A DNA stretch of 64,000 bases, taken from Candidatus Nealsonbacteria bacterium. GTDB lineage: Bacteria > Patescibacteriota > Minisyncoccia > Minisyncoccales > CAZKCU01. Position 1 is the stretch's first letter, and every line of letters starts with the position of its first letter. This document shows, piece after piece, positions 1-64,000 of the stretch. The position numbers and the translations under genes are program-made. The notes below the pieces were generated by a model, which was not told the DNA's origin, made no database searches, and was given only the letters and a program-made list of their open reading frames with translations. The DNA lies in contig CP179888.1 in NCBI GenBank assembly GCA_047456305.1, forward strand, positions 509,307 through 573,306, read 5' to 3'.

Positions 1-1
1 T

Positions 2-130
2 TTGATTGGAATACCAATCAGAATTGTAGTAAGCGAGAAGACATTAAAAAGAAGCTGTGTTGAAATCAAAAGAAGGAAAGAAGAAAAAATAAAATTAATA
101 AAACTAAATCAGATAATAAATTATGTTTAA
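2..130 (+). CDS. 3' end of a class II aminoacyl-tRNA synthetase gene (ProRS-like), truncated by the window start
   Basis: Frame 2 reads LIGIPIRIVVSEKTLKRSCVEIKRRKEEKIKL...NYV*. The GIPxRIxV..K.L....VE.K.R pattern is typical of the C-terminal anticodon-binding domain. The stop at 128-130 overlaps the mreB ATG. Confidence 0.4.
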   Translation: MIGIPIRIVVSEKTLKRSCVEIKRRKEEKIKLIKLNQIINYV

Positions 131-1175
131 TAAAATTTGGAGGACATTTTTTCAAGATATTGCCATTGATTTAGGAACAGCCAACTCTCTTGTTTATGTC
201 AGAGGTCGGGGGATTGTGATTGCAGAACCTTCGGTAGTAGCTATAAATCGAAAAACTGGTCAAATTTTAGCCATAGGAGAGGAGGCTCGAAAAATGGTTG
301 GCCGAACCCCGGCCCATATTGTAGCTACCAGGCCTTTGGTTTCAGGAGTAATTTCTGATTTCGATGTTACTGAACAAATGCTGAGATATTTTATTGAAAA
401 AGTTCATAAAAGAAAATTTATCCTTAATCCTAGACCTCGAGTAATTATTGGTATCCCTTGCGGGGTAACTGAGGTGGAAAAAAAGGCAGTTGAAGATGCG
501 GCAAAAAATGCTGGAGCAAGAGAAGTCTATTTAATTGAACAACCGATGGCAACTGCCATTGGCGCTCGGCTCCCGGTTCAAGATGCCGGAGGTAACTTTA
601 TTGTTGACATTGGAGGAGGAACAACTGAAGTAGCAGTAATTTCTTTAGGTGGAATAGTTATTGCCAAAAGTCTGAGAACTGCCGGAGATAAACTTAATGA
701 AGACATAATTCAATTTGCCCAAGAAGAATATAAGTTATTAATTGGAGAAAGAACGGCCGAGGAAATTAAAATTAACATTGGTTCTGCCTATCCACTCAAA
801 GAGAAAAAAGAAATGCCTCTTCGGGGAAGAAATTTAGTTACAGGTCTTCCTGAAGAAATTTTAGTCTCTGACGAAGATATTAGAAGGGCTTTAAAAAAAT
901 CGGTCAGCCAAATTATTGCAGCCATAAAAACTACAGCCGAGGAAACTCCTCCAGAACTTCTCGCTGATGTTATGGCAAGAGGTATTTATCTTGCTGGCGG
1001 CGGTAGTCTTTTGCGGGGGTTGGATATCCTGGTTGCAAAAGAGACAAAAATTCCTGCCAAAATCGTTGATGATCCTCTGACAGTGATGGTTAGGGGAGGA
1101 GGGTTGGTTTTAGAGAATCTTGATGAATTGCATGAGGTCTTGGTAGAGACAGAGTATTTAGAACCACCCCACTAA
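123..1175 (+). CDS. mreB: Rod-shape protein MreB (actin-like ATPase)
   Basis: 350 aa with actin-fold motifs IDLGTANSLVY, DIGGGTTEVAVIS and LAGGGSLLRGLD. Confidence 0.9.
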   Translation: MFNKIWRTFFQDIAIDLGTANSLVYVRGRGIVIAEPSVVAINRKTGQILAIGEEARKMVGRTPAHIVATRPLVSGVISDFDVTEQMLRYFIEKVHKRKFILNPRPRVIIGIPCGVTEVEKKAVEDAAKNAGAREVYLIEQPMATAIGARLPVQDAGGNFIVDIGGGTTEVAVISLGGIVIAKSLRTAGDKLNEDIIQFAQEEYKLLIGERTAEEIKINIGSAYPLKEKKEMPLRGRNLVTGLPEEILVSDEDIRRALKKSVSQIIAAIKTTAEETPPELLADVMARGIYLAGGGSLLRGLDILVAKETKIPAKIVDDPLTVMVRGGGLVLENLDELHEVLVETEYLEPPH

Positions 1176-1180
1176 ATAGT

Positions 1181-1231
1181 CAATGAGCTTTGCTCATTTC
1201 CACCTTCGTCTTAATAAATTAAGACTCGGTA
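1181..1231 (+). repeat. GC-rich nested-hairpin mini-element copy (intergenic)
   Basis: aatgagc-ttt-gctcatt hairpin, then tccaccttcg, then gtcttaat/attaagac hairpin, then ctcggta. Same architecture as 12771-12928 and 59400-59453. Confidence 0.6.
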
Positions 1232-1232
1232 T

Positions 1233-1520
1233 ATGATTACTAGAAAAGAAGTAAAACTTGTAGCGAAATTGGCGAGATTAGGTTTAACCGAAAAAGAAAT
1301 TGAAAAGTTTAGCAGGGAGCTTTCTTTGATTTTGAATTATGTGGAAAAATTAAAAGAAGTTAATATTTCAAAAACTCTACCAACCAGCCACTCAATTAAA
1401 ATAGAAAATGTAACGAGAGAAGATAAAAGTTCAAAGTCCAAAGTCCAAAGTTCAAAGTTATTGAAGTTGGCACCCGAGACTAAAAACGGCTATTTAAAAG
1501 TAAAATCTATTTTCAAATAA
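1233..1520 (+). CDS. gatC: Asp/Glu-tRNA amidotransferase subunit C
   Basis: 95 aa. VKLVAKLARLGLTEKEIEKFSRELSLILNYVEKL is the GatC signature region, and the gene sits directly upstream of gatA. Confidence 0.85.
   Translation: MITRKEVKLVAKLARLGLTEKEIEKFSRELSLILNYVEKLKEVNISKTLPTSHSIKIENVTREDKSSKSKVQSSKLLKLAPETKNGYLKVKSIFK
1428..1459 (+). repeat. Heptamer tandem array (Y-CAAAGT x4) inside gatC
   Basis: agt tcaaagt ccaaagt ccaaagt tcaaagt t, encoding SSKSKVQSSK. Confidence 0.8.
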
Positions 1521-1572
1521 AAGTTGGACAAGAGTATACTGTTATGTAGCAGCATACTTTTACACTAAATCT

Positions 1573-3009
1573 GTGGAATTAAAAAATTTAACAATAAAAG
1601 AAGTTCATGATAGTTTATTAAAAAAAGAGTTTTCAGCTTTTGAACTCTGTAAAATTCATTTAGAGAAAATCAAAAAAGAAGACAAAAAATTCCAAGCCTT
1701 TTTAACTGTAAGTAAAGATTTAGCAATTAATCAGGCAAAGGGAATTGACGAGATGATTTCTCAAGGGAGAGAGACCTCAATTCTGGCCGGCATTCCCCTG
1801 GCAGTTAAAGATAATATTTTAGTTGAAAATATTAAATGCACGGCTGGCTCAAAAATTCTGGAAAATTATATTGCTCCTTATGATGCCACTGTCATAAAAA
1901 AACTTAAAGCAAAAGGGGCAGTAATTTTAGGAAAGACAAATATGGATGAATTTGCCATGGGTTCTTCGACTGAAAATTCAGCTTTTGGGCTAACCCGTAA
2001 TCCCCATGATTTAACCCGGGTCCCCGGAGGCTCTTCCGGGGGATCGGCAGCTGCGACCTCTGCCAATCTTTGTTGCTATGCTTTAGGTTCTGATACTGGA
2101 GGCTCTATTCGCTTACCAGCTTCTTTTTGCGGAGTAGTTGGATTAAAACCAACCTATGGAGCAGTTTCTCGTTATGGCTTGATTTCTATGGCTTCTTCTT
2201 TAGACCAGATAGGGCCTATTACTAAAACAGTCAAAGATGCTAAAATAGTTTTTGAGGCTATTCAAGAGAAAGACCCATTAGATTCGACTTCGGTCGAATC
2301 TAAAATTCCAAATTCCAAATTCCAAATTCCAAATTTACGCATTGGCATTCCTAAAGAATATTTTATTAAAGGAATGGATGCTGAGGTGGAGAGAATAATA
2401 AAAGAAGCAATTAAAAAAATTGAAGCTCTGGGAGCAAAAATTGAAGAAATAAGCTTACCTCACACCGAATATGCCCTTGCCACTTATTATTTAGTGATGC
2501 CTTCTGAAGCCTCGGCTAATTTAGCGAGATACGATGGAATAAAATATGGATATTCCCCGGAGGAGGCAGATAGTTTATTAGATGTTTATTTAAAATCAAG
2601 GGAAAAAGGTTTAGGCCCAGAGGTGAGACGCCGAATTATGCTCGGAACCTATGCTTTATCTGCAGGTTTCTATGAAGCTTATTATTTAAGAGCTCAAAAA
2701 GTTCGGACTAAGATTTTAGAAGATTTTAATAAAGCTTTTGAGATGGTTGACCTTATTTTGACCCCCACTTCGCCAGCTCCGGCTTTTAAGATTGGAGAAA
2801 AAATTACTAATCCCTTGACAATGTATCTATCTGATATTTTTACTGTTTCAGTAAATTTAGCTGGATTACCCGCTCTTTCTGTGCCTTGCGGTAAAACTCA
2901 TGGCCTTCCGGTAGGGCTCCAAATCATTGGAAAGGCTTTTGAGGAAAACAAAATTTTAGAGTTTGGAGAAGTTTTTGAAAAATTATGTTCGCTGAATCGG
3001 AATTTCTAA
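1573..3009 (+). CDS. gatA: Asp/Glu-tRNA amidotransferase subunit A (amidase family)
   Basis: 478 aa with a GTG start. Amidase signature GGSSGGSAAA and GSDTGGSIRLPASFCG. Confidence 0.95.
   Translation: MELKNLTIKEVHDSLLKKEFSAFELCKIHLEKIKKEDKKFQAFLTVSKDLAINQAKGIDEMISQGRETSILAGIPLAVKDNILVENIKCTAGSKILENYIAPYDATVIKKLKAKGAVILGKTNMDEFAMGSSTENSAFGLTRNPHDLTRVPGGSSGGSAAATSANLCCYALGSDTGGSIRLPASFCGVVGLKPTYGAVSRYGLISMASSLDQIGPITKTVKDAKIVFEAIQEKDPLDSTSVESKIPNSKFQIPNLRIGIPKEYFIKGMDAEVERIIKEAIKKIEALGAKIEEISLPHTEYALATYYLVMPSEASANLARYDGIKYGYSPEEADSLLDVYLKSREKGLGPEVRRRIMLGTYALSAGFYEAYYLRAQKVRTKILEDFNKAFEMVDLILTPTSPAPAFKIGEKITNPLTMYLSDIFTVSVNLAGLPALSVPCGKTHGLPVGLQIIGKAFEENKILEFGEVFEKLCSLNRNF
2281..2337 (+). repeat. 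Perfect hairpin plus AAATTCC heptamer array inside gatA
   Basis: gattcgac-ttcg-gtcgaatc (2281-2300), then aaattcc x4 plus aaattta (2303-2337), encoding DSTSVESKIPNSKFQIPN. Confidence 0.8.
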
Positions 3010-3563
3010 ATTCCGATTCATCTCACCTACCCAAAATTTTAAAGAAAATTTCAGCTATGTTAGAAGATTTAATTTATTTAAAATTCATTACCCCGGGAAT
3101 TTTGCTTTCCCTAAAAATTATTTTTATAGTTATTTCTTTGTTTTTTCTTGTTATTATTTTTTATTCTCTTAGAAAAAGTAGCTGGCTAAAAAATAGATTT
3201 TTGCAAGATATGGTAGAGATTTTAACTTACCGGCCTTATGGAATAAAAAAAATGGCCAAAATCTGGTCAAAGATTAAGGGAAGATTAGAAACAGGCAGCG
3301 AATCAGAATATAAGCTGGCAGTGATTGAGGCAGATAGTATGTTGAACGACGTCCTGGAAAGATTGGGTTTTAAGGGAGAAATCCTGGGAGATAGGTTAAA
3401 GCAAGTGACTACAGATATCCTTCCGAACATTGAAGAAACCCGGGAGGCTCATAAGGTTCGCAACAATATTGTCTATGACCCGGATTACAAGTTAACCTTA
3501 GACCAGGCTAAAAAAGTATTGAAAATTTATGAACAGGCTCTCCGGGATTTACAGGTATTTTAA
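2985..3563 (+). CDS. Hypothetical membrane protein (one TM helix, soluble C-terminal domain)
   Basis: 192-aa ORF overlapping the gatA end by 25 nt. Hydrophobic segment GILLSLKIIFIVISLFFLVIIFY. No family recognised. Confidence 0.5.
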   Translation: MFAESEFLNSDSSHLPKILKKISAMLEDLIYLKFITPGILLSLKIIFIVISLFFLVIIFYSLRKSSWLKNRFLQDMVEILTYRPYGIKKMAKIWSKIKGRLETGSESEYKLAVIEADSMLNDVLERLGFKGEILGDRLKQVTTDILPNIEETREAHKVRNNIVYDPDYKLTLDQAKKVLKIYEQALRDLQVF

Positions 3564-3603
3564 TTTCGCTTGATTTTCATTAAAAAGTACGATATAATAA
3601 CAT

Positions 3604-3674
3604 CGCGCCGTGGAGGAGTAGTACCTTGCGAGGCCCATAACCTCGAGACGTCCGTGCAATTCGGACCGGCGCAA
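3604..3674 (+). tRNA. Initiator tRNA-fMet (CAT)
   Basis: Cloverleaf: cgcgccg/cggcgca acceptor with a C1xA72 mismatch, A11:T24, and anticodon loop cccataa. The D-loop is agtagta (no GG) and the T-loop is tgcaatt (G55). Confidence 0.8.
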
Positions 3675-3689
3675 CAAGTTTGGAGTTGG

Positions 3690-3762
3690 GCCGGCGTAGC
3701 TCAGTGGTTAGAGCAGTGGAATCATAATCCATGTGTCGGGGGTTCAAGTCCCTCCGCCGGTA
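3690..3762 (+). tRNA. tRNA with CAT anticodon (elongator Met or Ile2)
   Basis: gccggcg acceptor, D-arm gctc-agtggtt-agagc, anticodon loop atcataa, T-arm ggggg-ttcaagt-ccctc. Confidence 0.75.
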
Positions 3763-3768
3763 CAAAAT

Positions 3769-3842
3769 GGGGATGTAGCTCAATTGGCTAGAGCACATGC
3801 TTGTCGAGCATGGGGTTGTGGGTTCGAGTCCCATCGTCCCCG
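3769..3842 (+). tRNA. tRNA-Asp (GTC)
   Basis: ggggatg acceptor, anticodon arm catgc-ttgtcga-gcatg, T-arm gtggg-ttcgagt-cccat. Confidence 0.85.
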
Positions 3843-3850
3843 CAAAAAAA

Positions 3851-3876
3851 ATCGTCTTGAGGGCGATATTTTTTTG
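3851..3876 (+). terminator. Intrinsic terminator after the tRNA cluster
   Basis: atcgtc-ttgag-ggcgat stem-loop followed by a T-run. Confidence 0.5.
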
Positions 3877-3995
3877 CTTTTCTAAATTAAATTGAATTCA
3901 ATTTTTGACCATATTTTAGTAGTAGTTATCCACACATTTTTACTTGAAATCTGTTCGAAATTAAGGTAAAATGAAATAATAAATACGCCACAAAT

Positions 3996-5021
3996 ATGCC
4001 AAAAATTAACCTTAAATTACTCAAAAATCAAATCAAAAAAGCCATCGATTTGGCAAAGGATTTGAAAGAATTGAATGATATTTTTAAAAGATATTTAGGA
4101 AAGCGAGGAGAACTTACCCAGGTTTTGTGTTCTTTAGAAAAGTTGCCAAAGGCAAAAAGAGTTAAAATTGGCAAGGAGGCAAATGAACTTAAAAATTTTC
4201 TGAGAATCAAATGCGACCAAAAAGTACAAGAGATTAAAGAAAAAATTAAAAAAGAGACTGAAGAAAAAGAATGGATTGATATAACTCGACCAGGAAAAAA
4301 GCCAGTTCTGGGGCATTTACATCCTCTATCACAAGTTAAAAGTAAAACCGAAGAAATTTTTCAATTAATGGGTTTTTCTGTGGTTGAGGGTCCGGAGGTT
4401 GAAACTGAATGGTATAATTTTGACGCCTTAAATATTCCCAAAGACCATCCAGCCAGAGACATATGGGACACCTTGTGGCTTAAATCAAATAAACTTCTAT
4501 TAAGGACTCATACCTCGCCAGTTCAGGTCCGCTATATGAAAAAAAATAACCCTCCCTTACGTATTATTGTCCCGGGCCGAGTTTTCCGCCATGAAGCCAC
4601 TGATGCCAGCCACGAAATTAACTTTTATCAAATTGAGGGATTAATGGTTGGTAAAAAAGTCTCAGTAGCCAATTTTAAAGCAATTATCCAGGAATTTTTT
4701 CAGAAATTTTTTGAAAAACCGATTAAAATTCGTTTAAGACCAAGTTTCTTCCCTTTTACTGAACCTTCATTTGAAGTTGATATGACCTGTCTGAATTGTA
4801 AGGGAAAGGGTTGTTCTGCCTGCCAAAAAACTGGCTGGATGGAAATGATGGGAGCTGGGATGGTTCACCCTAATGTTTTTAAAGCAGCCGGGCTTAACCC
4901 AAAAAATTGGCAGGGATTTGCCTTTGGAATGGGTTTAGATAGATTAGCTATGATGAAATACAAAATTAATGACGTAAGATTATTTTACTCCGGCGATTTG
5001 AGATTTTTAAATCAGTTTTAA
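3996..5021 (+). CDS. pheS: Phenylalanine-tRNA ligase alpha subunit
   Basis: 341 aa. Class II motifs HPARDIWDT, LLRTHTSPVQVR, GRVFRHEA and FAFGMGLDRLAM. Confidence 0.95.
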   Translation: MPKINLKLLKNQIKKAIDLAKDLKELNDIFKRYLGKRGELTQVLCSLEKLPKAKRVKIGKEANELKNFLRIKCDQKVQEIKEKIKKETEEKEWIDITRPGKKPVLGHLHPLSQVKSKTEEIFQLMGFSVVEGPEVETEWYNFDALNIPKDHPARDIWDTLWLKSNKLLLRTHTSPVQVRYMKKNNPPLRIIVPGRVFRHEATDASHEINFYQIEGLMVGKKVSVANFKAIIQEFFQKFFEKPIKIRLRPSFFPFTEPSFEVDMTCLNCKGKGCSACQKTGWMEMMGAGMVHPNVFKAAGLNPKNWQGFAFGMGLDRLAMMKYKINDVRLFYSGDLRFLNQF

Positions 5022-5022
5022 T

Positions 5023-7104
5023 ATGATTTTTTCCTATAACTGGTTACAATCATTTTTTAAAAAAAGATTACCTAAGCCAGAAAAATTGGCTGAGCTTTTG
5101 ACTATACATTTTTTTGAAGTAGAAAGTGTAGAAAAAAAAGGTAAAGATTGGGTTTTCGATATCGATGTCTTGCCAAATAGGGCTTCTGATTGCTTTTCTC
5201 ACCTAGGAATAGCCCGCGAGATAGCCGTCATTACAGGTTTAAGTTACGGAGAACCGTTCTCCGCTATTAAAGAAAATAAGGAATTGAAAGCTAAAGACTT
5301 TGTTTCGGTCGAGGTCAAAAATAAACCAGCTTGTCCTCGATATACCGCCAGAGTAATTACCGATGTTAAAGTTGGTTCTTCGCCAAAATGGATAAAAGCG
5401 AAACTAAAAGTCTGTGGTCTTCGACCCCTTAATAACATTGTCGATATTGCAAACTATGTAATGTTGGAAACTGGTCAACCCTTGCACGCTTTTGATGGTC
5501 AAAAGCTTGAGGGTAAAAAAATTGTGGTTAGATTTGCTAAAAAGCGAGAAGGAATTATTACCTTAGACGAAGAAAAATATGATTTGAATGAAGATATTTT
5601 AGTAATCGCTGATGCCAAAAAGCCAGTGGCTATTGCTGGAATTAAAGGAGGAGTGATTCCCGAGATTGATAAATCAACAAAGGTTGTCGTACTGGAATCA
5701 GCCAATTTCAATCAACGGATTATTCGTAAGGGTTCCAGAAAATTAGGCCTGAAAACTGACGCTTCCTTAAGATTTGAACATGGGATTGATCCAAATTTAA
5801 CAGAATTGGCAATTAATAGGGCGGCCAGTTTGATTCAGGAAATTGCCGGTGGCAAAATAACCCAAGGTTTAATTGATTTTTACCCCAAAAAAGTTAGGGC
5901 GGTGGGTGGATGGCGTCCAAAAAGAATTAAATTAGATTTGGATTATGTTGAAAGTTTACTTGGTATAAAAATTCCAGAAAAAGAAATAAAAAACATCCTC
6001 AATAGACTACAATTTAAAATTACCCAGGTTGGATCCGGACAATTGATGATTAAGGTACCTACTTTTAGATTAGATATCTCAATAAGCGAAGATTTGATTG
6101 AAGAAATTGGCAGAGTTCACGGTTTTGATAAAATTAAGGCTATCTTTCCAATTGCTTCTCTGATTCCGCCAAAGAGAAATTTAGATATTTTCTGGAAAGA
6201 CATCACTAAGAATATTTTAAAAGAAGCTGGATTTACTGAAGTTTATAACTATTCTTTTGTTGGAGAGAAAGAAGCTAAGATTTTCAATTATAAAGAGAAG
6301 GAGATAATTGAAGTAGAGAATCCACTGAGCGTGGAACAAAAATATTTACGACCAAGTTTAATTCCTAACCTGCTTAAAAATGTAAAAGAGAATCTTAAAT
6401 ACTTAGATGAAATTAAGATTTTTGAATTAGGGAAAATCTTTAAAAATCTCTGCCGAGTAACAAATAATGAGCAATTAGAAAAAAGAATGTTAACTGGATT
6501 GATTGCCAAAAAAGAAAGCAGAGAAGAAGAATTCTATCGATTAAAAGGAGTGATTGATGCATTACTTAATAAACTTGGGATTTCAAATATCTGGTACGAT
6601 GAATATCAACCGACTCCAGAAGAAAGTAAATTATCAATTTGGCAGCCACAAAAATGTGCTGAAATTAAAGTCAATCATACGGAAATCGGATTTTTAGGAG
6701 AAATTTCTTCTAAAATTTTAGATGAATTAAAGTTAAACTTGAAAATTGTTGTTTTTAATCTAGATTTTAAAAAATTATCTAAATTTGCTTCTGAAGAGAC
6801 AATCTATCAACCAATTTCTCGTTACCCTACAGCAGTTAGAGATTTAGCTATTTTAGTTCCCCAAGGAACTAAAGTGGTAGAGGTTTTAAATAGAATTAAT
6901 GTCACCGGTGGTTCTTTGGTGAGAGATGTTGACCTTTTTGATATTTATGAAGGAGAGGAGTTGCCCGAAGGAAAAAAGAATTTAGCCTTCCATATAGTTT
7001 ATCAGTCAGAGACGAGAACTTTATCTTCAAAAGAAATTGATAAAATTCACCAGAAAATAATTAAGACCTTGGAAGAAAATCCAGGGTGGGAAGTAAGAAA
7101 ATAA
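5023..7104 (+). CDS. pheT: Phenylalanine-tRNA ligase beta subunit
   Basis: 693 aa directly after pheS with B3/4, B5 and FDX-ACB-like regions (PLHAFD, RFEHG, VRDLAILV). Contains a small GC-rich patch at 5896-5918 (gggcggtgggtggatggcgtcc). Confidence 0.95.
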   Translation: MIFSYNWLQSFFKKRLPKPEKLAELLTIHFFEVESVEKKGKDWVFDIDVLPNRASDCFSHLGIAREIAVITGLSYGEPFSAIKENKELKAKDFVSVEVKNKPACPRYTARVITDVKVGSSPKWIKAKLKVCGLRPLNNIVDIANYVMLETGQPLHAFDGQKLEGKKIVVRFAKKREGIITLDEEKYDLNEDILVIADAKKPVAIAGIKGGVIPEIDKSTKVVVLESANFNQRIIRKGSRKLGLKTDASLRFEHGIDPNLTELAINRAASLIQEIAGGKITQGLIDFYPKKVRAVGGWRPKRIKLDLDYVESLLGIKIPEKEIKNILNRLQFKITQVGSGQLMIKVPTFRLDISISEDLIEEIGRVHGFDKIKAIFPIASLIPPKRNLDIFWKDITKNILKEAGFTEVYNYSFVGEKEAKIFNYKEKEIIEVENPLSVEQKYLRPSLIPNLLKNVKENLKYLDEIKIFELGKIFKNLCRVTNNEQLEKRMLTGLIAKKESREEEFYRLKGVIDALLNKLGISNIWYDEYQPTPEESKLSIWQPQKCAEIKVNHTEIGFLGEISSKILDELKLNLKIVVFNLDFKKLSKFASEETIYQPISRYPTAVRDLAILVPQGTKVVEVLNRINVTGGSLVRDVDLFDIYEGEELPEGKKNLAFHIVYQSETRTLSSKEIDKIHQKIIKTLEENPGWEVRK

Positions 7105-7107
7105 AAT

Positions 7108-9126
7108 ATGCCAAGAAAATCCAAAAAAATAAAAAAGCCAACCATAATCAGAAAGACAACCAGAAAAAAAGCAACTTCGGATTATGAAGCAAAAGATATT
7201 TATGTTCTCAAAGGTCTTGAGCCAATCCGCAAAAGGCCGGGAATGTACATTGGCTCAACTGGTCCCGATGGTCTTCATCATTTAATATATGAAACCTGTG
7301 ATAACGCATTAGATGAATTTATGGCCGGATACGGAAATCAGATGGAAGTTATACTTTTACCGAATAATCAAGTTAAGACTATAGATAATGGTCGTGGTAT
7401 CCCGGTAGAAAAACATCCCCAGACGAAAAAATCAGCCTTAGAGACAGTAATGACTACCTTGCATGCCGGAGCAAAATTTGGAGGTAAAGCTTACAAGGTA
7501 GCCGGAGGGCTTCATGGAGTTGGAGTTTCGGTAGTTTGTGCTTTATCTAAATGGATGAAGGTTGAGGTTTGTCGGGGGGGATTAAAATATTCTCAAGAAT
7601 ATTCAAAAGGAAAAGCGAAGACTAAAGTTAAAAAAATCGGCAAGTGCCGGGAGACAGGAACCACGGTTATTTTTGAGCCAGATCCAGAAATTTTTAAGGA
7701 AATAAATTTCGACCTCAAAAAAATTTTAGACCATCTTCGTCAGCAAGCCTATCTAACCAAAGGAATAAAAATAACTGTCTCAGATGAAAGAACAAAACAA
7801 AAGCAAAATTATGCTTTTTATTTTGAAGGAGGCTTAGCTAGTTATGTTAAATACCTGGTTGGAGGAGCGGTTCTCCGTCACTCAAATATTTTCTATTGTT
7901 CAGGCCTAAAAAATGGAATGATTGTGGAAGCTGCTTTTCAATACACCCAAGAGTATGAATGTTATGAAGAAAGTTTTGCCAACAACATCTGGACCCAGGA
8001 AGGCGGTACTCATCTAACAGCTTTCCGAACTGCTTTGACCCGAACTTTTAATGATTATGCCAGGAGATTGGGTTTACTTAAGGAAACCGATGAAAACTTA
8101 TCAGGCAGGGATATAAGAGAAGGTTTTACAGGAGTGATCTCAGTTAAAATAAAAGATCCCCAATTTGAAGGGCAGACCAAGGCGAAATTAGGAAACCCTG
8201 AGGCTAAGGTGGTAGTAGAAGGAGTAGTTTCTGAAGGTTTGACTGATTTTCTGGAAAGGAATCCTGCAGACGCCAGAGCTATCATTGAAAATTGTCTCTT
8301 AGCTCAAAAAGCTAGAGAGGCAGCTAAAGCTGCTCGAGAAACAGTTCTAAGAAGAGGAATTTTGGAAGGTTTAGCCCTACCGGGGAAATTAGCTGATTGC
8401 GCCTCAAAAAAACCTGAAGAATCAGAACTTTACATAGTGGAAGGGGAGTCGGCTGGCGGAAGTGGAAAACAGGGCCGAGATAGAAAATTTCAGGCTATTT
8501 TACCTCTCCGGGGTAAAATATTAAATGTAGAAAGAGCTCGCTTAGACAAAATTTTAGCCTCAAAAGAAATAAAATCTCTAATAATTGCTTTGGGAACAGC
8601 CATTGCCGAAGATTTTAATTTAGAAAAACTAAGATATCATAGGATAATCTTGATGGCCGATAGCGATGTTGATGGCCAACATATTCGGACTCTGCTTTTA
8701 ACTCTTTTTTACCGTTATTTTAAACCAATTATTGAAAAAGGTTATCTTTACATCGCTCAGCCCCCGCTCTATAAAATTCAGGCTGGGAAAAAGATTGAAT
8801 ATGCCTATACTGAAGCTGATAAAGCTGAAATTCTTTCAGAATTCCGCAAAGGCAAAAAACAAAAGAAAAAGGGCAAAAAAGAAGAGACAAAAGAAGAAAA
8901 ATCCACTGGTATAACTATTCAGCGCTACAAGGGTTTGGGAGAAATGAACCCTTCTCAGCTCTGGGAGACAACTATGAACCCAGAAAACCGAATCTTATTA
9001 AAAATCAATATTGAAAACGCCAAACAGGCAGATCGAATTTTTGATACTCTAATGGGAGAAGAGGTTTTACCACGGAAGAAATTTATCCAGACCTATGCGA
9101 AGAAAGTGAAGAATTTAGATATCTAA
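7108..9126 (+). CDS. gyrB: DNA gyrase subunit B (type IIA topoisomerase ATPase)
   Basis: 672 aa. Motifs LEPIRKRPGMYIGS, GLHGVG, EGESAGGS, PLRGKILNVE, DSDVDGQHI and YKGLGEM. Has a K-rich N-terminal tail and an internal KGKKQKKKGKKEETKEEK patch. Confidence 0.9.
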   Translation: MPRKSKKIKKPTIIRKTTRKKATSDYEAKDIYVLKGLEPIRKRPGMYIGSTGPDGLHHLIYETCDNALDEFMAGYGNQMEVILLPNNQVKTIDNGRGIPVEKHPQTKKSALETVMTTLHAGAKFGGKAYKVAGGLHGVGVSVVCALSKWMKVEVCRGGLKYSQEYSKGKAKTKVKKIGKCRETGTTVIFEPDPEIFKEINFDLKKILDHLRQQAYLTKGIKITVSDERTKQKQNYAFYFEGGLASYVKYLVGGAVLRHSNIFYCSGLKNGMIVEAAFQYTQEYECYEESFANNIWTQEGGTHLTAFRTALTRTFNDYARRLGLLKETDENLSGRDIREGFTGVISVKIKDPQFEGQTKAKLGNPEAKVVVEGVVSEGLTDFLERNPADARAIIENCLLAQKAREAAKAARETVLRRGILEGLALPGKLADCASKKPEESELYIVEGESAGGSGKQGRDRKFQAILPLRGKILNVERARLDKILASKEIKSLIIALGTAIAEDFNLEKLRYHRIILMADSDVDGQHIRTLLLTLFYRYFKPIIEKGYLYIAQPPLYKIQAGKKIEYAYTEADKAEILSEFRKGKKQKKKGKKEETKEEKSTGITIQRYKGLGEMNPSQLWETTMNPENRILLKINIENAKQADRIFDTLMGEEVLPRKKFIQTYAKKVKNLDI

Positions 9127-9140
9127 ATTCTTCTACGGGG

Positions 9141-9169
9141 TTGACATATAAATTCTCTTTGGCTATCAT
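9141..9169 (+). promoter_or_regulatory. Sigma70-like promoter upstream of secE
   Basis: TTGACA (9141-9146), 17-nt spacer, TATCAT (9164-9169). Confidence 0.45.
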
Positions 9170-9211
9170 AAAACTTGATGGCCAAGGAGGCCATTTTTAA
9201 AACCCTATGAA

Positions 9212-9266
9212 TTACGAATCAGAACTAATTAGGAATTCCTAATTTGAATAAATTTGTAATTCGTAA
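9212..9266. repeat. AT-rich nested palindrome (ttacgaat ... aattaggaattcctaatt ... attcgtaa)
   Basis: Perfect 18-bp palindrome at 9227-9244, flanked by the inverted words ttacgaat (9212-9219) and attcgtaa (9259-9266). Confidence 0.75.
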
Positions 9267-9284
9267 GGGAAAAGTTTCATAACC

Positions 9285-9485
9285 GTGAATATTCGCCAAT
9301 TTCCTAAAAAAATTTTAACATTTCTAAAAGAAGTCCGCCTAGAGATAAAAAAGGTTAATTGGCCAACAAGGCAAGAGACTTTAAGATATACTCTGATTGT
9401 TATTGGGATTTCAATAGCCGTCGCTATATTTCTGGGAGGAATAGATTTTATATTCACTACCTTACTTAACAAATTTATTCTGTAA
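9285..9485 (+). CDS. secE: Preprotein translocase subunit SecE
   Basis: 66 aa with a GTG start. KEVRLEIKKVNWPTRQETLRYTLIVIGISIAVAIFLGGID is a single C-terminal TM. Directly upstream of nusG. Confidence 0.8.
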   Translation: MNIRQFPKKILTFLKEVRLEIKKVNWPTRQETLRYTLIVIGISIAVAIFLGGIDFIFTTLLNKFIL

Positions 9486-9502
9486 AGTCGAACTTTATTC
9501 GT

Positions 9503-10048
9503 ATGCCTAAACAACGTTTACCCCAACAAAAAAATTGGTATGTTATTCATACTTATTCTGGATATGAGGACGCAGTTACCAAAAATTTAAAACAAAGAAT
9601 TGAGTCCTTAGGTATGGAAGATAAAATTTTTAATGTCCTGGTGCCAAAAGAAAAAAAGATTAAAATTAAAAATGGGAAAAGAAAAGTAGTTGAAGAAAAA
9701 ATTTACCCGGGTTATGTTTTAGTTGAGATGATTGTTACTGATGATTCTTGGTATGTGGTTAGAAATACCCCTAATGTAACCGGTTTCGTGGGGGCAGGAA
9801 CTATTCCAGTTCCAGTTTCCGAAAAAGAAATTGAGATTTTAAAAAAGAGAACGGGAGTAGAAACTCCTCAATATAAAATTGATGTTAAAATTGGGGATCC
9901 AGTAAAAATTATTGACGGACCATTTAAAGACTTTGACGGGAAAGTTTCAGAAATTGATGCAGAAAGAGGGAAAGTAAAGGTTTTAGTTAATATGTTTGGC
10001 CGTGACACACCGGTGGAATTAGATTCATTACAAATTAAGAAAATGTAA
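9503..10048 (+). CDS. nusG: Transcription antitermination factor NusG
   Basis: 181 aa. WYVIHTYSGYE NGN domain and a KOW motif (GDPVKIIDGPFKDFDGKV). Confidence 0.95.
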   Translation: MPKQRLPQQKNWYVIHTYSGYEDAVTKNLKQRIESLGMEDKIFNVLVPKEKKIKIKNGKRKVVEEKIYPGYVLVEMIVTDDSWYVVRNTPNVTGFVGAGTIPVPVSEKEIEILKKRTGVETPQYKIDVKIGDPVKIIDGPFKDFDGKVSEIDAERGKVKVLVNMFGRDTPVELDSLQIKKM

Positions 10049-10051
10049 AAT

Positions 10052-10477
10052 ATGTTAAAGAAAATTAAAGCAGTAATTAAGCTTCAAGCCCCGGCTGCCA
10101 AGGCAACACCAGCACCGCCAGTTGGTCCGACTTTAGCTCAGTATGGTTTAAATATCGCTGAGTTTTGTCAGAAATTTAACGAGGCAACAAAAAACCAAGA
10201 AGGTTTTACTATTCCGGTAGAAATTACAGTTTATGAAGACCGGACTTATGATTTTAAATTAAAATCTCCACCAGCTTGTGAACTTTTAAAAAGAGCTGCC
10301 GGAATCGAGAAGGGCTCTGGCGAACCTAATAAAACAAAAGTCGGAAAAATTACCAGAGAGCAATTGAGAAAAGTAGCTTTGCAAAAAATGGCCGATTTAA
10401 ATACTGATGATATTGAAAAGGCAATAAAGATAATCGAAGCGACTGCCAAAAATATGGGAATTGAAATCAGCGAATAA
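10052..10477 (+). CDS. rplK: Ribosomal protein uL11
   Basis: 141 aa. [34 protein letters not shown] is the canonical L11 N-terminus. Confidence 0.95.
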
Positions 10478-10552
10478 CGAATTTATCACGAATATATAAA
10501 TAAAATACTATAATTAGTAATTCGTAAATTCGCAACAGATTCGCAATTCGTT
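10471..10552. repeat. Cluster of ACGAAT / ATTCG(T/C) words forming an extended inverted repeat
   Basis: cgaataacgaatttatcacgaat ... taattcgtaaattcgcaacagattcgcaattcgt. Overlaps the rplK stop. Confidence 0.7.
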
Positions 10553-10561
10553 GATGGTAAT

Positions 10562-11140
10562 ATGATATTATCTGATAGAGAAATTAAAAAATATTTAAAA
10601 ACAGGTCAGATTAAAATAACTCCCAAACCAAATTTAAAAGAGCAATTAGGCCCTTGTTCCTTAGATTTGCGGTTAGGAAATGTTTTTAAAATTTTTAAAC
10701 GCACTAAATTTCCCTACATTGATCTTAAACAAGAATTACCAATTGATGAAATAATGGAAGAAATTAAAATTAAAAAGCCTGATTTCTTGATTATGCAGCC
10801 AGGAGACTTTATTCTGGCTGTAACTGAAGAAGAAATTATATTACCTTCGGATTTGATGGCTCGACTTGATGGCAGATCTTCTTTAGGAAGACTTGGAATA
10901 GTTGTTCATTCAACTGCTGCCAGATTTGATCCGGGTTGGAGAGGGCGAGCAGTAATGGAACTCGGTAATTTAGGGGCCCTTCCAGTAGCTATCTATCCCG
11001 GGATGAGGGTTTGTGCTCTAACTTTCGAAACTCTCTCTAGTCCTTCCGAAGTTCCATATTTAAAACAGAAAGACCATAAATACGCAAAACAAAAATTTCC
11101 CTCAGCTAGTAAAATAAACCAGGAACCTAAATTAAAATAA
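10562..11140 (+). CDS. dcd: dCTP deaminase
   Basis: 192 aa. SLDLRLG, GRSSLGRLGI and DPGWRGRAVMELGN (catalytic Glu context). Confidence 0.9.
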   Translation: MILSDREIKKYLKTGQIKITPKPNLKEQLGPCSLDLRLGNVFKIFKRTKFPYIDLKQELPIDEIMEEIKIKKPDFLIMQPGDFILAVTEEEIILPSDLMARLDGRSSLGRLGIVVHSTAARFDPGWRGRAVMELGNLGALPVAIYPGMRVCALTFETLSSPSEVPYLKQKDHKYAKQKFPSASKINQEPKLK

Positions 11141-12780
11141 TGCCACTTTTAACTTCTAACTTAAAAGTAAAATTTTTAGGAATTATTCCTATCTTGAAAA
11201 ACCAGATAGGAGTTTTAAATCCTCAACAAATTGTGGCCCTCTCCAGCCTGACAACGTTTAAAGGAAGCTCAATTAAAAAACTTTTAAAAGGAATTAAGAA
11301 AAAAGGTCAAAATTTAGATGAGAGAGTGAAATTAATTTTACAAAAATCTTCTTTAAGGGGGCATGCTTCCTTATCTACTACTCCTAGTCTTTGTTTAACA
11401 TTTGAAGGGAGTAAATTCTTAGATTCAGCTTTAACCGGGATTGTTTTTTCTTCATCTTTAATGGCTTCTGGCCGTCGGACTGACACTGCCATTAAAGATA
11501 TTGTTTATCCAGATGAAATCTTTATCAATAAAAAAGCAAGGGAGATTTACAATAAAGTTTCAGAAAAAATTATTGAAACGTTTAATTATTTTAGATCTCA
11601 GGGGGTTAGTAAAGACGAAGCGAGTAAAATTTTACAATATGGAATTTACGGCACAGGTCTTATTCAACTGCCGGTAGAATCAATTATTGCTATAAAAAAA
11701 GAATATGAAGTCGAAAAAGATTGGATGCCGACAGAAATTGGAATACTTTTAAGAAAAATAGAGAAAGAGACAAAGAAATTAGGGATTGACAGGCTTTATG
11801 CTACCCGCCAGGTTGCTCCGAGAAATGCATATCCTTATCCTAATATTTTTAAAAATCCGAAAAAATCAAACATTGTTCGTGAAATAAGAAAAAAACAAAG
11901 ATTATTTAAAGGAATAAAATTAATCTCAATGGATACTTTAATTAGGCCAGCTTTGAAGAAAAAACTCGCCGAGTTAGAAAAAAAGAGCCGAAAAACATTT
12001 AGTTCTTTAAAACAAATTAAAAAAAATTGGATGGAACTTCTTGATTTGCGTCAGGAAATTCTTAGAGACTACAATTTAGCTTTAAGATTTAAAGTATTGT
12101 CTTCTATACCTTGGCGAGTCTGGGGAGAAAAAAAACGGCATAGAACTGTACCTCAGACTATAGAGTCAATATATTATTGCATTGAAAGAGCAATAAAGAA
12201 ATTTAACAAATTAACCGCTACGCAGAAATTGCGTAACAATTTTAAAAAGCAAATTGAGAAAACAAAAATTAATAAAAAATTAGTAAAAGAAATAGAAGAA
12301 GTTTTTTCCATTCCTCCCTCAATCAAAAAAAATCCTGAATTTTTGTCAGAATATCTTTTAACTGCCTTAAAATCTTTTGAAGGTTATCAAAATTTACTTA
12401 AATTAAAAATTAAACCCAGAGAAGCTATTTTTTTAATTCCTCGGGCAGTAAAAATTGATATTTTGCAGGATTATGATTTCTACAACCTTTTAACCGGATA
12501 TTATCCGCTTAGATTATGCCCAACTGCTGAAGAGGAAATGAGAAGAAATACTTTAAAAGAAGTTTTGGAAATCAAAAAGACCTTAAAAGAAAAAGGATAT
12601 GGCTGGCTGAATAGATTTATTGGTCCCAAATGTCAAATTATGGGTTTTTGTCCGGAAGAAAAAAGTTGCGGTATGATTTTGAGTTCAGTTAAAAATTACA
12701 ATGAAAAATTTCACCAGGAGATGAAAGATGAGTTAAAAAAGAGATTTAAAAAAAATTTAAAAAATTTAGGTAGGCGATGA
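11140..12780 (+). CDS. ThyX-family flavin-dependent thymidylate synthase, long (about double-length) form
   Basis: 546 aa. The C-terminal half carries the ThyX RHR-x7-S motif (KRHRTVPQTIESIYY). The N-terminal half resembles a degenerate second ThyX half (LRGHASLSTTPSLCLTFEGS). The last codons and stop lie inside the repeat cluster. Confidence 0.6.
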   Translation: MPLLTSNLKVKFLGIIPILKNQIGVLNPQQIVALSSLTTFKGSSIKKLLKGIKKKGQNLDERVKLILQKSSLRGHASLSTTPSLCLTFEGSKFLDSALTGIVFSSSLMASGRRTDTAIKDIVYPDEIFINKKAREIYNKVSEKIIETFNYFRSQGVSKDEASKILQYGIYGTGLIQLPVESIIAIKKEYEVEKDWMPTEIGILLRKIEKETKKLGIDRLYATRQVAPRNAYPYPNIFKNPKKSNIVREIRKKQRLFKGIKLISMDTLIRPALKKKLAELEKKSRKTFSSLKQIKKNWMELLDLRQEILRDYNLALRFKVLSSIPWRVWGEKKRHRTVPQTIESIYYCIERAIKKFNKLTATQKLRNNFKKQIEKTKINKKLVKEIEEVFSIPPSIKKNPEFLSEYLLTALKSFEGYQNLLKLKIKPREAIFLIPRAVKIDILQDYDFYNLLTGYYPLRLCPTAEEEMRRNTLKEVLEIKKTLKEKGYGWLNRFIGPKCQIMGFCPEEKSCGMILSSVKNYNEKFHQEMKDELKKRFKKNLKNLGRR

Positions 12781-12928
12781 GAACTTCGTTCTCATCTTCA
12801 GCTACCCAAGTCGCAGCGAAGGGTGGAGAAGAGATTTATCTCTTCGACTCGCTTCCTATGGAAGCTCGGTAGTCGATGAAGCTAAAGCTTCATCTCCACG
12901 CTTCACTCGGCTTCACCTCGCTCGCGTA
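12771..12928. repeat. Tandem cluster of 3-4 GC-rich nested-hairpin mini-elements
   Basis: Hairpins gatgagaac/gttctcatc, gaagagat/atctcttc and gatgaagc/gcttcatc, with the shared words cgcagcgaagggtg, tccacgcttc, gaagctcggta and ctcgcgta. Confidence 0.85.
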
Positions 12929-12929
12929 A

Positions 12930-13469
12930 ATGATTATAGGGGTAAAAAAACTTTTAAAATTAGTTAAAGAAAAAAAACTAATAGAAAACCTTTCTGAAAG
13001 AGAGCTAATCAATCCTGAAGGAGCTGGTTTTGATTTAAGAATAGGGGAGTTATATACTTTAAAGGGAAGGGGATTTTTAGGAATTAAAGAAAGAAAAACG
13101 CCAGAAATAAAATTAGTTTCTAAATATTATAAAAAGAACGCAAAAAAAGTAATTCTTCAACCCAAAACCTATTACTTAATGAAAACTATCGAAAAATTAA
13201 ATATGCCGAATAATCTTTTAGCTCTTTTTACTCCTCGTTCCACCTTTTATCGTTCAGGGGTTTATATTTTTGGTGGTCAAACTGCCCCCGGCTACAAGGG
13301 TGAATTAACCACTGGGATTTACAATTTTAGAAATGAAAAATTTGAATTAGAAATGGGTTCCAGAGTTTTACACCTGATGTTTTTTGAAGTCAAAGGAAAA
13401 TCAAATTTATACCGTGGACAATGGCAAGGCGGTAGAATTACCACCAAGAAAAAAGAAAAGCAAATTTAA
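12930..13469 (+). CDS. dCTP deaminase/dUTPase-superfamily protein (dUTPase-like second paralog)
   Basis: 179 aa. GAGFDLRIGELY, TPRSTFYRSGV and APGYKGELTTGIYN. Lacks the Glu at the dcd catalytic position, so a dUTP-hydrolysing role is inferred. Confidence 0.65.
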   Translation: MIIGVKKLLKLVKEKKLIENLSERELINPEGAGFDLRIGELYTLKGRGFLGIKERKTPEIKLVSKYYKKNAKKVILQPKTYYLMKTIEKLNMPNNLLALFTPRSTFYRSGVYIFGGQTAPGYKGELTTGIYNFRNEKFELEMGSRVLHLMFFEVKGKSNLYRGQWQGGRITTKKKEKQI

Positions 13470-13470
13470 A

Positions 13471-14094
13471 ATGCTTCAAAATCCCTATTCTGGAAAACTT
13501 ATTGTGATTGAAGGAATTGACGGTGCGGGGTCTGAAACCCAAAGTACCTTATTATTTAACTTTTTTAAAAAAGAAAAAATTTCGGTTGAAAGATTAACCT
13601 ACCCCGATTATGAAGAACCGATAGGAATATTAATTCATCAGTATCTCCATAAACAATATGAGTTTTCGGTCGATGTTCAGTTTCTCCTTTATTTTACTGA
13701 TTTTATTAAAGACAGAGAGAGAATAAATAGATGGCTTAATGAGGGTAAAATTGTGATTTGTGATAGATATCTTAGCTCAACCCTTGCCTATCAGGGTCTG
13801 CGAGGTTTTCCAATTAAAAAATCATTAGAATTAGCTCGAAAATTTAAACTTCCAAAGCCTGACTTGATAATTTATTTAAAGGTTTCACCAGAAGTCTCAA
13901 TGAGCAGAAAATATAAAGAAAAGAAAAATCTTGATAGAAACGAAGCAGATAAAAAATTTTTGCAAAAAGTCGGGGACTCTTATAAAAAATTAATTAAAGG
14001 CAGGATTTTCTCAAAGTGGGTAGTAATTAATGGAGAAAGGCCAATTCCGATAGTTTTTAAAGAAATTAAAAAAATCTATGAAAAACATTGCTAA
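13471..14094 (+). CDS. tmk: Thymidylate kinase
   Basis: Start chosen at the internal ATG at 13471, just after the upstream stop. P-loop IVIEGIDGAGSETQ and the DRY(L) motif. Confidence 0.9.
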   Translation: MLQNPYSGKLIVIEGIDGAGSETQSTLLFNFFKKEKISVERLTYPDYEEPIGILIHQYLHKQYEFSVDVQFLLYFTDFIKDRERINRWLNEGKIVICDRYLSSTLAYQGLRGFPIKKSLELARKFKLPKPDLIIYLKVSPEVSMSRKYKEKKNLDRNEADKKFLQKVGDSYKKLIKGRIFSKWVVINGERPIPIVFKEIKKIYEKHC

Positions 14095-14734
14095 ATTTAT
14101 TGACCACACTAACATAAGACCAGAAGCTAAAGTCAAAGACATCAAAAAGACTTGCCAGGAAGCTAAAAAATATGGTTTTCGGGGTGTCTGTATTAATCCA
14201 GAATGGGTAAAATTAGTCAAAAATGAATTAAGAGAAACTGATGTTAAAGTAGTTTGCCTGGTTGACCCTCCAATTGGTCAAAGCCAACACTCAAAAAGAA
14301 TAAAAGTGTGTAAAATCGCAAAAAAAGATGGGGCAGATGAATTAGATGTGGTAATTTCAATTCCCGATGTTAAGCAAGAAAGGTGGGGGGAAATTTTAAA
14401 AGATTTAAAAGAAATTTCTAAGATTTTGCCAACAAAAGTTATTATTGGTTCTGGTTATTTAACTGATGAAGAAATTATTAAAGTTTCCCAAATTGTTAAA
14501 AAAGCCGGCGCCATTTGCGTTAAAACCGCCACTGAAAAAGATCCCTTAGAACACCGGGAATTAAAGGAAAAATTCTATCATTTAAAATTGATGAAAAAAG
14601 GAGCTCCAGGACTTTTAATTAAAGTTGCTGGGAAAATTAGAAATTTATCAGATATCAAAGAAGCTATCAAAGCTGGCGCAGATATTATTGGTACTAGCTC
14701 AGGAGTTAAAATTATTAAGGAATTTAAAAAATAA
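14078..14734 (+). CDS. deoC: Deoxyribose-phosphate aldolase
   Basis: 218 aa. IDHTNIRPEA, GVCINPEWV, ELDVVIS, KVIIGSGYLTDEE and the Schiff-base context ICVKTATE. Confidence 0.8.
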   Translation: MKNIAKFIDHTNIRPEAKVKDIKKTCQEAKKYGFRGVCINPEWVKLVKNELRETDVKVVCLVDPPIGQSQHSKRIKVCKIAKKDGADELDVVISIPDVKQERWGEILKDLKEISKILPTKVIIGSGYLTDEEIIKVSQIVKKAGAICVKTATEKDPLEHRELKEKFYHLKLMKKGAPGLLIKVAGKIRNLSDIKEAIKAGADIIGTSSGVKIIKEFKK

Positions 14735-14735
14735 T

Positions 14736-16265
14736 ATGTATCAACCCGTCATCGGCCTGGAAATCCATGTTGAATTAAATACTAAGAGTAAGATGTTTTG
14801 TGGTTGCGCTAATGATTCCGATGAGCATCATCCTAACATTCTAATATGTCCAACATGTCTTGGACACCCGGGAAGTCTTCCAGTGATTAATAAAGAAGCT
14901 GTAAGAAAAACAATAAAAACAGGTCTATCTTTAAATTGCCAAATTCCTGAATATTCTAAGTTTGACCGGAGACTTTATTTCTATCCCGATTTACCAAAAG
15001 GATACCAAATTTCTCAATGGAAGGAGCCTCTTTGTAAGGGAGGATTTTTAGAAATTGAGGGCAAAAAAATAAGGATTAAAGAAATTCATTTAGAGGAAGA
15101 CGTTGGAAGATTAGTTCATGAAAGAGACTACAACCCACCCACCGCATCCTCCCGCGCCAAGGGCGCGGGCCCCTACTCTTTGGTAGATTTTAATCGAGCC
15201 GGCGTACCTTTAATGGAATTGGATACTGAGCCGGACATGAGGTCGGCAAAAGAGGCCAGGAAATTTGCTGAAGAATTACAATTGATTGTAAGGTATCTGG
15301 GGGTTTCTTCAGCTTTTATGGAAAAGGGAGAAATGAGATGCGATGCAAATATATCATTAACAAAAACAAAAAAGCTTGGGACAAAGGTAGAAATTAAAAA
15401 TTTGAACTCATTTAAAGCAATAGAACAAGGACTGGAGTATGAAATAAAGAGACAAACAGAAATTTTAAACTCTGGTGAAAAGATAACTCAAGAAACTCGA
15501 GGTTGGGATGATGATAGGGGAGTAACGGTTCCTCAAAGAGAAAAAGGAGAAGCGATATTTTCTCCTGAGCCAAATTTACCAATTCTTCATTTGGGAGTGG
15601 CAGATTATATTAATGAAATTAGAGCAGAAATTCCTGAATTACCTCGGCAAAGAAGAGAAAGATTTAAGAAAGAATATCACTTAGATGAAAAGAGTATTGA
15701 AATTTTTGTTCAAAATAAAGATTTTGGCGAGTATTTCGAGAAGGTAGTTTCGGAGTTCGGTCCAAGACTTTCCCAGGAAAAACTTTCAGGATTAATAAAA
15801 TTGGCCACAAATTATTTGATTACTGATTTACAGGGTTTATTAAAAGGAGCTTCAGTTACCCGAGTGAAGCGAAGGGTGAAGATGAACGAACGTTCATCGA
15901 CTGTTGGCGAGGATTTTCTGATTACTCCTGAAAATTTTGCAGAATTTATTACCTTAATTTATACAGGTGCAATTTCAAGTAAAATTGCCAAACAGGTTCT
16001 TGCTGAAATGTTTTCTACCGGCGCTGATCCTTCTCATATTATTGAAGAAAAAGGATTATCGCAGATAACTGATGAAGCTGAGATTGGAAAAATTATAAAA
16101 GAAGTTATTTCTAAAAATCCAAAAGCAGTTCAAGATTTTAAAAAAGGAAAAGAAACAGCTATCCAATTTTTAATCGGTCAAATAATGGCTCAGACAAAAG
16201 GAAAAGCCAATCCCAAAATAGTTAAAGATATTTTGAATAAACAGTTGACCCCCACACCTAATTAG
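14736..16265 (+). CDS. gatB: Asp/Glu-tRNA amidotransferase subunit B
   Basis: Start at ATG 14736 (MYQPVIGLEIHVELNTKSKMFCGC). IHLEEDVGR and a C-terminal YqeY-like domain. Carries two GC-rich in-frame inserts. Confidence 0.95.
   Translation: MYQPVIGLEIHVELNTKSKMFCGCANDSDEHHPNILICPTCLGHPGSLPVINKEAVRKTIKTGLSLNCQIPEYSKFDRRLYFYPDLPKGYQISQWKEPLCKGGFLEIEGKKIRIKEIHLEEDVGRLVHERDYNPPTASSRAKGAGPYSLVDFNRAGVPLMELDTEPDMRSAKEARKFAEELQLIVRYLGVSSAFMEKGEMRCDANISLTKTKKLGTKVEIKNLNSFKAIEQGLEYEIKRQTEILNSGEKITQETRGWDDDRGVTVPQREKGEAIFSPEPNLPILHLGVADYINEIRAEIPELPRQRRERFKKEYHLDEKSIEIFVQNKDFGEYFEKVVSEFGPRLSQEKLSGLIKLATNYLITDLQGLLKGASVTRVKRRVKMNERSSTVGEDFLITPENFAEFITLIYTGAISSKIAKQVLAEMFSTGADPSHIIEEKGLSQITDEAEIGKIIKEVISKNPKAVQDFKKGKETAIQFLIGQIMAQTKGKANPKIVKDILNKQLTPTPN
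15131..15176. repeat. GC-rich hairpin insert inside gatB (insert 1)
   Basis: caacccacccaccgcatcct-cccgcgcc-aag-ggcgcggg-cccc encodes NPPTASSRAKGAGP, lying between the conserved HLEED..H and SLVDFNRAG blocks. Confidence 0.7.
15858..15911 (-). repeat. Nested-hairpin mini-element inside gatB (insert 2, reverse orientation)
   Basis: acccgag-tgaagcgaagggtgaa-gatgaacg-aa-cgttcatc-gac, encoding TRVKRRVKMNERSST. Confidence 0.8.
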
Positions 16266-16274
16266 GTGTAGGGG
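16249..16274 (+). terminator. Hairpin cccccacacc/ggtgtagggg at the gatB stop
   Basis: Stem-loop spans the last gatB codons and the TAG stop. A related hairpin lies at 59565-59593. Confidence 0.4.
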
Positions 16275-16303
16275 TTGACAAAATTAAAATAAAAAAGTAT
16301 AAT
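16275..16303 (+). promoter_or_regulatory. Sigma70-like promoter
   Basis: TTGACA (16275-16280), 17-nt spacer, TATAAT (16298-16303). Confidence 0.5.
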
Positions 16304-16370
16304 TTAATTATCGTACATTAACATAGTAGTCTAAATATTGCAATCAACATAGAAAGGAAGGTAATAACAA

Positions 16371-16655
16371 ATGTTTTACTTTTATGGCAAGTGGAAATGT
16401 AGCATTGATGATAGAGGGCGACTTTTTATTCCTTCTGTTTTTAAAGAAGGATTGAAAGAGTGTATTATTACCCTTAATAATGGCAAGATCCGAATTTACC
16501 GCGAGAAAGGAAAATTGCCATTTTCTGAGATTTATCCAAAAAGGCCAGATACACAAGGAAGAATCTTAATTCCTCGCCAATTAAGAAAAGGATGGCCTGG
16601 AAAGGTTATTGAATTGATTGGAAAAGGGCAATACCTTGAACTTAGAAGAATATGA
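16371..16655 (+). CDS. MraZ/AbrB-like (SpoVT-AbrB fold) DNA-binding protein, short form
   Basis: 94 aa with two DxxGR(I/L)xIP motifs (DDRGRLFIPSVFK and DTQGRILIPRQLRK). No rsmH/ftsL follows. Confidence 0.5.
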   Translation: MFYFYGKWKCSIDDRGRLFIPSVFKEGLKECIITLNNGKIRIYREKGKLPFSEIYPKRPDTQGRILIPRQLRKGWPGKVIELIGKGQYLELRRI

Positions 16656-16820
16656 GAGAATAAAAGAAAAAGAGAAGAAAGTTGCTGCTATTACTTAGTA
16701 TAATTATAGAAGTTTGATGACCCCCTCAATTTTACTTCTATGAAATAAGATTGAGGGGAAAAGGGTGGGGAAGGATTATCAATTAATAATTTCTTCTGAT
16801 GATTCTTCCCAACCAAATTA

Positions 16821-16854
16821 AGGAGAAGATTTTTATCTTCTCCCCTTATTTTTT
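16821..16854 (+). terminator. Intrinsic terminator
   Basis: aggagaagat-tttt-atcttctcc followed by a T-run. Confidence 0.5.
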
Positions 16855-16920
16855 AATTCAAGAATATATATTTCTTCCTTAGCGAATCAAGGTTCTGAGG
16901 AGCGAAGCGACGAGAGATTC

Positions 16921-17820
16921 TTATTTTAGGAATTTTTTAACTAATTTTTCTGCTGTCTTTTTGTCTTTCACCCAGTAAATTCTTTTATCAGATTTCCACC
17001 AGGTCATTTGGCGCTTGGCATAATTTTGAAGTTCTTTTAGAGAATTTTCAATCATTTCTTTATCAGTAATTTTATTCTGAAAATATTGAGTTGCTACTCG
17101 ATAATGTATTCCAAATTCTTCAATTCTCTGCCAAGAAATGCCAAGTTTCCTCAATTTTAGAATTTCTTTTAAAAATCCCTGCTTTAACCATTTTAAAAAT
17201 CTTTTTTTAATTAATTTTTTAAGTTCTTCTTTTGATTTTTTAATACCAACTATCAAAATCGGATAGGGAAGAGGAAATTTTTTTAAAGGGGGCACGGGTT
17301 TTTTTGTTTTCAATATAATTTCAATTGCCCGAATTAATCTTCTGGGATTTTTCTTCTCAATTGTTCTTGCTCTTTTTGGGTCAAGTTTTTTTAATTGGCC
17401 AAAAAGTTCTTTCACTGTTTTTTTTGCCAATTTTTTCCTTAATTTCCAATCAGGAGGAACTTTTGGAATTAAAATTCCATCAATTACAGCCTGAATATAA
17501 AAACCTGTTCCACCGCATAAAAAAGGCATCTTACCTTTTTTAAAAATTTTATTCATTGCTTCAAGTGTCAATTTCCGATATTGAGCAACAGTAAATCTTC
17601 TCTTTGGACTGGCTACATCCAGGAGATGATGGCTGACACCCATCATCTCTTTTTTAGTTACTTTTCCGGTTCCAATATTCATTCCTTTATAAACCTGACG
17701 GGAGTCAGCCGAAATAATCTCTCCATTGAACTTTTTAGCAAGTTTTATTGCCAGCTCTGATTTACCCGAAGCCGTTGGTCCTAAAATAACAATTAATTTT
17801 GGCAACTTTTCTTTTTTCAT
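16921..17820 (-). CDS. miaA: tRNA dimethylallyltransferase
   Basis: 299 aa. P-loop GPTASGKSELA, SADSRQVYKGMNIGT and GGTGFY. Confidence 0.95.
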   Translation of the reverse strand: MKKEKLPKLIVILGPTASGKSELAIKLAKKFNGEIISADSRQVYKGMNIGTGKVTKKEMMGVSHHLLDVASPKRRFTVAQYRKLTLEAMNKIFKKGKMPFLCGGTGFYIQAVIDGILIPKVPPDWKLRKKLAKKTVKELFGQLKKLDPKRARTIEKKNPRRLIRAIEIILKTKKPVPPLKKFPLPYPILIVGIKKSKEELKKLIKKRFLKWLKQGFLKEILKLRKLGISWQRIEEFGIHYRVATQYFQNKITDKEMIENSLKELQNYAKRQMTWWKSDKRIYWVKDKKTAEKLVKKFLK

Positions 17821-17954
17821 ACTCTATATTTATATTAAATTAAATTTTAAAAATAATAAAAAGGCTGAGGATAATCCCGGCTTGATTTGACATAATATTT
17901 ATTTTTATGTTATTATAATTATAGCTGTTTTAAATTAAAAGGAGGGAGATAAAA

Positions 17955-18371
17955 TTGAGAATCTTTGATAGGTTTAGAAAGAAGAAGAAAGAAGAGGTAA
18001 AAGAGGTAATCACTGATTTGGAAAAGATTTGCGGCGGGGAGAAAAAAGTCTATGAAGCATTGCTTAATACAATGTTTTTATGCCCTTGGAAGATAGAGAT
18101 AGAGACTTCAATGGGAGAAGTAGTCAAAAAGGCAAAAGAGTTCGAAAAATCTGGCGATACGGTAAGAACGAGGATGTGGTACGAAACCGCTGGTGGATTA
18201 GCCATATACCATGGCAATGTTGCAAAGGTAAGAAAATACTTTGGCAAATGTGAAGAATTATCTAATGAAAAGTACCCGATCCTAAAAATCCCAGAAAAAG
18301 CTGTAAAAAAAGCTCAGGAGTACTACCTAAAATATCCAAAAGCCGAGGAGAAAAAAAAGGAGGAAAAATAA
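17955..18371 (+). CDS. Hypothetical protein
   Basis: 138-aa ORF with an upstream GGAGG and K/E-rich termini. No family recognised. Confidence 0.45.
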   Translation: MRIFDRFRKKKKEEVKEVITDLEKICGGEKKVYEALLNTMFLCPWKIEIETSMGEVVKKAKEFEKSGDTVRTRMWYETAGGLAIYHGNVAKVRKYFGKCEELSNEKYPILKIPEKAVKKAQEYYLKYPKAEEKKKEEK

Positions 18372-18402
18372 TTTTCTTAGAGCAACTTTTTAAGAGCTAA
18401 CT

Positions 18403-18435
18403 GAGGTTTTAGTCTCAAAACTAAGACCTCTTTTT
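18403..18435. terminator. Bidirectional terminator between convergent genes
   Basis: gaggttttagt ... actaagacctc stem followed by a T-run. Confidence 0.45.
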
Positions 18436-18437
18436 AT

Positions 18438-19646
18438 TTATATCAAAATTCCTTTTAAACCCCAAGACAGAGCATCAATTATTTTTACTTTTACAAATTG
18501 CCCGATTAGATTTTTTTGACCGCCAAATTTTACGGTTTTATATGTCCTGGTTTTGCCAATCAAGAAACCATTTTTTTGTTCATTAACTAAAGCTTCGACC
18601 CTTTTTCCAATGTATTTTCTATTTTTTTTCAAAGCAGTTTGTTTTAGAACTTCGGTGAGAATTTTCCATCTTCTTTCTTTTTCTTCTGGCAAAATATCAT
18701 CTTTTAATTTACTGGCTGCCGTTTGTGGTCTTGGAGAATACTTGGCAATATAAGCCATATCATATTTGATTTCCTTAAAAAGTTTTACTGTATTTTGAAA
18801 TTGCTTTTCTTTTTCTCCTGGAAAGCCAACAATAATATCGGTGGATAAGGTGATATCGGGAATTTTTTTGCGGATTTTTTTAACCAAATTTTTATATTGT
18901 TTAACCGTGTATGGTCGATTCATTCTTTTTAAAATTTCATTATCTCCTGATTGAACTGGCAGATTTAAATATTCGGTTACTTTTTCACATTCAGCCATTG
19001 CATCAATTAAATCATTAGAAAAATCTTTTGGATGAGAAGAAATAAACCTAATCCAAAAGGTCCCAGGAATATCATTTACCAGTTTTAAAAGTTTTGGAAA
19101 ATTAATTAAGGAATCTGAAGAGGAATGGTAGTCATTTACGTTTTGGCCTAAAAGCCAAATTTCTTTAAACCCTTTCTTTACCAAATCTTTAATTTCCTTT
19201 AAAACTTCTTGATGATTACGACAAACCAAAGGACCACGCGTGTAAGGAACAACGCAGTAAGCACAGAGATTATTACAACCATTTGAAATTGGCACAAAAG
19301 CTAAAGATTTACTTTTGCACTTTGGGGAAATATCAAAATAATTTCTCATATTCCAAATTGAATCAAAAATTTCTCTAAATTTCTTTTTATCTTTTTTTAA
19401 AATACAGCCCGTCAAAACAGTTTTTAATTTTGGTTTTTTGGTTTTTAATTTTTTGAATTTTGGTGCAAGACCATAAACTCTATCTACCGCCGATTGTCTG
19501 ACTGAACACATATTAACCACAATTAAATCAGCTTCAGTTTCATTTGAAGTTGGCAGATATCCTTTATTTTCCAAGACCGAAGAAATTCTTTCAGAATCTG
19601 ACTTATTCATTTGACACCCATAAGTTATAATGTAATATTTTGGCAT
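18438..19646 (-). CDS. miaB: MiaB-family radical-SAM methylthiotransferase
   Basis: Start taken at MPKYYIITYGCQMN (19646). CNNLCAYCVVP radical-SAM cluster and a C-terminal TRAM-like domain. Lies near miaA. Confidence 0.85.
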   Translation of the reverse strand: MPKYYIITYGCQMNKSDSERISSVLENKGYLPTSNETEADLIVVNMCSVRQSAVDRVYGLAPKFKKLKTKKPKLKTVLTGCILKKDKKKFREIFDSIWNMRNYFDISPKCKSKSLAFVPISNGCNNLCAYCVVPYTRGPLVCRNHQEVLKEIKDLVKKGFKEIWLLGQNVNDYHSSSDSLINFPKLLKLVNDIPGTFWIRFISSHPKDFSNDLIDAMAECEKVTEYLNLPVQSGDNEILKRMNRPYTVKQYKNLVKKIRKKIPDITLSTDIIVGFPGEKEKQFQNTVKLFKEIKYDMAYIAKYSPRPQTAASKLKDDILPEEKERRWKILTEVLKQTALKKNRKYIGKRVEALVNEQKNGFLIGKTRTYKTVKFGGQKNLIGQFVKVKIIDALSWGLKGILI

Positions 19647-19717
19647 ACTCAATATTTTACAATAGAAAAACGGCCTTTTCAAGGTCGTTTTTCTTAAAAT
19701 CTTATTTCTTAATAAGA

Positions 19718-21106
19718 TTATTCTAAAACACATTTTCCTTCCTTACATACTGAGCGAATACCGATACATCTTGCTTCGATTGTACCTGCCGGACCACATC
19801 TTGGCTGGAGGCAATCAGCATCAGTTTGGCATTCTTTTTCTTTACATTTTCCCTTGTAATCAATTTCTACTTTGGCTAACTTTGCAAAGCAAGCATTACT
19901 GTAAGTTTTTCCATCTTTTCCGCAAACCGGATTCCACAAAGTAATACAAGCGATTGGTTTCACTGATTCTTGAAGAATTTCAACTTCGGCTGGGATTACA
20001 CATTCGAAAGAAATTATACAACCTTTAGCATCTCTTTTTACTACAATTCTTCCTTCTTTACAAAAATCAGGAGCTGATTTTTCTATTATTGGACAATCTC
20101 TTTCTGGTGTTTTTTCTCTGATTTGCTCTAAGATTCTATTTCGGGATTGAAGAAGATTTTTTTTAATCTCTGGAATTTCTTTCGATTCTTCTTTTAAATT
20201 TTCTAAAATTTCCAGGTGTTTTTCTTTTTCTCCAGAGATTTTCTCAAGATATTGCTGAAATTTCTTTTGGTCTTCAGGTTCTATTTTTTCTAAATGTTCC
20301 TTCAATCTGATTGTCAGATTTTCCTGTACTTTTCTGATAGCTTCTTTTGCTTCTTCTGGTACTTTCTCTTCTAAATTCTTCAGAATCTCTAAATTTTTGA
20401 AATTCTTGAATTGACTGCCCTTTTGCTTTTCCAGAGTTTCACCTAATTTTTCCGTGATTTTTTCTTTTCGATCCTCAAGTTTCAACATTACATCCTTGAA
20501 TCTTTCCAGATGTTGTTCTCTAGCTGTTTTTATTTTTTCAAGAGCTTTAAGCGGAACTTGGGTTTCTAATCTTTGCAAAAGTTTCTGATGTAAAACCTGC
20601 TGGTCTAAAAATTTATCAAGAAAACTCTCTACCCTTGGATTTTCTTTTGACTTTTCTCTTATTTTATCAACTTGGTTTTTTATCTTTCCAACTTCCTGCT
20701 GATAATTTTCAGTTGCTTTTTTAATAACCTTGGGATCCTGGTTTTTTTCAATTATTTTTTTTGTTTCCATTAATTTTTCGTTGGCAAATTTCATTCTCAG
20801 TTCAGCTTTTTTAACTGGATCGAAAGTAAAGAAACTCTGAATTTCCCTGACCCAATTTTTGAGGAAATAAAAGGGATTATCAGGTAAGAGCCGGGGCTCT
20901 CCGACTCCCAAATCTTCTGGCTGGATATTCTCATCAAGATTAACCGCCTCCATTACCACTTCCTCAATTTCTTTTGGTGCTTCAGCTGGGGTTGTTTCTT
21001 CCTGAGCAGAAACAGGGGCCTGCAAAGCGGGAGGGTGGAGGGTGGGTTGGAGTCCAAAAACAACAAGTAGTCCAAAACTTAACAAAAAAACTTTAAAAAT
21101 TTTCAT
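19718..21106 (-). CDS. Secreted coiled-coil protein with a C-terminal Kazal-like and Cys-rich module
   Basis: Start at MKIFKVFLLSFGLLVVFG (signal peptide), then a long K/E-rich helical region, then ACITLWNPVCGKDGKTYSNACFAKLAKVEIDYKGKC (Kazal core PVCG-DG-TY-N-C) and further Cys-rich repeats. Confidence 0.65.
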   Translation of the reverse strand: MKIFKVFLLSFGLLVVFGLQPTLHPPALQAPVSAQEETTPAEAPKEIEEVVMEAVNLDENIQPEDLGVGEPRLLPDNPFYFLKNWVREIQSFFTFDPVKKAELRMKFANEKLMETKKIIEKNQDPKVIKKATENYQQEVGKIKNQVDKIREKSKENPRVESFLDKFLDQQVLHQKLLQRLETQVPLKALEKIKTAREQHLERFKDVMLKLEDRKEKITEKLGETLEKQKGSQFKNFKNLEILKNLEEKVPEEAKEAIRKVQENLTIRLKEHLEKIEPEDQKKFQQYLEKISGEKEKHLEILENLKEESKEIPEIKKNLLQSRNRILEQIREKTPERDCPIIEKSAPDFCKEGRIVVKRDAKGCIISFECVIPAEVEILQESVKPIACITLWNPVCGKDGKTYSNACFAKLAKVEIDYKGKCKEKECQTDADCLQPRCGPAGTIEARCIGIRSVCKEGKCVLE

Positions 21107-21141
21107 ATTTATTAGTAAATTAATTTTTTTTAGCTCGACCT

Positions 21142-22758
21142 TTAGTGAATTTCTTCTTTCTTTTCCTTCAAAAAATACCTCCATTGTTCTAAGAATTCCA
21201 CAAAGACCAGAAAGGGCATATCAATCAAGGCGTTAAAGAAAGCGGCAATGGCATTATATTTTTTCCACTTATTGGATAACCAGCGTCCTAAAGAAGCCAT
21301 AGGCAAAGATAAAATATCAAACACAAACCCTAAAAATCCACCTTTCTTTTCTTCTACTGTAAGTTCCTCACCTCTTTTTCTAATTGCTAATCCTGCAAAA
21401 GTAATCAGCGCTACAAATATAATATTAATGATAACAGAAGTCGGGGGAAATTTTGCAAGTTGAAAAATTCCAACTATCACCCCCAGTGAAATACAAGCAC
21501 CCAAAAGATAGATGAGGCCAATAATAGATCTTATTATGACCCCCCTTTTTTTAGGAATTTTTATTTCGTAAGTGTCAATTTTGCCATAAACAATTTTCAT
21601 TGTTTCCATAATTACTAAATCTAAATTATTTTTTGAGGGAGGCTTAATCGTGACTACTAAAAGAAACATTAAAAAAGTAGGGCCAAGAATATCTACTAAT
21701 ATCGTAATGGGCATAAAACGGCCGGTAATCAGTCTAGCTAGAGGTATTTCTAGGATTAATAAAGAAAGACTATTAGCCAGTAGGATAGAAAGAGTAGAAT
21801 AAACAGCTGCCCGAAAAAGACGTGCTTTTAGAGTAGATAATCTCTTATTATAAGCTTTTTTGATAAGGCTCTCAAAAATTTCCGGTTCAGAGATTTTTTT
21901 TGAAATTTCTGCAGGATTTTCTTCAGATAACACATCGCCCAAAAGCAAATAAGGGGTGTCGTATTTTTCGCAAATAGTATAAAATTTTTTGCCGAGAGAA
22001 TGAGATAAATCTTTTTCAATATCGTTCCATATTGTATATATATTTTTAGCTATTCCAGAAAGCCATTCTATGGTTGTGTTATTCCATTGTGGGAATTTAT
22101 ATTTCAAAAGATTGTAACTTATAATTGGATGGTCTAGTTTGAAAAGAGCTTGTTGAACTGCAATATAAATTTGAATATTTTTTTCCTCCTCTTTTATTTT
22201 TTTAAAAACAAAGACTCCTTCGTTTAAAGTAATTCGCTCTTTCATCAATTCAAACATATAGTCTATTAAGGCTTTTTCCTTGATAAAGGGAGCGAGAGCA
22301 TCTTCTACTTCGCAGGCAGCAATTTCTAAAATCCAGTTATAAAATTGTAGTTTCTCGCGTCCTGATTTTGCCGGCGGGCTATTTTTGAGAATAAAAACAT
22401 ATTTGTTAATTACTCTTTGAACATCGGCTATTTTCGTTTCTTCAATTCTATCATTGGGGAAATGACCGCCCCTGATTAATTCCAAAACCAAGGGCTCTGC
22501 AATTTCTTTACTTTTAGAAAGATTATTTAATTCCCAATCTAAAAACCTTCTTTTTAATTTTCTGATGATGGCGGCTCTTCGCATCAAATGTTCTTCCTTC
22601 CAGTCAACGATTGTTCTTATTTTTTCATAGAAAGCAGCTACCCTTAAGGCAACTTCATCTACGTGAATAGTTGATACCCCTTCTTTTGGTTGGAGCGACT
22701 GGTACCATCTTTGATAATGGGAAAGAAGTTTTTTGGTGGACTGAGAGATTTGAGGCAT
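21142..22758 (-). CDS. Hypothetical polytopic membrane protein
   Basis: 538 aa. About 330 aa of soluble N-terminal region, then several TM helices. No family recognised. Confidence 0.55.
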   Translation of the reverse strand: MPQISQSTKKLLSHYQRWYQSLQPKEGVSTIHVDEVALRVAAFYEKIRTIVDWKEEHLMRRAAIIRKLKRRFLDWELNNLSKSKEIAEPLVLELIRGGHFPNDRIEETKIADVQRVINKYVFILKNSPPAKSGREKLQFYNWILEIAACEVEDALAPFIKEKALIDYMFELMKERITLNEGVFVFKKIKEEEKNIQIYIAVQQALFKLDHPIISYNLLKYKFPQWNNTTIEWLSGIAKNIYTIWNDIEKDLSHSLGKKFYTICEKYDTPYLLLGDVLSEENPAEISKKISEPEIFESLIKKAYNKRLSTLKARLFRAAVYSTLSILLANSLSLLILEIPLARLITGRFMPITILVDILGPTFLMFLLVVTIKPPSKNNLDLVIMETMKIVYGKIDTYEIKIPKKRGVIIRSIIGLIYLLGACISLGVIVGIFQLAKFPPTSVIINIIFVALITFAGLAIRKRGEELTVEEKKGGFLGFVFDILSLPMASLGRWLSNKWKKYNAIAAFFNALIDMPFLVFVEFLEQWRYFLKEKKEEIH

Positions 22759-22761
22759 TTT

Positions 22762-24477
22762 TTATTTTTTAGTCATTATCTCAGTTTTGACCTTTTCTAA
22801 AAATTTATTAAATTTAACTGGGCCAATATCGCCCTTATCTCTTTGTCTTACCCGAACCTGCTTCGTTTTTATTTCTTTATCTCCAACCACTAATAAATAA
22901 GGGATTTTTTGAATTTCACCATTACGAATTTTCTTAGAGACCGTCTCATTTTCATCTTTGACCTCCGTTCGATATCCGATGTTGGACATCCGATGTCCAA
23001 TATCTTGGGCGTATTTTTTGTGGCGGGAGCCAACTGGAATTATCCATACTTGCTCCGGCGATAACCATAAAGGTAAAGCCCCAGCATAATTTTCAAGTAA
23101 AACTCCGATGAATCTTTCTAAAGACCCTAATAAAGCCCGATGAATCATAAGAGGCTGTTTCTTTTTACTTGATTTGGTAATATAAGTCATCTTAAATCTC
23201 TCGGGTAAGTTAAAATCAATTTGAATTGTTGTGCACTGCCAGGATCTGCCCAAAGAATCTTTGATTTTAATATCAATTTTTGGTCCATAGAACACGCCTC
23301 CTCCGGGGTCGGTTCGATATTTTAATTTAAGTTTTTTGAGAACGTATTTTAGAGAATTGGTAGCTTTTTGCCAACCCTTTAAAGTCCCGGCATATTTTTC
23401 TGGCCGGGTCGAAAGATAGATACTATATTCTTTAAATCCAAAAGTTTTTAATATTTTGAAACTAACTTTTAGAAGTTTAGTTACTTCCTCTGCTAATTGA
23501 TCGGCTTCACAGATAATATGGGCATCATCTTGAGTAAGACCTCTTACCCTTGTTAAGCCATGCAAAACTCCAGACTTTTCATAGCGGTAGACCGTTCCTA
23601 ATTCAGCAAGATATAAAGGTAAATCTTTGTAACTCCGAATTTTAGAATTGTAAATCTTTATATGAAAAGGGCAATTCATTGGTTTTAATAAATATTCTTC
23701 CTGGTCAATTTTAATAGGGGAATACATATTTTCTCGAAAGAGGTCCCAATGTCCTGAAGTTTTCCAAAGCGAAAGCTTTGCAATATGAGGAGTGACTACC
23801 CATTGGTAACCTTGAGAAGTTAATTCTTTGTATAGATAATCTTCAATTATATGGCGCAGAATTGCTCCTTTCGGAAGCCATAAAGGAAGTCCTGCTCCTA
23901 CTTCTTCGTCAAACATAAATAGCTCTAATTTTTGTCCCAGAATTCGATGGTCTCTTTTTTCTGCTTCTTCCTGTCTTTTTAAAAATTCATTGAGTTCTTT
24001 TTTAGTTTTAAAAGCTACTCCATAAATTCGGGTTAGCATTGGCCGCTTTTCGTTTCCCCGCCAATAAGCTCCAGCTATTTTAGTTAATTTAAAAGCATCT
24101 ATCGGGATTTGTTTTGTTGATTTTATATGAGGACCCTTGCAAAGGTCTATGAATTTTTCGCTTTCGTAAATCCCTACTTTTTTCCCTGGCAATTCACCTA
24201 TCAGCTCTAATTTATATAGCTGGTTTTTAAATATCTTTTCTGCTTCTACTTTTGAAATTATTTTCTTTTTAAATCTAATGTTTTGCCTAATCAATTCCCT
24301 CATTTTCTTTTCAATTTTTGTCAAATCTTCAGAGGAAAGAGATTGAGGTAAATCGAAATCATAATAAAAACCGTTTTCAACAGCAGGCCCAATACCAAAT
24401 TTGGTTTTAGGATACAATTCCTGAACAGCTGCAGCCATTATGTGAGATAGAGAATGACGAATTGTTTCGATTTTCAT
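22762..24477 (-). CDS. thrS: Threonine-tRNA ligase
   Basis: 571 aa. HSLSHIMAAAV, class II motifs (RVRGLTQDDAHIF-like, GPKID) and a C-terminal anticodon-binding domain. Confidence 0.95.
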   Translation of the reverse strand: MKIETIRHSLSHIMAAAVQELYPKTKFGIGPAVENGFYYDFDLPQSLSSEDLTKIEKKMRELIRQNIRFKKKIISKVEAEKIFKNQLYKLELIGELPGKKVGIYESEKFIDLCKGPHIKSTKQIPIDAFKLTKIAGAYWRGNEKRPMLTRIYGVAFKTKKELNEFLKRQEEAEKRDHRILGQKLELFMFDEEVGAGLPLWLPKGAILRHIIEDYLYKELTSQGYQWVVTPHIAKLSLWKTSGHWDLFRENMYSPIKIDQEEYLLKPMNCPFHIKIYNSKIRSYKDLPLYLAELGTVYRYEKSGVLHGLTRVRGLTQDDAHIICEADQLAEEVTKLLKVSFKILKTFGFKEYSIYLSTRPEKYAGTLKGWQKATNSLKYVLKKLKLKYRTDPGGGVFYGPKIDIKIKDSLGRSWQCTTIQIDFNLPERFKMTYITKSSKKKQPLMIHRALLGSLERFIGVLLENYAGALPLWLSPEQVWIIPVGSRHKKYAQDIGHRMSNIGYRTEVKDENETVSKKIRNGEIQKIPYLLVVGDKEIKTKQVRVRQRDKGDIGPVKFNKFLEKVKTEIMTKK

Positions 24478-27400
24478 AGGTCGTTTATTATTTCTTCGAT
24501 GTCATCGCAAATTAATTTAGGGATGCCATCTCGGCTGTTAACCCGACCTGAGACCAAGACGATTTTATTTTCCTGAAAAGCTGTTGGATTTTTTTCAATT
24601 ACTCCGGGAAAGACAATTACTTCGATTTTATCATCAAGGTCTTCTAATTTCATAAAAAGCATTGGTTTACCTGTTTTAGTAATAATTCTTTTAATTGAAG
24701 AAATGAGACCGCCAACTTTAACTGGACGATTTGCCAAAATAGTTTTTATCTTGAGAATAGATTGGGTTTTCTTTTCTAAGACTTTTTTGAAATCTTCTAA
24801 AGGATGAGAACTGACAAAAAGACCCAACAATTCTTTTTCCCAGGCTAATTTTTCAGCTTTGCCAGCTTCCTTTACCGGATTAAATCGGAAGTTTGTATTT
24901 TGACTTATTCCATCAAAAAGACCTCTTTGGCCATTAGCTTTGACTCTTTGAGTTTCTCGGGCAGATTCCAGTAATCTTTCTAAATTAAATAAAAGTTGAT
25001 TTCTTTCGGCTAATTTATCAAAAACTCCGGCCTTAATTAAACTTTCTAAAGATTTTTTGTTTAAATCTTTAGAATTAATTCGGCTAATGAAATCAGCAAC
25101 TGATTGATAGGGTCCTTTTTCTTTTCTTTCTTGGACAATGGCCTTGACTACATTAGAACCAACATTTTTTATTGCTGTTAATCCAAAGCGAATTTTGTTT
25201 TGTTTTGGTACGACCGTGAAGTTTTCTAAACTCTCATTTATATCTGGGGGTAATACCTCAATCCTCATCTTTTTACATTCTGAAATTAAAAAACCAATTC
25301 TTTCAACATCGGCTTTCTCAGAAGTTAAGAGAGAGGCCATAAATTCGACTGGAAAATGTGATTTTAAGTAGGCGGTTTGATAAGCAATAAGAGCATAGCA
25401 GGTAGCATGGCTTTTGTTAAATGAATATTTGGCAAAAGGTTCAAACCAGTGCCAAATTTTTTGAGCAATATCTTCTGAAATTTTATTTTTTTTACATCCA
25501 GTAATAAATTTTTCTTTTTGATTCATGAGTAAACTTTTAATTTTCTTACCGATGGCTTTTCTCAAAACGTCAGCTTCAGTCAAGGTAAATCCAGCAAGAT
25601 CTTTCGCAATTTTCATTATCTCTTCTTGATAGACCGGAATTCCGTAAGTTGATTCTAAAATTGGTTTTAGTTTCGGAACTAAATATTCAACCTTCTTTCT
25701 TTTATGCTTTCCGGCAATGTAATCAGGGATAAGAGCCATTGGACCTGGTCGATAGAGAGCTACCATAGCAATAATATCTTCCAGTTGGGTTGGTTTTAAT
25801 TGTTTAAGATACCGTCGCATACCTTCTGATTCTAATTGAAAAAGGCCTACACAATTACCAGCCTGTAATAATCTAAAAGTTTTTTTATCATCTAAGGGAA
25901 TATTTTCAATATCTATTTTTTTATTTTGGACTACATAGATTCGGGATAAAGTATCCTCAATGATGGTTAGATTTTTCAATCCCAAAAGATCCATTTTTAA
26001 TAATCCAAGATCCTCAATTGAATGCATTTCGTACTGGGTAATAATATTTTCGTCGTTTTGGGTGGGATGTTGCAGGGGTACGAGTTCGTCTAATGGTTCA
26101 GAAGAGATTACTACTCCGCAGGCATGGGTTGAAGCATGGCGGGCACAACCCTCCAATTTTTTCGCAAAATCAATTAATTTTTGGGCCTTGGAATCATTTA
26201 AATAGGCCTGGCGAAATTCGTCAACAATAGCTAAAGTTTGGTCTAAAGTTGAGCCAAAAGGAATCATTTTGGCAATTTTATCGCAATAGTTATAAGGATA
26301 ACTCAAAGCCCGACCAACATCCCTGACCACCGCTCTGGCTGCCATTGTTCCAAAAGTAATAATCTGAGCCACTTTATCCCGACCATATTTTTGAGCAACG
26401 TAATTTATTACTTCATCTCTTCGGCGGTCGGTAAAATCAAGATCAATATCAGGGAGTGATATTTTTGCCCGACCAAGATTAAGGAAACGCTCAAACAAAA
26501 GATTATATTTTAATGGATCAACATTAGTGATATTCAAGAGATAGGCAACCAAAGACCCTCCTACTGAGCCCCGGCCTGGACCGCAGACAATCCTATTTTG
26601 TTTTGCCCAATTGACAAAATCCTGGACAATTAAAAAATAGGAAGCAAAGTTAGTTTCTCCGATAACTCCTAATTCATAATTGAGCCGGTTTAAAATTTCT
26701 TTTTTTGGATGATTACCGTATTTCCTTTTTATTCCCTCAGAACAAAGTTCTTCTAAATATTCATCGGCCGATTTTCCATTAGGAACTTCAAATTTAGGTA
26801 ATTTGATTTTTCCTAACTCAAAATGAAAATTACAGATATCTGCAATTTTTTGAGTGTTTTCAATTGCCTCGGGTAGATAATTAAAATCCTTTATCATCTG
26901 TTCGGGAGCTTTCATTGAAAAATCATCCTGTTTCATCGTTAATCTTTCGGGATCATTTGGATCAGAACCAGTGTTAATTAGCATTAAAATATCTTGAGCC
27001 TGGGCATCTTCTTTTTTTAAATAATGGACGTCGTTGGTAGCAACCAAGGGAATTCCATATTTTTTAGAAATAAGGGTTAGTTGCTTATTAACTATTTTTT
27101 GCTCTTTAATATTTGGATGATGTTGAATTTCTAAATAAAAATTATCTTTACCAAAAATTTCCTGATATTTCAGAGAAAGCTGTTCTGCCTCAGTTATTTT
27201 TTTTGCCAGAATTAACTGGGGTATTTTTCCCATGAGACAGGAAGAGAGGCAGATAAGCCCCGAAGCATGTTTTGATAAGAGCTCTTCATCAATCCTTGGT
27301 TTATAATAAAAGCCCTCCAGATGGGCTTTGGTAATAAGTTTAACTAAATTTTTATAACCCTCTTTGTTTTTTACCAGTAAAATTAAATGATATCTTTTGT

Positions 27401-27647
27401 CATCAATGTTTGGACGGCGCTGTTCCATTCTCTCTAAAGACATATATATTTCAGCGCCGATTATTGGCTTTATTCCTCGCTCGATTGCTTTTTTATAAAA
27501 CTCAATTGCTCCATACAAAACCCCGTGATCGGTTAAGGCAACCGAGTCCATCCCAAGTTCTTTTACATAATCTAAAAGCTCATCGATTTTAGGAAGACCA
27601 TCTAGCAGGGAGTAGTGAGAATGGACATGTAGATGGGTAAATTTCAT
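24474..27647 (-). CDS. dnaE: DNA polymerase III alpha subunit
   Basis: 1057 aa. PHP domain FTHLHVHSHYSLLDG, PDIDLDF and a C-terminal OB fold. Confidence 0.95.
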   Translation of the reverse strand: MKFTHLHVHSHYSLLDGLPKIDELLDYVKELGMDSVALTDHGVLYGAIEFYKKAIERGIKPIIGAEIYMSLERMEQRRPNIDDKRYHLILLVKNKEGYKNLVKLITKAHLEGFYYKPRIDEELLSKHASGLICLSSCLMGKIPQLILAKKITEAEQLSLKYQEIFGKDNFYLEIQHHPNIKEQKIVNKQLTLISKKYGIPLVATNDVHYLKKEDAQAQDILMLINTGSDPNDPERLTMKQDDFSMKAPEQMIKDFNYLPEAIENTQKIADICNFHFELGKIKLPKFEVPNGKSADEYLEELCSEGIKRKYGNHPKKEILNRLNYELGVIGETNFASYFLIVQDFVNWAKQNRIVCGPGRGSVGGSLVAYLLNITNVDPLKYNLLFERFLNLGRAKISLPDIDLDFTDRRRDEVINYVAQKYGRDKVAQIITFGTMAARAVVRDVGRALSYPYNYCDKIAKMIPFGSTLDQTLAIVDEFRQAYLNDSKAQKLIDFAKKLEGCARHASTHACGVVISSEPLDELVPLQHPTQNDENIITQYEMHSIEDLGLLKMDLLGLKNLTIIEDTLSRIYVVQNKKIDIENIPLDDKKTFRLLQAGNCVGLFQLESEGMRRYLKQLKPTQLEDIIAMVALYRPGPMALIPDYIAGKHKRKKVEYLVPKLKPILESTYGIPVYQEEIMKIAKDLAGFTLTEADVLRKAIGKKIKSLLMNQKEKFITGCKKNKISEDIAQKIWHWFEPFAKYSFNKSHATCYALIAYQTAYLKSHFPVEFMASLLTSEKADVERIGFLISECKKMRIEVLPPDINESLENFTVVPKQNKIRFGLTAIKNVGSNVVKAIVQERKEKGPYQSVADFISRINSKDLNKKSLESLIKAGVFDKLAERNQLLFNLERLLESARETQRVKANGQRGLFDGISQNTNFRFNPVKEAGKAEKLAWEKELLGLFVSSHPLEDFKKVLEKKTQSILKIKTILANRPVKVGGLISSIKRIITKTGKPMLFMKLEDLDDKIEVIVFPGVIEKNPTAFQENKIVLVSGRVNSRDGIPKLICDDIEEIINDL

Positions 27648-27713
27648 AAGATATTATATTATTCTACTTTTTTAGTACAAGCAAGTCAAACATGGTAAAA
27701 TAGAAGTACTAAA

Positions 27714-28379
27714 ATGAGATATCCTAATTTTAGAGAAGAAAAAAAGTTGCGGAGGAAGGGATATAGATATGTGGTTGGTTTAGATGAGGCCGGAAGGGGT
27801 GCTCTTTGTGGGCCGGTGGTGGCTGCTGCGGTAGTAATAAATTCAAAACTCAAAATGCAAAATGCAAAATTACAGTTCAAAATGCAAAATTTGAAAATTA
27901 AAGATTCAAAGAAATTATCTCCAAAAAAACGGGAAGCTCTTTATAAACTATTGATTAAAAATCCAAATATAGAGTGGGGGATAGGCAGGGTTTCAGAAAA
28001 AGTGATTGATAAAATTAATATCCTGGAAGCCACGAAATTAGCAATGATTAAAGCAATTAAAAAACTTAAAAGAAAACCCAAGTTTTTAATAATTGACGGT
28101 AATTTCAAACTTAATTTACCGATTCCTCAAAAATCAATCATCAAAGCTGATGAAAAAGTATTTTCCTGCGCTGCAGCCTCAATTATTGCCAAGGTTTATC
28201 GTGATAGAATAATGCGGAGATATCATAAAAAGTATCCTCAATATGGCTTTGATAGACACAAAGGATATCCAACCTGGCAGCATCGCAAAATGCTTAAAAA
28301 ACACGGACCCTGCAAAATCCACCGAAAAACCTTTAGACCAGTAAAGTCTTGCAAAAATAAGAATTATTTGTTATCTTAA
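27714..28379 (+). CDS. rnhB: Ribonuclease HII
   Basis: 221 aa. GLDEAGRGALCGPVVAAAVV, DSKKLS and IIAKVYRD. Confidence 0.9.
   Translation: MRYPNFREEKKLRRKGYRYVVGLDEAGRGALCGPVVAAAVVINSKLKMQNAKLQFKMQNLKIKDSKKLSPKKREALYKLLIKNPNIEWGIGRVSEKVIDKINILEATKLAMIKAIKKLKRKPKFLIIDGNFKLNLPIPQKSIIKADEKVFSCAAASIIAKVYRDRIMRRYHKKYPQYGFDRHKGYPTWQHRKMLKKHGPCKIHRKTFRPVKSCKNKNYLLS
27843..27900 (+). repeat. CAAAATG/CAAAATT heptamer-like array inside rnhB
   Basis: tcaaaac tcaaaatg caaaatg caaaatt acagt tcaaaatg caaaatt tgaaaatt encodes SKLKMQNAKLQFKMQNLK, about 10 aa longer than the usual loop between the AAVV and DSKKLS blocks. Confidence 0.75.
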
Positions 28380-28413
28380 AGAAGAGTTATTTTTTTTAAC
28401 TTAATATTTTAAA

Positions 28414-28698
28414 ATGGCTGTACCCAAACAACGTCATACAAAATCAAGAAGAAATAAACGGCGAATGCATATTTATACTAAAACGCCGGTTTTGACAAAA
28501 TGTTTAAAATGTGGAAAATTGATTTTACCTCATACTATCTGTTGGAGTTGCGGGTATTACAAAGGCCGTGAGATAATTAATGTTTTGGAAAAATTGAGTA
28601 AAAAAGAGAAAAAAGAACGAAAAAAAGAAATAAAAGCAAAAGAAAAGGAACAAAAAAGAGTAAAACCTTTAAGTATGGAAGAATTATCCAGGAAATAA
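28414..28698 (+). CDS. rpmF: Ribosomal protein bL32 with a K/E-rich C-terminal extension
   Basis: [17 protein letters not shown] plus a CxxC...CxxC zinc ribbon, followed by about 35 extra K/E-rich residues. Confidence 0.85.
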
Positions 28699-28703
28699 CA
28701 AAA

Positions 28704-29126
28704 ATGTCCTCAAGACACTTATCAAGATCAATAGTAATGCAGAGTTTGTATGAGTGGGATTTTTCTGGCAAGAAACCGGAAGCATTAAAGAAAATTGTTG
28801 AGAAAAACATCAAAGAATTTGGACCAGGCTTAGATGATGAAACTTTTATCTGGCAACTGATTACCGGCGTTGTGGAACATCTTTCTCAGATTGATAAAAT
28901 TATTGAAAAGGCAGCTCCAGAATGGCCAATAGAGCAAATAACCATTGTTGACCGCAATGTTTTAAGAATTGGGCTTTATGAGCTATTATATGAAAACAAA
29001 GAAGAGGTTCCCCAGAAAGTAGCCATAAACGAAGCCATTGAATTAGCAAAAACTTTCGGTGGCGAATCTTCCGGTAAGTTCATTAATGGTGTATTGGGAA
29101 CAGTGTACAAAGAAATAGAAAAATAA
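28704..29126 (+). CDS. nusB: Transcription antitermination factor NusB
   Basis: 140 aa. [34 protein letters not shown] and FINGVLG. Confidence 0.85.
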
Positions 29127-29135
29127 AACAATTAG

Positions 29136-29825
29136 ATGAAAGACTTTTCTATATTTGAGAAAAAATTAAATCTAAAATTTAAAAACAAAGATTTACTTAT
29201 CCAAGCTTTTTGCCACCGTTCTTATTTGAACGAAAATCCTGATTTTTATTTATCCCACAATGAAAGATTAGAATTCTTGGGCGACGCGGTTTTAGAATTA
29301 ATTATTACTGAATATCTTTATCAAACTTATCCTAAAAAATCAGAAGGGGAGTTGACCAATTGGCGGGCGGCTCTAGTAAATGCTAAAATGTTATCCAGAA
29401 TTGCCAAGAATCTTGATTTTAATGATTTTCTTTTACTTTCCCGGGGGGAATTGAAAGAAATTGGCAAAGCTCGCCAATATATTTTAGCCAATACTTTTGA
29501 AACAGTTGTTGGAGCAATTTATCTTGATTCAGGGTACAAGGTCTGCCAGAATTTTATAAAAAAATATTTGATAAAAGAGCTGCCCCACATTATTAAGGCT
29601 CGGCTTTTTAAAGATGCCAAATCTCAATTTCAGGAAGAAGCCCAGGAAAGGGTGGAGACTACTCCGACTTATAAAGTTTTAAAAGAATGGGGACCAGATC
29701 ATGTCAAGCACTTTATCGTTGGAGTTTTTCTTGATAAAACATTGGTGGCTGAAGGCGAAGGTTCTTCAAAACAGGAAGGAGAAGAAAAGGCAGCCAAAAA
29801 TGCCTTAGAAACTAAAGGATGGTAA
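29136..29825 (+). CDS. rnc: Ribonuclease III
   Basis: 229 aa. NERLEFLGDAVLE catalytic signature and a C-terminal dsRBD. Confidence 0.95.
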   Translation: MKDFSIFEKKLNLKFKNKDLLIQAFCHRSYLNENPDFYLSHNERLEFLGDAVLELIITEYLYQTYPKKSEGELTNWRAALVNAKMLSRIAKNLDFNDFLLLSRGELKEIGKARQYILANTFETVVGAIYLDSGYKVCQNFIKKYLIKELPHIIKARLFKDAKSQFQEEAQERVETTPTYKVLKEWGPDHVKHFIVGVFLDKTLVAEGEGSSKQEGEEKAAKNALETKGW

Positions 29826-29831
29826 ATCACT

Positions 29832-29967
29832 CGGCAACGAAGTTTTCAAAGTACCGGCTGTCCAAATCCCAGCGAGATTTGGCAGCCTGCGTTCTCGGCC
29901 TGTTGTCCGCCTTGGGCGGAACCATGCCAACAGACCTCCGAAAGCTACTTTGAAACTTGTTGCCTCG
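29832..29967 (+). ncRNA. Candidate structured RNA (three-way junction) between rnc and rpsP, class unknown
   Basis: About 20-bp closing stem (29832-29853 with 29946-29967) enclosing ggctgtccaaatc/gatttggcagcc and ggcctgttg-u-ccgcc-uug-ggcgg-aaccaugc-caacagacc. GC-rich in an AT-rich genome. Confidence 0.35.
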
Positions 29968-29988
29968 TTTTAAGAGAAAGAAAAAAAT

Positions 29989-30537
29989 ATGCTTGTTATT
30001 CGTTTATTTCGTGTTGGTAAAAAAAATCAGCCTTTTTTTAAGATTGTGGTCACTGACAAAAGAAGGCCTCCCCGGGGCGGCCGTTTTGTGGAAGAGGTCG
30101 GATTTTATAATCCTCTAACTAAAGAAAAGGTTTTGAAAGGAGAAAGAATTAAATATTGGCTTTCAGTTGGAGCCAAACCTTCATCCAGTATTTATAATTT
30201 ATTAGTTTCAGAGAAAATTATTGAGGGTAAGAAGATTCCGGTTCACAAAAAAGCGAAAGAGAAAGAAAAAGCAGTTCCTGAAAAACCGGCAAAGGAGAAA
30301 CCAGCCGAGAAACCAGCCGAGAAAGCGGCAGAAAAACCAACTGAAAAACCTAAGGAAGAAGAGAAACCTAAAGAAGAGAAGCCAAAAGAACCCTCCTCCG
30401 CTAAAGTTGCGGAGGGTAAGGAAAAACCAGTAGAAGAAAAACCTAAGAAAGAGGCCCCAAAAAAGGAAAAGAAAGAAGAAGCAAAAGAAGTGTCCGGAGC
30501 TCCGCCTGAAACCTCAAAAAAGGAAAAAACCAAATAA
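29989..30537 (+). CDS. rpsP: Ribosomal protein bS16 with a ~100-aa K/E/P-rich C-terminal extension
   Basis: MLVIRLFRVGKKNQPFFKIVVTDKRRPPRGGRFVEEVGFYNP, followed by AEKPAEKPAEKAAEKPTEKPKEEEKPKEEKPKEP repeats. Confidence 0.9.
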   Translation: MLVIRLFRVGKKNQPFFKIVVTDKRRPPRGGRFVEEVGFYNPLTKEKVLKGERIKYWLSVGAKPSSSIYNLLVSEKIIEGKKIPVHKKAKEKEKAVPEKPAKEKPAEKPAEKAAEKPTEKPKEEEKPKEEKPKEPSSAKVAEGKEKPVEEKPKKEAPKKEKKEEAKEVSGAPPETSKKEKTK

Positions 30538-30551
30538 ACTTGCTCTCCCTC

Positions 30552-30579
30552 TTGACAAATTTAAAGCATATGCTATAAT
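30552..30579 (+). promoter_or_regulatory. Sigma70-like promoter at the left edge of the GC-rich insertion
   Basis: TTGACA (30552-30557), 16-nt spacer, TATAAT (30574-30579). The 12-mer cttgacaaattt recurs at 32248. Confidence 0.5.
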
Positions 30580-30679
30580 GTAGGTGTTAAAGGAGAGAGT
30601 GAATATTTTAATATTATGACGCCACAGACGACTCTCTCCGAGAGTCGCCTGTTGGGTTAAAAGAACTTTGAAAAAAAAT

Positions 30680-30765
30680 ATAGCAAGCGCAGAATTGTTC
30701 GTTGGATATTCAGTGAATAATTCTGTCCTTACTATTTCATAGTAAGGTTTAAAATAAAATAAGGA
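30680..30765 (+). promoter_or_regulatory. Structured RNA motif, copy A (5' leader of the 171-aa ORF)
   Basis: atagcaagcg-cagaattgttc-(14 nt)-gaataattctg, then ccttactat-ttc-atagtaagg, then an A-rich tract and taagga. Paralogous to 31566-31654. Confidence 0.4.
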
Positions 30766-30799
30766 ACGCCCGCCGCAGGCGGGCAAGGAGGTAAAAGCG

Positions 30800-31315
30800 A
30801 TGAATTTAAGAATCGAAGAGTTAGTTGGATCCTTATCTAAAGAAATCGAAAAAGGATGGGGACATGTAAAATTAGGAGAGGAGGTAAAAGAGATTTTAAG
30901 AGGCTATGGGATATGGTTCTACCGCATAATTGATTCCCTGAGCGAGGAAAATATTGCGTGGGAAGTAAGACTCGTGATCAAAAAACTTTCCAAAGCATAT
31001 TTTTTAGAACTTTGGAAAGAAAGGCACGATTTACGAATCGAAAAAATCCTTCACCAACTAATAGAAAATTTGGAGGAGGAAATCAAAGAGTCCAAAGCGC
31101 TTAGGATAGATGCGGCTGGACGACGCTGGGGAAGCAAATTGGATCTCGTCCACTATCAGTTTATCATTGCCGATAGTGGATGTCCTCATCACTTCTATTT
31201 TTGCAAAAACAGAGCAGAGATGGAAGAGATGATGGGAGAGAACCAGTGGGAAATCTTTTCATCCTTGAAAGAATTCGAGGAGTGGGAAGATTGGATATAT
31301 GCTGAGAGGAATTAA
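30800..31315 (+). CDS. Hypothetical protein (GC-richer than surroundings)
   Basis: 171-aa ORF with a strong AAGGAGG RBS. Acidic and Trp-rich C-terminus. No family recognised. Confidence 0.55.
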   Translation: MNLRIEELVGSLSKEIEKGWGHVKLGEEVKEILRGYGIWFYRIIDSLSEENIAWEVRLVIKKLSKAYFLELWKERHDLRIEKILHQLIENLEEEIKESKALRIDAAGRRWGSKLDLVHYQFIIADSGCPHHFYFCKNRAEMEEMMGENQWEIFSSLKEFEEWEDWIYAERN

Positions 31316-31565
31316 CAGGAATCTTCGTTAGCCGGACCGTCCTGACCGGCTGGAAAACAAAAGGGTTGGTGAGGTTCTGGTAATCCAGACAATTGCCTTC
31401 GGGCGATTGCAAGACCTGCCCTCATTGTAAAAAAATAAGGGTTGTATTATAACAATATAGGGAAAGGAATACTCATTTTTGCCCTTCCCTAATCTCCCAA
31501 GTTCAGAATTGACAGAGACCGGGTCTCTGCAAGCTATTCTGGATTTAGGAGATTAGAAATAGTAA

Positions 31566-31654
31566 ATAGCAAGCGCAGAATTGTTCATTGGAATCGCAGT
31601 GAATAATTCTGCCCTTGATATTAAACAAGGTTTAACAATAAAAAATAATAAGGA
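31566..31654 (+). promoter_or_regulatory. Structured RNA motif, copy B (5' leader of the mini-M50 ORF)
   Basis: atagcaagcg-cagaattgttc-(14 nt)-gaataattctg, then ccttg-atattaaa-caagg, then an A-rich tract and taagga. Confidence 0.4.
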
Positions 31655-31667
31655 AAAGAAGGAGGGG

Positions 31668-32054
31668 ATGATGGAGCTACTGGCGGTGATACTATGTCTT
31701 GTACTATGTCTCGTTTTACACGAGGTGGGGCACGCACTGGCTGCCCTTGCGTGCAAAAGGCGAATTAAATTCCTCATAAATAGGGTTGGATTCGCTCTGC
31801 GCCATGACGGAAAAGCCCCCCTTACCCCTTGGCAGAAAATAGTTATTACTATTGCCGGACCGGGCACAAACATAATTGCGGGTCTGGTAGCGCTCATCTT
31901 AGGATGGACACAGATTGCAATGATGCAATTTTTATTTGGCGTCATTAATCTACTGTGGCTATCCCGGAAAGCCGACGGCTACAGGGCGTACAGGGAGGTT
32001 CGGCAGTTATTAATTGGGCTCCGGGGCCGGTCGGGGGCAAATAAGGAAGGGTAG
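31668..32054 (+). CDS. Minimal membrane metalloprotease-like protein (site-2 protease/M50-like HExxH in a TM helix)
   Basis: Start at ATG 31668 after GGAGGGG. LVLHEVGHALAA in TM1, AGPGTNIIAG, and NLLWLSRKADG resembling the S2P NxxPxxxLDG motif. About 128 aa and high GC. Confidence 0.45.
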   Translation: MMELLAVILCLVLCLVLHEVGHALAALACKRRIKFLINRVGFALRHDGKAPLTPWQKIVITIAGPGTNIIAGLVALILGWTQIAMMQFLFGVINLLWLSRKADGYRAYREVRQLLIGLRGRSGANKEG

Positions 32055-32136
32055 ATCGGCAGCTTCAAATAGTTTACCCTTCCTCCTATACTTCAGTTCA
32101 TTTCACAAGAAACGAACTGAAAAATGGGAACTTTTG

Positions 32137-32240
32137 AGGTCAGAAGCGCTCTCACGGAGCGAGAGAAATCTCTCTCCTCGCCTACCGAAGTTTTACTTGT
32201 AAAATTTTGGTGGGCTTCGCTCTGCGGGAGCACTTCTGAT
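32137..32240. repeat. GC-rich structured segment related to the mini-element family
   Basis: Closing stem tcagaagcgctc/gagcacttctga. Internal gagagaaatctctc hairpin. Shares cgcctaccgaag and cttcgctctgcggg words with other copies. Confidence 0.5.
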
Positions 32241-32248
32241 CTTGGGGC

Positions 32249-32276
32249 TTGACAAATTTTTTTAAAACAATACAAT
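32249..32276 (+). promoter_or_regulatory. Sigma70-like promoter upstream of the KH-domain gene
   Basis: TTGACA (32249-32254), 16-nt spacer, TACAAT (32271-32276). Confidence 0.45.
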
Positions 32277-32422
32277 ATTAAAATAGTAGCTTTTTCAGTC
32301 TCGCCGATTCTCCCCTAAAGAAAGAGGGTTAGGTGAGGAGCAAAGGTCGGGCTACTTGAATGAACTAAGCGATTGAATGCAGTCTCCAAATTACGAATAG
32401 CGATTTTGGGGAGTTTAAAAAT

Positions 32423-32749
32423 ATGCCAAAAGCAAGTTCTGATCAGGAATTCCTTGAGTATATTATTAAGGCTTTAGTTGATCACCCAGAGGATGTTAAG
32501 ATTGATAGAAAAGTTGACGAGATGGGAGTTTTACTTTCTTTGAAAGTAAATGCCGAAGATATGGGTCAGATTATTGGAAGAGCCGGGTCAACTGCCAGAG
32601 CAATAAGGTCTTTAGTTCGGATTATTGGTCTAAAAAATCACGCCAGAGTGAACCTAAAGATTGAAGAACCAGCTGGTGGTAGACCTCCTGTTACTCGGGG
32701 GAAAAGAGCTCCTACCGGAGGAGAAGAGCTCGAAGAATTGAAATTGTAA
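32423..32749 (+). CDS. KH-domain RNA-binding protein (KhpA/YlqC-like)
   Basis: 108 aa. LVDHPEDVKI and MGQIIGRAGSTARAIRSLV (the GxxG KH loop). Usual position between rpsP and trmD. Confidence 0.85.
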   Translation: MPKASSDQEFLEYIIKALVDHPEDVKIDRKVDEMGVLLSLKVNAEDMGQIIGRAGSTARAIRSLVRIIGLKNHARVNLKIEEPAGGRPPVTRGKRAPTGGEELEELKL

Positions 32750-32882
32750 ACTCATAATTCCGCTAAGTTTACAAAAATCTGAAAGCCGTGCTATCATTAA
32801 CCGAGCTTCCATTTAGGGAAGTGAAGGTGAAGAAGAGGACGAATTCCTCTTCGCCTTGATAGTGCGGTTTTCGTTTAATTTT

Positions 32883-33596
32883 ATGATTAAGTTTGATATT
32901 ATTACAATTTTTCCTGAGATTTTTAATTCTTATTTGAAAGAAAGTTTGATTGCCCGGGCTCAAAAAAAGAAATTAATTGAAATTAATATCCACGATTTGA
33001 GAAAATGGACATCCGATGTCCACAAGACGGTGGATGATAGACCTTTTGGGGGAGGAATAGGGATGGTGTTAAAAGTTGAACCGATTTATAAAGCTGTAAA
33101 AGAGATAAATAAACTTGTCTTTGCTAAAGCTTCGGCGAGGCGAGGAAAATCAAAAATAATTTTATTTACTCCAAGAGGAAGAAAATTTAATCAAAAGATG
33201 GCTTATCGGTTGTCAAAATTGAATCAGATAATTATGATTTGCGGTAGATATGAAGGAGTGGATGAGAGAATAGCAAAGTATATTGCCGATTTAGAATTAT
33301 CAATTGGCGATTACGATTTAATGGGAGGAGAATTACCGGCAATGGTGGTTATTGAGGCAACAACTCGATTAATTCCTGGAGTTTTAGGAAAACCAGAATT
33401 ATTAAAAGAAAGAATTACCAAGGAAAAGGGATTTATTGAATATCCTCAATATAGTAGACCGGAAGTTTTTTCGCCCAAGAAGGGAGTTTATTGGAAAGTT
33501 CCTAAGGTTTTGTTATCCGGCTATCACAAAAAAATTGAAGAGTGGCGAAGAAAACATAGAAAGATCATTGAAAACCCGAGCGATAGCGAAGGGTGA
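32883..33596 (+). CDS. trmD: tRNA (guanine37-N1)-methyltransferase
   Basis: Start at MIKFDIITIFPEIF. DDRPFGGGIGMV, CGRYEGVDERI and SIGDYDLMGGELPAMV. The last codons and stop lie in a mini-element. Confidence 0.95.
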   Translation: MIKFDIITIFPEIFNSYLKESLIARAQKKKLIEINIHDLRKWTSDVHKTVDDRPFGGGIGMVLKVEPIYKAVKEINKLVFAKASARRGKSKIILFTPRGRKFNQKMAYRLSKLNQIIMICGRYEGVDERIAKYIADLELSIGDYDLMGGELPAMVVIEATTRLIPGVLGKPELLKERITKEKGFIEYPQYSRPEVFSPKKGVYWKVPKVLLSGYHKKIEEWRRKHRKIIENPSDSEG

Positions 33597-33628
33597 AGAT
33601 GAAGCGATAGCTTCATCGCCTACCGAAA
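33574..33628 (-). repeat. Nested-hairpin mini-element at the trmD 3' end (reverse orientation)
   Basis: acccgag-cgatagcgaagggtgaa-gatgaagc-gata-gcttcatc-gcctaccgaaac. Confidence 0.8.
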
Positions 33629-33680
33629 CTAATTGAAAATTCATTGAGAAATAACCATTTTTGTGGTAAAATAACTTAAA

Positions 33681-33765
33681 GGGTGCGTAGTCCCATAGGG
33701 GGTGGGATTTGTCTGTAAAACAAACGTCCGTAAGGGCCCCGTCGGTTCGACTCCGACCGCACCCA
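33681..33765 (+). tRNA. tRNA-Tyr (GTA), class II with a long variable arm
   Basis: gggtgcg/cgcaccc acceptor, anticodon arm tttgt-ctgtaaa-acaaa, long variable arm, T-arm gtcgg-ttcgact-ccgac. D-arm parse is uncertain. Confidence 0.7.
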
Positions 33766-33776
33766 CAAGCTTTTTT

Positions 33777-33850
33777 GCCTGGGTAGCTCAGTTAGTTAGA
33801 GCGCGGCTTTGGTAAAGCCGAGGTCCGCAGTGCAAATCTGCGCTCAGGCT
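33777..33850 (+). tRNA. tRNA-Thr (GGT)
   Basis: gcctggg acceptor, anticodon arm cggct-ttggtaa-agccg. D-loop agttagtta (A18) and T-loop tgcaaat (G55). Confidence 0.85.
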
Positions 33851-33861
33851 TAAATAAATAT

Positions 33862-34023
33862 ATGCCAGCAAAAAAACCATTTATTAAACTTCAATGTTCT
33901 GAGTGTAAAAGAATAAATTATTATACTCACAAATCAAAAAAAATAATTGAGAAGAAATTAGAATTGAAAAAATTCTGTAAATGGTGTAGAAAGCACACGG
34001 TACATAAAGAGATGAAGAAGTGA
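33862..34023 (+). CDS. rpmG: Ribosomal protein bL33 (below the ORF-track size cutoff)
   Basis: 53 aa: MPAKKPFIKLQCSECKRINYYTHKSKKIIEKKLELKKFCKWCRKHTVHKEMKK*. CxxC...CxxC zinc ribbon typical of L33. Confidence 0.85.
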   Translation: MPAKKPFIKLQCSECKRINYYTHKSKKIIEKKLELKKFCKWCRKHTVHKEMKK

Positions 34024-34054
34024 TAAATAAAATTTTAAAGACGAGTGTCTTAAT

Positions 34055-34315
34055 ATGTTTTGGGAAAATTTTTGGGCAAATTTAATTTCTGGTATTACTT
34101 TATTATTTTTTGGGCACAAAAAGAAGAATGCAAGATTAGAACAGGAAAGTAACAATAAACAGAAAAATAAAGCTGGTCCCAATATTGTTCAGAATATTGG
34201 TACACAAAATATTCATTATCACTATCATAACTATTATATTGATCCTAAAGATATTCCTTCTTCTAAAATAAAAGACACAAACATTACTGGTACAACACAT
34301 AATATCAATGAGTAA
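34055..34315 (+). CDS. Small membrane protein (one N-terminal TM, polar His/Asn-rich tail)
   Basis: 86-aa ORF with FWANLISGITLLFFG and HYHYHNYY. First gene of the island. Confidence 0.4.
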   Translation: MFWENFWANLISGITLLFFGHKKKNARLEQESNNKQKNKAGPNIVQNIGTQNIHYHYHNYYIDPKDIPSSKIKDTNITGTTHNINE

Positions 34316-34347
34316 TAAAAAAATAATAATTAATAATAAATTTAAAT

Positions 34348-35055
34348 ATGTTTTTTAAGAATAAACTACAGACTAAAATTAAAAAAGTTAAAAATTCAAT
34401 TATTGCTATTGGCTTTAAACCAAATCCTCAACAGATAACTATAGTTGGTAGCGGTTTTGCTATTAGTGATGACGGGAAGGTTTTAAGTTCTGCCCACCTT
34501 TACAATCAGTTAAAACCAGAAAATATCCCTAATCTTATGGGAATGGTTACAGAAAGAGAGGAAAAAGATGGGTTAACGCGTTATAAATGGCTTCCTCTTA
34601 AATTAATCGAGGATAAGAAAAATGATAAAGATGATGTAGCCCTTTTTCAATTGGAAGGACACGAGAAGACATTGCTTAATAAGATAAATTTGGGTGATTC
34701 AGAAAACGTTGAAGTTGGCGAAGATGTTTATTTCATAGGTTTTCCTTATGCCGCTCAGCTTATTAACGATCATTTTGGGGTTACCCTTATAGTCAATAAA
34801 GGGATTATAAGTAATATAAAAAGAGACGGAATTGATCCCAGTCACAAGAAAAACTGGTTTATTGTTGATGCAATAAGCAATCCTGGAAATAGCGGTTGCC
34901 CTCTTATAAAATTAGATACAAATGAAATTATTGGTATTATGGCTATTTCTTTCCGTATAAAATCCAGAACAGTTGATAATCTTGATATTAGGGAACCAAT
35001 GCACATAGCTGGTGCAAAACCCATAAATTTAGCAAAACCTCTTTTAGAAACTTAA
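34348..35055 (+). CDS. Trypsin-like (S1/chymotrypsin-fold) serine protease without a signal peptide
   Basis: 235 aa. Triad contexts GSGFAISDDGKVLSSAHL (His), DDVALFQL (Asp) and GNSGCPLI (Ser). No hydrophobic N-terminus. Confidence 0.75.
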   Translation: MFFKNKLQTKIKKVKNSIIAIGFKPNPQQITIVGSGFAISDDGKVLSSAHLYNQLKPENIPNLMGMVTEREEKDGLTRYKWLPLKLIEDKKNDKDDVALFQLEGHEKTLLNKINLGDSENVEVGEDVYFIGFPYAAQLINDHFGVTLIVNKGIISNIKRDGIDPSHKKNWFIVDAISNPGNSGCPLIKLDTNEIIGIMAISFRIKSRTVDNLDIREPMHIAGAKPINLAKPLLET

Positions 35056-35059
35056 TTAT

Positions 35060-35686
35060 ATGCCAAAAGAATGGATTTTAAATAGTGCTATAAATCGTTG
35101 GGGTCTTCAAAGAAAGAAGCAAGTTGGTGCTGTCTCTGATGAGATAAGAAAATGTAGCCCAAAAGATCTTGAAGATTGGGAAGAATATTATTTTAAAAAT
35201 GTTTATCCAAAGGAACATTTAGTTGAAATTGGTAGAAAGTTATATATAAAAATTTCCGAAGTTTTGGAGGCAGAAATAGAAAGCATTACAGAACAAGATT
35301 GTATTGATTATGTAATCAATTTGGTTCTAAATAGGACTTTCGATGGATATGTTAGTGAAAAGCAAACGATTTATGGACAACTACAAGATATTTTGGGAGT
35401 TAAAATAGAGCCAGCGTCAGATGAATGGGATAGATTATTTAATGTGGATTTTTATATTAAAATAAAAGAAAAATACATTGGTTTGCAGATTAAACCTACG
35501 GGATATGCTTTTATCACTCAGATTATTAAAGAACAGGAAGTACAAAAACAAACCCATAAAAAATTTACAGATAAATATGGAGGCAAAGTATTTTATATTT
35601 ACTCTATAAAAGAAGGTGATAAAAAAGTTATCCATAATAAAGAAGTTATTGACGAAATTAAACAAGAGATTAAACGATTAAGTTAA
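35060..35686 (+). CDS. Putative type II restriction endonuclease partner of the adjacent methyltransferase
   Basis: 208 aa, 4 nt upstream of the MTase. Possible PD-(D/E)xK-like core NVDFYIKIKEKYIGLQIKP. Assignment rests mainly on context. Confidence 0.45.
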   Translation: MPKEWILNSAINRWGLQRKKQVGAVSDEIRKCSPKDLEDWEEYYFKNVYPKEHLVEIGRKLYIKISEVLEAEIESITEQDCIDYVINLVLNRTFDGYVSEKQTIYGQLQDILGVKIEPASDEWDRLFNVDFYIKIKEKYIGLQIKPTGYAFITQIIKEQEVQKQTHKKFTDKYGGKVFYIYSIKEGDKKVIHNKEVIDEIKQEIKRLS

Positions 35687-35689
35687 ACT

Positions 35690-36634
35690 ATGTCTACCAC
35701 CCATAAAATTATTATAGGGGATTCACAGAATATGGCCGAGACTAAAGATGAATTGATTCATCTCGTCATTACATCGCCGCCCTATTGGCAACTCAAAGAT
35801 TATGGAGATTCAAACCAGATTGGTTTCAATGATAATTATGAGGATTATATTGATAATTTAAATAAAGTGTGGGCAGAATGTTATAGGGTTTTATATCCCG
35901 GCTGTAGATTATGTGTTAATATAGGCGACCAATTCACCAGAGCGGTGACTTATGGAAGATACAAAATTATACCTATTCGTGAAGAAATTATTAGATTTTG
36001 TGAATCAATCGGATTTGATTATATGGGTGCGATAATTTGGCAGAAAAAAACTACGATGAATACTACAGGCGGAGCTTCGGTAATGGGTTCTTTTCCTTAT
36101 CCTAGAAACGGACTCATTGAAATTGATTACGAATTTATATTGTTATTCAAAAAATTGGGTCAATCGTCGAATAAGGTAAGCAAAGAAATTAAAGAAGAAT
36201 CTAAACTATCAAACGAAGAATGGAGAAAATATTTTACAGGGCATTGGAATTTCGCTGGTTGTAAACAAGATAAACATGTTGCTATGTTTCCAGATGAATT
36301 ACCGAGACGACTTATAAAAATGTTTAGTTTTGTTGATGAAACAGTTCTTGATCCGTTCTTGGGAAGCGGAACTACTTCAAAAGTAGCGCGGAAATTAAAA
36401 AGAAATTCAATCGGATATGAAATTAATAAAGATTTTTTACCGATAATTGAAGACAAAATCGGCAAAAATAAACCATCATTGTTTGATCAAAAAGATGTAA
36501 TTGAAGTTATTTACCAGAGTAATAAAAAAGAGAACAATAATCATTCACTAAAAATTGGCGAAAACAATAAAACAATCAATAATCGTATTCGTCACCCAGA
36601 ATATTGGAAAACATTAAAAAACGAAAGTTTTTAA
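35690..36634 (+). CDS. DNA methyltransferase, beta-class N4-cytosine/N6-adenine type (SPPY motif)
   Basis: 314 aa. Motif IV LVITSPPYWQLKDY precedes motif I DPFLGSGTTSKVA (beta permutation). SPPY favours m4C. Confidence 0.9.
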   Translation: MSTTHKIIIGDSQNMAETKDELIHLVITSPPYWQLKDYGDSNQIGFNDNYEDYIDNLNKVWAECYRVLYPGCRLCVNIGDQFTRAVTYGRYKIIPIREEIIRFCESIGFDYMGAIIWQKKTTMNTTGGASVMGSFPYPRNGLIEIDYEFILLFKKLGQSSNKVSKEIKEESKLSNEEWRKYFTGHWNFAGCKQDKHVAMFPDELPRRLIKMFSFVDETVLDPFLGSGTTSKVARKLKRNSIGYEINKDFLPIIEDKIGKNKPSLFDQKDVIEVIYQSNKKENNNHSLKIGENNKTINNRIRHPEYWKTLKNESF

Positions 36635-36675
36635 AATAATCTTATTTGAGATTCTGCCGTATAAAATCCGTGTAT

Positions 36676-36738
36676 GGATTGAAGAAGTGATGTAAATGGT
36701 GTAGAAAACACACGGTACATAAAGAGATGAAGAAGTAA
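36676..36738 (+). pseudogene. Displaced relic of the rpmG 3' end
   Basis: 63 nt, 56/63 identical to 33961-34023. In the rpmG frame it reads GLKK*CKWCRKHTVHKEMKK*, with an internal TGA. Confidence 0.7.
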
Positions 36739-36740
36739 AA

Positions 36741-36811
36741 GGGGACATAGTTTAATGGTAAAATCTCTCTCTCCAAAAGAGATGATCCCTGTTCGAATCA
36801 GGGTGTCCCCG
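36741..36811 (+). tRNA. tRNA-Trp (CCA)
   Basis: ggggaca/tgtcccc acceptor, anticodon arm tctct-ctccaaa-agaga, T-arm ccctg-ttcgaat-caggg. Confidence 0.85.
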
Positions 36812-36815
36812 CAAA

Positions 36816-38339
36816 ATGATAAATTTTAACCGAAAAACCATCGTTATAATTATTATTGCGGTCTTAATCGTCGGTTTTGGGGTTTGGCAAGGTTTTTTTA
36901 AAAAAGAAGAACCGAGTTTTACTTTGACTGAGGTGGTTCGAGGAAATATTTCACAAGAAGTTTCGGAAACGGGTCAAGTTAAAAAAGGAGAGGAAATAAA
37001 CCTTAGTTTTAAAAGTTCGGGGGAAATTGAAAAAATATATGTTGAAGTAGGGGATAATGTTATAACCGGGCAGGATTTAGCTAAACTTGATACCAGCCAG
37101 CTTTTTATTCAACTTACTGAAGCTCGAGCCGCACTTGAAGTAGCTAAAGCAAAAAGGGCGGATACTCAAGTTTCCCTTGAAAATGCCAAACAGGATTTGA
37201 ATAACATAAAGGATAAAGCGGAGGAGGATTTAAATAATGCTTATGAAGACGCCCTCATCGTTTTTGATGATGCTTATCTAAAAATCTATAATACTTTTAA
37301 TGTAGTATACAATGTTCAGAAAACATACTTTTATACACTTAATGAGTATGGATTAAAAGTTATCGAAGAAAAATACAGAATAAAAAGTTCCCTTAAAAAA
37401 GTCAAAAGTTTAGTGAGCAATATAAAAAGTAATCCTCAACACGAAGATATAGACTCTGCGTTTCCTGAAACTAAGGCAGCATTAGAAAAAGTAAGTAATG
37501 CCTTAAAGAGAATTCGCGACATAACTGAGAATGCAGTTTATCGCGAGATTGTTTCAAGTACCTATAAATCGTCTTTAGATACCCAAAAATTAAATATTAA
37601 CAGCGTTTTCGATGACATCATTAATTCTCAGCAAAATATTTCGACTATTAAAATTAATAATAAAACAAATATCAATGCTGCCGAAGCTAAAGTTACTACC
37701 CTCGAGGCCCAGCTACAATCAGACGGAGAAACTGCCGGTTTATACCAAGCGCAGGTAAAACAGGCCGAGGCCCAAATCAATTTTTTAGAAAACCAAATCA
37801 AAGACACCTATTTAAAAAGCTCCACTCAAGGACAGATAACAAAAATCAACAAAAAAGTGGGGGAGCAATCTATGTTGGGAGATAGTATAATTTCTCTTTT
37901 ACCCGCTGTTCCATTTAGTATAGAGGCAGATATCTATGAAGAAGATGTGGTTAAAATTAATATTGGCAACCCGGTGGATATTTCCTTAGTTGCTTTTCCG
38001 GAGCAAGCTTTTAAAGGAAAAGTAATCTCAATTGAGCCAGCTGAAAAACTAATTGAAGGAGTAGTTTATTACCAAGTAAGTATTGCTTTTGAGAAATTGC
38101 CCGAAGGAGTTAAACCGGGAATGACCGCAGATTTAGTAATTAAAACTGCTTTAAAAGAAAATGTCTTAGTTATTCCCGCGGAGGCGATTCAAGAAAAAGA
38201 TGGCAAGCAAATTGTTGAAGTTCTTAAAGATAATTTAATTGAAGAAAGAGAAATTAAAACTGGTTTAAAGGGATCAGATGATACGGTGGAAGTCATTTCC
38301 GGACTGTCTGAAGGAGAAAGCGTTATTATCCCCGAATAA
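36816..38339 (+). CDS. HlyD/MacA-like membrane-fusion (periplasmic adaptor) protein
   Basis: 507 aa. N-terminal TM, lipoyl-like hairpin (GEIEKIYVEVGDNVITGQDLAKLD), long coiled coil, beta-barrel C-terminus. Upstream of the ABC pair. Confidence 0.8.
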   Translation: MINFNRKTIVIIIIAVLIVGFGVWQGFFKKEEPSFTLTEVVRGNISQEVSETGQVKKGEEINLSFKSSGEIEKIYVEVGDNVITGQDLAKLDTSQLFIQLTEARAALEVAKAKRADTQVSLENAKQDLNNIKDKAEEDLNNAYEDALIVFDDAYLKIYNTFNVVYNVQKTYFYTLNEYGLKVIEEKYRIKSSLKKVKSLVSNIKSNPQHEDIDSAFPETKAALEKVSNALKRIRDITENAVYREIVSSTYKSSLDTQKLNINSVFDDIINSQQNISTIKINNKTNINAAEAKVTTLEAQLQSDGETAGLYQAQVKQAEAQINFLENQIKDTYLKSSTQGQITKINKKVGEQSMLGDSIISLLPAVPFSIEADIYEEDVVKINIGNPVDISLVAFPEQAFKGKVISIEPAEKLIEGVVYYQVSIAFEKLPEGVKPGMTADLVIKTALKENVLVIPAEAIQEKDGKQIVEVLKDNLIEEREIKTGLKGSDDTVEVISGLSEGESVIIPE

Positions 38340-38343
38340 ATAT

Positions 38344-39057
38344 ATGTCAGAACCCATCATCAAGTTAGAAAATGTTTGGAAGATTTATCCATTAGGAAAA
38401 GTGGAATTGATTGCCTTAAAAGGGACAGACCTGGAGATTGCTCCAGGTTCTTTTGTAACTATTATGGGTCCTTCAGGTTCTGGGAAATCCACTCTTTTAA
38501 ATATAATAGGTCTTTTAGATGTTCCAACTCGGGGAAAAGTAATTTTAAAAGGGGAAGACGTTTCTTTATTTTCTGAAGACCAATTATCTCAACTCAGAGG
38601 CAAAACTATTGGTTTTATATTCCAGGAGTTTAATCTTTTGGCCAATCTTAATACTTTAGAAAATGTAATGCTGCCAATGATTTTTCAAGGAATACCTTTT
38701 GAAGAAAGAAAAAAAAGAGCTAAAGATCTTTTAATTTCAGTAGGCTTGGGAGAAAGAATTTTTCATCAACCGGCTGAACTTTCTGGCGGGGAACGTCAAA
38801 GAGTTGCTATTGCCAGAGCTTTTGCTAATGATCCGGAATTAGTTATCGCTGATGAACCTACTGGAAATTTAGACTCAACTACCGGGAAAAAAGTAATGGA
38901 GATTTTAACAGATTTTCACAAAAGAGAAGGGAAAACTATAGTGGTAGTTACTCATGATCCCCATATTGCAGATTACAGCGAAAAGATAGTTAATATTAAG
39001 GATGGCCAGATAGTTATTAATCATAAACAGGCAGCAAAAGTTTTATGGAGCAAATAA
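38344..39057 (+). CDS. ABC transporter ATP-binding protein (MacB/LolD-type)
   Basis: Start at MSEPIIKLENV. Walker A GPSGSGKST, signature LSGGERQRVAIARA, Walker B LVIADEPTGNLD. Confidence 0.9.
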   Translation: MSEPIIKLENVWKIYPLGKVELIALKGTDLEIAPGSFVTIMGPSGSGKSTLLNIIGLLDVPTRGKVILKGEDVSLFSEDQLSQLRGKTIGFIFQEFNLLANLNTLENVMLPMIFQGIPFEERKKRAKDLLISVGLGERIFHQPAELSGGERQRVAIARAFANDPELVIADEPTGNLDSTTGKKVMEILTDFHKREGKTIVVVTHDPHIADYSEKIVNIKDGQIVINHKQAAKVLWSK

Positions 39058-40271
39058 AGGAATATTTCAAAATATCTTTAAGAAATCTAAGGACTAGGTC
39101 TTTAAGAAGTTGGCTGACTATTTTAGGCATTGTCGTTGGTATTTTCTTGATTATTAGTTTACTTTCTTTAAGCCAAGGAATTAAAAAAGCTATTAATGAA
39201 CAAATGGAGGCAATGGGGGGAGATATGATTATGGTTATGCCAGGGAGCGAAGAAAATCTAATGGGGATGATGGTAGGCGGAGAAGTGTTAGAAAAACAAG
39301 ATATTGCTGCCATAGAGAAAACAAAAGGAGTTGAGGATGTTTTGATTATGTCTTACAGAGGGATTGTAGCAAGATACAAGGAAGAGGCAAAAATGGTACT
39401 TTTGACTGGACTACCCTGGGATAAAGGATTGGAAATTTTGGAGAAGTTTCAGGGTTGGAGTTTATCTGAGGGCAGATGGCCTATTCCTGGAAAAAGGGAA
39501 GTTGCAGTCGGCAAGCAATGGATCATTGATATATTTAAAGAAAAAGTCAAAGTAAATCAAGAAATAGTTATGAAAGGAAGAAAGTTCAAAATAGTAGGGA
39601 TATTGAATTCTCTTGGCAATAAGTCGGATGATAGTAATATTTATTTAGATATAGAGCTTTATCAGGATTTAACTGGAGAAAAAAAAGGTTCAGCCAGAGT
39701 GGCCATGGTAAAGATTGAAGAAGGATTGTCTGCTGATGAAGTAGCAGAAGACATAAAAGAGAGTCTTCAAAAAACAAGAAAGAGAAGATTTGGAGAAGAT
39801 ACGGCTGATTTTGCAGTTGTCACTGCTGAAAAAATGATTGGGATAACAAACAATATTTTAGGCATTATTCAATCAGCTATTATACTTTTTGCCAGTATTG
39901 CTATTCTTGTTGGTGGAATTAGTATAACAAATACAATGTTTACTTCTATTCGGGAAAGAACAAGAGAAATAGGCATTATGAAAGCGATTGGTGCTAAGAA
40001 TTCAACTGTTCTGACAATTTTCTTGATTGAAGCTGGAATTATTGGCTTAGCAGGAGGCTCTGGAGGTATAATACTTGGAATTATCTGTGCAAAAATTATT
40101 GAATTATATTCGCAGGCTAATCCTCTGTTTTATTTTTCTGTGTCTATATCACCCGGTTTAATTTTATTCGGCTTCGCATTTTCAATTTTGGTTGGCTGTT
40201 TTTCAGGATTTTTTCCAGCCAGAAGAGCAGCCAAGCTTAAACCGGTCGAAGCTTTAAGAAGATACGAGTAA
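39045..40271 (+). CDS. ABC transporter permease (MacB/FtsX-like)
   Basis: 408 aa. N-terminal TM, large extracytoplasmic domain and three C-terminal TMs with RTREIGIMKAIGA. Confidence 0.85.
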   Translation: MEQIKEYFKISLRNLRTRSLRSWLTILGIVVGIFLIISLLSLSQGIKKAINEQMEAMGGDMIMVMPGSEENLMGMMVGGEVLEKQDIAAIEKTKGVEDVLIMSYRGIVARYKEEAKMVLLTGLPWDKGLEILEKFQGWSLSEGRWPIPGKREVAVGKQWIIDIFKEKVKVNQEIVMKGRKFKIVGILNSLGNKSDDSNIYLDIELYQDLTGEKKGSARVAMVKIEEGLSADEVAEDIKESLQKTRKRRFGEDTADFAVVTAEKMIGITNNILGIIQSAIILFASIAILVGGISITNTMFTSIRERTREIGIMKAIGAKNSTVLTIFLIEAGIIGLAGGSGGIILGIICAKIIELYSQANPLFYFSVSISPGLILFGFAFSILVGCFSGFFPARRAAKLKPVEALRRYE

Positions 40272-40296
40272 CAAACTAATTCCTAATTTCTAAAAA

Positions 40297-40833
40297 ATGA
40301 CTATCTTAGAGATTAAAAAATATCCAGACCCGATTTTGAGAAAAAAATGCTCGCCCGTCCAAATTTCGCGAAGTAAAACTTGGTCGGGTAAAGAAGTAAA
40401 AGAAATAGCTCCGGATATAAAACAGCTAATTAATGATATGATAGAGACAATGGAAGAAAACAAAGGAGTAGGTTTAGCTGCTCCTCAAGTTGGCATTTTA
40501 AAAAGAATTATCGTTGCCCAGACAGACTATGGGTCTAAGGCTTTTATTAATCCGGAAATTATCAAAAAAACAAAAGAGAAAGAAATTATGGAAGAGGGTT
40601 GTTTGAGTTTTCCCGATCTTTGGCTGAAAGTAGAAAGAGCAAAAGGAGTAGAAATTACCGCCTTAGATAGTAATGGAAACAAAATAAAAGCCGAAGGGCT
40701 TTTAGCTAGAATTCTCCAGCACGAAATTGACCATTTAGATGGCATTTTATTTATCGATAGGATTTCTTTTTGGCAGAGATTGAAAATTAGAAAAAAATTA
40801 AAAGAGATTGAAGAAAAATATGGCTCTCGTTGA
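40297..40833 (+). CDS. def: Peptide deformylase
   Basis: 178 aa. GVGLAAPQVG, EGCLSFP and HEIDHLDG. Has a ~12-aa insert near the N-terminus. Confidence 0.95.
   Translation: MTILEIKKYPDPILRKKCSPVQISRSKTWSGKEVKEIAPDIKQLINDMIETMEENKGVGLAAPQVGILKRIIVAQTDYGSKAFINPEIIKKTKEKEIMEEGCLSFPDLWLKVERAKGVEITALDSNGNKIKAEGLLARILQHEIDHLDGILFIDRISFWQRLKIRKKLKEIEEKYGSR
40352..40390 (+). repeat. GC-rich hairpin insert inside def
   Basis: cgcccgtccaa-atttcgcgaagtaaaac-ttggtcgggta encodes QISRSKTWSGKE, which is extra relative to typical Def. Ends in tcgggta like the family consensus. Confidence 0.55.
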
Positions 40834-41437
40834 TAATCTAATTGAAGGAGGTTGGTTAAAAACTCCGAGAATTATTGAGGCCTTTCGAAAAATTAAAAGA
40901 GTGGATTTTTTGCCGGAGGATATTAAAAATTTAGCTGAACTAAATGAAGCCCTGCCAATAGGTTATGGCCAGACTATTTCTCAACCCCTGGTAGTAGCTT
41001 TTATGTTAGAGAAACTTCAACCTCAGCCAGGCAATAAGATTTTAGATATTGGTTCTGGTTCTGGATGGACCTCAGCTCTCTTGGGGGAGATCGTCGGCGA
41101 GGCGGGGAAAATCACAGCTATAGAGGTAATTCCCGAATTAAAAGAGTTCGGTGAAAAAAACGTTTCAAAATATAATTTTATAAAAAAGGGACAGGTTCAA
41201 TTTATCTGTGCCGATGGTTCAAAAGGATATGAAAAAGAAGCTCCTTTTGATGGGATTTTAGTTTCAGCCAGTGTCCAAACTGAGGTTCCTCAAGCCTGGA
41301 AAGACCAGATAAAAATCGGTGGAAGAATTGTTACTCCACTCGGCTCCTCAATTTGGCGATTTACGAAAAAAAGCGCTACTAAATTTGAAGAAATTGAATA
41401 CCCGGGTTTTGTTTTTGTCCCCTTAATCGAAAAATGA
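40808..41437 (+). CDS. pcm: Protein-L-isoaspartate O-methyltransferase
   Basis: 209 aa. GYGQTISQPLVVAFMLE and ILDIGSGSGWTSALL. Start may be M5. Confidence 0.85.
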   Translation: MKKNMALVDNLIEGGWLKTPRIIEAFRKIKRVDFLPEDIKNLAELNEALPIGYGQTISQPLVVAFMLEKLQPQPGNKILDIGSGSGWTSALLGEIVGEAGKITAIEVIPELKEFGEKNVSKYNFIKKGQVQFICADGSKGYEKEAPFDGILVSASVQTEVPQAWKDQIKIGGRIVTPLGSSIWRFTKKSATKFEEIEYPGFVFVPLIEK

Positions 41438-42393
41438 AATTGCGTTTTTTAATTATAATTTTAATTATTTTTCTTTGCGGTTTTTTTCTTTGGCAGGGGA
41501 TTTATTTGCCAAAAGAAGGGATTTGTCTAGAGGAGAAATTGTTTTTAGTTGAGAAGGGTGAAAATCTTTTTCAGATTGCCGAAAATTTAGAAAAAGAAGA
41601 TTTAATTAAAAATAGATTTTTCTTTGGTTTTTATGTATTAATAAAAGGGGGTCAAGACAAACTTCGGGCCGGGGAGTATTTTTTGAGCCCATCAATGAAT
41701 ATTACTGAAATTGCCAGAAAAATCATTTTAGGAGAAATAGCAAAAATAATGGTGACAATACCAGAAGGGTTTACGGTAAAACAAATTGAAAAGCTACTTG
41801 GATTAAAGTTGCCTGGCAGAGATTTGGAAGGATTTTTGTTTCCCGATACCTATCAATTTCCGTTGAGAGTAGGCGAAGAAGACAAATCTTCTTCTTCACC
41901 CTTCGCTGCGGCTCGGGTAGGCGAAGAAGTGGTTAAAAAAATGCGAGATAATTTTGAGAAAAAACTGACCCAAGATTTACGAGAAGAAATTGAAAAACAA
42001 GGGAAAACGGTCCGGGAAATAGTAATTATGGCTTCTTTAATTGAAAAAGAAGTCAAAACAAAAACAGACAAAAAATTAGTTTCGGGAATTTTGTGGAAGA
42101 GGCGAAATCATAATATTCCCTTACAGGTTGATGCAACTATAAATTACATTACTGGGAAAAAAACCATAAAAGTTTCAATTGAGGAGACTAAAATTGATTC
42201 TCCCTACAACACTTACAAGTATTTGGGCTTACCTTTGGGCCCGATTTGCAATCCGGGCCTTGAAAGTATTGAAGCGGCAATATACCCCAAAAGTAGTCAC
42301 TATTGGTATTATTTGTCAACGTCGAATGGAGAGACCTATTTTAGTGAAACTCTAGAAGATCACAACATTAAAAAAGCAAAATACTTAAAATAA
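41434..42393 (+). CDS. mltG: Endolytic murein transglycosylase MltG (YceG-like)
   Basis: 319 aa. N-terminal TM, EGFLFPDTY, ASLIEKE and SPYNTY. Carries a 48-nt in-frame element. Confidence 0.9.
   Translation: MKLRFLIIILIIFLCGFFLWQGIYLPKEGICLEEKLFLVEKGENLFQIAENLEKEDLIKNRFFFGFYVLIKGGQDKLRAGEYFLSPSMNITEIARKIILGEIAKIMVTIPEGFTVKQIEKLLGLKLPGRDLEGFLFPDTYQFPLRVGEEDKSSSSPFAAARVGEEVVKKMRDNFEKKLTQDLREEIEKQGKTVREIVIMASLIEKEVKTKTDKKLVSGILWKRRNHNIPLQVDATINYITGKKTIKVSIEETKIDSPYNTYKYLGLPLGPICNPGLESIEAAIYPKSSHYWYYLSTSNGETYFSETLEDHNIKKAKYLK
41869..41929 (+). repeat. Nested-hairpin mini-element inside mltG with a 13-bp flanking direct repeat
   Basis: gtaggcgaagaag (41869-41881) recurs at 41917-41929, a 48-nt period. 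Core gaagaaga-caaa-tcttcttc-ttcacccttcgctgcggctcgggt encodes GEEDKSSSSPFAAARV. Confidence 0.85.
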
Positions 42394-42394
42394 T

Positions 42395-42943
42395 ATGCCT
42401 GAGAAAAATTTAACAGGAAAACAAATTGCCATAGTTGTTTCTTTTAAAGATTTTCGGGACGAGGAATATTTTGTGCCAAAAGAAATTTTAACAGCAGCCG
42501 GAGCTGAAATAAAAAATGTTAGCACTCAAGAAGGTTTAGCTATTGGAGCCGATGGGGGAGAGGCCGAAGTCAATCTATTGATTTCCGAAATCAATATAGC
42601 TGATTTTGATGCCGTAGTTTTTATTGGAGGCCCAGGATGTCTAAAATATCTTGATAATGAAGATTCTTACAGGGTGGCAAAGCAAACTCTATCACAAGAT
42701 AAATTAGTAGCTGCAATTTGTATTAGCCCGGTTATTTTAGCTAAAGCCGGCGTCTTGGAAGGGAAAAGGGCAACGGTCTGGTCGGGTCCAATGGATAGAG
42801 AACCCGTTAGGATTTTGAAAAATTACGGAGCAGTTTATCAAGATACACAGGTAGTAATAGATGGAAAAATTATTACTGGAAATGGTCCAGCTGCTGCCAA
42901 AGAATTTGGAGAAGCAATTGTTGAGGTATTGACAGGTAAATAG
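42395..42943 (+). CDS. DJ-1/PfpI family protein
   Basis: 182 aa. FDAVVFIGGPG and the nucleophile-elbow context VAAICISPVILA. Confidence 0.85.
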   Translation: MPEKNLTGKQIAIVVSFKDFRDEEYFVPKEILTAAGAEIKNVSTQEGLAIGADGGEAEVNLLISEINIADFDAVVFIGGPGCLKYLDNEDSYRVAKQTLSQDKLVAAICISPVILAKAGVLEGKRATVWSGPMDREPVRILKNYGAVYQDTQVVIDGKIITGNGPAAAKEFGEAIVEVLTGK

Positions 42944-42967
42944 AAAAAGATTATATTTAAACATAGT

Positions 42968-43219
42968 ATGGCAGAAGAAATTAAAGAAATTTTAAAAGAA
43001 TATAACGAAGATGTTAAAAGGCATATTGATGTCCTAAAAGAAGATTTTAATAGTAAGGTTAGTTTAATTGGAGAGCAGTATGGTTCTATTCAAGAAAACC
43101 TCGAAATTATTAAAAATGATATCGAAATCATTAAAAACTCTCTAAAAAAGAAAGTTGATGTTGACGATTTCGAAGCATTAGAAGGTAGGGTTAGAGTTTT
43201 AGAATCAAAAATAAAATAA
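42968..43219 (+). CDS. Hypothetical coiled-coil protein
   Basis: 83-aa ORF with heptad-like K/E/I composition. Confidence 0.4.
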   Translation: MAEEIKEILKEYNEDVKRHIDVLKEDFNSKVSLIGEQYGSIQENLEIIKNDIEIIKNSLKKKVDVDDFEALEGRVRVLESKIK

Positions 43220-43224
43220 GAAAT

Positions 43225-43320
43225 AGCCGCAGACAGCAGGCGATTTATGTAAGTCCTGCCGAGGATGAAATACATAGGTTTGACCTATGCAATCTGTCTG
43301 CGGTAGAACGCAGATTTTTA
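43225..43320 (+). promoter_or_regulatory. Ribosomal protein L10-leader-like structured 5' UTR with a terminator alternative
   Basis: Three-way junction: ccgcagacag/ctgtctgcgg, gcagg/cctgc and cataggt/acctatg. The 3' strand of P1 overlaps the hairpin ctgcg-gtagaa-cgcag plus T-run, just upstream of rplJ. Confidence 0.45.
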
Positions 43321-43329
43321 ATTAAAGAA

Positions 43330-43848
43330 ATGGCCTTAACTAAAACTCAAAAACAAAAAATCCTTGAAGATTTAAAAGAAAAAATCGATAGGCAAAAAGC
43401 AATTATTTTTGTTGATTTCTCAGGTTTAAAGGTAAAAGACCTTTTTGACCTAAGAAAAAGATTGAAGAAGGTAAATAGCGAATTAAAAGTAAGTAAAAAA
43501 ACCTTATTAGCTTTAGTTTTTAAGGAAAAGAAGCTAAAAATTGATATAGAAAAATTAAAAGGAGAGATTGCCTTGATTTTCGGATTTGGAGATAAGATAC
43601 CTCCAGCCAAAATATCCTATCAGTTTTCTCAGGAGAATAAGAATTTAAAAATTTTAGGCGGGTTTTCTGAGAATAAATTTGTTGAGCCAGAAAGAATTAT
43701 TGAATTAGCGAAATTGCCAACGAAAGAAGAACTTTTGGCAAGATTAGTTTCGAGCGTTTCAGCTCCAATTTCAAATTTTATCAATGTTTTAGAAGGAAAC
43801 ATTAAAGGTCTAATTTTGGCATTAAATGCCATAAGTAAATTAAAATAA
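43330..43848 (+). CDS. rplJ: Ribosomal protein uL10
   Basis: 172 aa. FVDFSGLKVKDLFDLRKRL, and the gene is directly upstream of rplL. Confidence 0.9.
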   Translation: MALTKTQKQKILEDLKEKIDRQKAIIFVDFSGLKVKDLFDLRKRLKKVNSELKVSKKTLLALVFKEKKLKIDIEKLKGEIALIFGFGDKIPPAKISYQFSQENKNLKILGGFSENKFVEPERIIELAKLPTKEELLARLVSSVSAPISNFINVLEGNIKGLILALNAISKLK

Positions 43849-43861
43849 TAATTAAAATTAT

Positions 43862-43975
43862 AGCGAAGAATTAAGAACCTGACTTCGTCAGAACCTTATT
43901 CTTCTTTATAATTTTTCACTCATCGAGCTTTTGTGAAACAAAAGTGAAGATGGAAAAGAGATTTATCTCTTTGAT
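43862..43975. repeat. Degenerate mini-element remnants between rplJ and rplL
   Basis: agcgaagaat...attcttc hairpin and gtgaagatggaaaagagatttatctcttt (compare gggtggagaagagatttatctcttc at 12831). Confidence 0.45.
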
Positions 43976-44557
43976 TTGTTCAAAATTATGGCTGAAGAAA
44001 CAAAAAAAGAAGCTGTTAAAGAAACAAAGGAGGAACCGAAAGAAGAAAAAAAAGAAGAACCTAAAGAAGAGAAAAAAGAAGAAGAGCCAAAAGCTGAAGA
44101 GAAAGAAAAGGAAAAACCTTCTTTAACTGAAGCTCCAGAAAAAAAGGAAGAGAAACCGATAAAGGTTCCAAAGAAGTTTAAAGAACTGGTTGAGGAAATT
44201 GAAAAAATGTCTGTTCTAGACTTGGCGGAATTGGTGAAGGTTTTAGAGAAGAAATTTGGAGTTTCAGCTCAAGCTCCGGTTGCAACTCCGGTAGCTCCAG
44301 CTGAAGGAGTTCCAGCAGGAGGAGAAGTCGAAGAAAAGAGTGTTTTTAATATTGAACTGAAAGAGGTTGGTGAAAAAAAGATTGAGGTAATTAAAACGGT
44401 CCGGGATATTACCCAGAAAGGCTTAAAAGAAGCCAAAGATTTGGTAGATGCAGTAGCTACTGGTCCTCAGATGGTTAAGGAAAATGTCAAAAAGGAAGAA
44501 GCTGAAGAATTAAAGAAAAAATTCGAAGAGGCCGGCGCAAAAGTAGAGCTAAAATAG
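43976..44557 (+). CDS. rplL: Ribosomal protein bL12 with a ~60-aa K/E-rich N-terminal extension
   Basis: The conserved part starts at [31 protein letters not shown] and the C-terminal domain ends in GAKVELK. There is no in-frame ATG between 43988 and the conserved domain. Alternative start at 43988. Confidence 0.85.
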
Positions 44558-44609
44558 GATAAAAGGTAGGACATTGGAGAGTTGACAAGGATTTTTGATT
44601 TGTTAAACT
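44555..44609 (+). promoter_or_regulatory. Promoter A: TAGGAYA direct repeats plus TTGACAAGG -35 and TAAACT -10
   Basis: taggata (44555), taggaca (44567), TTGACA (44582-44587), 16-nt spacer, TAAACT (44604-44609). Paralogous to 45243-45308 and 59636-59664. Confidence 0.45.
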
Positions 44610-44679
44610 CAAATTCATAAAGGCAAGGATAAACTTCCAACTTTTTGTATTTTAGCAATAGAATAATAGAGGAGGAGAG

Positions 44680-45093
44680 ATGGAAAAAATCAGAGTGATA
44701 ATTGCTTCTGATAAAGATAGAGTTGGCTTAAGGTCTACACTTAAGAAGTGGTTAGAGCAAAATAATAATCTTGAGGTGATTCTTTTAAGTAGATTGAAAA
44801 TTTCTCGGATTAGAGGAGAAATTAAACCAAAAAATCCTACTTTAGTTTTTATTACCGCTTCCTTATATACTTCCGAAGAGTTTAATGAACTTTGTGGTTT
44901 TGTTAAAAAACTTAGAAAACATCTCCCCAAAACTAATATCATTGTTAACACTCCTCGACTTTCTGAAGAAAAAAGGGGAAAGCTCTTTGAAGGAGGTGCC
45001 GATGATTGGATTGATGATAGGCTTGATTATCCTTTTTTAGGTAGAGCCGTAGAAGCTATAGTAAAAAAGAAAGAGATTCCTCACTTATCGTAG
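44680..45093 (+). CDS. Stand-alone CheY-like receiver-fold protein lacking the canonical phospho-acceptor Asp (pseudo-receiver)
   Basis: 137 aa. Beta1 IRVIIASDKD. Beta3 TLVFITAS, where DxxMP is expected. Beta5 region GGADDWIDDRLD in place of GAxDYxxKP. No output domain. Confidence 0.5.
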   Translation: MEKIRVIIASDKDRVGLRSTLKKWLEQNNNLEVILLSRLKISRIRGEIKPKNPTLVFITASLYTSEEFNELCGFVKKLRKHLPKTNIIVNTPRLSEEKRGKLFEGGADDWIDDRLDYPFLGRAVEAIVKKKEIPHLS

Positions 45094-45104
45094 GCAATAA
45101 TTAA

Positions 45105-45142
45105 AAAAACCGGTTAAGAAACTCTTTTCTTGCCGGTTTTTT
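45105..45142 (+). terminator. Intrinsic terminator
   Basis: accggttaagaa ... ttcttgccggt stem followed by a T-run. Confidence 0.6.
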
Positions 45143-45242
45143 AATTTTTTATTGGTCTTTTATTTTTTGCTTTGAAAATCTAAAAAGAGTTGTGGCATAA
45201 AAATGGCAAAGAACTTTTAAGAATCTTCCAGGTCTAAGGGGG

Positions 45243-45308
45243 TAGGACACAAGTAGGATATAGGTAGGACATTAAGGATTTGACAAGGTTCCTTGGGTTT
45301 GCTAAATT
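45243..45308 (+). promoter_or_regulatory. Promoter B: three TAGGAYA repeats at 11-bp spacing plus TTGACAAGG -35 and TAAATT -10
   Basis: taggaca (45243), taggata (45254), taggaca (45265), TTGACA (45280-45285), 17-nt spacer, TAAATT (45303-45308). The last repeat is 15 bp from the -35, as in promoter A. Confidence 0.45.
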
Positions 45309-45314
45309 CAAAGT

Positions 45315-45402
45315 AGAAGATTTATAACCACCGTGGAGGGCGGATTACGGAATTTTCACTCTAAATCAGGATAAGGGGGTGACTTGAGGCGGTGGTTTTT
45401 TT
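45315..45402 (+). ncRNA. Candidate short transcript or attenuated leader (~85 nt) from promoter B
   Basis: aaccaccg (45326-45333) pairs with cggtggtt (45390-45397) and is followed by a run of seven Ts. No ORF. Confidence 0.3.
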
Positions 45403-45435
45403 GTTAGCTGTGAAGAACTTGTGGAGAACTTAAAC

Positions 45436-45464
45436 TTGACTTTTCTTTTGATATTAAGTATTAT
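45436..45464 (+). promoter_or_regulatory. Sigma70-like promoter upstream of the TasA-like operon leader
   Basis: TTGACT (45436-45441), 17-nt spacer, TATTAT (45459-45464). Confidence 0.4.
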
Positions 45465-45614
45465 AATAACATTCATCTTAAAGCGAAATTTATAATTTAT
45501 GCCACAAGAAGTTTTTAGCGAAAATTTAATTAAGAACTTCTGGAAAGAAAGTTTGTATTGTTTTTGCGGAGTGTAAACTTCGCTTTTTTATTTATTAGAA
45601 AAGCGAAATCTGGA

Positions 45615-45729
45615 CTCCACAATAAAAAATAACGGAGGGTTCCAGTGGGGAGTTGAGCTTCCTCTAAAAAAGAGGGAGCGAGAGCTCCCTCGATGGGGAG
45701 CTGAGCTCCCGATGGATAAAATTGTGGAG
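45615..45729 (+). promoter_or_regulatory. Closed multi-hairpin RNA domain / triple GGGAGC-N-GCTCCC palindrome array in the operon leader
   Basis: ctccacaat (45615) pairs with attgtggag (45721). Inside are three related units: ggggagttgagcttcc (45647), gggagcgagagctccc (45674) and ggggagctgagctccc (45695). Confidence 0.4.
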
Positions 45730-45798
45730 GCCTACAAAGGTCGGCCTAACGTGAGGTAAAACACGAAAAAAAAATTAATTAACAGTAATTAAAAAACT

Positions 45799-47169
45799 AT
45801 GAAAAAAATACTTATTAGTTTGGCGATTATTGGCGTAGTTGCTGGAATTACATTTGGAATTACCGGTGCTTTTTGGACCGACAAGGGGACTAGCACAAAT
45901 CAATCTTTTGTATCTGGCAATTTGAATCTAAGGCTATCTAACGATGGCAGTAGTTGGGGTGATAATGTAAGCAATACTTGGAATGTAGATAAAATGGTTC
46001 CGGGTGGCACTCCTTATGAATCAACTCTGTATATGAAAAATACTGGTTCGGTAAATGCTGATTATCTTAAGTTTACTCTTGTAAACAGTGGTACGACTAA
46101 CATGGATAAAGTAATGAGAATTACTGAATTAAAATATAAAGGTGAAAGCTTACTTACCGGTGGAGCAGGCGCTGATTTGAGCAGTTATGAGCCACCAACC
46201 AATTGTACTGTTACAACTAGTCATATAAACCAAGCGATTGATTCAGCAAGCGAAGGTGATGTAATTTGCGTTGTACCAGGTAATTATACTTATGATTATG
46301 AAAACGGCGTAGTTGATGTGGATCAAAACGGAGTAACTATAGCTTCAACTGAAGGACCGGATAAAACTACTATCAGCGCAGGGATTCAGATTAGTGTTGA
46401 TGGGGTAACTGTAAAAGGATTTAAGATTGTACCATCTCCAGTTCTTGGCGAAGAATCGGGGGTTTACCTTATGCCTGTTTTAAGCAATATCACAGTGTCT
46501 GATAACATGATTGAAGGGCAAGGAAGCGGCAGAGGTGTTTTATTGGGACTGCATGGTTCTGGCGCGGCTTACAACAGTGTAAGTATAGAAAATAATGTAA
46601 TCCATGATTTGGGAACTGGCATATACACGAATTCTCACACTGGAATTATTGACATACAGTACAATACATTCGTCGATTGTACTGCAGGCATTGGTGGAGC
46701 AAACAATGCTAATGTGAAATACAACAAGTTCGATTGGGACGGAGAAGCAATAGGTTTAGATGACTTAGTAAGCCCTAGAAAACTAGTGATTAAATACAAC
46801 AACTTCCTTGGCGGTGCAGCAGTAAACAACTATGGAAATAACGGTCAGGATGCCACCAACAACTGGTGGGGTGATTTTGACCCATCAGACCAGGTTAGTG
46901 GTAAAGTAAATTACACGTCTTATGCCGGTGGTCCGTTTATTGGTTTTATTAATGGACAAGACCCCTATGCTAACGGTTTTGCTGACTTGGATGATTTTGA
47001 ACGCTCAATAATTGTTGTTGAAAATCCAGATTTGCTACCAAACAGTAGCACTTATCACACCTTAAAGATGGGTGTTCAGCTTGATGGTCCCACTACCAGT
47101 AATCATTATATGGGCGGTACTGTAGGTATGAATATGACCGTGACCATGGGACAAGGTCCTGCTGAGTAA
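45799..47169 (+). CDS. TasA/camelysin-family secreted protein with a nested right-handed beta-helix domain
   Basis: 456 aa. SipW-type signal and N-strand GAFWTDKGTSTNQSFVSGNLNL (compare TasA AAFNDIKSKDATFASGTLDL). PGG...LYMKNTGS. Beta-helix repeats (VTIASTEGPDKTTISAGIQISVDGVTVKGFKI, IENNVIHD). C-strand NHYMGGTVGMNMTVTMGQ (compare TasA NKYQGNSIKLQFSFEATQ). Confidence 0.75.
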   Translation: MKKILISLAIIGVVAGITFGITGAFWTDKGTSTNQSFVSGNLNLRLSNDGSSWGDNVSNTWNVDKMVPGGTPYESTLYMKNTGSVNADYLKFTLVNSGTTNMDKVMRITELKYKGESLLTGGAGADLSSYEPPTNCTVTTSHINQAIDSASEGDVICVVPGNYTYDYENGVVDVDQNGVTIASTEGPDKTTISAGIQISVDGVTVKGFKIVPSPVLGEESGVYLMPVLSNITVSDNMIEGQGSGRGVLLGLHGSGAAYNSVSIENNVIHDLGTGIYTNSHTGIIDIQYNTFVDCTAGIGGANNANVKYNKFDWDGEAIGLDDLVSPRKLVIKYNNFLGGAAVNNYGNNGQDATNNWWGDFDPSDQVSGKVNYTSYAGGPFIGFINGQDPYANGFADLDDFERSIIVVENPDLLPNSSTYHTLKMGVQLDGPTTSNHYMGGTVGMNMTVTMGQGPAE

Positions 47170-47300
47170 ACCTTGATTAGTAGAATTGAACTCTTTTAGG
47201 TTGCCCTTTGCCCTTCCGAAGCCTTTGGCGAAGGAGGGTCAGCGGTCATCCTTGTACGCAAATTGGGGCAACCAATAAAGGTTTTGATTTTAGTTTTGCT

Positions 47301-47831
47301 ATGGATTTTAAGAAAATCAATATCAAAAAAGCAAAAAAGATTTCTTATTGGGTAGTTTTGGGATTTCTGTTGGTAGTTTTGATTTTTATTTTATTCCCGC
47401 TCTTGCCGATTGATAATAATTATTCCCTAAAAATGGTTTTATCCGGTTCAATGAGCCCGGCAATTAAAACCGGCAGTATTGTAGCCGTAAAGCCAGCATC
47501 GTCTTATAATATCGGAGATGTAATAACTTTTAAAAAAGGCCAGGGGGAAAGAGAGATAGTTACCCACCGGATAATAGGTCAAACGGAACAAGGTTTTATT
47601 ACTCAAGGGGATGCCAACAATGTATTTGATGCGAATCCGGTCAAAGAAGAAGCTATTTTAGGAAAAGTGATTTTGACCATCCCTTACGCTGCTTATGCGG
47701 CTAATTCTGCTCGTTCAAAATTCGGACTTATTTTATTAATTCTAATTCCGGCTTTATTAATTATCGGAGGCGAAGCTCGTAAAATTTTCCAAGAAGTTCA
47801 AAAAATGCAACAAAAGAAAAGGGAAGCATGA
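47301..47831 (+). CDS. Signal peptidase I, archaeal/eukaryotic type (S26B, SipW-like)
   Basis: Start at MDFKKINIKK (47301). N-terminal TM, catalytic Ser in LSGSMSP, His in VTHRIIG, GDANN, and a C-terminal TM. The upstream part of the ORF-track ORF (47208-47300) is repeat sequence. Confidence 0.85.
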   Translation: MDFKKINIKKAKKISYWVVLGFLLVVLIFILFPLLPIDNNYSLKMVLSGSMSPAIKTGSIVAVKPASSYNIGDVITFKKGQGEREIVTHRIIGQTEQGFITQGDANNVFDANPVKEEAILGKVILTIPYAAYAANSARSKFGLILLILIPALLIIGGEARKIFQEVQKMQQKKREA

Positions 47832-49090
47832 TTAAAAAATCTTTATTAAAAATTGTTTGTTTATTAATAATTATTGGTCTTAACTGGACCGGGCTTTTGG
47901 CTGTTGGCGAAACCTTTGCTTTTTTCTCTGATAGCAAGGATTCTAATGCTAATACTTTTACAGCTGCCACTTTATATCTCTCTTTAAGATCTGGCCAGGG
48001 TAATTTCGTTCCTCCAGAAATTGCAAATGATATGGATCCTGGAGAATCAGTTGCTCGCGATATCTATATTAAAAAAGAGGATAGTTTGGCATTTCAATAT
48101 AATGCTCATTCAGAGCCAGTTTCCGGTTCTTGTGATTTAAATTTCTATAATATTTTAGAGCTAAAAGTTTGGTACAACTGGTATGAAGCTGAACCAGGTC
48201 TTTCGCCAGAGCACCTTCAATATCGTCATATGGATTTGAAGTACGATGGATTACTGAAAGATTTTAATTTGAGAAACCTTAACCAAACTGATCCTGATCT
48301 ACGAATTCCTAATTCTCATACTTATTATAGTAATGTTTTTTACGGGCCAGACGAACATTGGCTTTATTTCCAAATTACTCTGCCATCAACTTGGACAGAG
48401 AATAACAAATTTTGTAACTTCAAATTTGTTTTTGATGGCTGGCAAGATAATATAGAGAATTATGGCGATGGCGGGTTTACCGACAAAGAAGAAATTTATA
48501 GCACTTTAATTGATAGCGTGTTTATTGAAGAAGAAGAATTAGTCACGGAAGATGAGGAATTAGATTCTGAAGAAGTTATCGAAAACGCCGCTGAGGAAAT
48601 CCCGGTTATTGAAGAAGAACCAACCGAGGAAGAAGAAAATCCTCCAGTCGAAGAAGAACCTTCAATAACAGAAGAAGAAGAACCACCACCTACTGAAGAA
48701 GAACCACCTACTGAAGAAAATCAAGAGCAAGGAGGAATAATAGAAGAAATAAATGAAATAATTGATGAGGTAATTGATGAAATAGTTGAAGAAATAATGC
48801 CAGATGAAGAAATAGGGGATGAGGTAGTTTCAGAAGCAGAAGCTCCAATTATTGACGAGGCCCTAATCATTGAGGAGGCGTCCGCAGATGAAATTCCGGC
48901 AGTTGATGAACAACCAGCTACTGTGCCCGATGACAGTTCTTCTACCCAAGATGGGGTTGGAGAAAATAGCAGCGATGGAGGAAGTGGCGATGGAGGAGAT
49001 GGTGATACCAGCGGTAGTTTAGATAGTAGTGGGCCAGCTGAGGGAGCTAGTGAGGGTTCCAGTGAAACCGGAGATAGTGTAAGCGAGTAA
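47828..49090 (+). CDS. TasA/camelysin-family secreted protein with a long acidic E/P/T-rich C-terminal tail
   Basis: 420 aa. Signal and N-strand GETFAFFSDSKDSNANTFTAATLYL, DPGESVARDIYIKK, C-strand NNKFCNFKFVFDGWQ, then about 190 aa of D/E/P/S low complexity (48524-49087). Confidence 0.7.
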   Translation: MIKKSLLKIVCLLIIIGLNWTGLLAVGETFAFFSDSKDSNANTFTAATLYLSLRSGQGNFVPPEIANDMDPGESVARDIYIKKEDSLAFQYNAHSEPVSGSCDLNFYNILELKVWYNWYEAEPGLSPEHLQYRHMDLKYDGLLKDFNLRNLNQTDPDLRIPNSHTYYSNVFYGPDEHWLYFQITLPSTWTENNKFCNFKFVFDGWQDNIENYGDGGFTDKEEIYSTLIDSVFIEEEELVTEDEELDSEEVIENAAEEIPVIEEEPTEEEENPPVEEEPSITEEEEPPPTEEEPPTEENQEQGGIIEEINEIIDEVIDEIVEEIMPDEEIGDEVVSEAEAPIIDEALIIEEASADEIPAVDEQPATVPDDSSSTQDGVGENSSDGGSGDGGDGDTSGSLDSSGPAEGASEGSSETGDSVSE

Positions 49091-49103
49091 TGAATTAAAA
49101 ATT

Positions 49104-50228
49104 ATGAGTAAAGCATTTAAAACAATTTTAATCATTTCAATTATTGTTTTTGGCGGTAGCTTTTTATTGATTAATTCGGCACAGGCAGGAGTGTTTTGGT
49201 TTAGGGACAAAAATATCAGTATAGATTTTGATGAGCTCCCTTTTGATTTGACTAATTTTGCACCGGGGATGAGTGATGTAAAAAGCATCATCATAAAAAA
49301 TAATGAAAATTTTGATATCAATGTTTACTTTGGAGCAAAAAAAACATCAGGCGACGATGTTTTAGCCAATGTCTTGACCATTACTATTGGTGATAAATCA
49401 AATCATTTATCGGATTTATTCAATAATGATATAGCTCTTACTCCAGTCAATTCTGGGAAATCCCAGAACTATAATATTGCTCTAAGTTTTGATGAAGATG
49501 CCGGGAATGAGTGTCAAGGTAAAACTATAAATTTTGATTTTATCATTACTGCTGAACAAATAGGAAAAGGTAATGGAGAGATACCACCAGTAGATATTCC
49601 CGGCGGAGGAGGTGGTAGGGCTTTATTAACCATTCAAAAGGGCTCGGTGAGGATACCAGAGATTGGAGAAACCAGTGTGACTATTACCTGGTTAACTTCT
49701 TATTCTTCCACCAGTCAGGTGATTTATGCTGCTGCCGGTGAAACATATAGTTTTGATTTAACTAAAACTAACTATGGTTATCCTCACGCGGCTCCTGTTC
49801 CTGAAGATTCAACAAAAGTCACTTTTCATTCCGTGACGATTACTGGTCTTACTCCCGGTACTACTTATTATTATCGAACAGTCTCTCATGGTTCATTGGC
49901 AATTAGTGATGAATATAGGTTTACAACCAAAGGCATAGCAGGAGGAGTAGTAGAAGAAAAAGAAGAGGAAAAAATGGAAGAAATAAAAAAACCTCTTGGG
50001 GAGGTTGAGGGGGAATTAGAGGAAAAAATACCACCTGAGGAAGAAATTAAAGAAGAAATGCCAAAAGAAGAAAAAAGAGCTTTGGGAGAGATATTTGCCA
50101 CCGAGGGATTATTAGCGGCAATTGGTGCTATGTCCTTTAATCTGAAAGTAATTTTAATTATAGGCGGAATTGTTATAATTGGATTGATTATCTTGCGGAT
50201 AATTAGAAAGCGAAAAATTAAAAGTTAA
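49104..50228 (+). CDS. TasA-like protein with an FN3-like module and a C-terminal membrane anchor
   Basis: 374 aa. Signal LINSAQAGVFWFRDK, APGMSDVKSIIIKNN, C-strand NECQGKTINFDFIITAEQ, FN3-like VTITWLTSYSSTSQVIY...TPGTTYYYRT, E/K linker, TM ILIIGGIVIIGLIIL and an RIIRKRKIKS tail. Confidence 0.65.
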   Translation: MSKAFKTILIISIIVFGGSFLLINSAQAGVFWFRDKNISIDFDELPFDLTNFAPGMSDVKSIIIKNNENFDINVYFGAKKTSGDDVLANVLTITIGDKSNHLSDLFNNDIALTPVNSGKSQNYNIALSFDEDAGNECQGKTINFDFIITAEQIGKGNGEIPPVDIPGGGGGRALLTIQKGSVRIPEIGETSVTITWLTSYSSTSQVIYAAAGETYSFDLTKTNYGYPHAAPVPEDSTKVTFHSVTITGLTPGTTYYYRTVSHGSLAISDEYRFTTKGIAGGVVEEKEEEKMEEIKKPLGEVEGELEEKIPPEEEIKEEMPKEEKRALGEIFATEGLLAAIGAMSFNLKVILIIGGIVIIGLIILRIIRKRKIKS

Positions 50229-52392
50229 TCTGGTATACTTTTAAACCGTTCAAAAGATAGATTATCTTCCCGTTATCAGAGACTGCAAAATCTTTTAGAT
50301 TGTCAAATTTTTCACTTTGGAATTGCTTGATAATTTTGCCAGTTTTGTCTAAAACAATTATTCGGTTCTGAATTGGTTCTAAAATATAAAGATAGGGAAG
50401 ATTTGGCAAAGCAATAATTTTATAAAGTTTTTTTGGATAAGGAAAAAAGTCCAGGCTTAAATCCTTTTGATGTTGACCACCATAATATCGCGAAATCGTG
50501 TTATTTTCTTTCAAAATCCAAATTGAACCATCTACAGCTATAGATTTGCTATCTGTGGCTTTTTTAGTTTCGGAACTTAACCAAAACTGAGGAGAATCTT
50601 TACCTTCTTCTAAAGGGGCAGTATATTTGATAATTTCGCCCTTTTCTGAATCTAAAAAATAAAGATTTATCCGAAACGAAGAAAAATCACTGAAATCAAA
50701 AACCCGAGCCGCAGCGAAGGGTAAAGAAGAGGATTTATCCTCTTCGCCTTCAGGATAAGGTTGTTTCAAAGAGAGGGATTCACCAAATTGACCATTTTTA
50801 AAAGTGGCTATTTTATCTGGTTTTGAAAAAAATAAGATAGCGTCATCAAGGGAGGCGGCTAAATTGAATTTTTGATCAGTTTGAATAAGACTGCCTTCGC
50901 TTCTCTCATTTATTTTAAATAGATTCTGAGAGTAAGGACTAAAAAAATAAAGGTCTTGCTGAGAAATAACCATTTTTTGGGGAATAAGGTCTTCTGAATT
51001 AAATTCAAAAATAAGTTTAGGGTCAGTAATTTTTTCTAATTTGTTTAGATTTTTAAGATGTTCTTCAATAGATTCTTTTAAAGAAGTCGCCTCGTTTTTT
51101 AATTTCCCCTCTTTTGTAGTTAGTGGTAAAATTTCCTGCCAGCTTTCCTTAAATAAAATATTGGCTTTTTCTTCTTCTTTAAAAATTAAAAAATTTTCTG
51201 CTTGATTTATTTTCTCTTGAACTTCATTTAAGACAGCTCTTTGCTTTTTTAATTGCTGTTTTTCTTCTTTCTGAAATATAAAAAATCCTATCAAGAGAAC
51301 AAGAGCTAAAACTAGAACTGAAATTAGGCCTTTCTTTAAATTTTCAGTAATTTTAATTTTTGCTTTGAGATTTGAAGTAGTTGGAAGCTGGAGATGAGGA
51401 ATTTTGATTTTTTTTGTTTTTAATTTAAATTTTAATTGGAGAAGGTGAAAAACATTTTTCACTTTATAAACTAGGCCGCTCAGCTTTTTCTTTAATTTTT
51501 TCGCAATTAAAGTGGCGATGGAGGATAGAAGCTTCTTTAAAATTAGACCAACCTTTACCAATAATCTGATTAGCGGAGAAAGAGCCTCTCTTATTGAGAA
51601 TTTTTCTACTTCTTTTTGGAAAGTAACAATTTTTGGTTTTTCTAAGTGGCCTTCTGCTAAAACTTCTGATAGGTCAATAAAAAGACAAACCCCTGAGATT
51701 TCTGAAAGTCTTTTTTCTTTGGCTTTTAAAATTTCTCTTAATTTTTTCTCGTCAAAAGAGGGCTCTTTAACGAATTTAGTTAATAAACTTTCTGATGAGA
51801 AAAGTTCTTCGCCTTTGTTTGCCTTTTGACGAGTTTTCCCGCCTTCAGCGAGGGCTTCGGCGAAAACAGTAAAAACCTCTTTGGTTAATACCAAAATTTT
51901 ATCATTGACATCCAATTTTCCAGAAACAATATTGATAAATATTTTTAAAGGGTAAGGTTCAATATCTTGAAGGTCGAGATTTTTCCCAATGTCTATTATT
52001 TTACCAGCTCTTAGCAGTAAAATTTTAATATCTCCAACTTTAGTAAAATTTAAATCAAAATTTTTGAGAGACAAAACGGCAAAATTTAAATTTCCTAGCC
52101 AACTAACATTTTCCTTTGAAACCTCACCAGCTAAAAATTCATTTATTTTTTTTAGACCTTCTTTAAAAGATTGTTCTGGTGTTTGAAGAGGCAGGGCATA
52201 GTATCTTCCTTTTATGACTTGAGCTATATTATCCAAAAGCCGGGAATTTTGGGGCAGGGTATTGCGAAGCTCTCCTACCATATAGAGACTTCCCAGTCTT
52301 TTTTCATAAATATTTTCTGGTTCATAACAAAAACTATCAAAGATTAAATCTTCTTTCGCTTCAGGGTTAAAATGTAATTCAAAAATTCGCAT
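50218..52392 (-). CDS. Hypothetical bitopic membrane protein (cytoplasmic N-domain, one TM, beta-rich extracytoplasmic C-domain)
   Basis: 724 aa. TM LISVLVLALVLLIGFFIF. The C-terminal half is rich in short beta-strand repeats. Carries an in-frame mini-element. Its 3' end overlaps the convergent 49104-50228 gene by 11 nt. Confidence 0.6.
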   Translation of the reverse strand: MRIFELHFNPEAKEDLIFDSFCYEPENIYEKRLGSLYMVGELRNTLPQNSRLLDNIAQVIKGRYYALPLQTPEQSFKEGLKKINEFLAGEVSKENVSWLGNLNFAVLSLKNFDLNFTKVGDIKILLLRAGKIIDIGKNLDLQDIEPYPLKIFINIVSGKLDVNDKILVLTKEVFTVFAEALAEGGKTRQKANKGEELFSSESLLTKFVKEPSFDEKKLREILKAKEKRLSEISGVCLFIDLSEVLAEGHLEKPKIVTFQKEVEKFSIREALSPLIRLLVKVGLILKKLLSSIATLIAKKLKKKLSGLVYKVKNVFHLLQLKFKLKTKKIKIPHLQLPTTSNLKAKIKITENLKKGLISVLVLALVLLIGFFIFQKEEKQQLKKQRAVLNEVQEKINQAENFLIFKEEEKANILFKESWQEILPLTTKEGKLKNEATSLKESIEEHLKNLNKLEKITDPKLIFEFNSEDLIPQKMVISQQDLYFFSPYSQNLFKINERSEGSLIQTDQKFNLAASLDDAILFFSKPDKIATFKNGQFGESLSLKQPYPEGEEDKSSSLPFAAARVFDFSDFSSFRINLYFLDSEKGEIIKYTAPLEEGKDSPQFWLSSETKKATDSKSIAVDGSIWILKENNTISRYYGGQHQKDLSLDFFPYPKKLYKIIALPNLPYLYILEPIQNRIIVLDKTGKIIKQFQSEKFDNLKDFAVSDNGKIIYLLNGLKVYQINF
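50702..50748 (-). repeat. Nested-hairpin mini-element inside the 724-aa gene (forward relative to the gene)
   Basis: Gene-sense ggcgaagagga-taaa-tcctcttc-tttacccttcgctgcggctcgggt encodes GEEDKSSSLPFAAARV. Confidence 0.85.
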
Positions 52393-52524
52393 ATTTAGTT
52401 TATTGTAAAATTTTTTGAGTCAAAAAACAAACACTTGATTTTTTACTTATATTTAGTATACTTTAAATTAGAGTTGGTATTAAAGTTTTTTTACAAAATA
52501 ATAAAAAATTGAAAGATTGAAAGG

Positions 52525-52935
52525 GTGATAGAAATGATAAGGGGGACTGATTTGGATGGCGTTATGACTTTTCGTGGTCTTTCTAATTTCAATAATAGTA
52601 AATTACCATGGGTATGCGGTCTCTGGTTAATTTTTGTGCCACCAAATAAAAGAATGATTAAACTCTTAAGAAAGTGGAAAGAGAAGGAAGATGAGATTAT
52701 TATTATTTCAAGTAGGCCAAAAAAATTGGAGGGATTAACAAAATGGTGGCTCAAAAGATACCAAATACCCTATGATTATCTTTTTCTTGTAGATAAAGGG
52801 GATGGATTTGAACAGCGAAAATTAGAGATTATCCAAAAAACAGGTATTTTGCTATTTGTTGATGATAATCCAAGGATAGTTAGTTTTTTGCGAAAGTTTG
52901 GCGTTAAAGCCAAATTTCCGGAAGAGGTGTTTTGA
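52525..52935 (+). CDS. HAD-superfamily hydrolase-like protein (possible nucleotidase)
   Basis: 136 aa. GTDLDGVMT (DxDxT-type motif I) and FVDDNPRIV (motif IV). Confidence 0.5.
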   Translation: MIEMIRGTDLDGVMTFRGLSNFNNSKLPWVCGLWLIFVPPNKRMIKLLRKWKEKEDEIIIISSRPKKLEGLTKWWLKRYQIPYDYLFLVDKGDGFEQRKLEIIQKTGILLFVDDNPRIVSFLRKFGVKAKFPEEVF

Positions 52936-53012
52936 TTTTGATAAGAGCTGAATTCTAATCAAGAGCTTGCACCTCTTTCTTTTTTATTTAATAATAGTAA
53001 AATTTAATAAAT

Positions 53013-53390
53013 ATGCCTGGATTTAATTTCAAAAAATTGGCTCCTAATTTTAAATTTGCTTTTTCGGGAATAAAAACAATTATTCGGGAAAAACAGCCGT
53101 TCCGAATTATGATTGTAAGTGCGATTCTGGTAATAGTTGCGATGATTTGTTTTAATCTAACTCTTATTCACAAAATAATTATATTATTTATGATAGTTTT
53201 GGTGTTGTCTTTGGAATTGTTAAATTCAGTAGTTGAAAAAGTTTTAGATTTTGTTTGCCCTCAAAAGAATGGGAAAGTGAAAAAAATTAAGGATATGTCA
53301 GCCGGAGTAGTTCTGATAGCTTCTATTGGAGCGGCTTTAATAGGAATCTTGATATTTTTGCCTTATATTTTGGCGATTTTACTTCGTTAA
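53013..53390 (+). CDS. dgkA: Diacylglycerol/undecaprenol kinase (DgkA family)
   Basis: 125 aa with three TMs. SLELLNSVVEKVLD and IKDMSAGVVLIAS. Confidence 0.85.
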   Translation: MPGFNFKKLAPNFKFAFSGIKTIIREKQPFRIMIVSAILVIVAMICFNLTLIHKIIILFMIVLVLSLELLNSVVEKVLDFVCPQKNGKVKKIKDMSAGVVLIASIGAALIGILIFLPYILAILLR

Positions 53391-53410
53391 AAATCTATAA
53401 AAAGTAGGAT

Positions 53411-53483
53411 GGGCGAGTAGCTCAGTGGTTAGAGCACTGCACTCACATTGCAGGGGTCACAGGTTCAAATCCTGTCTCGCTCA
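53411..53483 (+). tRNA. tRNA-Val (CAC)
   Basis: gggcgag acceptor, anticodon arm ctgca-ctcacat-tgcag, T-arm acagg-ttcaaat-cctgt. Confidence 0.85.
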
Positions 53484-53574
53484 CAAAAAAAGGAAATTCT
53501 AATGGATTTGACAAATCCAAAAAGTTAGGGGGTTGGGCAAAATCTTTTAAAAATGCTAAATTAAAATTAGCATC

Positions 53575-53904
53575 ATGAAAAAATCTTTCGATGAAGAATT
53601 GTATAAAAATAGGTCAATTAATAGCCTGATTCTTTTTAGTATCTATTCTGTAATCGAAAATAAAGAAAAGTGCACTTTTGAAAGATTGGTCAAAGAATGC
53701 TTTACTTTATTCCCGAAGACATTTAGTTTCCCAAAATATCTCCAATGGCCGGATTCTCGGAAGTTAGATAGGCCACTCAGATCCCTTAGGAGAAAAGGAT
53801 TAATTTTGGGTGACCCAAAAACTGCTTTTTCTTTGACTAAATCTGGAAAGAAAATCGTTGAAGAGATAGTCAAAACTTTTAGACAGAGAAAATTATTTAA
53901 GTAA
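53575..53904 (+). CDS. Hypothetical protein (possible winged-helix)
   Basis: 109-aa ORF. No family recognised. Confidence 0.4.
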   Translation: MKKSFDEELYKNRSINSLILFSIYSVIENKEKCTFERLVKECFTLFPKTFSFPKYLQWPDSRKLDRPLRSLRRKGLILGDPKTAFSLTKSGKKIVEEIVKTFRQRKLFK

Positions 53905-53907
53905 GAG

Positions 53908-54285
53908 ATGAACCAGGACGAATTTGAAAAATTAGTTAGCAAAGCTTTACTGATTCTGCCAAAAAAAATTCGCCAGAAAATGGAGAATATAGCAATTTGT
54001 GTTGAAAAAAGACCATCTGAGGAACAATTAAGGAAAACCGGCCTAAGACATGGCGGGTTTTTGTTAGGGCTCTATGAAGGAATTCCTCAGACAGTTTGGG
54101 GTAAGGGATTTGGCGGAAATTTACCAGATAAAATTACTATTTTTCAAGAATCAATTGAAAATTTTGCAACCAGACCAAAAGAAATTAAAGAATTGATTAA
54201 AAACGTTGTTTGGCATGAAATTGCCCATCATTTCGGCTTTAGTGAGAGAGGAATTAAATTACTTGAACAAAAAAGAGGAACCTAA
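53908..54285 (+). CDS. Zincin-like small metallopeptidase family protein
   Basis: 125 aa. VVWHEIAHHFGFSE HExxH motif near the C-terminus. Confidence 0.6.
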   Translation: MNQDEFEKLVSKALLILPKKIRQKMENIAICVEKRPSEEQLRKTGLRHGGFLLGLYEGIPQTVWGKGFGGNLPDKITIFQESIENFATRPKEIKELIKNVVWHEIAHHFGFSERGIKLLEQKRGT

Positions 54286-54335
54286 GTATTTTTTTTGGCT
54301 TTGCTTCTTACTTTTAGTTAAATCTGAAATAAATT

Positions 54336-55187
54336 ATGAGTAAAGTAAGTAAAGTAAAATTTGAAAATAATTTAAAAGAAACGATTTTGAAGGCAGTGGA
54401 TTTAATCGGTGGTTTTAGCAAGTTTATCAATACCGGTGATGTAGTTTTTTTAAAACCCAATTTTAATACTGCTGATCCTTTTCCGGCATCTTCTGATCCA
54501 GAATTTTTAAAACAGGTAGTGGAATTAACTTACGATTACGGGGCTAAAACTGTAATAGTTGGAGATTCTTCTACATATACTTTGAATACCCGAAAGGTGA
54601 TGGAAAAACTTAAAATTTTTGATCTCCAAAATATGGAACGGCCTCCAAGGATTTATGTTTTTGAAGAACGCGGATGGATTAAAAAAGAAATCCCCAACGC
54701 CAAGTATTTAAAAAGTGTCACTGTGCCCGAGATTTTAGACAGAGCCGATAAATTAATATTACTTCCTTGTTTGAAAACTCATTCCCAGGCCCAGTTTACC
54801 GGAAGTTTAAAACTTTCTGTTGGTTTTGTAAGATCATTAGAGCGAGTTCGTCTTCATTCCTATTATTTGTTAAAAAATTTTCAGAGAAAAATCGCGGAGC
54901 TAAACAAAATAATTAATCCAAGTTTAATTATTATGGATGGCCGTAAGTGTTTTATTAATGAGGGACCGGCAAAAGGTGAGATTCGTGAACCAAATGTTAT
55001 CTTAGCTTCCACAGACCGGGTGGCTATTGATGTTGAAGGGATAAAAATAATCCAAAGTTTTAAGAGAAATTCTCTCAGGAACCTTAATCCCTGGGAAATT
55101 CCCCAAATACAGGCCGCAGTTGAGTTTAATCTCGGCGCTAAAAATGAAAAAGATTACCAGGTTTTGTCTGAAGATAATGAAATGTAA
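54336..55187 (+). CDS. DUF362-like protein
   Basis: 283 aa. GDVVFLKPNFNTADPFPASSDPEFL and LLPCLKTHSQAQFTGSLK resemble DUF362 family patterns (from memory). Confidence 0.55.
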   Translation: MSKVSKVKFENNLKETILKAVDLIGGFSKFINTGDVVFLKPNFNTADPFPASSDPEFLKQVVELTYDYGAKTVIVGDSSTYTLNTRKVMEKLKIFDLQNMERPPRIYVFEERGWIKKEIPNAKYLKSVTVPEILDRADKLILLPCLKTHSQAQFTGSLKLSVGFVRSLERVRLHSYYLLKNFQRKIAELNKIINPSLIIMDGRKCFINEGPAKGEIREPNVILASTDRVAIDVEGIKIIQSFKRNSLRNLNPWEIPQIQAAVEFNLGAKNEKDYQVLSEDNEM

Positions 55188-55561
55188 AAAAGTAATCTTG
55201 ATCGCACAAGATGAGATACATTGGTAACACCCCTAAAATGCCAAGAATTGGTAGAATTAAGGGTAGAAAAGGTCCTTTAGCAAAAAATGAAAATGGAAAT
55301 AGAAAACGATGGAAAAAATAAAGGGCTAAGTTTAAATTATTTTAAAAGGAAGAAAGCGAAAATAACTTATTCTAAAGAGGATCATTTAATCCTCTTTTTA
55401 TTTATTAAAAGTTTAAAAGAGAAAAACAAGTTAAATTCATTTGCCTTAAAAAATTTGACAAATATCTTAAATTAAGCTATAGAAAATATAGTAGCTTACC
55501 AACTAAATAATAGTTGTAAAGACTGTAAGGAAAGAAAAGGAAGAATAAGAGGTGATAAGAG

Positions 55562-56380
55562 ATGATAAAGAAATCAATAAAAGTGATTATGATTTTAGGA
55601 GTGATTTTGATTTTTCTGAACGGAATAATAATAGGTTGCGAATCAGAACCATCAGAACCAGAGGAAGTGTCAAAACCAGAGGAAGTGTCAGAACCATCAG
55701 AACCAGAGGAAGTGTCAAAACCAGAAGTTCTAGAAAATGAGTATTCCTTGAATCTGATTATTAATGGTCAAGGAGTAACCGATCCTGCTTCTGGTACCTG
55801 TGATTATCAAGAAGGAATAGTAGTAACCATCACAGCCATCCCTGATTCAGGTTGGAAGTTTAGTCAATGGAATGGCGATGTCACTGGGTCTGATAACCCG
55901 ATCATCATTACCATGGATTCTGATAAGGAATTAAGCGTTATCTTTGAGCCTTATTCTAAAGTTTTAGAAAATAAAACTATAGCTAACTTAAATGATACTG
56001 AAGCTATGGTACTTTCTTTAATAAATAATATAAGAGTTCAAAATGGCCTGGAGGTGCTTTATCCAGATAAGATGCTAACTGATATAGCCAGAGAAAGAAG
56101 CAATGATATGATAGAAAGAGATTACTTTTCTCACCACACACCAGATGGAAAAGATCTATTTGATATATTAGAAGGCTATGGTGTTAGATATATAAATATT
56201 GGAGAGAATTTAGCACAATCTAAGCCTGCATCTATAGGAAGTCCAGAAAATTTTGTAAATTTCTGGATGGATAGTCCGTCACATAGGGCAAATATTTTAA
56301 GAGATAACTATGGAAAAATTGGTATTGGTCTTGTAGATAGCGGAGACAGAAGAGTTTTAACTGTAGTATTTATGAATTAA
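55562..56380 (+). CDS. Lipoprotein with PEEVS tandem repeats, a bacterial Ig-like repeat and a CAP/SCP (YkwD-like) domain
   Basis: 272 aa. Lipobox LNGIIIGC. (S)EPEEVSKPEEVSEP repeats. SGWKFSQWNGDVTG repeat domain. CAP motifs YFSHHTPDG and FWMDSPSHRANIL. Confidence 0.75.
   Translation: MIKKSIKVIMILGVILIFLNGIIIGCESEPSEPEEVSKPEEVSEPSEPEEVSKPEVLENEYSLNLIINGQGVTDPASGTCDYQEGIVVTITAIPDSGWKFSQWNGDVTGSDNPIIITMDSDKELSVIFEPYSKVLENKTIANLNDTEAMVLSLINNIRVQNGLEVLYPDKMLTDIARERSNDMIERDYFSHHTPDGKDLFDILEGYGVRYINIGENLAQSKPASIGSPENFVNFWMDSPSHRANILRDNYGKIGIGLVDSGDRRVLTVVFMN
55643..55727 (+). repeat. In-frame tandem repeat (ccagaggaagtgtca-type units)
   Basis: tcagaaccatcagaaccagaggaagtgtcaaaa repeated, encoding SEPSEPEEVSKPEEVSEPSEPEEVSKPE. 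Confidence 0.85.
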
Positions 56381-56432
56381 CTTTATAGAGGCTCGTTAAC
56401 AGGGATTAAATAAAAATAAGTAGCGCTTGATA

Positions 56433-56467
56433 AATAGCCTAGACTTTAAAATCTGGGCTATTTTTTT
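56433..56467 (+). terminator. Intrinsic terminator
   Basis: atagcctaga ... tctgggctat stem followed by a T-run. Confidence 0.45.
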
Positions 56468-56659
56468 CTAAAATAAGAAAAAGTTTATAATTTTTGACTT
56501 CCTAATAATTTTTTGATAATCTATAGTTAAGACACTTTAAGGGGATAGCAAGGTTAAAAAAGGTCGCAGGAATAATTAGGGAATAAATAAAGCTATGGAA
56601 TCCCGTTAGAAATTTTATTTGACAAAATTTTTAATAGGGTTCCTAAGATTTCTAACGGG

Positions 56660-56869
56660 ATGGAACAATTTTTAGCCCAAAATCAGTGGATTATTTTATT
56701 GGCTGTTCTTTGGGTTTTACCGTGGAAAGGTGTGGCTCTTTGGCGAGCAGCCAGAAATAGTCATAAGGGTTGGTTTGTAGCAATACTTGTAATTAATACG
56801 ATGGCTATCTTGGAGATAATTTACATTTTCTTTTTTAGTAAGAAAAAGCAGCCCAAAGAACAAGTTTAA
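56660..56869 (+). CDS. Small two-TM membrane protein
   Basis: 69-aa ORF with two hydrophobic helices and a KKKQPKEQV tail. Confidence 0.45.
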   Translation: MEQFLAQNQWIILLAVLWVLPWKGVALWRAARNSHKGWFVAILVINTMAILEIIYIFFFSKKKQPKEQV

Positions 56870-56926
56870 TTTCAATTTTAGCTAATGTTTAACTTACGAT
56901 GTTAAACATCAAATGATAAAAATATC

Positions 56927-57442
56927 ATGGAAGTATTTGAAGCCATTAAAATTAGGCGGAGTGTTAGGAGTTATAAAGCAGAGGCGGTACCGGAGGGAAA
57001 GTTGAAGAAAGTACTGGAGGCTGCCAGATTGGCTCCTTCTGCTCATAATGAACAAGAATGGAAATTTGTAGTAGTCAGAGATGCCCAAAAAAGAAAAGAA
57101 TTAGCTGAAGCTGCTTTAAATCAGAATTTCATCGCCGAGGCCCCGGTAGTAATTGTTGCTGTTGCCTTGGACCCAGACCATATTATGAGTTCTGGCGTCC
57201 CTGCTTTCGCAGTTGATTTAGCGATTGCCGTGGACCATATGACTTTGAAGGCAACTGAAGAGGGATTAGGGACCTGCTGGATTGGAGCTTTTTCTCAAGA
57301 AAAAGTAAAGAAAGTGTTAGAAATTCCAGAAAGATACAAAGTGGTAGTTTTGTTGCCTCTTGGTTTTCCCGCAGATACACCTGAACCAAAATCAAGGAAG
57401 AATATAGAGGAGATAGTTTGCTATGAAAATTTCTCTGACTGA
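56927..57442 (+). CDS. Nitroreductase family protein
   Basis: 171 aa. IKIRRSVRSY, LAPSAHNEQEWKFVVV and GLGTCWIGAF. Confidence 0.85.
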   Translation: MEVFEAIKIRRSVRSYKAEAVPEGKLKKVLEAARLAPSAHNEQEWKFVVVRDAQKRKELAEAALNQNFIAEAPVVIVAVALDPDHIMSSGVPAFAVDLAIAVDHMTLKATEEGLGTCWIGAFSQEKVKKVLEIPERYKVVVLLPLGFPADTPEPKSRKNIEEIVCYENFSD

Positions 57443-57770
57443 TAAAGAAATCGTTTGGACAAAGCATGCTAAAGAGAAAATGCGCTATTATAGACTTTCA
57501 AAAAAGCGGATTTTACGGGTTTTACGACATCCTGAAAGAAAAGAAGTTGGTGTGGCACCAGAAACAATTGCCGTTATGCAATCTGCTGGAACAAAGAAAC
57601 ATCCAACCGAAATCTGGCTGATGTACCAGATTGTTAAGTTAAAAGATAAAAGTCAAAAGTTAAAAATAATTACTGCCTGGCGGTATCCCGGGATAAGCCC
57701 TTTACGGAAGCCACCACCTATACCAGATGACATTCTTCAGGACTTGGATTATATAATTTCAAGTTTATGA
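57423..57770 (+). CDS. Hypothetical protein
   Basis: 115-aa ORF overlapping the nitroreductase end by 20 nt. WTKHAKEKMRYYRLS is weakly reminiscent of DUF4258-type small toxins, but this is not established. Confidence 0.4.
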   Translation: MKISLTDKEIVWTKHAKEKMRYYRLSKKRILRVLRHPERKEVGVAPETIAVMQSAGTKKHPTEIWLMYQIVKLKDKSQKLKIITAWRYPGISPLRKPPPIPDDILQDLDYIISSL

Positions 57771-57892
57771 TCCAGAAAGGGACCTGGTTGGACTTTTGCC
57801 TGACATTGATTATGATAAGAATAATAGTATAAAAGATGAAATAGAATTTGAGTTAAAAAGGTCGAGACAATTTATTTTTTAAATTTCATAAT

Positions 57893-58648
57893 ATGCAAGA
57901 AAATATTTCTCTAAAAATTATTCCTAAAGAGTTAAAATGGGTTTTATTAGTACTTCTCTCAATTTTTCTTTTGGTTTTAACTATTTCTGAGGGATTAGAA
58001 ATTAAAGATAAATTAAAAAGTAAAGAAACAATTACTTTTTCTGGCCAAGGAAAATCAATAGGAGTTCCTGATATAGCCTCAATTACTCTTTCAGTTATCA
58101 CTGAGAAAATAACTGCCAAAGAGACAATGACTGAAAATGCAAAAATAACCAATGAAGTCATTAAATTTGTTAAAGAATCAGGAATCGACGAAAAAGATGT
58201 AAAGACCCAATCTTTTACTCTTTCTCCTCGCTATGATTGGGTAAAGGGAAAAAGAATCTTCAGGGGTTATCAACTTACTTCTACTCTGGCGGTAAAAATT
58301 AGGGAACTGGAGAAAATCAGTGATATAATTGATGGGGCAGTTTCAAGAGGAGCAAATCAAGTAGGAGACATTCAATTTGTTATTGATGATCCAGAAAAAT
58401 TGAAAGAAGAAGCGAGAAACAAAGCCATTGAGAATGCTAGAGAAAAAGCTCAGAGCATTGCTAAAACTACTGGTTTGAAACTGGGGAAAATTGTTTCTTT
58501 TTCCGAAGCTGTTATCCCTGAAGATTACCCCAGACCTTATTCCCTTGAGATGAAAGAAGAAGCGCTAGGAGGAGGGCCTTCTCCGGAGATTGAAAAAGGA
58601 AGCCAGGAAATTGAAGTAAGCGTTTCTTTAACTTTTGAATTGAAATAA
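57893..58648 (+). CDS. SIMPL-domain (DUF541) protein
   Basis: 251 aa. N-terminal TM, then GVPDIASITLSV, RGYQLTSTLAVKI and ARNKAIENAREKAQSIA. Confidence 0.8.
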   Translation: MQENISLKIIPKELKWVLLVLLSIFLLVLTISEGLEIKDKLKSKETITFSGQGKSIGVPDIASITLSVITEKITAKETMTENAKITNEVIKFVKESGIDEKDVKTQSFTLSPRYDWVKGKRIFRGYQLTSTLAVKIRELEKISDIIDGAVSRGANQVGDIQFVIDDPEKLKEEARNKAIENAREKAQSIAKTTGLKLGKIVSFSEAVIPEDYPRPYSLEMKEEALGGGPSPEIEKGSQEIEVSVSLTFELK

Positions 58649-58651
58649 ATT

Positions 58652-58978
58652 ATGTATACATTAATTCTCATTGCTGGCTTTGGCGGAGGAGCGATAAGAG
58701 GTTTGGTTGGTTTTATTAAACACCAGTATTCTTATAAAAATGTTGGTTTCCATTTGCCTTATTTTTTTGCGATGATGTTTCTTTCTGGTATTATTGGTCT
58801 TTTAACCGCTGTTTCCATAAAGGAATTAGGGATGACTTTTTTGGGTGTAGATTCTATTTCTCCAGTTTTAGCTCTTATTGTCGGTTATGCCGGAGGCGAC
58901 TTTATTGAAAATATCTATAAAATCATTGTTAAGAAACCCTCTCTTTATTCTTTACCAGAAAATCTGAAAAAAGGGTAA
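58652..58978 (+). CDS. Hypothetical membrane protein
   Basis: 108-aa ORF with three hydrophobic helices. Confidence 0.45.
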   Translation: MYTLILIAGFGGGAIRGLVGFIKHQYSYKNVGFHLPYFFAMMFLSGIIGLLTAVSIKELGMTFLGVDSISPVLALIVGYAGGDFIENIYKIIVKKPSLYSLPENLKKG

Positions 58979-59204
58979 AAGTCGTAGCATAATATTTACG
59001 ATAACAATTATTGTTGATTTAGTTTGAGAAAACTTGATGTAAAAATTTAAAATATTTTTAAAGGTCCAACCTAATAAATTATAATAATTAAAAAATATGA
59101 GCAAATTTGATTATTTAACAGTAATAATTTTCATTTTTTTGCTTTCTATGTATTTATTGAACTATTTTCCCGGCTAATTATAATTATTTTTAAAAAGCAA
59201 ATCA

Positions 59205-59237
59205 AAAAGCGTCCCGCTGGAAGCGGGACGCTTTTTT
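59205..59237. terminator. Bidirectional intrinsic terminator
   Basis: aaaagcgtcccgc-tggaa-gcgggacgctttt, an A-run/T-run flanked perfect 9-bp GC-rich stem. Confidence 0.65.
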
Positions 59238-59247
59238 AGTTATAACT

Positions 59248-59376
59248 TTATTCTATATTTTCCCAGCCTTTACCTTCTTCCTCTGGCGTTTCTGGTTCTT
59301 CTTCGTCTTCATCAATATCAAGATCTTCATCAACATCTTCAGAGGTGAAAGGAGTGAACAATTTATCGTAAACCAT
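59248..59376 (-). CDS. Possible small acidic protein (42 aa)
   Basis: MVYDKLFTPFTSEDVDEDLDIDEDEEEPETPEEEGKGWENIE*. Ends at the bidirectional terminator. Below the ORF-track cutoff. Confidence 0.3.
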   Translation of the reverse strand: MVYDKLFTPFTSEDVDEDLDIDEDEEEPETPEEEGKGWENIE

Positions 59377-59399
59377 AAATATTAAACCCTTTACCCTCA

Positions 59400-59453
59400 G
59401 GCGAAGAGAACTTCGTTCTCTTCTTCACCTTCGCTTCCTTCGGAAGCTCGGTA
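59400..59453 (+). repeat. Nested-hairpin mini-element (intergenic, forward)
   Basis: ggcgaagagaac-ttc-gttctcttc-ttcaccttcgc-ttcc-ttcg-ggaa-gctcggta. Confidence 0.85.
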
Positions 59454-59635
59454 ACTAAAGAAGTTAAGGGAAAGCAGGTTTTAATTCCCTCTCTACAAAA
59501 AAGGGGAATTATTACGACCTTTTTTTATTAATATCATTATAAATAGCCAAAAACACCTGTCAAGCCCCCACACTTATGCATAGGTGTGGGGGGTCAAGCC
59601 CCAGAAATTAACAATTAAAGGCATGGAAAAGGCTC

Positions 59636-59664
59636 TTGACAAGAGTTCTTTGGTCTGTTAAACT
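59636..59664 (+). promoter_or_regulatory. Promoter C (TTGACAAGA -35, TAAACT -10), paralogous to promoters A and B
   Basis: TTGACA (59636-59641), 17-nt spacer agagttctttggtctgt, TAAACT (59659-59664). The downstream leader shares aaggca..ga.aa..acttccaa.ttttt with 44621-44647. Confidence 0.4.
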
Positions 59665-59861
59665 CTCTGTATTGGAGATTGGAGGGCTTGTTGCCAAAGC
59701 TTTGGCTAAGGCAGCAGGAAAACAAACTTCCAATTTTTTAGTTCTTTGTTATTTCAAGAAGGAAAGAGATTGAGAGTAAAGGAGAGTAAGGAAAAAATGA
59801 CAGTAAGGAAAGACTTACGTAATTTAGTAAAAGAGAAAAAGAAAAACAGAAGGAGAAAAAA

Positions 59862-60737
59862 ATGAAGAAGCATTGGAAAAAGTTTGTTGTTCTCGCAGTA
59901 GTTATAGCTGTGGTAGCTATGCTTATACTACCCGGTTCTTTGTCTGCTTATGATTGGCCTAATATTACAGTGACAAAAACCGCTGATAAAACATCTGTGG
60001 AGGTAGGAGAAGAAATAACCTATACCTACAAAGTATATAATGGTTATGCTAACTCCTTATACGGAGTCGCACTTGTTGATAGTGAACTTGGTGTTGTCAA
60101 TTTAGGAGGTTTAACTGCTGGTGGTGACCTTAATCCAGGAGCTACAGCTACAGGAACTCTTAAATTTACACCCATGGTAGGTGACATAGGTGACATAGTT
60201 AATACAGCTGAGCTAACTGGTACTATAAGCAATGTTGGTCTTAGAACGACTAGTAGCGAAGTAACTGTTGAAGTTACAGTAGTTCCTGTCCACCAACATA
60301 TAGTAAAATATAATACTAGTGGTGGAACAGGAACTGTACCCGTTGATACTAATTATTGGGTTGGTGACTCTGTAACAGTTACGGAAAATGTCATCACTCG
60401 AGACGGGTGTATTTTTGCGGGTTGGAATAGTGGAAGTAATATTTATTTTGGTGGTGAAACGTTTACAATGCCAGATGGAGATGTTACTTTAACAGCACAG
60501 TGGGACGCTAAAGGTGAAAAAGGTGATACTGGTGATACAGGTCCTGAAGGTAAAGAAGGTCCTGAAGGTCCTGAAGGTCCTGAAGGTGGTACAGGTGGAA
60601 CTGGTGCTGAAGGGGCTGAAGGTGCTGAAGGTGGAACTGGTTCTACAGGTTCACGAGGTCCACAAGGAAGAGCTGGTAAAGACGTTGTAAGGATGTTTTC
60701 ACAAAAGACGGTGGAAATGAAGACCCATGGAGTCTAA
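59862..60737 (+). CDS. Secreted DUF11-like / Listeria-Bacteroides-repeat / collagen-like protein (probably the 5' part of a disrupted TasA-family gene)
   Basis: 291 aa. Signal ...LPGSLSAYDW. ITVTKTADKTSVEVGEEITYTYKVYN (DUF11-like). IFAGWNSGSNIYFGGETFTMPDGDVTLTAQW. 19 Gly-X-Y triplets at 60513-60683. Confidence 0.7.
   Translation: MKKHWKKFVVLAVVIAVVAMLILPGSLSAYDWPNITVTKTADKTSVEVGEEITYTYKVYNGYANSLYGVALVDSELGVVNLGGLTAGGDLNPGATATGTLKFTPMVGDIGDIVNTAELTGTISNVGLRTTSSEVTVEVTVVPVHQHIVKYNTSGGTGTVPVDTNYWVGDSVTVTENVITRDGCIFAGWNSGSNIYFGGETFTMPDGDVTLTAQWDAKGEKGDTGDTGPEGKEGPEGPEGPEGGTGGTGAEGAEGAEGGTGSTGSRGPQGRAGKDVVRMFSQKTVEMKTHGV
60513..60683 (+). repeat. Collagen-like Gly-X-Y repeat region (19 triplets)
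   Basis: GEKGDTGDTGPEGKEGPEGPEGPEGGTGGTGAEGAEGAEGGTGSTGSRGPQGRAGKD, with ggtcctgaa and ggtgctgaa tandem 9-mers. Confidence 0.9.
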
Positions 60738-60978
60738 CTTCTGAAGTAGTTGATAAGTATATGTTAGAATCTACTACGTATGCAGGTAAGACAACTCACA
60801 TTATAGTTGAAATCGTGTTTATGGTAGAACAAGCAGACGGGTCACTAGTGTTTATGGCTAAATAGTCATCAGGTTCAAAGTTTACTTCGAATAGCCTTTG
60901 TCCGCGAACGGTAACAAAGGTCAAGGTGATGCCTTAACTCTCGACATCACCTTCTTCCTGAACCAGGAACCCTGGTAA
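60680..60978 (+). pseudogene. Frame-shifted 3' remnant encoding the TasA C-terminal strands
   Basis: Frame 2 (60680-60865) reads ...GKTTHIIVEIVFMVEQADGSLVF. Frame 1 (60895-60978) reads NGNKGQGDALTLDITFFLNQEPW*, matching TasA NKYQGNSIKLQFSFEATQW. Joining these to the 59862 ORF needs about 3 frameshifts. Confidence 0.45.
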
Positions 60979-61219
60979 CCTTTTCCCCAAACTAAAACTC
61001 TCAGTTTCTTTCCTTGTCCTCCGAAGCTCCACAAGAGCGAAAGAGGACAAAAGCCCTTAATGATGATTTTTCATCAATAGGGTAAAGCCACCTAAGTTTC
61101 TTCGAAATTTTGGCGGCTAAAGCCCAAGTTTCAAAAAACTTGGGCTTATTCTTTATTTTAGATTGATTTAATTTTTTACTGATTTTGTTTTCCGATGGAG
61201 ATATTATATAATAAAGTCG

Positions 61220-61618
61220 ATGCAAGAAATAGGCCAAAAACAAAATATATTCTGGCAATGGCTCTCTTGGCATTTTTTTGAGGTGCCAAGAGCTATTTTA
61301 AGAGCCTGGAAAAACTTTCTTTTATTTAATTTAAATTATTTCTCTGTTCCCATTCTTTTTAAAACCTTCTTTTCTTACTGGCGAAAATATAAATGGTCTT
61401 ATGGCAGGGGATTTGATTTGAGAAGGTATTTTGAGGCCTTCACTTTTAATCTGATTTCCAGAATTTTGGGAGCAATTGTTAGAAGTATTTTAATATTTAT
61501 CGGTATTAATGTTGAGATTTTTATATTTATTGGGGGAATGGTAATATTTGTTGGATGGTTTTTATTACCAGTTCTTTTAATTATTGGTCTTTTTTATGGT
61601 TTCAAAATTTTACTTTAA
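61220..61618 (+). CDS. Hypothetical membrane protein
   Basis: 132-aa ORF with three hydrophobic helices. Overlaps the Clp-like gene start by 23 nt. Confidence 0.45.
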   Translation: MQEIGQKQNIFWQWLSWHFFEVPRAILRAWKNFLLFNLNYFSVPILFKTFFSYWRKYKWSYGRGFDLRRYFEAFTFNLISRILGAIVRSILIFIGINVEIFIFIGGMVIFVGWFLLPVLLIIGLFYGFKILL

Positions 61619-64000
61619 TTCAAAAAAAGCAGCAATTTTTCAGGCATTAATTTGGGAGAGAGCTTTTCGATTGGCTATATTCCTTAAAAAATTCTTTTTA
61701 ATTTTATTTATTTTTACTTTTTTAATATTTTTATATGGATTTCTGACAGAAAACTTTAGCCAATCAGCCCTTTCTCTTTTATTTGGTTTTTCGATAATCT
61801 TTTTGACATTGACAATTATTCTCTGGATAAAGATACTCTTTTTTGACTTAAAACTAAAGAGGCCGAAATTGAAAATAACAATTCAGGAAGCCCAAAATAG
61901 TCTGGAGGAAGGCGATGAACCTTCGGTTCATCTTCGCTCAGCCCAAGGGGGCTTCGTAGGCGATGAACTTCGTTCATCTTCACGCTTCGCTGACGCTCGC
62001 GTATATAATTTAGCTGAGTTTTTAAGTTTTGAGGTAGCTAAAAGTATTCGGCAGGCAATTAAATTCTCTAAAAAGAGAAAACTTGCCAAGATTCCTTCTG
62101 AAGCCCTACTTTACTTCTTATTAAAAGGGTGGCCCCGGGCAAATTTTATATTCTCTCGAGCCCTCTTAAATCTAAAAGAGATTAAAAAAGAATTGAAAAA
62201 TTATTTGGATAGTTTAAAAAGCAAGAAGTTTCAAGAAATTTTTTCTGAAGATTTTCAAAAAGTAATTTTAGAAGCTTTAAAAATTGCTCAAAGAAAAGGT
62301 CATCAGACCATTGAAATGGGGGATATTTTAACCAGCCAGAGCAAAATTGACCCGACTTTCAAAAAACATCTAATTGTCATGGATATCAAGACCCGGGACA
62401 TTGAAAATTTAACCAGCTGGTTAGAAAGTTTGGAAGAAAGAATTTCAGAGAGAAAAAAATTTTGGGAATACAAAAATTTGGCCAAAAAAGGAAGTTTAGC
62501 CAAAGAATGGGCGGCAGGTTACACTCCTACTTTAGACCAATATTCAATTGATTGGACTAATTTTATTAAAAAGAGAGGATTTGAGGAGATTATTGGCCAT
62601 AAATCAGCTATTGAGCAAATTACCCGGATTTTGGCTAAATCAGAAATTAATAATGTTTTATTAGTAGGTGAACCAGGAACCGGTCGAGGAGCTACTATCC
62701 AGGCCTTGGCTCAAAGAAGTCTTTTTGGCGAGAGCTTACCCAATTTAAATTATAAAAGAGTGGTTGAATTAGATATGACTTCTTTATTGACTCGAATTGA
62801 AAAACCTGAAGAGATAGAAGCAATTTTAGACCTAATTTTTCGAGAAGTAATTTTTGCGGGAAATATTATTTTAATAATTAATGAGTTCCATAATTATGTT
62901 GGCCAGCTGGCCAGACCAGGGATTATCGACATTTCTGGAGTTCTAGTTCCTTATCTAAGATCTCCCCAGTTTCAGATTGTTGCCATAACTACCTTTATAG
63001 GTTTGCATAAATATATTGAGCAAAATCCATCCATTTTATCTTTATTTGAAAAAGTTGAAGTTTCTGAAATTTCAGCCAAAGAGACAATTAGGCTTTTGGA
63101 AAATCAGGCTTTAATTCTTGAACAAAAATATAGAAAGTTTGTTTCCTATCTGGCAATAAGAGAAATAGTAAATTATTGCCAGAAATATTTATCAGCCATT
63201 CCCTTTCCAAAATCAGCAATGAATCTCTTAGATGAAATTATGGTCTATTTGGTCAGTGAGACAAAAGAGCAAATTTTATTACCAAAACATGTGGCCGAAG
63301 TTGTTTCTGAAAAAATTCAAATCCCGGTGGGAGAATTAAAGGTCAGGGAGAGAGAAATTTTGTTAAATTTAGAAAATTTGATTCATCAGAGAATTATTGA
63401 CCAAGAAGAGGCAGTAAATGAAGTTTCAGCAGCTATGAGAAGGGCTAGGGCTGGCTTTACCATAAGGTCAGGGCCAATGGGTTGCTTCTTATTTTTAGGT
63501 CCAACCGGAGTAGGGAAGACTGAAACTTCCAAAGCTCTGGCCGAAATCTACTTTGGTTCAGAAGAGAAAATGATAAGATTAGATATGTCAGAATTTCAGG
63601 ATACTCGAGATATCCCAAGATTAATTGGTTCTGCCTCAAAAGAGGGTCTTTTAACAACCCCGGTTAGAGAAACCCCTTTTTCCTTAATTTTACTCGATGA
63701 AATTGAGAAGGCCCATCCAAATATCTCAAATTTATTTTTACAGGTTTTTGATGAAGGCCACTTGACCGATGGATTAGGCAGAAAAGTTGATTTTAAAAAT
63801 TCAATTATTATTGCTACCTCAAACGCCGGGGCAAAGATTATCTGGGAGGATATTAGATTGAATAAAAAATTAGACATTGTCAAAGAAGATCTCTTGGGCT
63901 ATCTTTTTCAAAAAGGGATTTTCCGACCAGAATTCATTAATCGATTTGATGGAGTAGTTGTTTTCAGACCCTTAACTAAAGAAAACCTTTTAGATATTGC
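61596..64000 (+). CDS. Clp/Hsp100-family double-AAA+ ATPase with an N-terminal membrane anchor (3'-truncated by the window end)
   Basis: Open frame from ATG 61596 to the window end, so absent from the ORF track. Two N-terminal TMs. D1 P-loop GEPGTGRGATIQALAQR. D2 GPTGVGKTETSKALAE, LLDEIEKAHP, IIIATSN and RPEFINRFD. Confidence 0.85.
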   Translation, partial: MVSKFYFNSKKAAIFQALIWERAFRLAIFLKKFFLILFIFTFLIFLYGFLTENFSQSALSLLFGFSIIFLTLTIILWIKILFFDLKLKRPKLKITIQEAQNSLEEGDEPSVHLRSAQGGFVGDELRSSSRFADARVYNLAEFLSFEVAKSIRQAIKFSKKRKLAKIPSEALLYFLLKGWPRANFIFSRALLNLKEIKKELKNYLDSLKSKKFQEIFSEDFQKVILEALKIAQRKGHQTIEMGDILTSQSKIDPTFKKHLIVMDIKTRDIENLTSWLESLEERISERKKFWEYKNLAKKGSLAKEWAAGYTPTLDQYSIDWTNFIKKRGFEEIIGHKSAIEQITRILAKSEINNVLLVGEPGTGRGATIQALAQRSLFGESLPNLNYKRVVELDMTSLLTRIEKPEEIEAILDLIFREVIFAGNIILIINEFHNYVGQLARPGIIDISGVLVPYLRSPQFQIVAITTFIGLHKYIEQNPSILSLFEKVEVSEISAKETIRLLENQALILEQKYRKFVSYLAIREIVNYCQKYLSAIPFPKSAMNLLDEIMVYLVSETKEQILLPKHVAEVVSEKIQIPVGELKVREREILLNLENLIHQRIIDQEEAVNEVSAAMRRARAGFTIRSGPMGCFLFLGPTGVGKTETSKALAEIYFGSEEKMIRLDMSEFQDTRDIPRLIGSASKEGLLTTPVRETPFSLILLDEIEKAHPNISNLFLQVFDEGHLTDGLGRKVDFKNSIIIATSNAGAKIIWEDIRLNKKLDIVKEDLLGYLFQKGIFRPEFINRFDGVVVFRPLTKENLLDI
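61911..62003 (+). repeat. Two tandem nested-hairpin mini-elements in frame inside the Clp-like gene
   Basis: ggcgatgaacc-ttc-ggttcatc-ttcgctcagcccaaggg, then taggcgatgaac-ttc-gttcatc-ttcacgcttcgctgacgctcgcgta. Encodes GDEPSVHLRSAQGGFVGDELRSSSRFADARV. Confidence 0.85.

Follow-up and report, generated by a model that had tools for sequence, protein, structure and literature searches.

A family of short double-hairpin DNA units, probably mobile, within and between the genes of Nealsonbacteria and related genomes

The window analyzed here, a stretch of 64,000 nt from a Candidatus Nealsonbacteria bacterium, carries a recurrent unit that lies in spacers between genes (e.g., mreB-gatC and rplJ-rplL), at the ends of the thyX-like gene and trmD, and inside the reading frames of gatB, mltG, and a ClpB-like gene. 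The sequence of this unit is as an earlier note on this DNA had described it; its canonical length is 48 nt of GC-rich DNA (16 codons; range 45-66 nt), which corrects the ~47 nt first given. We define orientation A as the strand that reads A-G-K-C, followed by hairpin 1, the linker TTCACC(C), and hairpin 2. In hairpin 1, a GAWGA foot carries a distal stem and a loop that vary freely. Hairpin 2 is not an inverted copy of hairpin 1; above its ACC(C)/GG(G)T base come an internal loop (TTC/TC), a GC/GC step, and a tip that is again variable. The term nested-hairpin unit used previously proved inaccurate: the two hairpins fold next to each other, from either DNA strand when single-stranded, and nesting occurs only where one unit is inserted into another. 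Among unbiased seeds, the A and the G of the 5' tag are conserved in 87% and 96%, respectively, the T and the G upstream of them in 54% and 48%, and K-C and the stem follow. The sequence of hairpin 1 is different in each of the 12 window copies and distinct in 43 of 64 unbiased seeds, with nearly all of them forming perfect Watson-Crick stems; the same variants are seen again in different genomes.

For a census of the window, we built a covariance model from 10 window copies and scanned the window with it, with filters off and a cut-off of E<1e-4. This yielded 13 matches: the 10 training copies, one additional good copy, and two weaker ones. The features are as follows, with the bounds assigned by the model added for the training copies.

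1178-1231, plus strand: full unit filling the mreB-gatC gap, with an extended, AT-rich hairpin 2 tip (47.7 bits; model bounds 1174-1236; ssDNA fold with two hairpins, z=-5.1)
12771-12871, plus strand: outer unit X, interrupted behind TCTTCA by a nested unit (covariance model and locus comparison)
12771-12799, plus strand: 5' half of unit X, which gives the thyX stop codon (CGA TGA); weaker match of the covariance model to this half at 12768-12809
About 12849-12871, plus strand: 3' half of unit X, hairpin 2 tip and GCTCGGTA
12802-12848, minus strand: unit nested inside X in opposite orientation (60.5 bits; model bounds 12798-12853)
12871-12928, plus strand: unit in tandem with X, with the ACGC/GCGT variant of the hairpin 2 base, ending 1 nt before the dcd start codon (60 bits; model bounds 12867-12933)
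15858-15902, minus strand: 45-nt unit in frame in gatB, adding 15 aa (RVKRRVKMNERSSTV; 63.5 bits; model bounds 15852-15906)
32797-32856, minus strand: full unit directly upstream of trmD (model 32794-32860; 36.7 bits, E=8e-11)
33574-33621, minus strand: 48-nt unit at the trmD 3' end that replaces the native stop codon and adds ~6 aa (68 bits; model bounds 33568-33625)
41871-41918, plus strand: 48-nt unit in frame in mltG/yceG (GEEDKSSSSPFAAARV; 66.6 bits; Pfam YceG; model bounds 41867-41924), directly followed at 41919-41929 by 11 nt that repeat the 5' end of the unit
43916-43980, minus strand: decayed, AT-enriched copy in the rplJ-rplL spacer (22.1 bits, E=1e-5)
50702-50749, minus strand: 48-nt unit lying in frame within a minus-strand ORF of 724 aa without a Pfam match (GEEDKSSSLPFAAARV; 67 bits; model bounds 50696-50753)
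59399-59452, plus strand: intergenic unit with an extended hairpin 2 tip, GCTTCC-TTCG-GGAAGC (43.3 bits; fold z=-3.3; model bounds 59395-59458)
61910-61957, plus strand: variant unit carrying GCCC-AAG-GGGC in place of hairpin 2, leading unit of a head-to-tail pair within the N-terminal region of the ClpB-like ORF (30 bits; model bounds 61906-61947)
61958-62002, plus strand: 45-nt unit, second of this pair, with the ACGC/GCGT variant of the hairpin 2 base (64.7 bits; model bounds 61954-62008)

The element thus occupies at least 11 places in the window, at a density of about one per 5 kb, with seven copies on the plus and six on the minus strand under a uniformly positive GC skew. With up to one mismatch allowed, the motif CACCCTTCGC occurs seven times in the window against 1.1 expected from dinucleotide shuffles, and TAGGCGAWGA occurs 23 times against 5.4. 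The list of copies in the earlier note stands for the 10 training copies, had overlooked the unit at 32794-32860, and needs correction elsewhere. The model gives no support to 40352-40390, which is located inside a peptide deformylase domain, and it rejects the supposedly degenerate copies at 16878-16920 and 47207-47260; the sequence at 32137-32240 is marginal (11.6 bits, E=0.08) and represents a different long hairpin with only a piece resembling hairpin 1. That the stop codons of the thyX-like gene and of trmD both lie inside copies was borne out, and all seven complementary stem pairs quoted before are found in the sequence. The GC-richness of the elements is not diagnostic by itself: a GC-island census returned 118 islands in the window at the threshold used and is unspecific as a copy detector.

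Beyond the window, the covariance model detected many further copies, far more than expected by chance. It made 189 matches in 0.53 Mb of sequence drawn from about 27 assemblies at the species level, almost all of which bear the label Nealsonbacteria or Parcubacteria. The element has reached at least 25 related ultra-small genomes. Its presence among GatB loci (n=80) is patchy. The concern that the copies might be assembly chimeras can be set aside, since three independent assemblies contain the cluster at 12771-12928 and differ there by just 2-4 bases; the element is also found in a single-cell genome (L019, L025, L056, L060) and in a 539-kb single contig (L047). We searched IMG/VR viral contigs for the core pattern as a check for a phage vector and obtained no match. 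Rfam scans, run on the whole window at the gathering threshold and on the 12771-12928 cluster at an E-value threshold, gave nothing beyond tRNAs, an L10 leader, and chance matches. An exact look-up of the element-bearing GatB returned no record, while that of the neighbouring Dcd did, and our literature search found no prior description of the element in CPR bacteria.

Orthologous sites lacking the element were found for several copies. In gatB, there are three independent insertion sites with clean empty alleles and inserts of 45, 48, and 60 nt; the unit at 15858 is present only in the window and in a 98% identical strain (L074), and the site is empty in all other aligned GatB loci. The position of this unit coincides with a gap in the PDB GatB alignment, and that of the mltG unit likewise with a gap in its PDB alignment. 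At the thyX-dcd junction, a series leads from empty sites (L082, L131, L110, L088) via a single unit (L076) to clusters, and at the trmD 3' end, one relative is filled at the same site (L034), one is empty (L026), and one retains a 24-nt remnant (L030). Close relatives without the element at the same sites possess tighter gene junctions, including an ATGA stop/start overlap. Altogether, we collected about 20 distinct filled/empty pairs, several with flanks that are 96-99% identical, in which insertions of 45-66 nt are free of a target-site duplication, any duplication being restricted to at most 1-3 ambiguous nt. A duplication of TA or of a longer target is contradicted by these clean pairs. 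The element has accordingly been inserted repeatedly and independently; copies have additionally been spread by local tandem duplications and by recombination between homologous sequences of different lineages. The window and its 98% relative did not differ in any insertion, which leaves current activity unproven.

The target of insertion, A-n-n-Y-R-A-(W-G), is short and asymmetric, and the element enters directly on its 5' side. Y-R-A is found at positions +4 to +6 in 58 of 72 unbiased copies compared to a background of 7.4% (p about 3e-52), and the empty sites carry the motif as well. The element itself contains instances of this target, at its 5' end (AGKCGAWG) and in its linker when reverse-complemented (TCTTCA, read as TGAAGA). 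Since the element mimics its own target in this way, new copies come to lie head-to-tail beside residents or inverted inside them, and this self-mimicry accounts for tandem arrays and for nested, inverted, BIME-like clusters such as that at 12771-12928. Nested insertion at the same relative position of a resident unit recurs elsewhere (L035, L036).

Many copies reside in genes. Among 205 non-redundant copies, 91 (~44%) are located well within ORFs that have a length of 120 aa or more, with gatB, mltG, and the ClpB-like gene among the in-frame hosts. A single reading frame is used by 39 of 41 sense and 18 of 22 antisense in-ORF copies, because the remaining frames of the unit contain stop codons, and the length was divisible by three in 22 of 23 in-ORF copies. 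The copies that survive in genes are those with a length that is a multiple of three and with the single stop-free frame of their orientation. Judging from these frame statistics, the in-ORF copies are probably translated as hydrophilic inserts of 15-20 residues; the sense peptide would read G/V-E/D-E-x-K-SSSSPFAxARV and the antisense peptide TRAxAKGEEExxSSSP.

We consider it probable that the units constitute a family of non-autonomous mobile elements that act at the DNA level and behave like REPs or Rickettsia palindromic elements. The earlier note had drawn the same parallel to REP/BIME- or Rickettsia-palindromic-like mini-elements, which the scan, the empty sites, and the non-chimeric nature of the copies support. 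In 150 copies from related genomes, 94.7% of the stem cells were paired, compared to 78.9% after shuffling and no more than 50% in slid controls, and double changes were found in 317 cells versus 102. The covariation between copies reported previously is hence strong, and it extends to both hairpins. Such covariation is what would be expected if the units were cis-acting RNA structures (terminators, mRNA stabilizers, or translational regulators) kept by the host through selection on RNA folding; many copies indeed coincide precisely with the end of a gene or occupy the gap from a stop codon to the next start codon, and REPs have been proposed as RNA elements (PMC3733652). We nevertheless judge this explanation to be quite improbable. 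The intergenic copies are oriented at random with respect to gene direction (26 versus 31), 44% of the copies lie in ORFs, close relatives do without the element at the corresponding sites, where their junctions are tighter, and no Rfam family matches. G·U pairs, which amount to ~1% of the cells and to about 15-20% of the non-Watson-Crick cells, are not enriched. Moreover, uncompensated stem changes pile up in old orthologous copies, where we counted by eye, in a small sample, no compensated and about nine uncompensated changes; the automated comparison of orthologous copies comprised three pairs only, so that the lack of compensation is a small-sample result. Of the earlier suggestion that selection or a mechanism acts on the structure, the structural constraint therefore stands, whereas upkeep of the stems in place does not: pairing that is not kept in place indicates that the constraint operates through mobility or through a mechanism restoring the palindrome. 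Unbiased orientation, G·T pairs that are not favored, and uncompensated decay together argue that it is mobility the hairpins serve, and not an RNA function of the host, although individual copies could have been co-opted for such a function. The hairpins may act as recognition structures for a trans-acting enzyme, and recognition of this type would let the stems co-vary between copies and yet leave them unrepaired in place.

A related question, which concerns the cause of the covariation and leaves mobility itself aside, is whether hairpin 1 bears a mutational signature, left by template switching (quasi-palindrome correction) or by re-synthesis of one arm during transposition. The diversity of hairpin 1 among the 12 window copies and the 64 seeds, nearly all of them perfect, and the rarity of G·T intermediates speak for this possibility; we hold it to be rather unlikely, as one-arm changes that a fast correction should erase persist in old copies (L079, L080, L110, L034), and as hairpin 1 variants recur across genomes in the way inherited subfamilies would. 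Nor is hairpin 1 copied from the flanking target: a copied arm was considered and dropped, there being no match to the 3' flank except at 41869, where a partial second unit follows. A classical MITE, i.e., a deletion derivative of an IS with a DDE transposase, bounded by terminal inverted repeats and target-site duplications, would likewise be short, abundant, interspersed, and devoid of a transposase gene, and the units often adjoin a TA. This origin is very improbable: the units lack terminal inverted repeats (their 5' end, AGGCGAAG, fails to match the 3' end in reverse complement, ACCCGAGC), the filled/empty pairs lack duplications, with a TA duplication contradicted at several sites, and no IS was found among the window ORFs or in the 1.33 Mb of sequence searched. 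Least credible of all is a repeat at the protein level, in which a peptide module, SSSSPFAxARV, would be selected in many proteins and the nucleotide similarity would be secondary. The conserved peptide and the single frame used by 39 of 41 sense copies are compatible with it, but half of the copies are intergenic, antisense copies give a different peptide, the conservation is at the nucleotide level, hairpin covariation included, stops in the other frames account for the restriction to one frame, and close orthologues function without the insert.

If the units are mobile DNA, an enzyme of the HUH type (RAYT, IS200/IS605, or IS91-like) that would nick and join single strands is suggested by the subterminal hairpin at either end, by a flanking target specific to one strand, and by insertion without a duplication. 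The presence of a RAYT or another cognate nuclease had been raised in the earlier note, and none was found in the window, in the bracketed ORFs, or in 1.33 Mb of sequence. Pfam analysis of about 50 window ORFs revealed housekeeping genes and one R-M pair only, with no transposase, and ORFs bracketed by elements were all housekeeping genes. Searches with phmmer using IS608 TnpA, IS200 TnpA, and the E. coli RAYT retrieved nothing from the complete set of ORFs with 70 aa or more in the 1.33 Mb, which represent partial genomes; the IS608 TnpA and E. coli RAYT queries were validated, with IS608 TnpA reaching distant family members at 1e-20 and the single-sequence E. coli RAYT query reaching divergent RAYT groups poorly. 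A more speculative possibility, to which we give limited credence, is that the element is moved by machinery not recognized as a transposase that regenerates a perfect hairpin 1 palindrome at each move. Such machinery might comprise novel hairpin-specific nicking and joining enzymes or host replication and repair functions, and it would read the folded double hairpin together with the A-nn-Y-R-A target. CPR genomes of less than 1 Mb would then sustain a new type of selfish DNA, and essential proteins would be continually remodelled in steps of 16 residues.

Members of the IS200/IS605 family insert beside a specific flanking target without duplicating it, and IS608 cleaves directly beside its target tetranucleotide. 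The element shares with this family subterminal hairpins at both ends, a one-sided short target, and the lack of a duplication; its target bases, however, are separated from the junction by about 3 variable nt. IS200/IS605-type elements choose their cleavage sites strand-specifically (PMC8266576), and an orientation bias is expected from lagging-strand targeting (PMC6006769). No bias of this kind is apparent for the element (7 versus 6 copies in the window; 26 versus 31 intergenic copies), no TnpA was found in the 1.33 Mb, and the unit measures only 48 nt.

REP, BIME, and REPIN sequences mobilized by RAYTs resemble the element in being short GC-rich palindromes that follow a (G)TAG and a dinucleotide, in forming subfamilies with complementary stem changes and clusters of alternating orientation, in having termini that can give stop codons, in being partly intragenic, and in lacking terminal inverted repeats (PMC3733652; PMC8266576). 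Hairpin 1 with its tag would, taken alone, fit a REP. The GTAG tag is present in more than 90% of the members of most REP families, whereas in the element only AG reaches 87-96%, with G and T at ~50% each, which is compatible with a degenerate GTAG but not with a clear one. A REP is a single palindrome of 20-50 nt, and the mobile REPIN or BIME consists of two inverted REPs; the element, in contrast, possesses a second, unrelated hairpin. REPs are predominantly extragenic and the element is far more often intragenic (91 of 205); G·T pairs, often observed in the REP survey, are rare in it. A cognate RAYT gene, typically flanked by its REPs, characterizes REP systems; no RAYT was found here in 1.33 Mb of partial genomes. 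Similar to the element, Rickettsia palindromic elements (RPE-1 and the shorter RPE-4 and RPE-6) are palindromes interspersed in a reduced genome, which are inserted in frame into unrelated housekeeping genes, where they add a conserved peptide, and are also found between genes (PMC10969869; PMC3733652). Their length is ~150 bp (PMC10969869). The element is set apart from them by its length and structure (45-66 nt with two defined hairpins), by its unrelated host lineage (CPR/Nealsonbacteria), by its intragenic share of 44%, and by the explicit asymmetric target with self-mimicry documented for it.

The double-hairpin elements and GC clusters of fungal mitochondria are also short and GC-rich, consist of two hairpins or a palindrome, spread in compact AT-rich genomes, and are occasionally found in coding regions. 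They are organellar and unrelated in sequence, so that their likeness to the element may be one of analogy only.

CPR bacteria are regarded as extremely streamlined. Our data indicate that such genomes, too, carry proliferating mobile DNA, which they appear to tolerate by translating it, as the frame usage suggests. The element splits overlapping gene junctions and places 15-20 residues into essential proteins, namely GatB (at three sites), MltG, and a ClpB-like protein. It offers an unusually compact model of hairpin-dependent, duplication-free, and target-specific insertion, in which the origin of arrays and clusters is explained by the element itself. In practical terms, short-read assemblies will break at members of the family, annotated stop and start codons will be displaced by them, and protein alignments and phylogenies of CPR marker genes will acquire spurious lineage-specific inserts. 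The covariance model can be used to mask the copies, and sites at which the element is present or absent can serve as markers of strains and lineages.

On the strand that we call orientation A, the recurrent unit reads (T)AGKC-GAWGA…TCWTC-TTCACC(C)TTCGC-tip-GCTCGG(G)T(A); it is clearly visible where the earlier note had placed it, and its core motifs are commoner in the window than expected from dinucleotide shuffles. While a nested hairpin had been proposed, folding of the single-stranded DNA of either strand yields two adjacent hairpins, the second with a 3/2 internal loop, and we therefore describe the unit as a double hairpin. RNAalifold recovered hairpin 1 from ten aligned copies, with compensatory changes at 5/8 pairs. 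A covariance model built from these copies, with both hairpins annotated, matched 13 places in the window (E<1e-4, filters off), ten of which are the model's own training copies. The scan added the following detail:

32794-32860, minus strand: good copy, absent from the earlier list, 36.7 bits
12768-12809: 5' half of a split unit, matched at E<1e-4
43916-43980: decayed copy, matched at E<1e-4

The model lent no support to a listed copy at 40352-40390, which lies inside a deformylase domain, or to the supposed degenerate copies at 16878-16920 and 47207-47260, and a copy listed at 32137-32240 was marginal. The cluster at 12771-12928 does contain units in both orientations; of the three to four proposed we count three, one being split by a nested inverted unit and followed by a tandem unit. 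Position 32137-32240 also forms a long hairpin (-26 kcal/mol) within a GC-richer block of ~1.9 kb (30540-32420) that breaks the usual rpsP-KH-trmD order. This block carries 70-nt direct repeats (30667-30736 / 31553-31622, 81% identical), ORFs without Pfam matches and an M50-like peptidase fragment.

An exact-pattern scan covering one genome per species found 73 loci in about 27 assemblies, nearly all labelled Nealsonbacteria or Parcubacteria, one of them a single-cell genome and another a single contig of 539 kb; matches in a handful of high-GC genomes are as expected by chance. With the covariance model, 189 copies were found in the 0.53 Mb of these loci. Two short contigs with high-scoring copies, labelled Gammaproteobacteria (L042) and Desulfobacterales (L052), are probably mis-binned CPR. 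Among the best 150 copies, paired cells make up 94.7%, versus 78.9% for shuffles and no more than 50% with slid partners; double-change cells number 317 versus 102, and 11/14 pairs have changed on both sides. The stem covariation noted earlier is thus borne out against controls. G·U accounts for ~1% of cells and for a minority (~15-20%) of non-Watson-Crick cells. Since the 12771-12928 cluster recurs near base-for-base in two other independent assemblies, the copies are not assembly chimeras.

Orthologous filled and empty sites exist at gatB, between thyX and dcd, and at the trmD 3' end. For gatB, we scanned 80 loci encoding relatives of the window GatB and aligned their proteins and DNA. This one essential gene has filled and empty alleles at three separate sites:

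gatB site 1 (window 15858-15902): 45 nt; filled in the window and in L074, its 98% relative
gatB site 2 (after ETRGW): 48 nt; filled in a subset of lineages
gatB site 3: 60 nt; filled in relatives L096, L099 and L105; empty in the near-identical L095

In relatives with an empty thyX-dcd junction, the stop codon of thyX overlaps the start of dcd (ATGA); a single unit sits there in L076, clusters occur in the window, L074 and L145, and in the window the thyX stop codon is now supplied by the element. At the trmD 3' end, the window and L034 carry the element, L026 lacks it, and L030 retains a remnant of 24 nt. By an automated search of flanks we obtained about 20 distinct pairs of filled and empty sites, several with 96-99% identical flanks. 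Inserts measure 45-66 nt, and junction ambiguity is just 1-3 nt; hence there is no target-site duplication.

Several other inserts were seen in gatB. At 15150-15200 (minus strand), the window and L074, and none of 42 other GatB loci, carry a second, unrelated in-frame insert of ~14 aa (…NPPTASSRAKGAGP…), whose DNA, GTAG-GG-GCCCGCGCC-CTT-GGCGCGGG, is a classic GTAG-tagged perfect palindrome, single-copy in the window. L096 alone has a further GC-rich in-frame insert at ~2200-2300 (STFAKGYGGPAEALREGG), and a hypervariable hotspot after NISL holds up to ~25 aa (L092, L100, L111-L113, L121, L129, L142); these may represent additional insert families. Similar palindromes, CCCCCACAC…GTGTGGGGG, lie at 16248-16275 and 59565-59592, of which one is at the stop of gatB, and GGGGCTTGAC(A) motifs recur (32246-32257, 59552-59607); they could represent promoter/terminator signals or a further family of small repeats.

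In all, 91 out of 205 non-redundant copies (44%) sit well within ORFs 120 aa or longer. Because ORFs cover ~86% of the window, copies are roughly 8-fold depleted in coding sequence, yet they remain numerous there. One frame accounts for 39/41 sense copies (G/V-E/D-E-x-K-SSSSPFAxARV) and one for 18/22 antisense copies (TRAxAKGEEE…SSSP); length is divisible by three in 22/23 measured in-ORF copies, and stop codons occur in the unit's remaining frames. These frame constraints lead us to infer translation of the inserts. The window genes that host units are gatB, mltG/yceG, a ClpB-like ATPase, with a unit pair in its N-terminal region as reckoned from the putative start codon, and a 724-aa protein without known family. 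The gatB and mltG inserts fall at gaps in alignments to solved structures.

We measured flanks on 72 unbiased exact-pattern seeds, since the covariance model itself takes in a few flank columns. After …CTCGGGT follow A (83%), two free positions, Y (83%), R (96%), A (97%), w and G (56%); Y-R-A occupies +4 to +6 in 58/72 seeds against a 7.4% background (p about 3e-52). Because empty alleles carry the motif (TGAAGC, GATGATG, TATGATT and others), A-nn-Y-R-A belongs to the target, not the element; conservation on the 5' side starts at A-G-K-C. The element head, AGKCGAWG, itself matches A-nn-Y-R-A-W-G, and the linker's reverse complement (TCTTCA to TGAAGA) is a further instance. Such self-mimicry predicts head-to-tail arrays and nested opposite-orientation units, and both were seen: an array of period 48 in L033, and nested units at fixed positions, which in the window, L035 and L036 follow TCTTCACC and in L034 and L145 lie within the hairpin-2 tip. 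Some neighbours within arrays are identical, a sign that local duplication contributes as well.

Covariation of this kind could reflect a host RNA function of the hairpins. Against this, intergenic copies between co-directional genes take either orientation (26 versus 31), G·U pairs are not favoured in stems, and inherited orthologous copies in several lineages show one-sided, uncompensated changes (gatB site 2 in L079, L080 and L110; hairpin 2 in the L078 group; trmD in L034; 2/3 automated orthologous pairs). No compensated change was seen in orthologous copies, in a small sample of about 9 changes. On the simplest reading, mobilisation would require intact hairpins, so that source copies would accumulate covariation and resident copies would decay. 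A palindrome-restoring mechanism would be a less likely rival cause of the covariation, suggested by the striking diversity of hairpin 1, which differs in 12/12 window copies and is distinct in 43/64 seeds.

The unit shares with HUH nick-and-join systems (IS200/IS605, IS91, RAYT/REP) subterminal hairpins at both ends, a strand-specific flanking target, absence of duplication and an element end mimicking the target (PMC8266576, PMC6006769), and the (G)TAG-dinucleotide-stem order of hairpin 1 resembles GTAG-type REPs (PMC3733652). A cognate RAYT or nuclease gene, suggested earlier, did not turn up: Pfam searches of about 50 window ORFs returned only housekeeping genes and an MjaI-type restriction-modification pair, phmmer found no match to IS608 TnpA or E. 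coli RAYT (queries validated against PDB 2A6M and 4ER8) among all ORFs in 1.33 Mb, and element-bracketed ORFs are ordinary genes. The pattern had no match in viral contigs. Elements targeting the lagging-strand template are expected to show orientation bias (PMC6006769), and none was found. Since neither enzyme nor bias was found, an HUH-type single-strand nick-and-join step is a tentative and rather doubtful inference; a mobile element in general is a probable explanation.

Among other window genes, 59-nt direct repeats (33963-34021 / 36678-36736, 92% identical) flank a trypsin-like protease, the MjaI-type restriction endonuclease and an N4/N6 DNA methylase; since they adjoin tRNA genes, an integrated island is likely. 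ARAGORN calls an 86-nt 'tRNA-Phe (aaa)' at 33681-33766, where the length and the anticodon loop of the L030 orthologue (CTGTAAA) suggest a class II tRNA-Tyr (GTA) instead. A surface-protein-like ORF (59862-60737) has Listeria-Bacteroides repeat domains and a collagen-like Gly-X-Y repeat (GGT CCT GAA…, 60504-60647).

The likeness to REP/BIME or Rickettsia palindromic elements drawn in the earlier note holds for the latter, which also insert in frame into housekeeping genes (PMC10969869), and for GTAG/CGTC REPs, where subfamilies with complementary stems, terminus-supplied stop codons and intragenic copies are on record (PMC3733652). The unit differs from both in its 48-nt double hairpin with a partly conserved tag, its very high intragenic share, its defined asymmetric target with self-mimicry and its host lineage. 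Full-text literature searches turned up no account of elements of this kind in CPR/Patescibacteria, and a 2024 MITE review leaves these lineages unmentioned.

Copies are patchy among close relatives: no copy lies in a 14-kb locus with 75% GatB identity, six lie in a 13-kb locus with 73%, and seven loci of 20 kb each (49-70%) are free of copies, which fits lineage-specific expansions. Homologous recombination also transfers copies between lineages, since L105 resembles an L095 backbone with an L096/L099 patch holding the element and adjacent polymorphisms. DNA-identical stretches beside diverged ones (L080 versus L086/L087; L105 versus L095 and L096/L099) make gatB a mosaic between lineages and indicate that these populations often undergo homologous recombination, by which element-bearing alleles move too.

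Follow-up and report, generated by a model that had tools for sequence, protein, structure and literature searches.

A probable family of non-autonomous hairpin mini-elements translated as in-frame inserts in Nealsonbacteria and related Parcubacteria

The window, the whole 64-kb stretch of Nealsonbacteria DNA analysed here, carries an mltG gene in which the 13-mer gtaggcgaagaag occurs at 41869-41881 and again at 41917-41929, a spacing of 48 nt, and which is translated across this region as RVGEEDKSSSSPFAAARVGEE. Related peptides are encoded by a 724-aa membrane-protein gene, whose ORF reads EGEEDKSSSLPFAAARV at 50702-50749, and by a gene for a Clp-like ATPase that runs off the window end and reads EGDEPSVHLRSAQGGFVGDELRSSSRFADARV at 61910-62002. 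A Pfam search confirmed the latter product as a Clp-type AAA+ ATPase and returned no family for the 724-aa protein. Reading the DNA directly at all three loci bore out the original prediction that they contain the same mini-element in the same frame, together with the 13-bp repeat it described in mltG. Over 48 nt, the copies in mltG and the 724-aa gene share 92% identity; they are set apart by a single compensatory change in the stem, from A-T to G-C, as had been noted earlier. Two units in the Clp-like gene together add 93 nt (31 aa); the first had been described as the shorter, but it measures 48 nt against 45 nt for the second.

Across the window, an nhmmer profile placed 11 solid units (Table 1). 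The motif GTAGGCGAWGA, with at most one mismatch allowed, has 12 matches there against 0.84 expected, and its occurrence is therefore not a matter of chance. The elements form GC-rich islands in DNA that is 35% GC overall. One copy lies antisense within gatB (CDS 14625-16265, + strand), and another, overlapping the 3' end of trmD, replaces the C-terminal K and stop of the encoded protein with NPSDSEG and a stop. The original prediction had spoken of translated copies in forward orientation; to these are added the gatB copy (15858-15902) and tandem copies in the 724-aa ortholog of the relative L003, all of which are read in reverse orientation.

Table 1. Element copies and host genes in the window
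Feature	Position	Strand	Remark
Short-type element in mltG, 48 nt	41871..41918	+	Translated GEEDKSSSSPFAAAR(V)
mltG (YceG family) CDS, 319 aa, insert host	41434..42393	+	Pfam YceG/MltG
Short-type element in 724-aa gene, 48 nt, sense	50702..50749	-	Translated (E)GEEDKSSSLPFAAAR(V)
724-aa membrane-protein CDS, insert host	50218..52392	-	No Pfam family
Degenerate element-derived segment in 724-aa gene, FAEALAEGGKTRQKANKGEELFS	51794..51879		Weak nhmmer match only
Clp-like ATPase unit 1, 48 nt, variant without TTCACC	61910..61957	+	First of two-unit insert
Clp-like ATPase unit 2, 45 nt	61958..62002	+	Translated GDELRSSSRFADAR(V)
Element antisense to gatB, 45 nt	15858..15902	-	Translated in frame as TRVKRRVKMNERSST
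Element overlapping trmD 3' end, 48 nt	33574..33621	-	Supplies stop codon
Long-type element, KH-domain gene/trmD spacer, 57 nt	32800..32856	-	Empty site in L001, L004
Long-type element split at TCA(G/C)CT^ by nested reverse-orientation copy	12772..12870	+	
Nested element, 46 nt, inside 12772..12870	12804..12849	-	
Unit head-to-tail with 12772..12870, 57 nt	12871..12927	+	Ends 2 nt before next ORF's ATG
Long-type intergenic element, 54 nt	59399..59452	+	

Units of the family measure 45-58 nt and share the layout AGGCGA(A/T)GA–hairpin 1–TCTTCACC(C)TTCGCT–hairpin 2–GCTCGG(G)T, which in the 48-nt element of mltG, the 724-aa gene and the Clp-like ATPase becomes AGGCGA–hairpin 1–TCTTCACC(C)TTCGCT–hairpin 2–GCTCGGGT. 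Hairpin 1 has a stem of 7-9 bp. Hairpin 2 is full in a long type of 54 or 57 nt (e.g. GCTTCC-loop-GGAAGC) and collapsed in a short type of 45 or 48 nt, which includes the mltG copy and retains just the ACCC/GGGT closing pairs. Neither of the two ends, AGGCGA... and ...GCTCGG(G)T, is an inverted copy of the other, so the element is without terminal inverted repeats. Among 28 distinct 48-nt copies the stems are paired in 98.2% of cells, with compensatory changes at 5 stem pairs (including ACCC/GGGT to ACGC/GCGT); none of 500 shuffles did as well, and slid controls fell to 34-67% paired. Several master copies of a repeat family could also produce covariation of this kind. An Rfam search with the element matched no family.

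The mltG site is empty in 118 of the 120 best MltG homologs (63-87% identity). It is filled in the remaining two, the window and P0002 (loci L003-L005); the latter has a long-type copy of 57 nt inserted at the identical nucleotide position of the gene. In the closest relative, L001 (GCA_964431915.1), the empty allele reads ...agg GTAGGCGGAGAAGAAG tcg..., and that of L115 reads GTAAGCGGTGAAGAAG. Two origins had been suggested for the 13-bp repeat, a target-site duplication or insertion next to an element-like sequence, and the empty alleles of L001 and L115 speak for the second. The left copy of the repeat is element sequence, its AGGCGA(A/T)GA start recurring at unrelated loci; empty alleles already hold 13 of the 16 bases; and filled and empty pairs elsewhere are free of duplications. 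Taken together, these observations rule out a target-site duplication. The native mltG codons GTA GGC GG(A/C) GAA GAA already resembled the 5' end of the element, and it is this resemblance that explains the flanking repeat.

The mltG insert had been put at 48 nt and 16 codons. The repeat spacing stands, but the net gain against the 118 orthologs is 45 nt (15 codons). Two routes lead to this figure: a canonical 48-nt unit offset by the loss of 3 nt, or a patch of 45 nt lying between GTAGGC and GGCGAAGAAG. The canonical 48-nt boundaries require an additional 3-nt loss in mltG, which counts against the main explanation; a microhomology-mediated patch from a tandem donor array would account for the 45-nt net gain equally well.

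The same comparison bears on whether the peptide could be an ancestral or convergent motif, or the mltG repeat a local tandem duplication. We regard such an origin as extremely improbable, despite the 13-bp direct repeats with their 48-nt period and the insert at the same mltG site in the L003 lineage. The copies in unrelated genes share 92% of their DNA sequence; for each of the three proteins, homologs almost without exception lack the insert; the 35 nt between the repeats have no local source; and the same element recurs between genes and across at least 32 assemblies. The observation named beforehand as telling against an insertion was a recurrence of the peptide at its site in orthologs from distant lineages; no such recurrence was found among the homologs of MltG, the 724-aa protein and the Clp-like ATPase, and that objection therefore does not apply.

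In an AlphaFold2 model of MltG (mean pLDDT 85.6), the insert corresponds to residues 147-162 and lies between a strand (139-143) with a short helix (144-147) and a long helix (156-177), which the last inserted residues lengthen; pLDDT is below 50 at residues 149-155. An alignment with the Listeria MltG structure 4IIW spans the insert site with a gap. The modelled placement, a low-confidence loop, would fit a tolerated surface loop, in line with what had been expected. In a tree of MltG the two filled alleles (window and L003) fall in different clades, and gene-by-gene identities among the relatives are mosaic, the neighbours of mltG included. The pattern would accordingly suit repeated insertion into a hot spot, clean loss of the element or an exchange of alleles, and these features do not separate the three. 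Precise excision, considered from the presence and absence of the insert across relatives, was dropped because of the same mosaic identities.

Clean filled and empty pairs are seen at other sites. The empty site of the 724-aa gene reads cctga^ttttRa, and the window has exactly 48 nt more than L001, L003 and L004, with no duplication. This insert is missing from 109 of the 111 homologs that span the site, the carriers being the window and L115 (89% identical). In two further homologs an independent copy, VDELRSSSPFANAQV, lies ~20 residues upstream. Elsewhere in the same gene, the place orthologous to 51794..51879 holds three tandem reverse-orientation units in L003 and L005 and one in L004. All 26 homologs of the Clp-like ATPase, and its L003 ortholog, lack the 93-nt insert. 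In the trmD spacer, L001 and L004 have a clean empty site, ctatca^aatRat, into which 58 nt were inserted without duplication. Across the family, flank-to-flank identity is 0-1 nt at 99 of 112 copies. Copies are thus gained or lost between close relatives, and insertion makes no target-site duplication. The uninterrupted alleles (MltG 118/120, 724-aa protein 109/111, Clp-like ATPase 26/26) uphold the proposal of a mobile in-frame insertion akin to the Rickettsia palindromic elements (RPEs). The source sequence is a metagenome-assembled genome (MAG), in which contigs can be mis-joined at short repeats; an assembly or binning artefact, such as chimeric repeat collapse, nevertheless has next to no likelihood, with reading frames intact, the filled mltG allele present in three independent assemblies from different samples (L003-L005) and the filled 724-aa allele found again in GCA_016782565.1.

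The site of insertion is not arbitrary. Elements are placed immediately 5' of an asymmetric A-W-W-T-(G/A)-A motif, or of element-like AGGCGA. Positions +4 to +6 downstream are TGA at 49 and TAA at 21 of the 112 copies, so that T(G/A)A follows 70/112 against a background of 4.4% (p=2e-65), and A occupies position +6 in 106 of 112. The empty site of the trmD spacer already has the motif (aatAAt in L001, with aatGAt in the window), which identifies the downstream motif as target rather than element; the alternative that the downstream TGA or ATGA forms part of the element was ruled out on the same ground. The element itself matches the pattern A-N-N-Y-G-A in two places, at its 5' end (AGGCGA) and, on the opposite strand, in its central motif (TCACCT = AGGTGA). 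This self-mimicry of the target accounts for head-to-tail arrays, for nested copies and for the site used in mltG. Another unit follows directly after 8 of the 112 copies, and reverse-orientation nested copies sit at TCACCT^TCGC both in the window (12804-12849) and at the same site in L003 (14877-14922).

Target preference also accounts for a striking placement beside start codons: among the 73 intergenic copies, 21 lie in sense orientation with exactly 2 nt between their end and the ATG(A) of a long ORF, as a preference for T(G/A)A/ATGA would produce. That the element serves as an N-terminal extension of downstream genes was rejected for most copies, given in-frame stops in or just before the element and canonical N-termini of the genes concerned.

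For a census, a degenerate pattern was scanned against a single genome of each species and matched 107 stretches. At least 32 Patescibacteria assemblies are represented among the 80 loci listed; their labels are Nealsonbacteria, Parcubacteria, Patescibacteria or 'Saccharibacteria', except for one bin labelled Gammaproteobacteria. After two redundant loci were dropped from an initial 114 copies, 112 non-redundant copies remained. Their lengths cluster at 48, 57, 54 and 45 nt, and 85 of 114 are a multiple of three (3n) in length (p=3e-19; 74% of the 112). Thirty-five copies are intragenic, lying within long ORFs, and show no orientation bias (19 sense, 16 antisense). A 3n length is found in 33 of these 35 against 63% of intergenic copies, and the host frame is free of stops in all 35. 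In-frame insertion is seen in the three host proteins of the window and in gatB, with 31 more intragenic copies elsewhere; hosts include SerRS, ThrRS, ValRS, an RluA-type synthase, RtcA, PyrG (CTP synthase), UvrC, TopA (topoisomerase I, two copies), TIM (triosephosphate isomerase) and GatB.

Sense copies use the GGC-GAA-GAA frame in 17 of 19 cases, with the remaining two, both 58 nt long, returning to it; antisense copies use a TRA.AKGE.E..SSP frame in 11 of 16. The original prediction held that forward copies inside genes always use the one stop-free frame. The preference for a single frame largely survives (17/19), but the notion of only one stop-free frame as a full account is contradicted by the counts per frame: family-wide, the three forward frames are free of stops in 39%, 85% and 96% of copies, and the mltG copy is open in all three. 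Internal stops alone, therefore, do not set frame use. The other two frames are closed mainly by junction or target codons (TAG from GT^AG, T^AA and target TGA/TAA). Frame use is also shaped by the in-frame target TGA/TAA, which excludes one frame, and by junction codons (T^AG, T^AA), which often close a second; tolerance of the peptide probably does the rest.

From these frame statistics we infer that the insert is translated and retained, as RPEs are, because within genes only frame-keeping copies survive. The alternative that the inserts are left untranslated, through excision at the RNA level or byp-type translational bypassing, would be in keeping with GC-rich hairpins in a 35% GC genome, as bypass elements are. 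We consider it very unlikely, since a 3n length and a stop-free host frame would be needless constraints on a segment that is skipped, and 33 of 35 intragenic copies are 3n against 63% outside genes. The occurrence of both orientations in genes, and the trmD element that supplies a new C-terminus and stop, also stand against skipping.

A different view would hold that the elements are structured modules that spread through their benefit to the host, acting in the 5'-UTR, in mRNA processing or in translation initiation, with the coding copies as by-products. The sense copies 2 nt before start codons (21/73 intergenic), the covariation of the stems and the 3n length of 63% of intergenic copies can all be cited in its favour. 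We think it unlikely, however: T(G/A)A/ATGA is native in an empty site and lies equally beside intragenic copies, intragenic orientation is unbiased at 19 sense to 16 antisense, copies are polymorphic between close relatives, and the element matches no Rfam family.

We therefore consider it very likely that the segment at 41869-41929 represents one member of a family of non-autonomous mini-elements that form hairpins, occur in Nealsonbacteria and related Parcubacteria, and are translated as in-frame inserts within genes. In a genome that is ~90% coding, just the copies that keep the frame, being 3n in length and stop-free, would survive inside essential genes. The survivors would mostly use the frame that yields a hydrophilic peptide, G(E/D)E..SSS.PFA.AR forward or TRA.AKGE.E..SSP in reverse, and would be located in loops or linkers that tolerate them.

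Palindromic inserts that keep the reading frame have been described before, as RPEs in Rickettsia and as intragenic REPs of the GTAG/CGTC type in Opitutus and further genera (PMC10969869, PMC3733652). The Nealsonbacteria family behaves like both and is a member of neither. It shares with RPEs the hairpin repeats, a reduced AT-rich genome, in-frame placement in unrelated housekeeping genes with a conserved peptide, and sites thought to be tolerated by the fold (PMC10969869, PMC3733652). Likewise, no mobilising enzyme is known for either family, and a shared peptide arises from in-frame palindromic inserts in unrelated conserved genes, the trait by which RPE-type elements are recognised. The differences are nonetheless considerable. 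At 45-58 nt the units are three times shorter than the ~100-150 bp of RPEs; they occur in Patescibacteria rather than Rickettsia; no sequence relation was detected, the RPE families being set apart here by size, by host and by the lack of an Rfam match; both orientations of the element are translated; the target A-W-W-T-R-A is asymmetric, with self-targeting tandem and nested copies; and lengths are quantised to 3n even outside genes.

As with REPs and BIMEs, the elements are small imperfect palindromes that occur as singles, dimers and clusters without target duplications. Intragenic in-frame REPs encode 20-30 residues in Opitutus terrae and R. conorii, often in replication or repair genes, and GTAG is the RAYT cleavage motif (PMC3733652). 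The Nealsonbacteria element ends in GT and starts with AG, and head-to-tail junctions accordingly read GTAG. In contrast to REPs, however, GTAG is not a fixed tag: it is present in 22 of 112 copies and arises at junctions and in mltG. The unit also differs in being composed of two different hairpins in direct order with conserved single-stranded motifs, and a search of ~0.95 Mb of DNA around the elements turned up no RAYT.

PATE-type miniature elements derive from IS200/IS605 and are moved by Y1 HUH transposases. The Nealsonbacteria element resembles them in lacking TIRs and TSDs, in having hairpins near both ends and in its fixed orientation beside a short one-sided target, so that the IS200/IS605-type features (no TIR/TSD, end hairpins, oriented insertion at a target) are all found. 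Viewed in reverse, moreover, the target TYAWWT^ and the element end TCGCCT^ share TC...T^. It differs in that tandem arrays are frequent and that no parent IS or Y1 transposase was found in the sampled element-flanking DNA. Mitochondrial GC-cluster or 'byp' hairpins are GC-rich, invade AT-rich genes, break the frame and are bypassed. The Nealsonbacteria elements are likewise GC-rich mobile hairpins that invade the genes of an AT-rich genome, but 33 of their 35 intragenic copies are 3n and all host frames are stop-free, which indicates translation. Classical MITEs and RU/ERIC elements are also small non-autonomous repeats, occasionally intragenic, that add peptide segments (PMC2759123, PMC10969869). 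Unlike classical MITEs, the Nealsonbacteria element is without terminal inverted repeats and without target-site duplication.

End hairpins, the absence of inverted termini and of duplication, and a one-sided target form the combination seen in single-strand transposition of the IS200/IS605 or REP/RAYT type. By analogy, the elements might be mobilised in trans by a single-strand HUH/Y1-type (IS200/IS605- or RAYT-like) reaction. We offer this tentatively and as a hypothesis, since no Y1 enzyme was found in the flanking DNA. A scan of element-flanking DNA for HUH/Y motifs gave 0 candidates, and tblastn with E. coli RayT as query against ~0.95 Mb of it gave a best E of 0.53 and no transposase. 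Window-specific islands contained a restriction-modification system and small ORFs and no transposase, and a search for split 'parent' elements with halves 0.2-4 kb apart returned pairs at chance level only. A more far-reaching reading, which we judge rather unlikely, is that of a new kind of target-specific mini-transposon adapted to coding sequence through its 3n length, open frames in both orientations, hydrophilic peptide and self-mimicking A-N-N-Y-G-A target. This target also brings it 2 nt ahead of ATGA start codons, between Shine-Dalgarno and AUG, where its two hairpins might serve CPR bacteria as a mobile module of the 5'-UTR or of translation initiation; its enzyme might be unrelated to known REP/IS200 transposases.

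The family is a new instance of the in-frame palindromic-insert phenomenon known from RPEs and intragenic REPs. Its unusual traits are 3n quantisation outside genes, translation of both orientations, a target mimicked by the element itself and a frequent position 2 nt ahead of a start codon; the literature consulted contained no description of such elements in CPR/Patescibacteria. A tiny genome (0.64-Mb contig) thus tolerates an actively turning-over selfish repeat in essential genes, whose products include cell-wall enzymes and enzymes of tRNA charging, DNA repair and glycolysis, and the RPE phenomenon is therefore not confined to Rickettsia. With many clean filled and empty pairs and an explicit target rule, the insertion mechanism of in-frame palindromic repeats could become inferable from metagenomes. 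GC-rich insert islands can be taken for functional motifs, and the inserts can mislead the annotation of start codons and orthologs in CPR genomes. The inserts also produce strain-level length variation in marker proteins.

Copies of the main element, the 45-58-nt two-hairpin family, lie next to start codons and, at trmD, overlap the 3' end of a gene. Among the 73 intergenic copies, 21 are followed, after a gap of exactly 2 nt, by a long ORF's start codon (related loci L006-L112; window 12871-12927). These copies often separate the ATG from a Shine-Dalgarno-like motif, as exemplified by locus L072, which reads GAGGAGtaataa^element^ctATG. At the other end of a gene, a 76-nt insertion relative to L001, the closest relative by MltG, alters the C-terminus of TrmD from K to NPSDSEG, each directly followed by a stop, the new trmD stop codon being supplied by the element's GGGTGAAGA.

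The number of tandem main-element units also differs between near-identical strains. Among the related loci with the filled mltG allele, the ortholog of the 724-aa membrane protein contains three translated reverse-orientation units in L003 and L005 and one in L004, and a four-unit intergenic array is also present in L003 (L003 12038-12230 and 9124-11368; L004 10209-12357).

A second in-frame mini-element family, unrelated to the main element, has the form GACTACAACCCACCCACC(G/A)C..TCCTCCC–GC hairpin–GGGCCCCTA and reads DYNPPT(A/T)SS...GP in translation. Its hosts include GatB, RNase HII, RtcA and a class-I tRNA synthetase, and besides the window and L001 it occurs in loci L058, L034 and L097. 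The GC-rich segment within def, GCTCGCCCGTCCAAATTTCGCGAAGTAAAACTTGGTCGG, is missing from the L001 ortholog, and may represent either a degenerate copy or a different family. Separately, a run of 9-nt repeats encodes a collagen-like G-x-y tract.

Features of the window and of its closest relative, L001
Feature	Locus	Position	Remarks
Second-family copy in gatB	window	15126-15180	
Second-family copy in RNase HII gene	L001	1237-1295	47 nt extra relative to window
GC-rich, hairpin-rich intergenic insertion	window	29828-29985	158 nt; between RNase III and S16 genes
Segment without alignment to L001	window	30389-32270	~1.9 kb
Insertion relative to L001	window	33574-33649	76 nt; reverse-orientation main element plus ~28 nt AT-rich sequence
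Window-specific island	window	34019-36678	2.66 kb; absent from L001
GC-rich in-frame segment in def (peptide deformylase)	window	40349-40387	39 nt (13 codons)
Run of GGT-CCT-GAA-type repeats	window	60504-60647	9-nt unit; repeat family D4

Larger differences from L001 were also found. The window-specific island, which contains a trypsin-like protease, a putative restriction enzyme and a DNA methyltransferase, lies between two direct repeats of 59 bp (33963-34021 and 36678-36736, 92% identical) that span the L33 gene's 3' end. The unaligned segment holds 70-nt direct repeats (30667-30736 and 31553-31622, 81% identical), two small ORFs, one resembling an HExxH-like membrane protease, and a weak main-element-like sequence (32124-32185). 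The hairpin-rich intergenic insertion at 29828-29985 is likewise missing from L001.

Protein identities to L001, L003 and a further related locus, L115, form a gene-by-gene mosaic across window positions 32000-52600: the window TrmD is 90% identical to that of L001 and 71% to that of L115, while the ABC ATPase is 71% identical to its L001 counterpart and 81% to that of L115. This sequence mosaic suggests recombination among the window, L001, L003 and L115 lineages.
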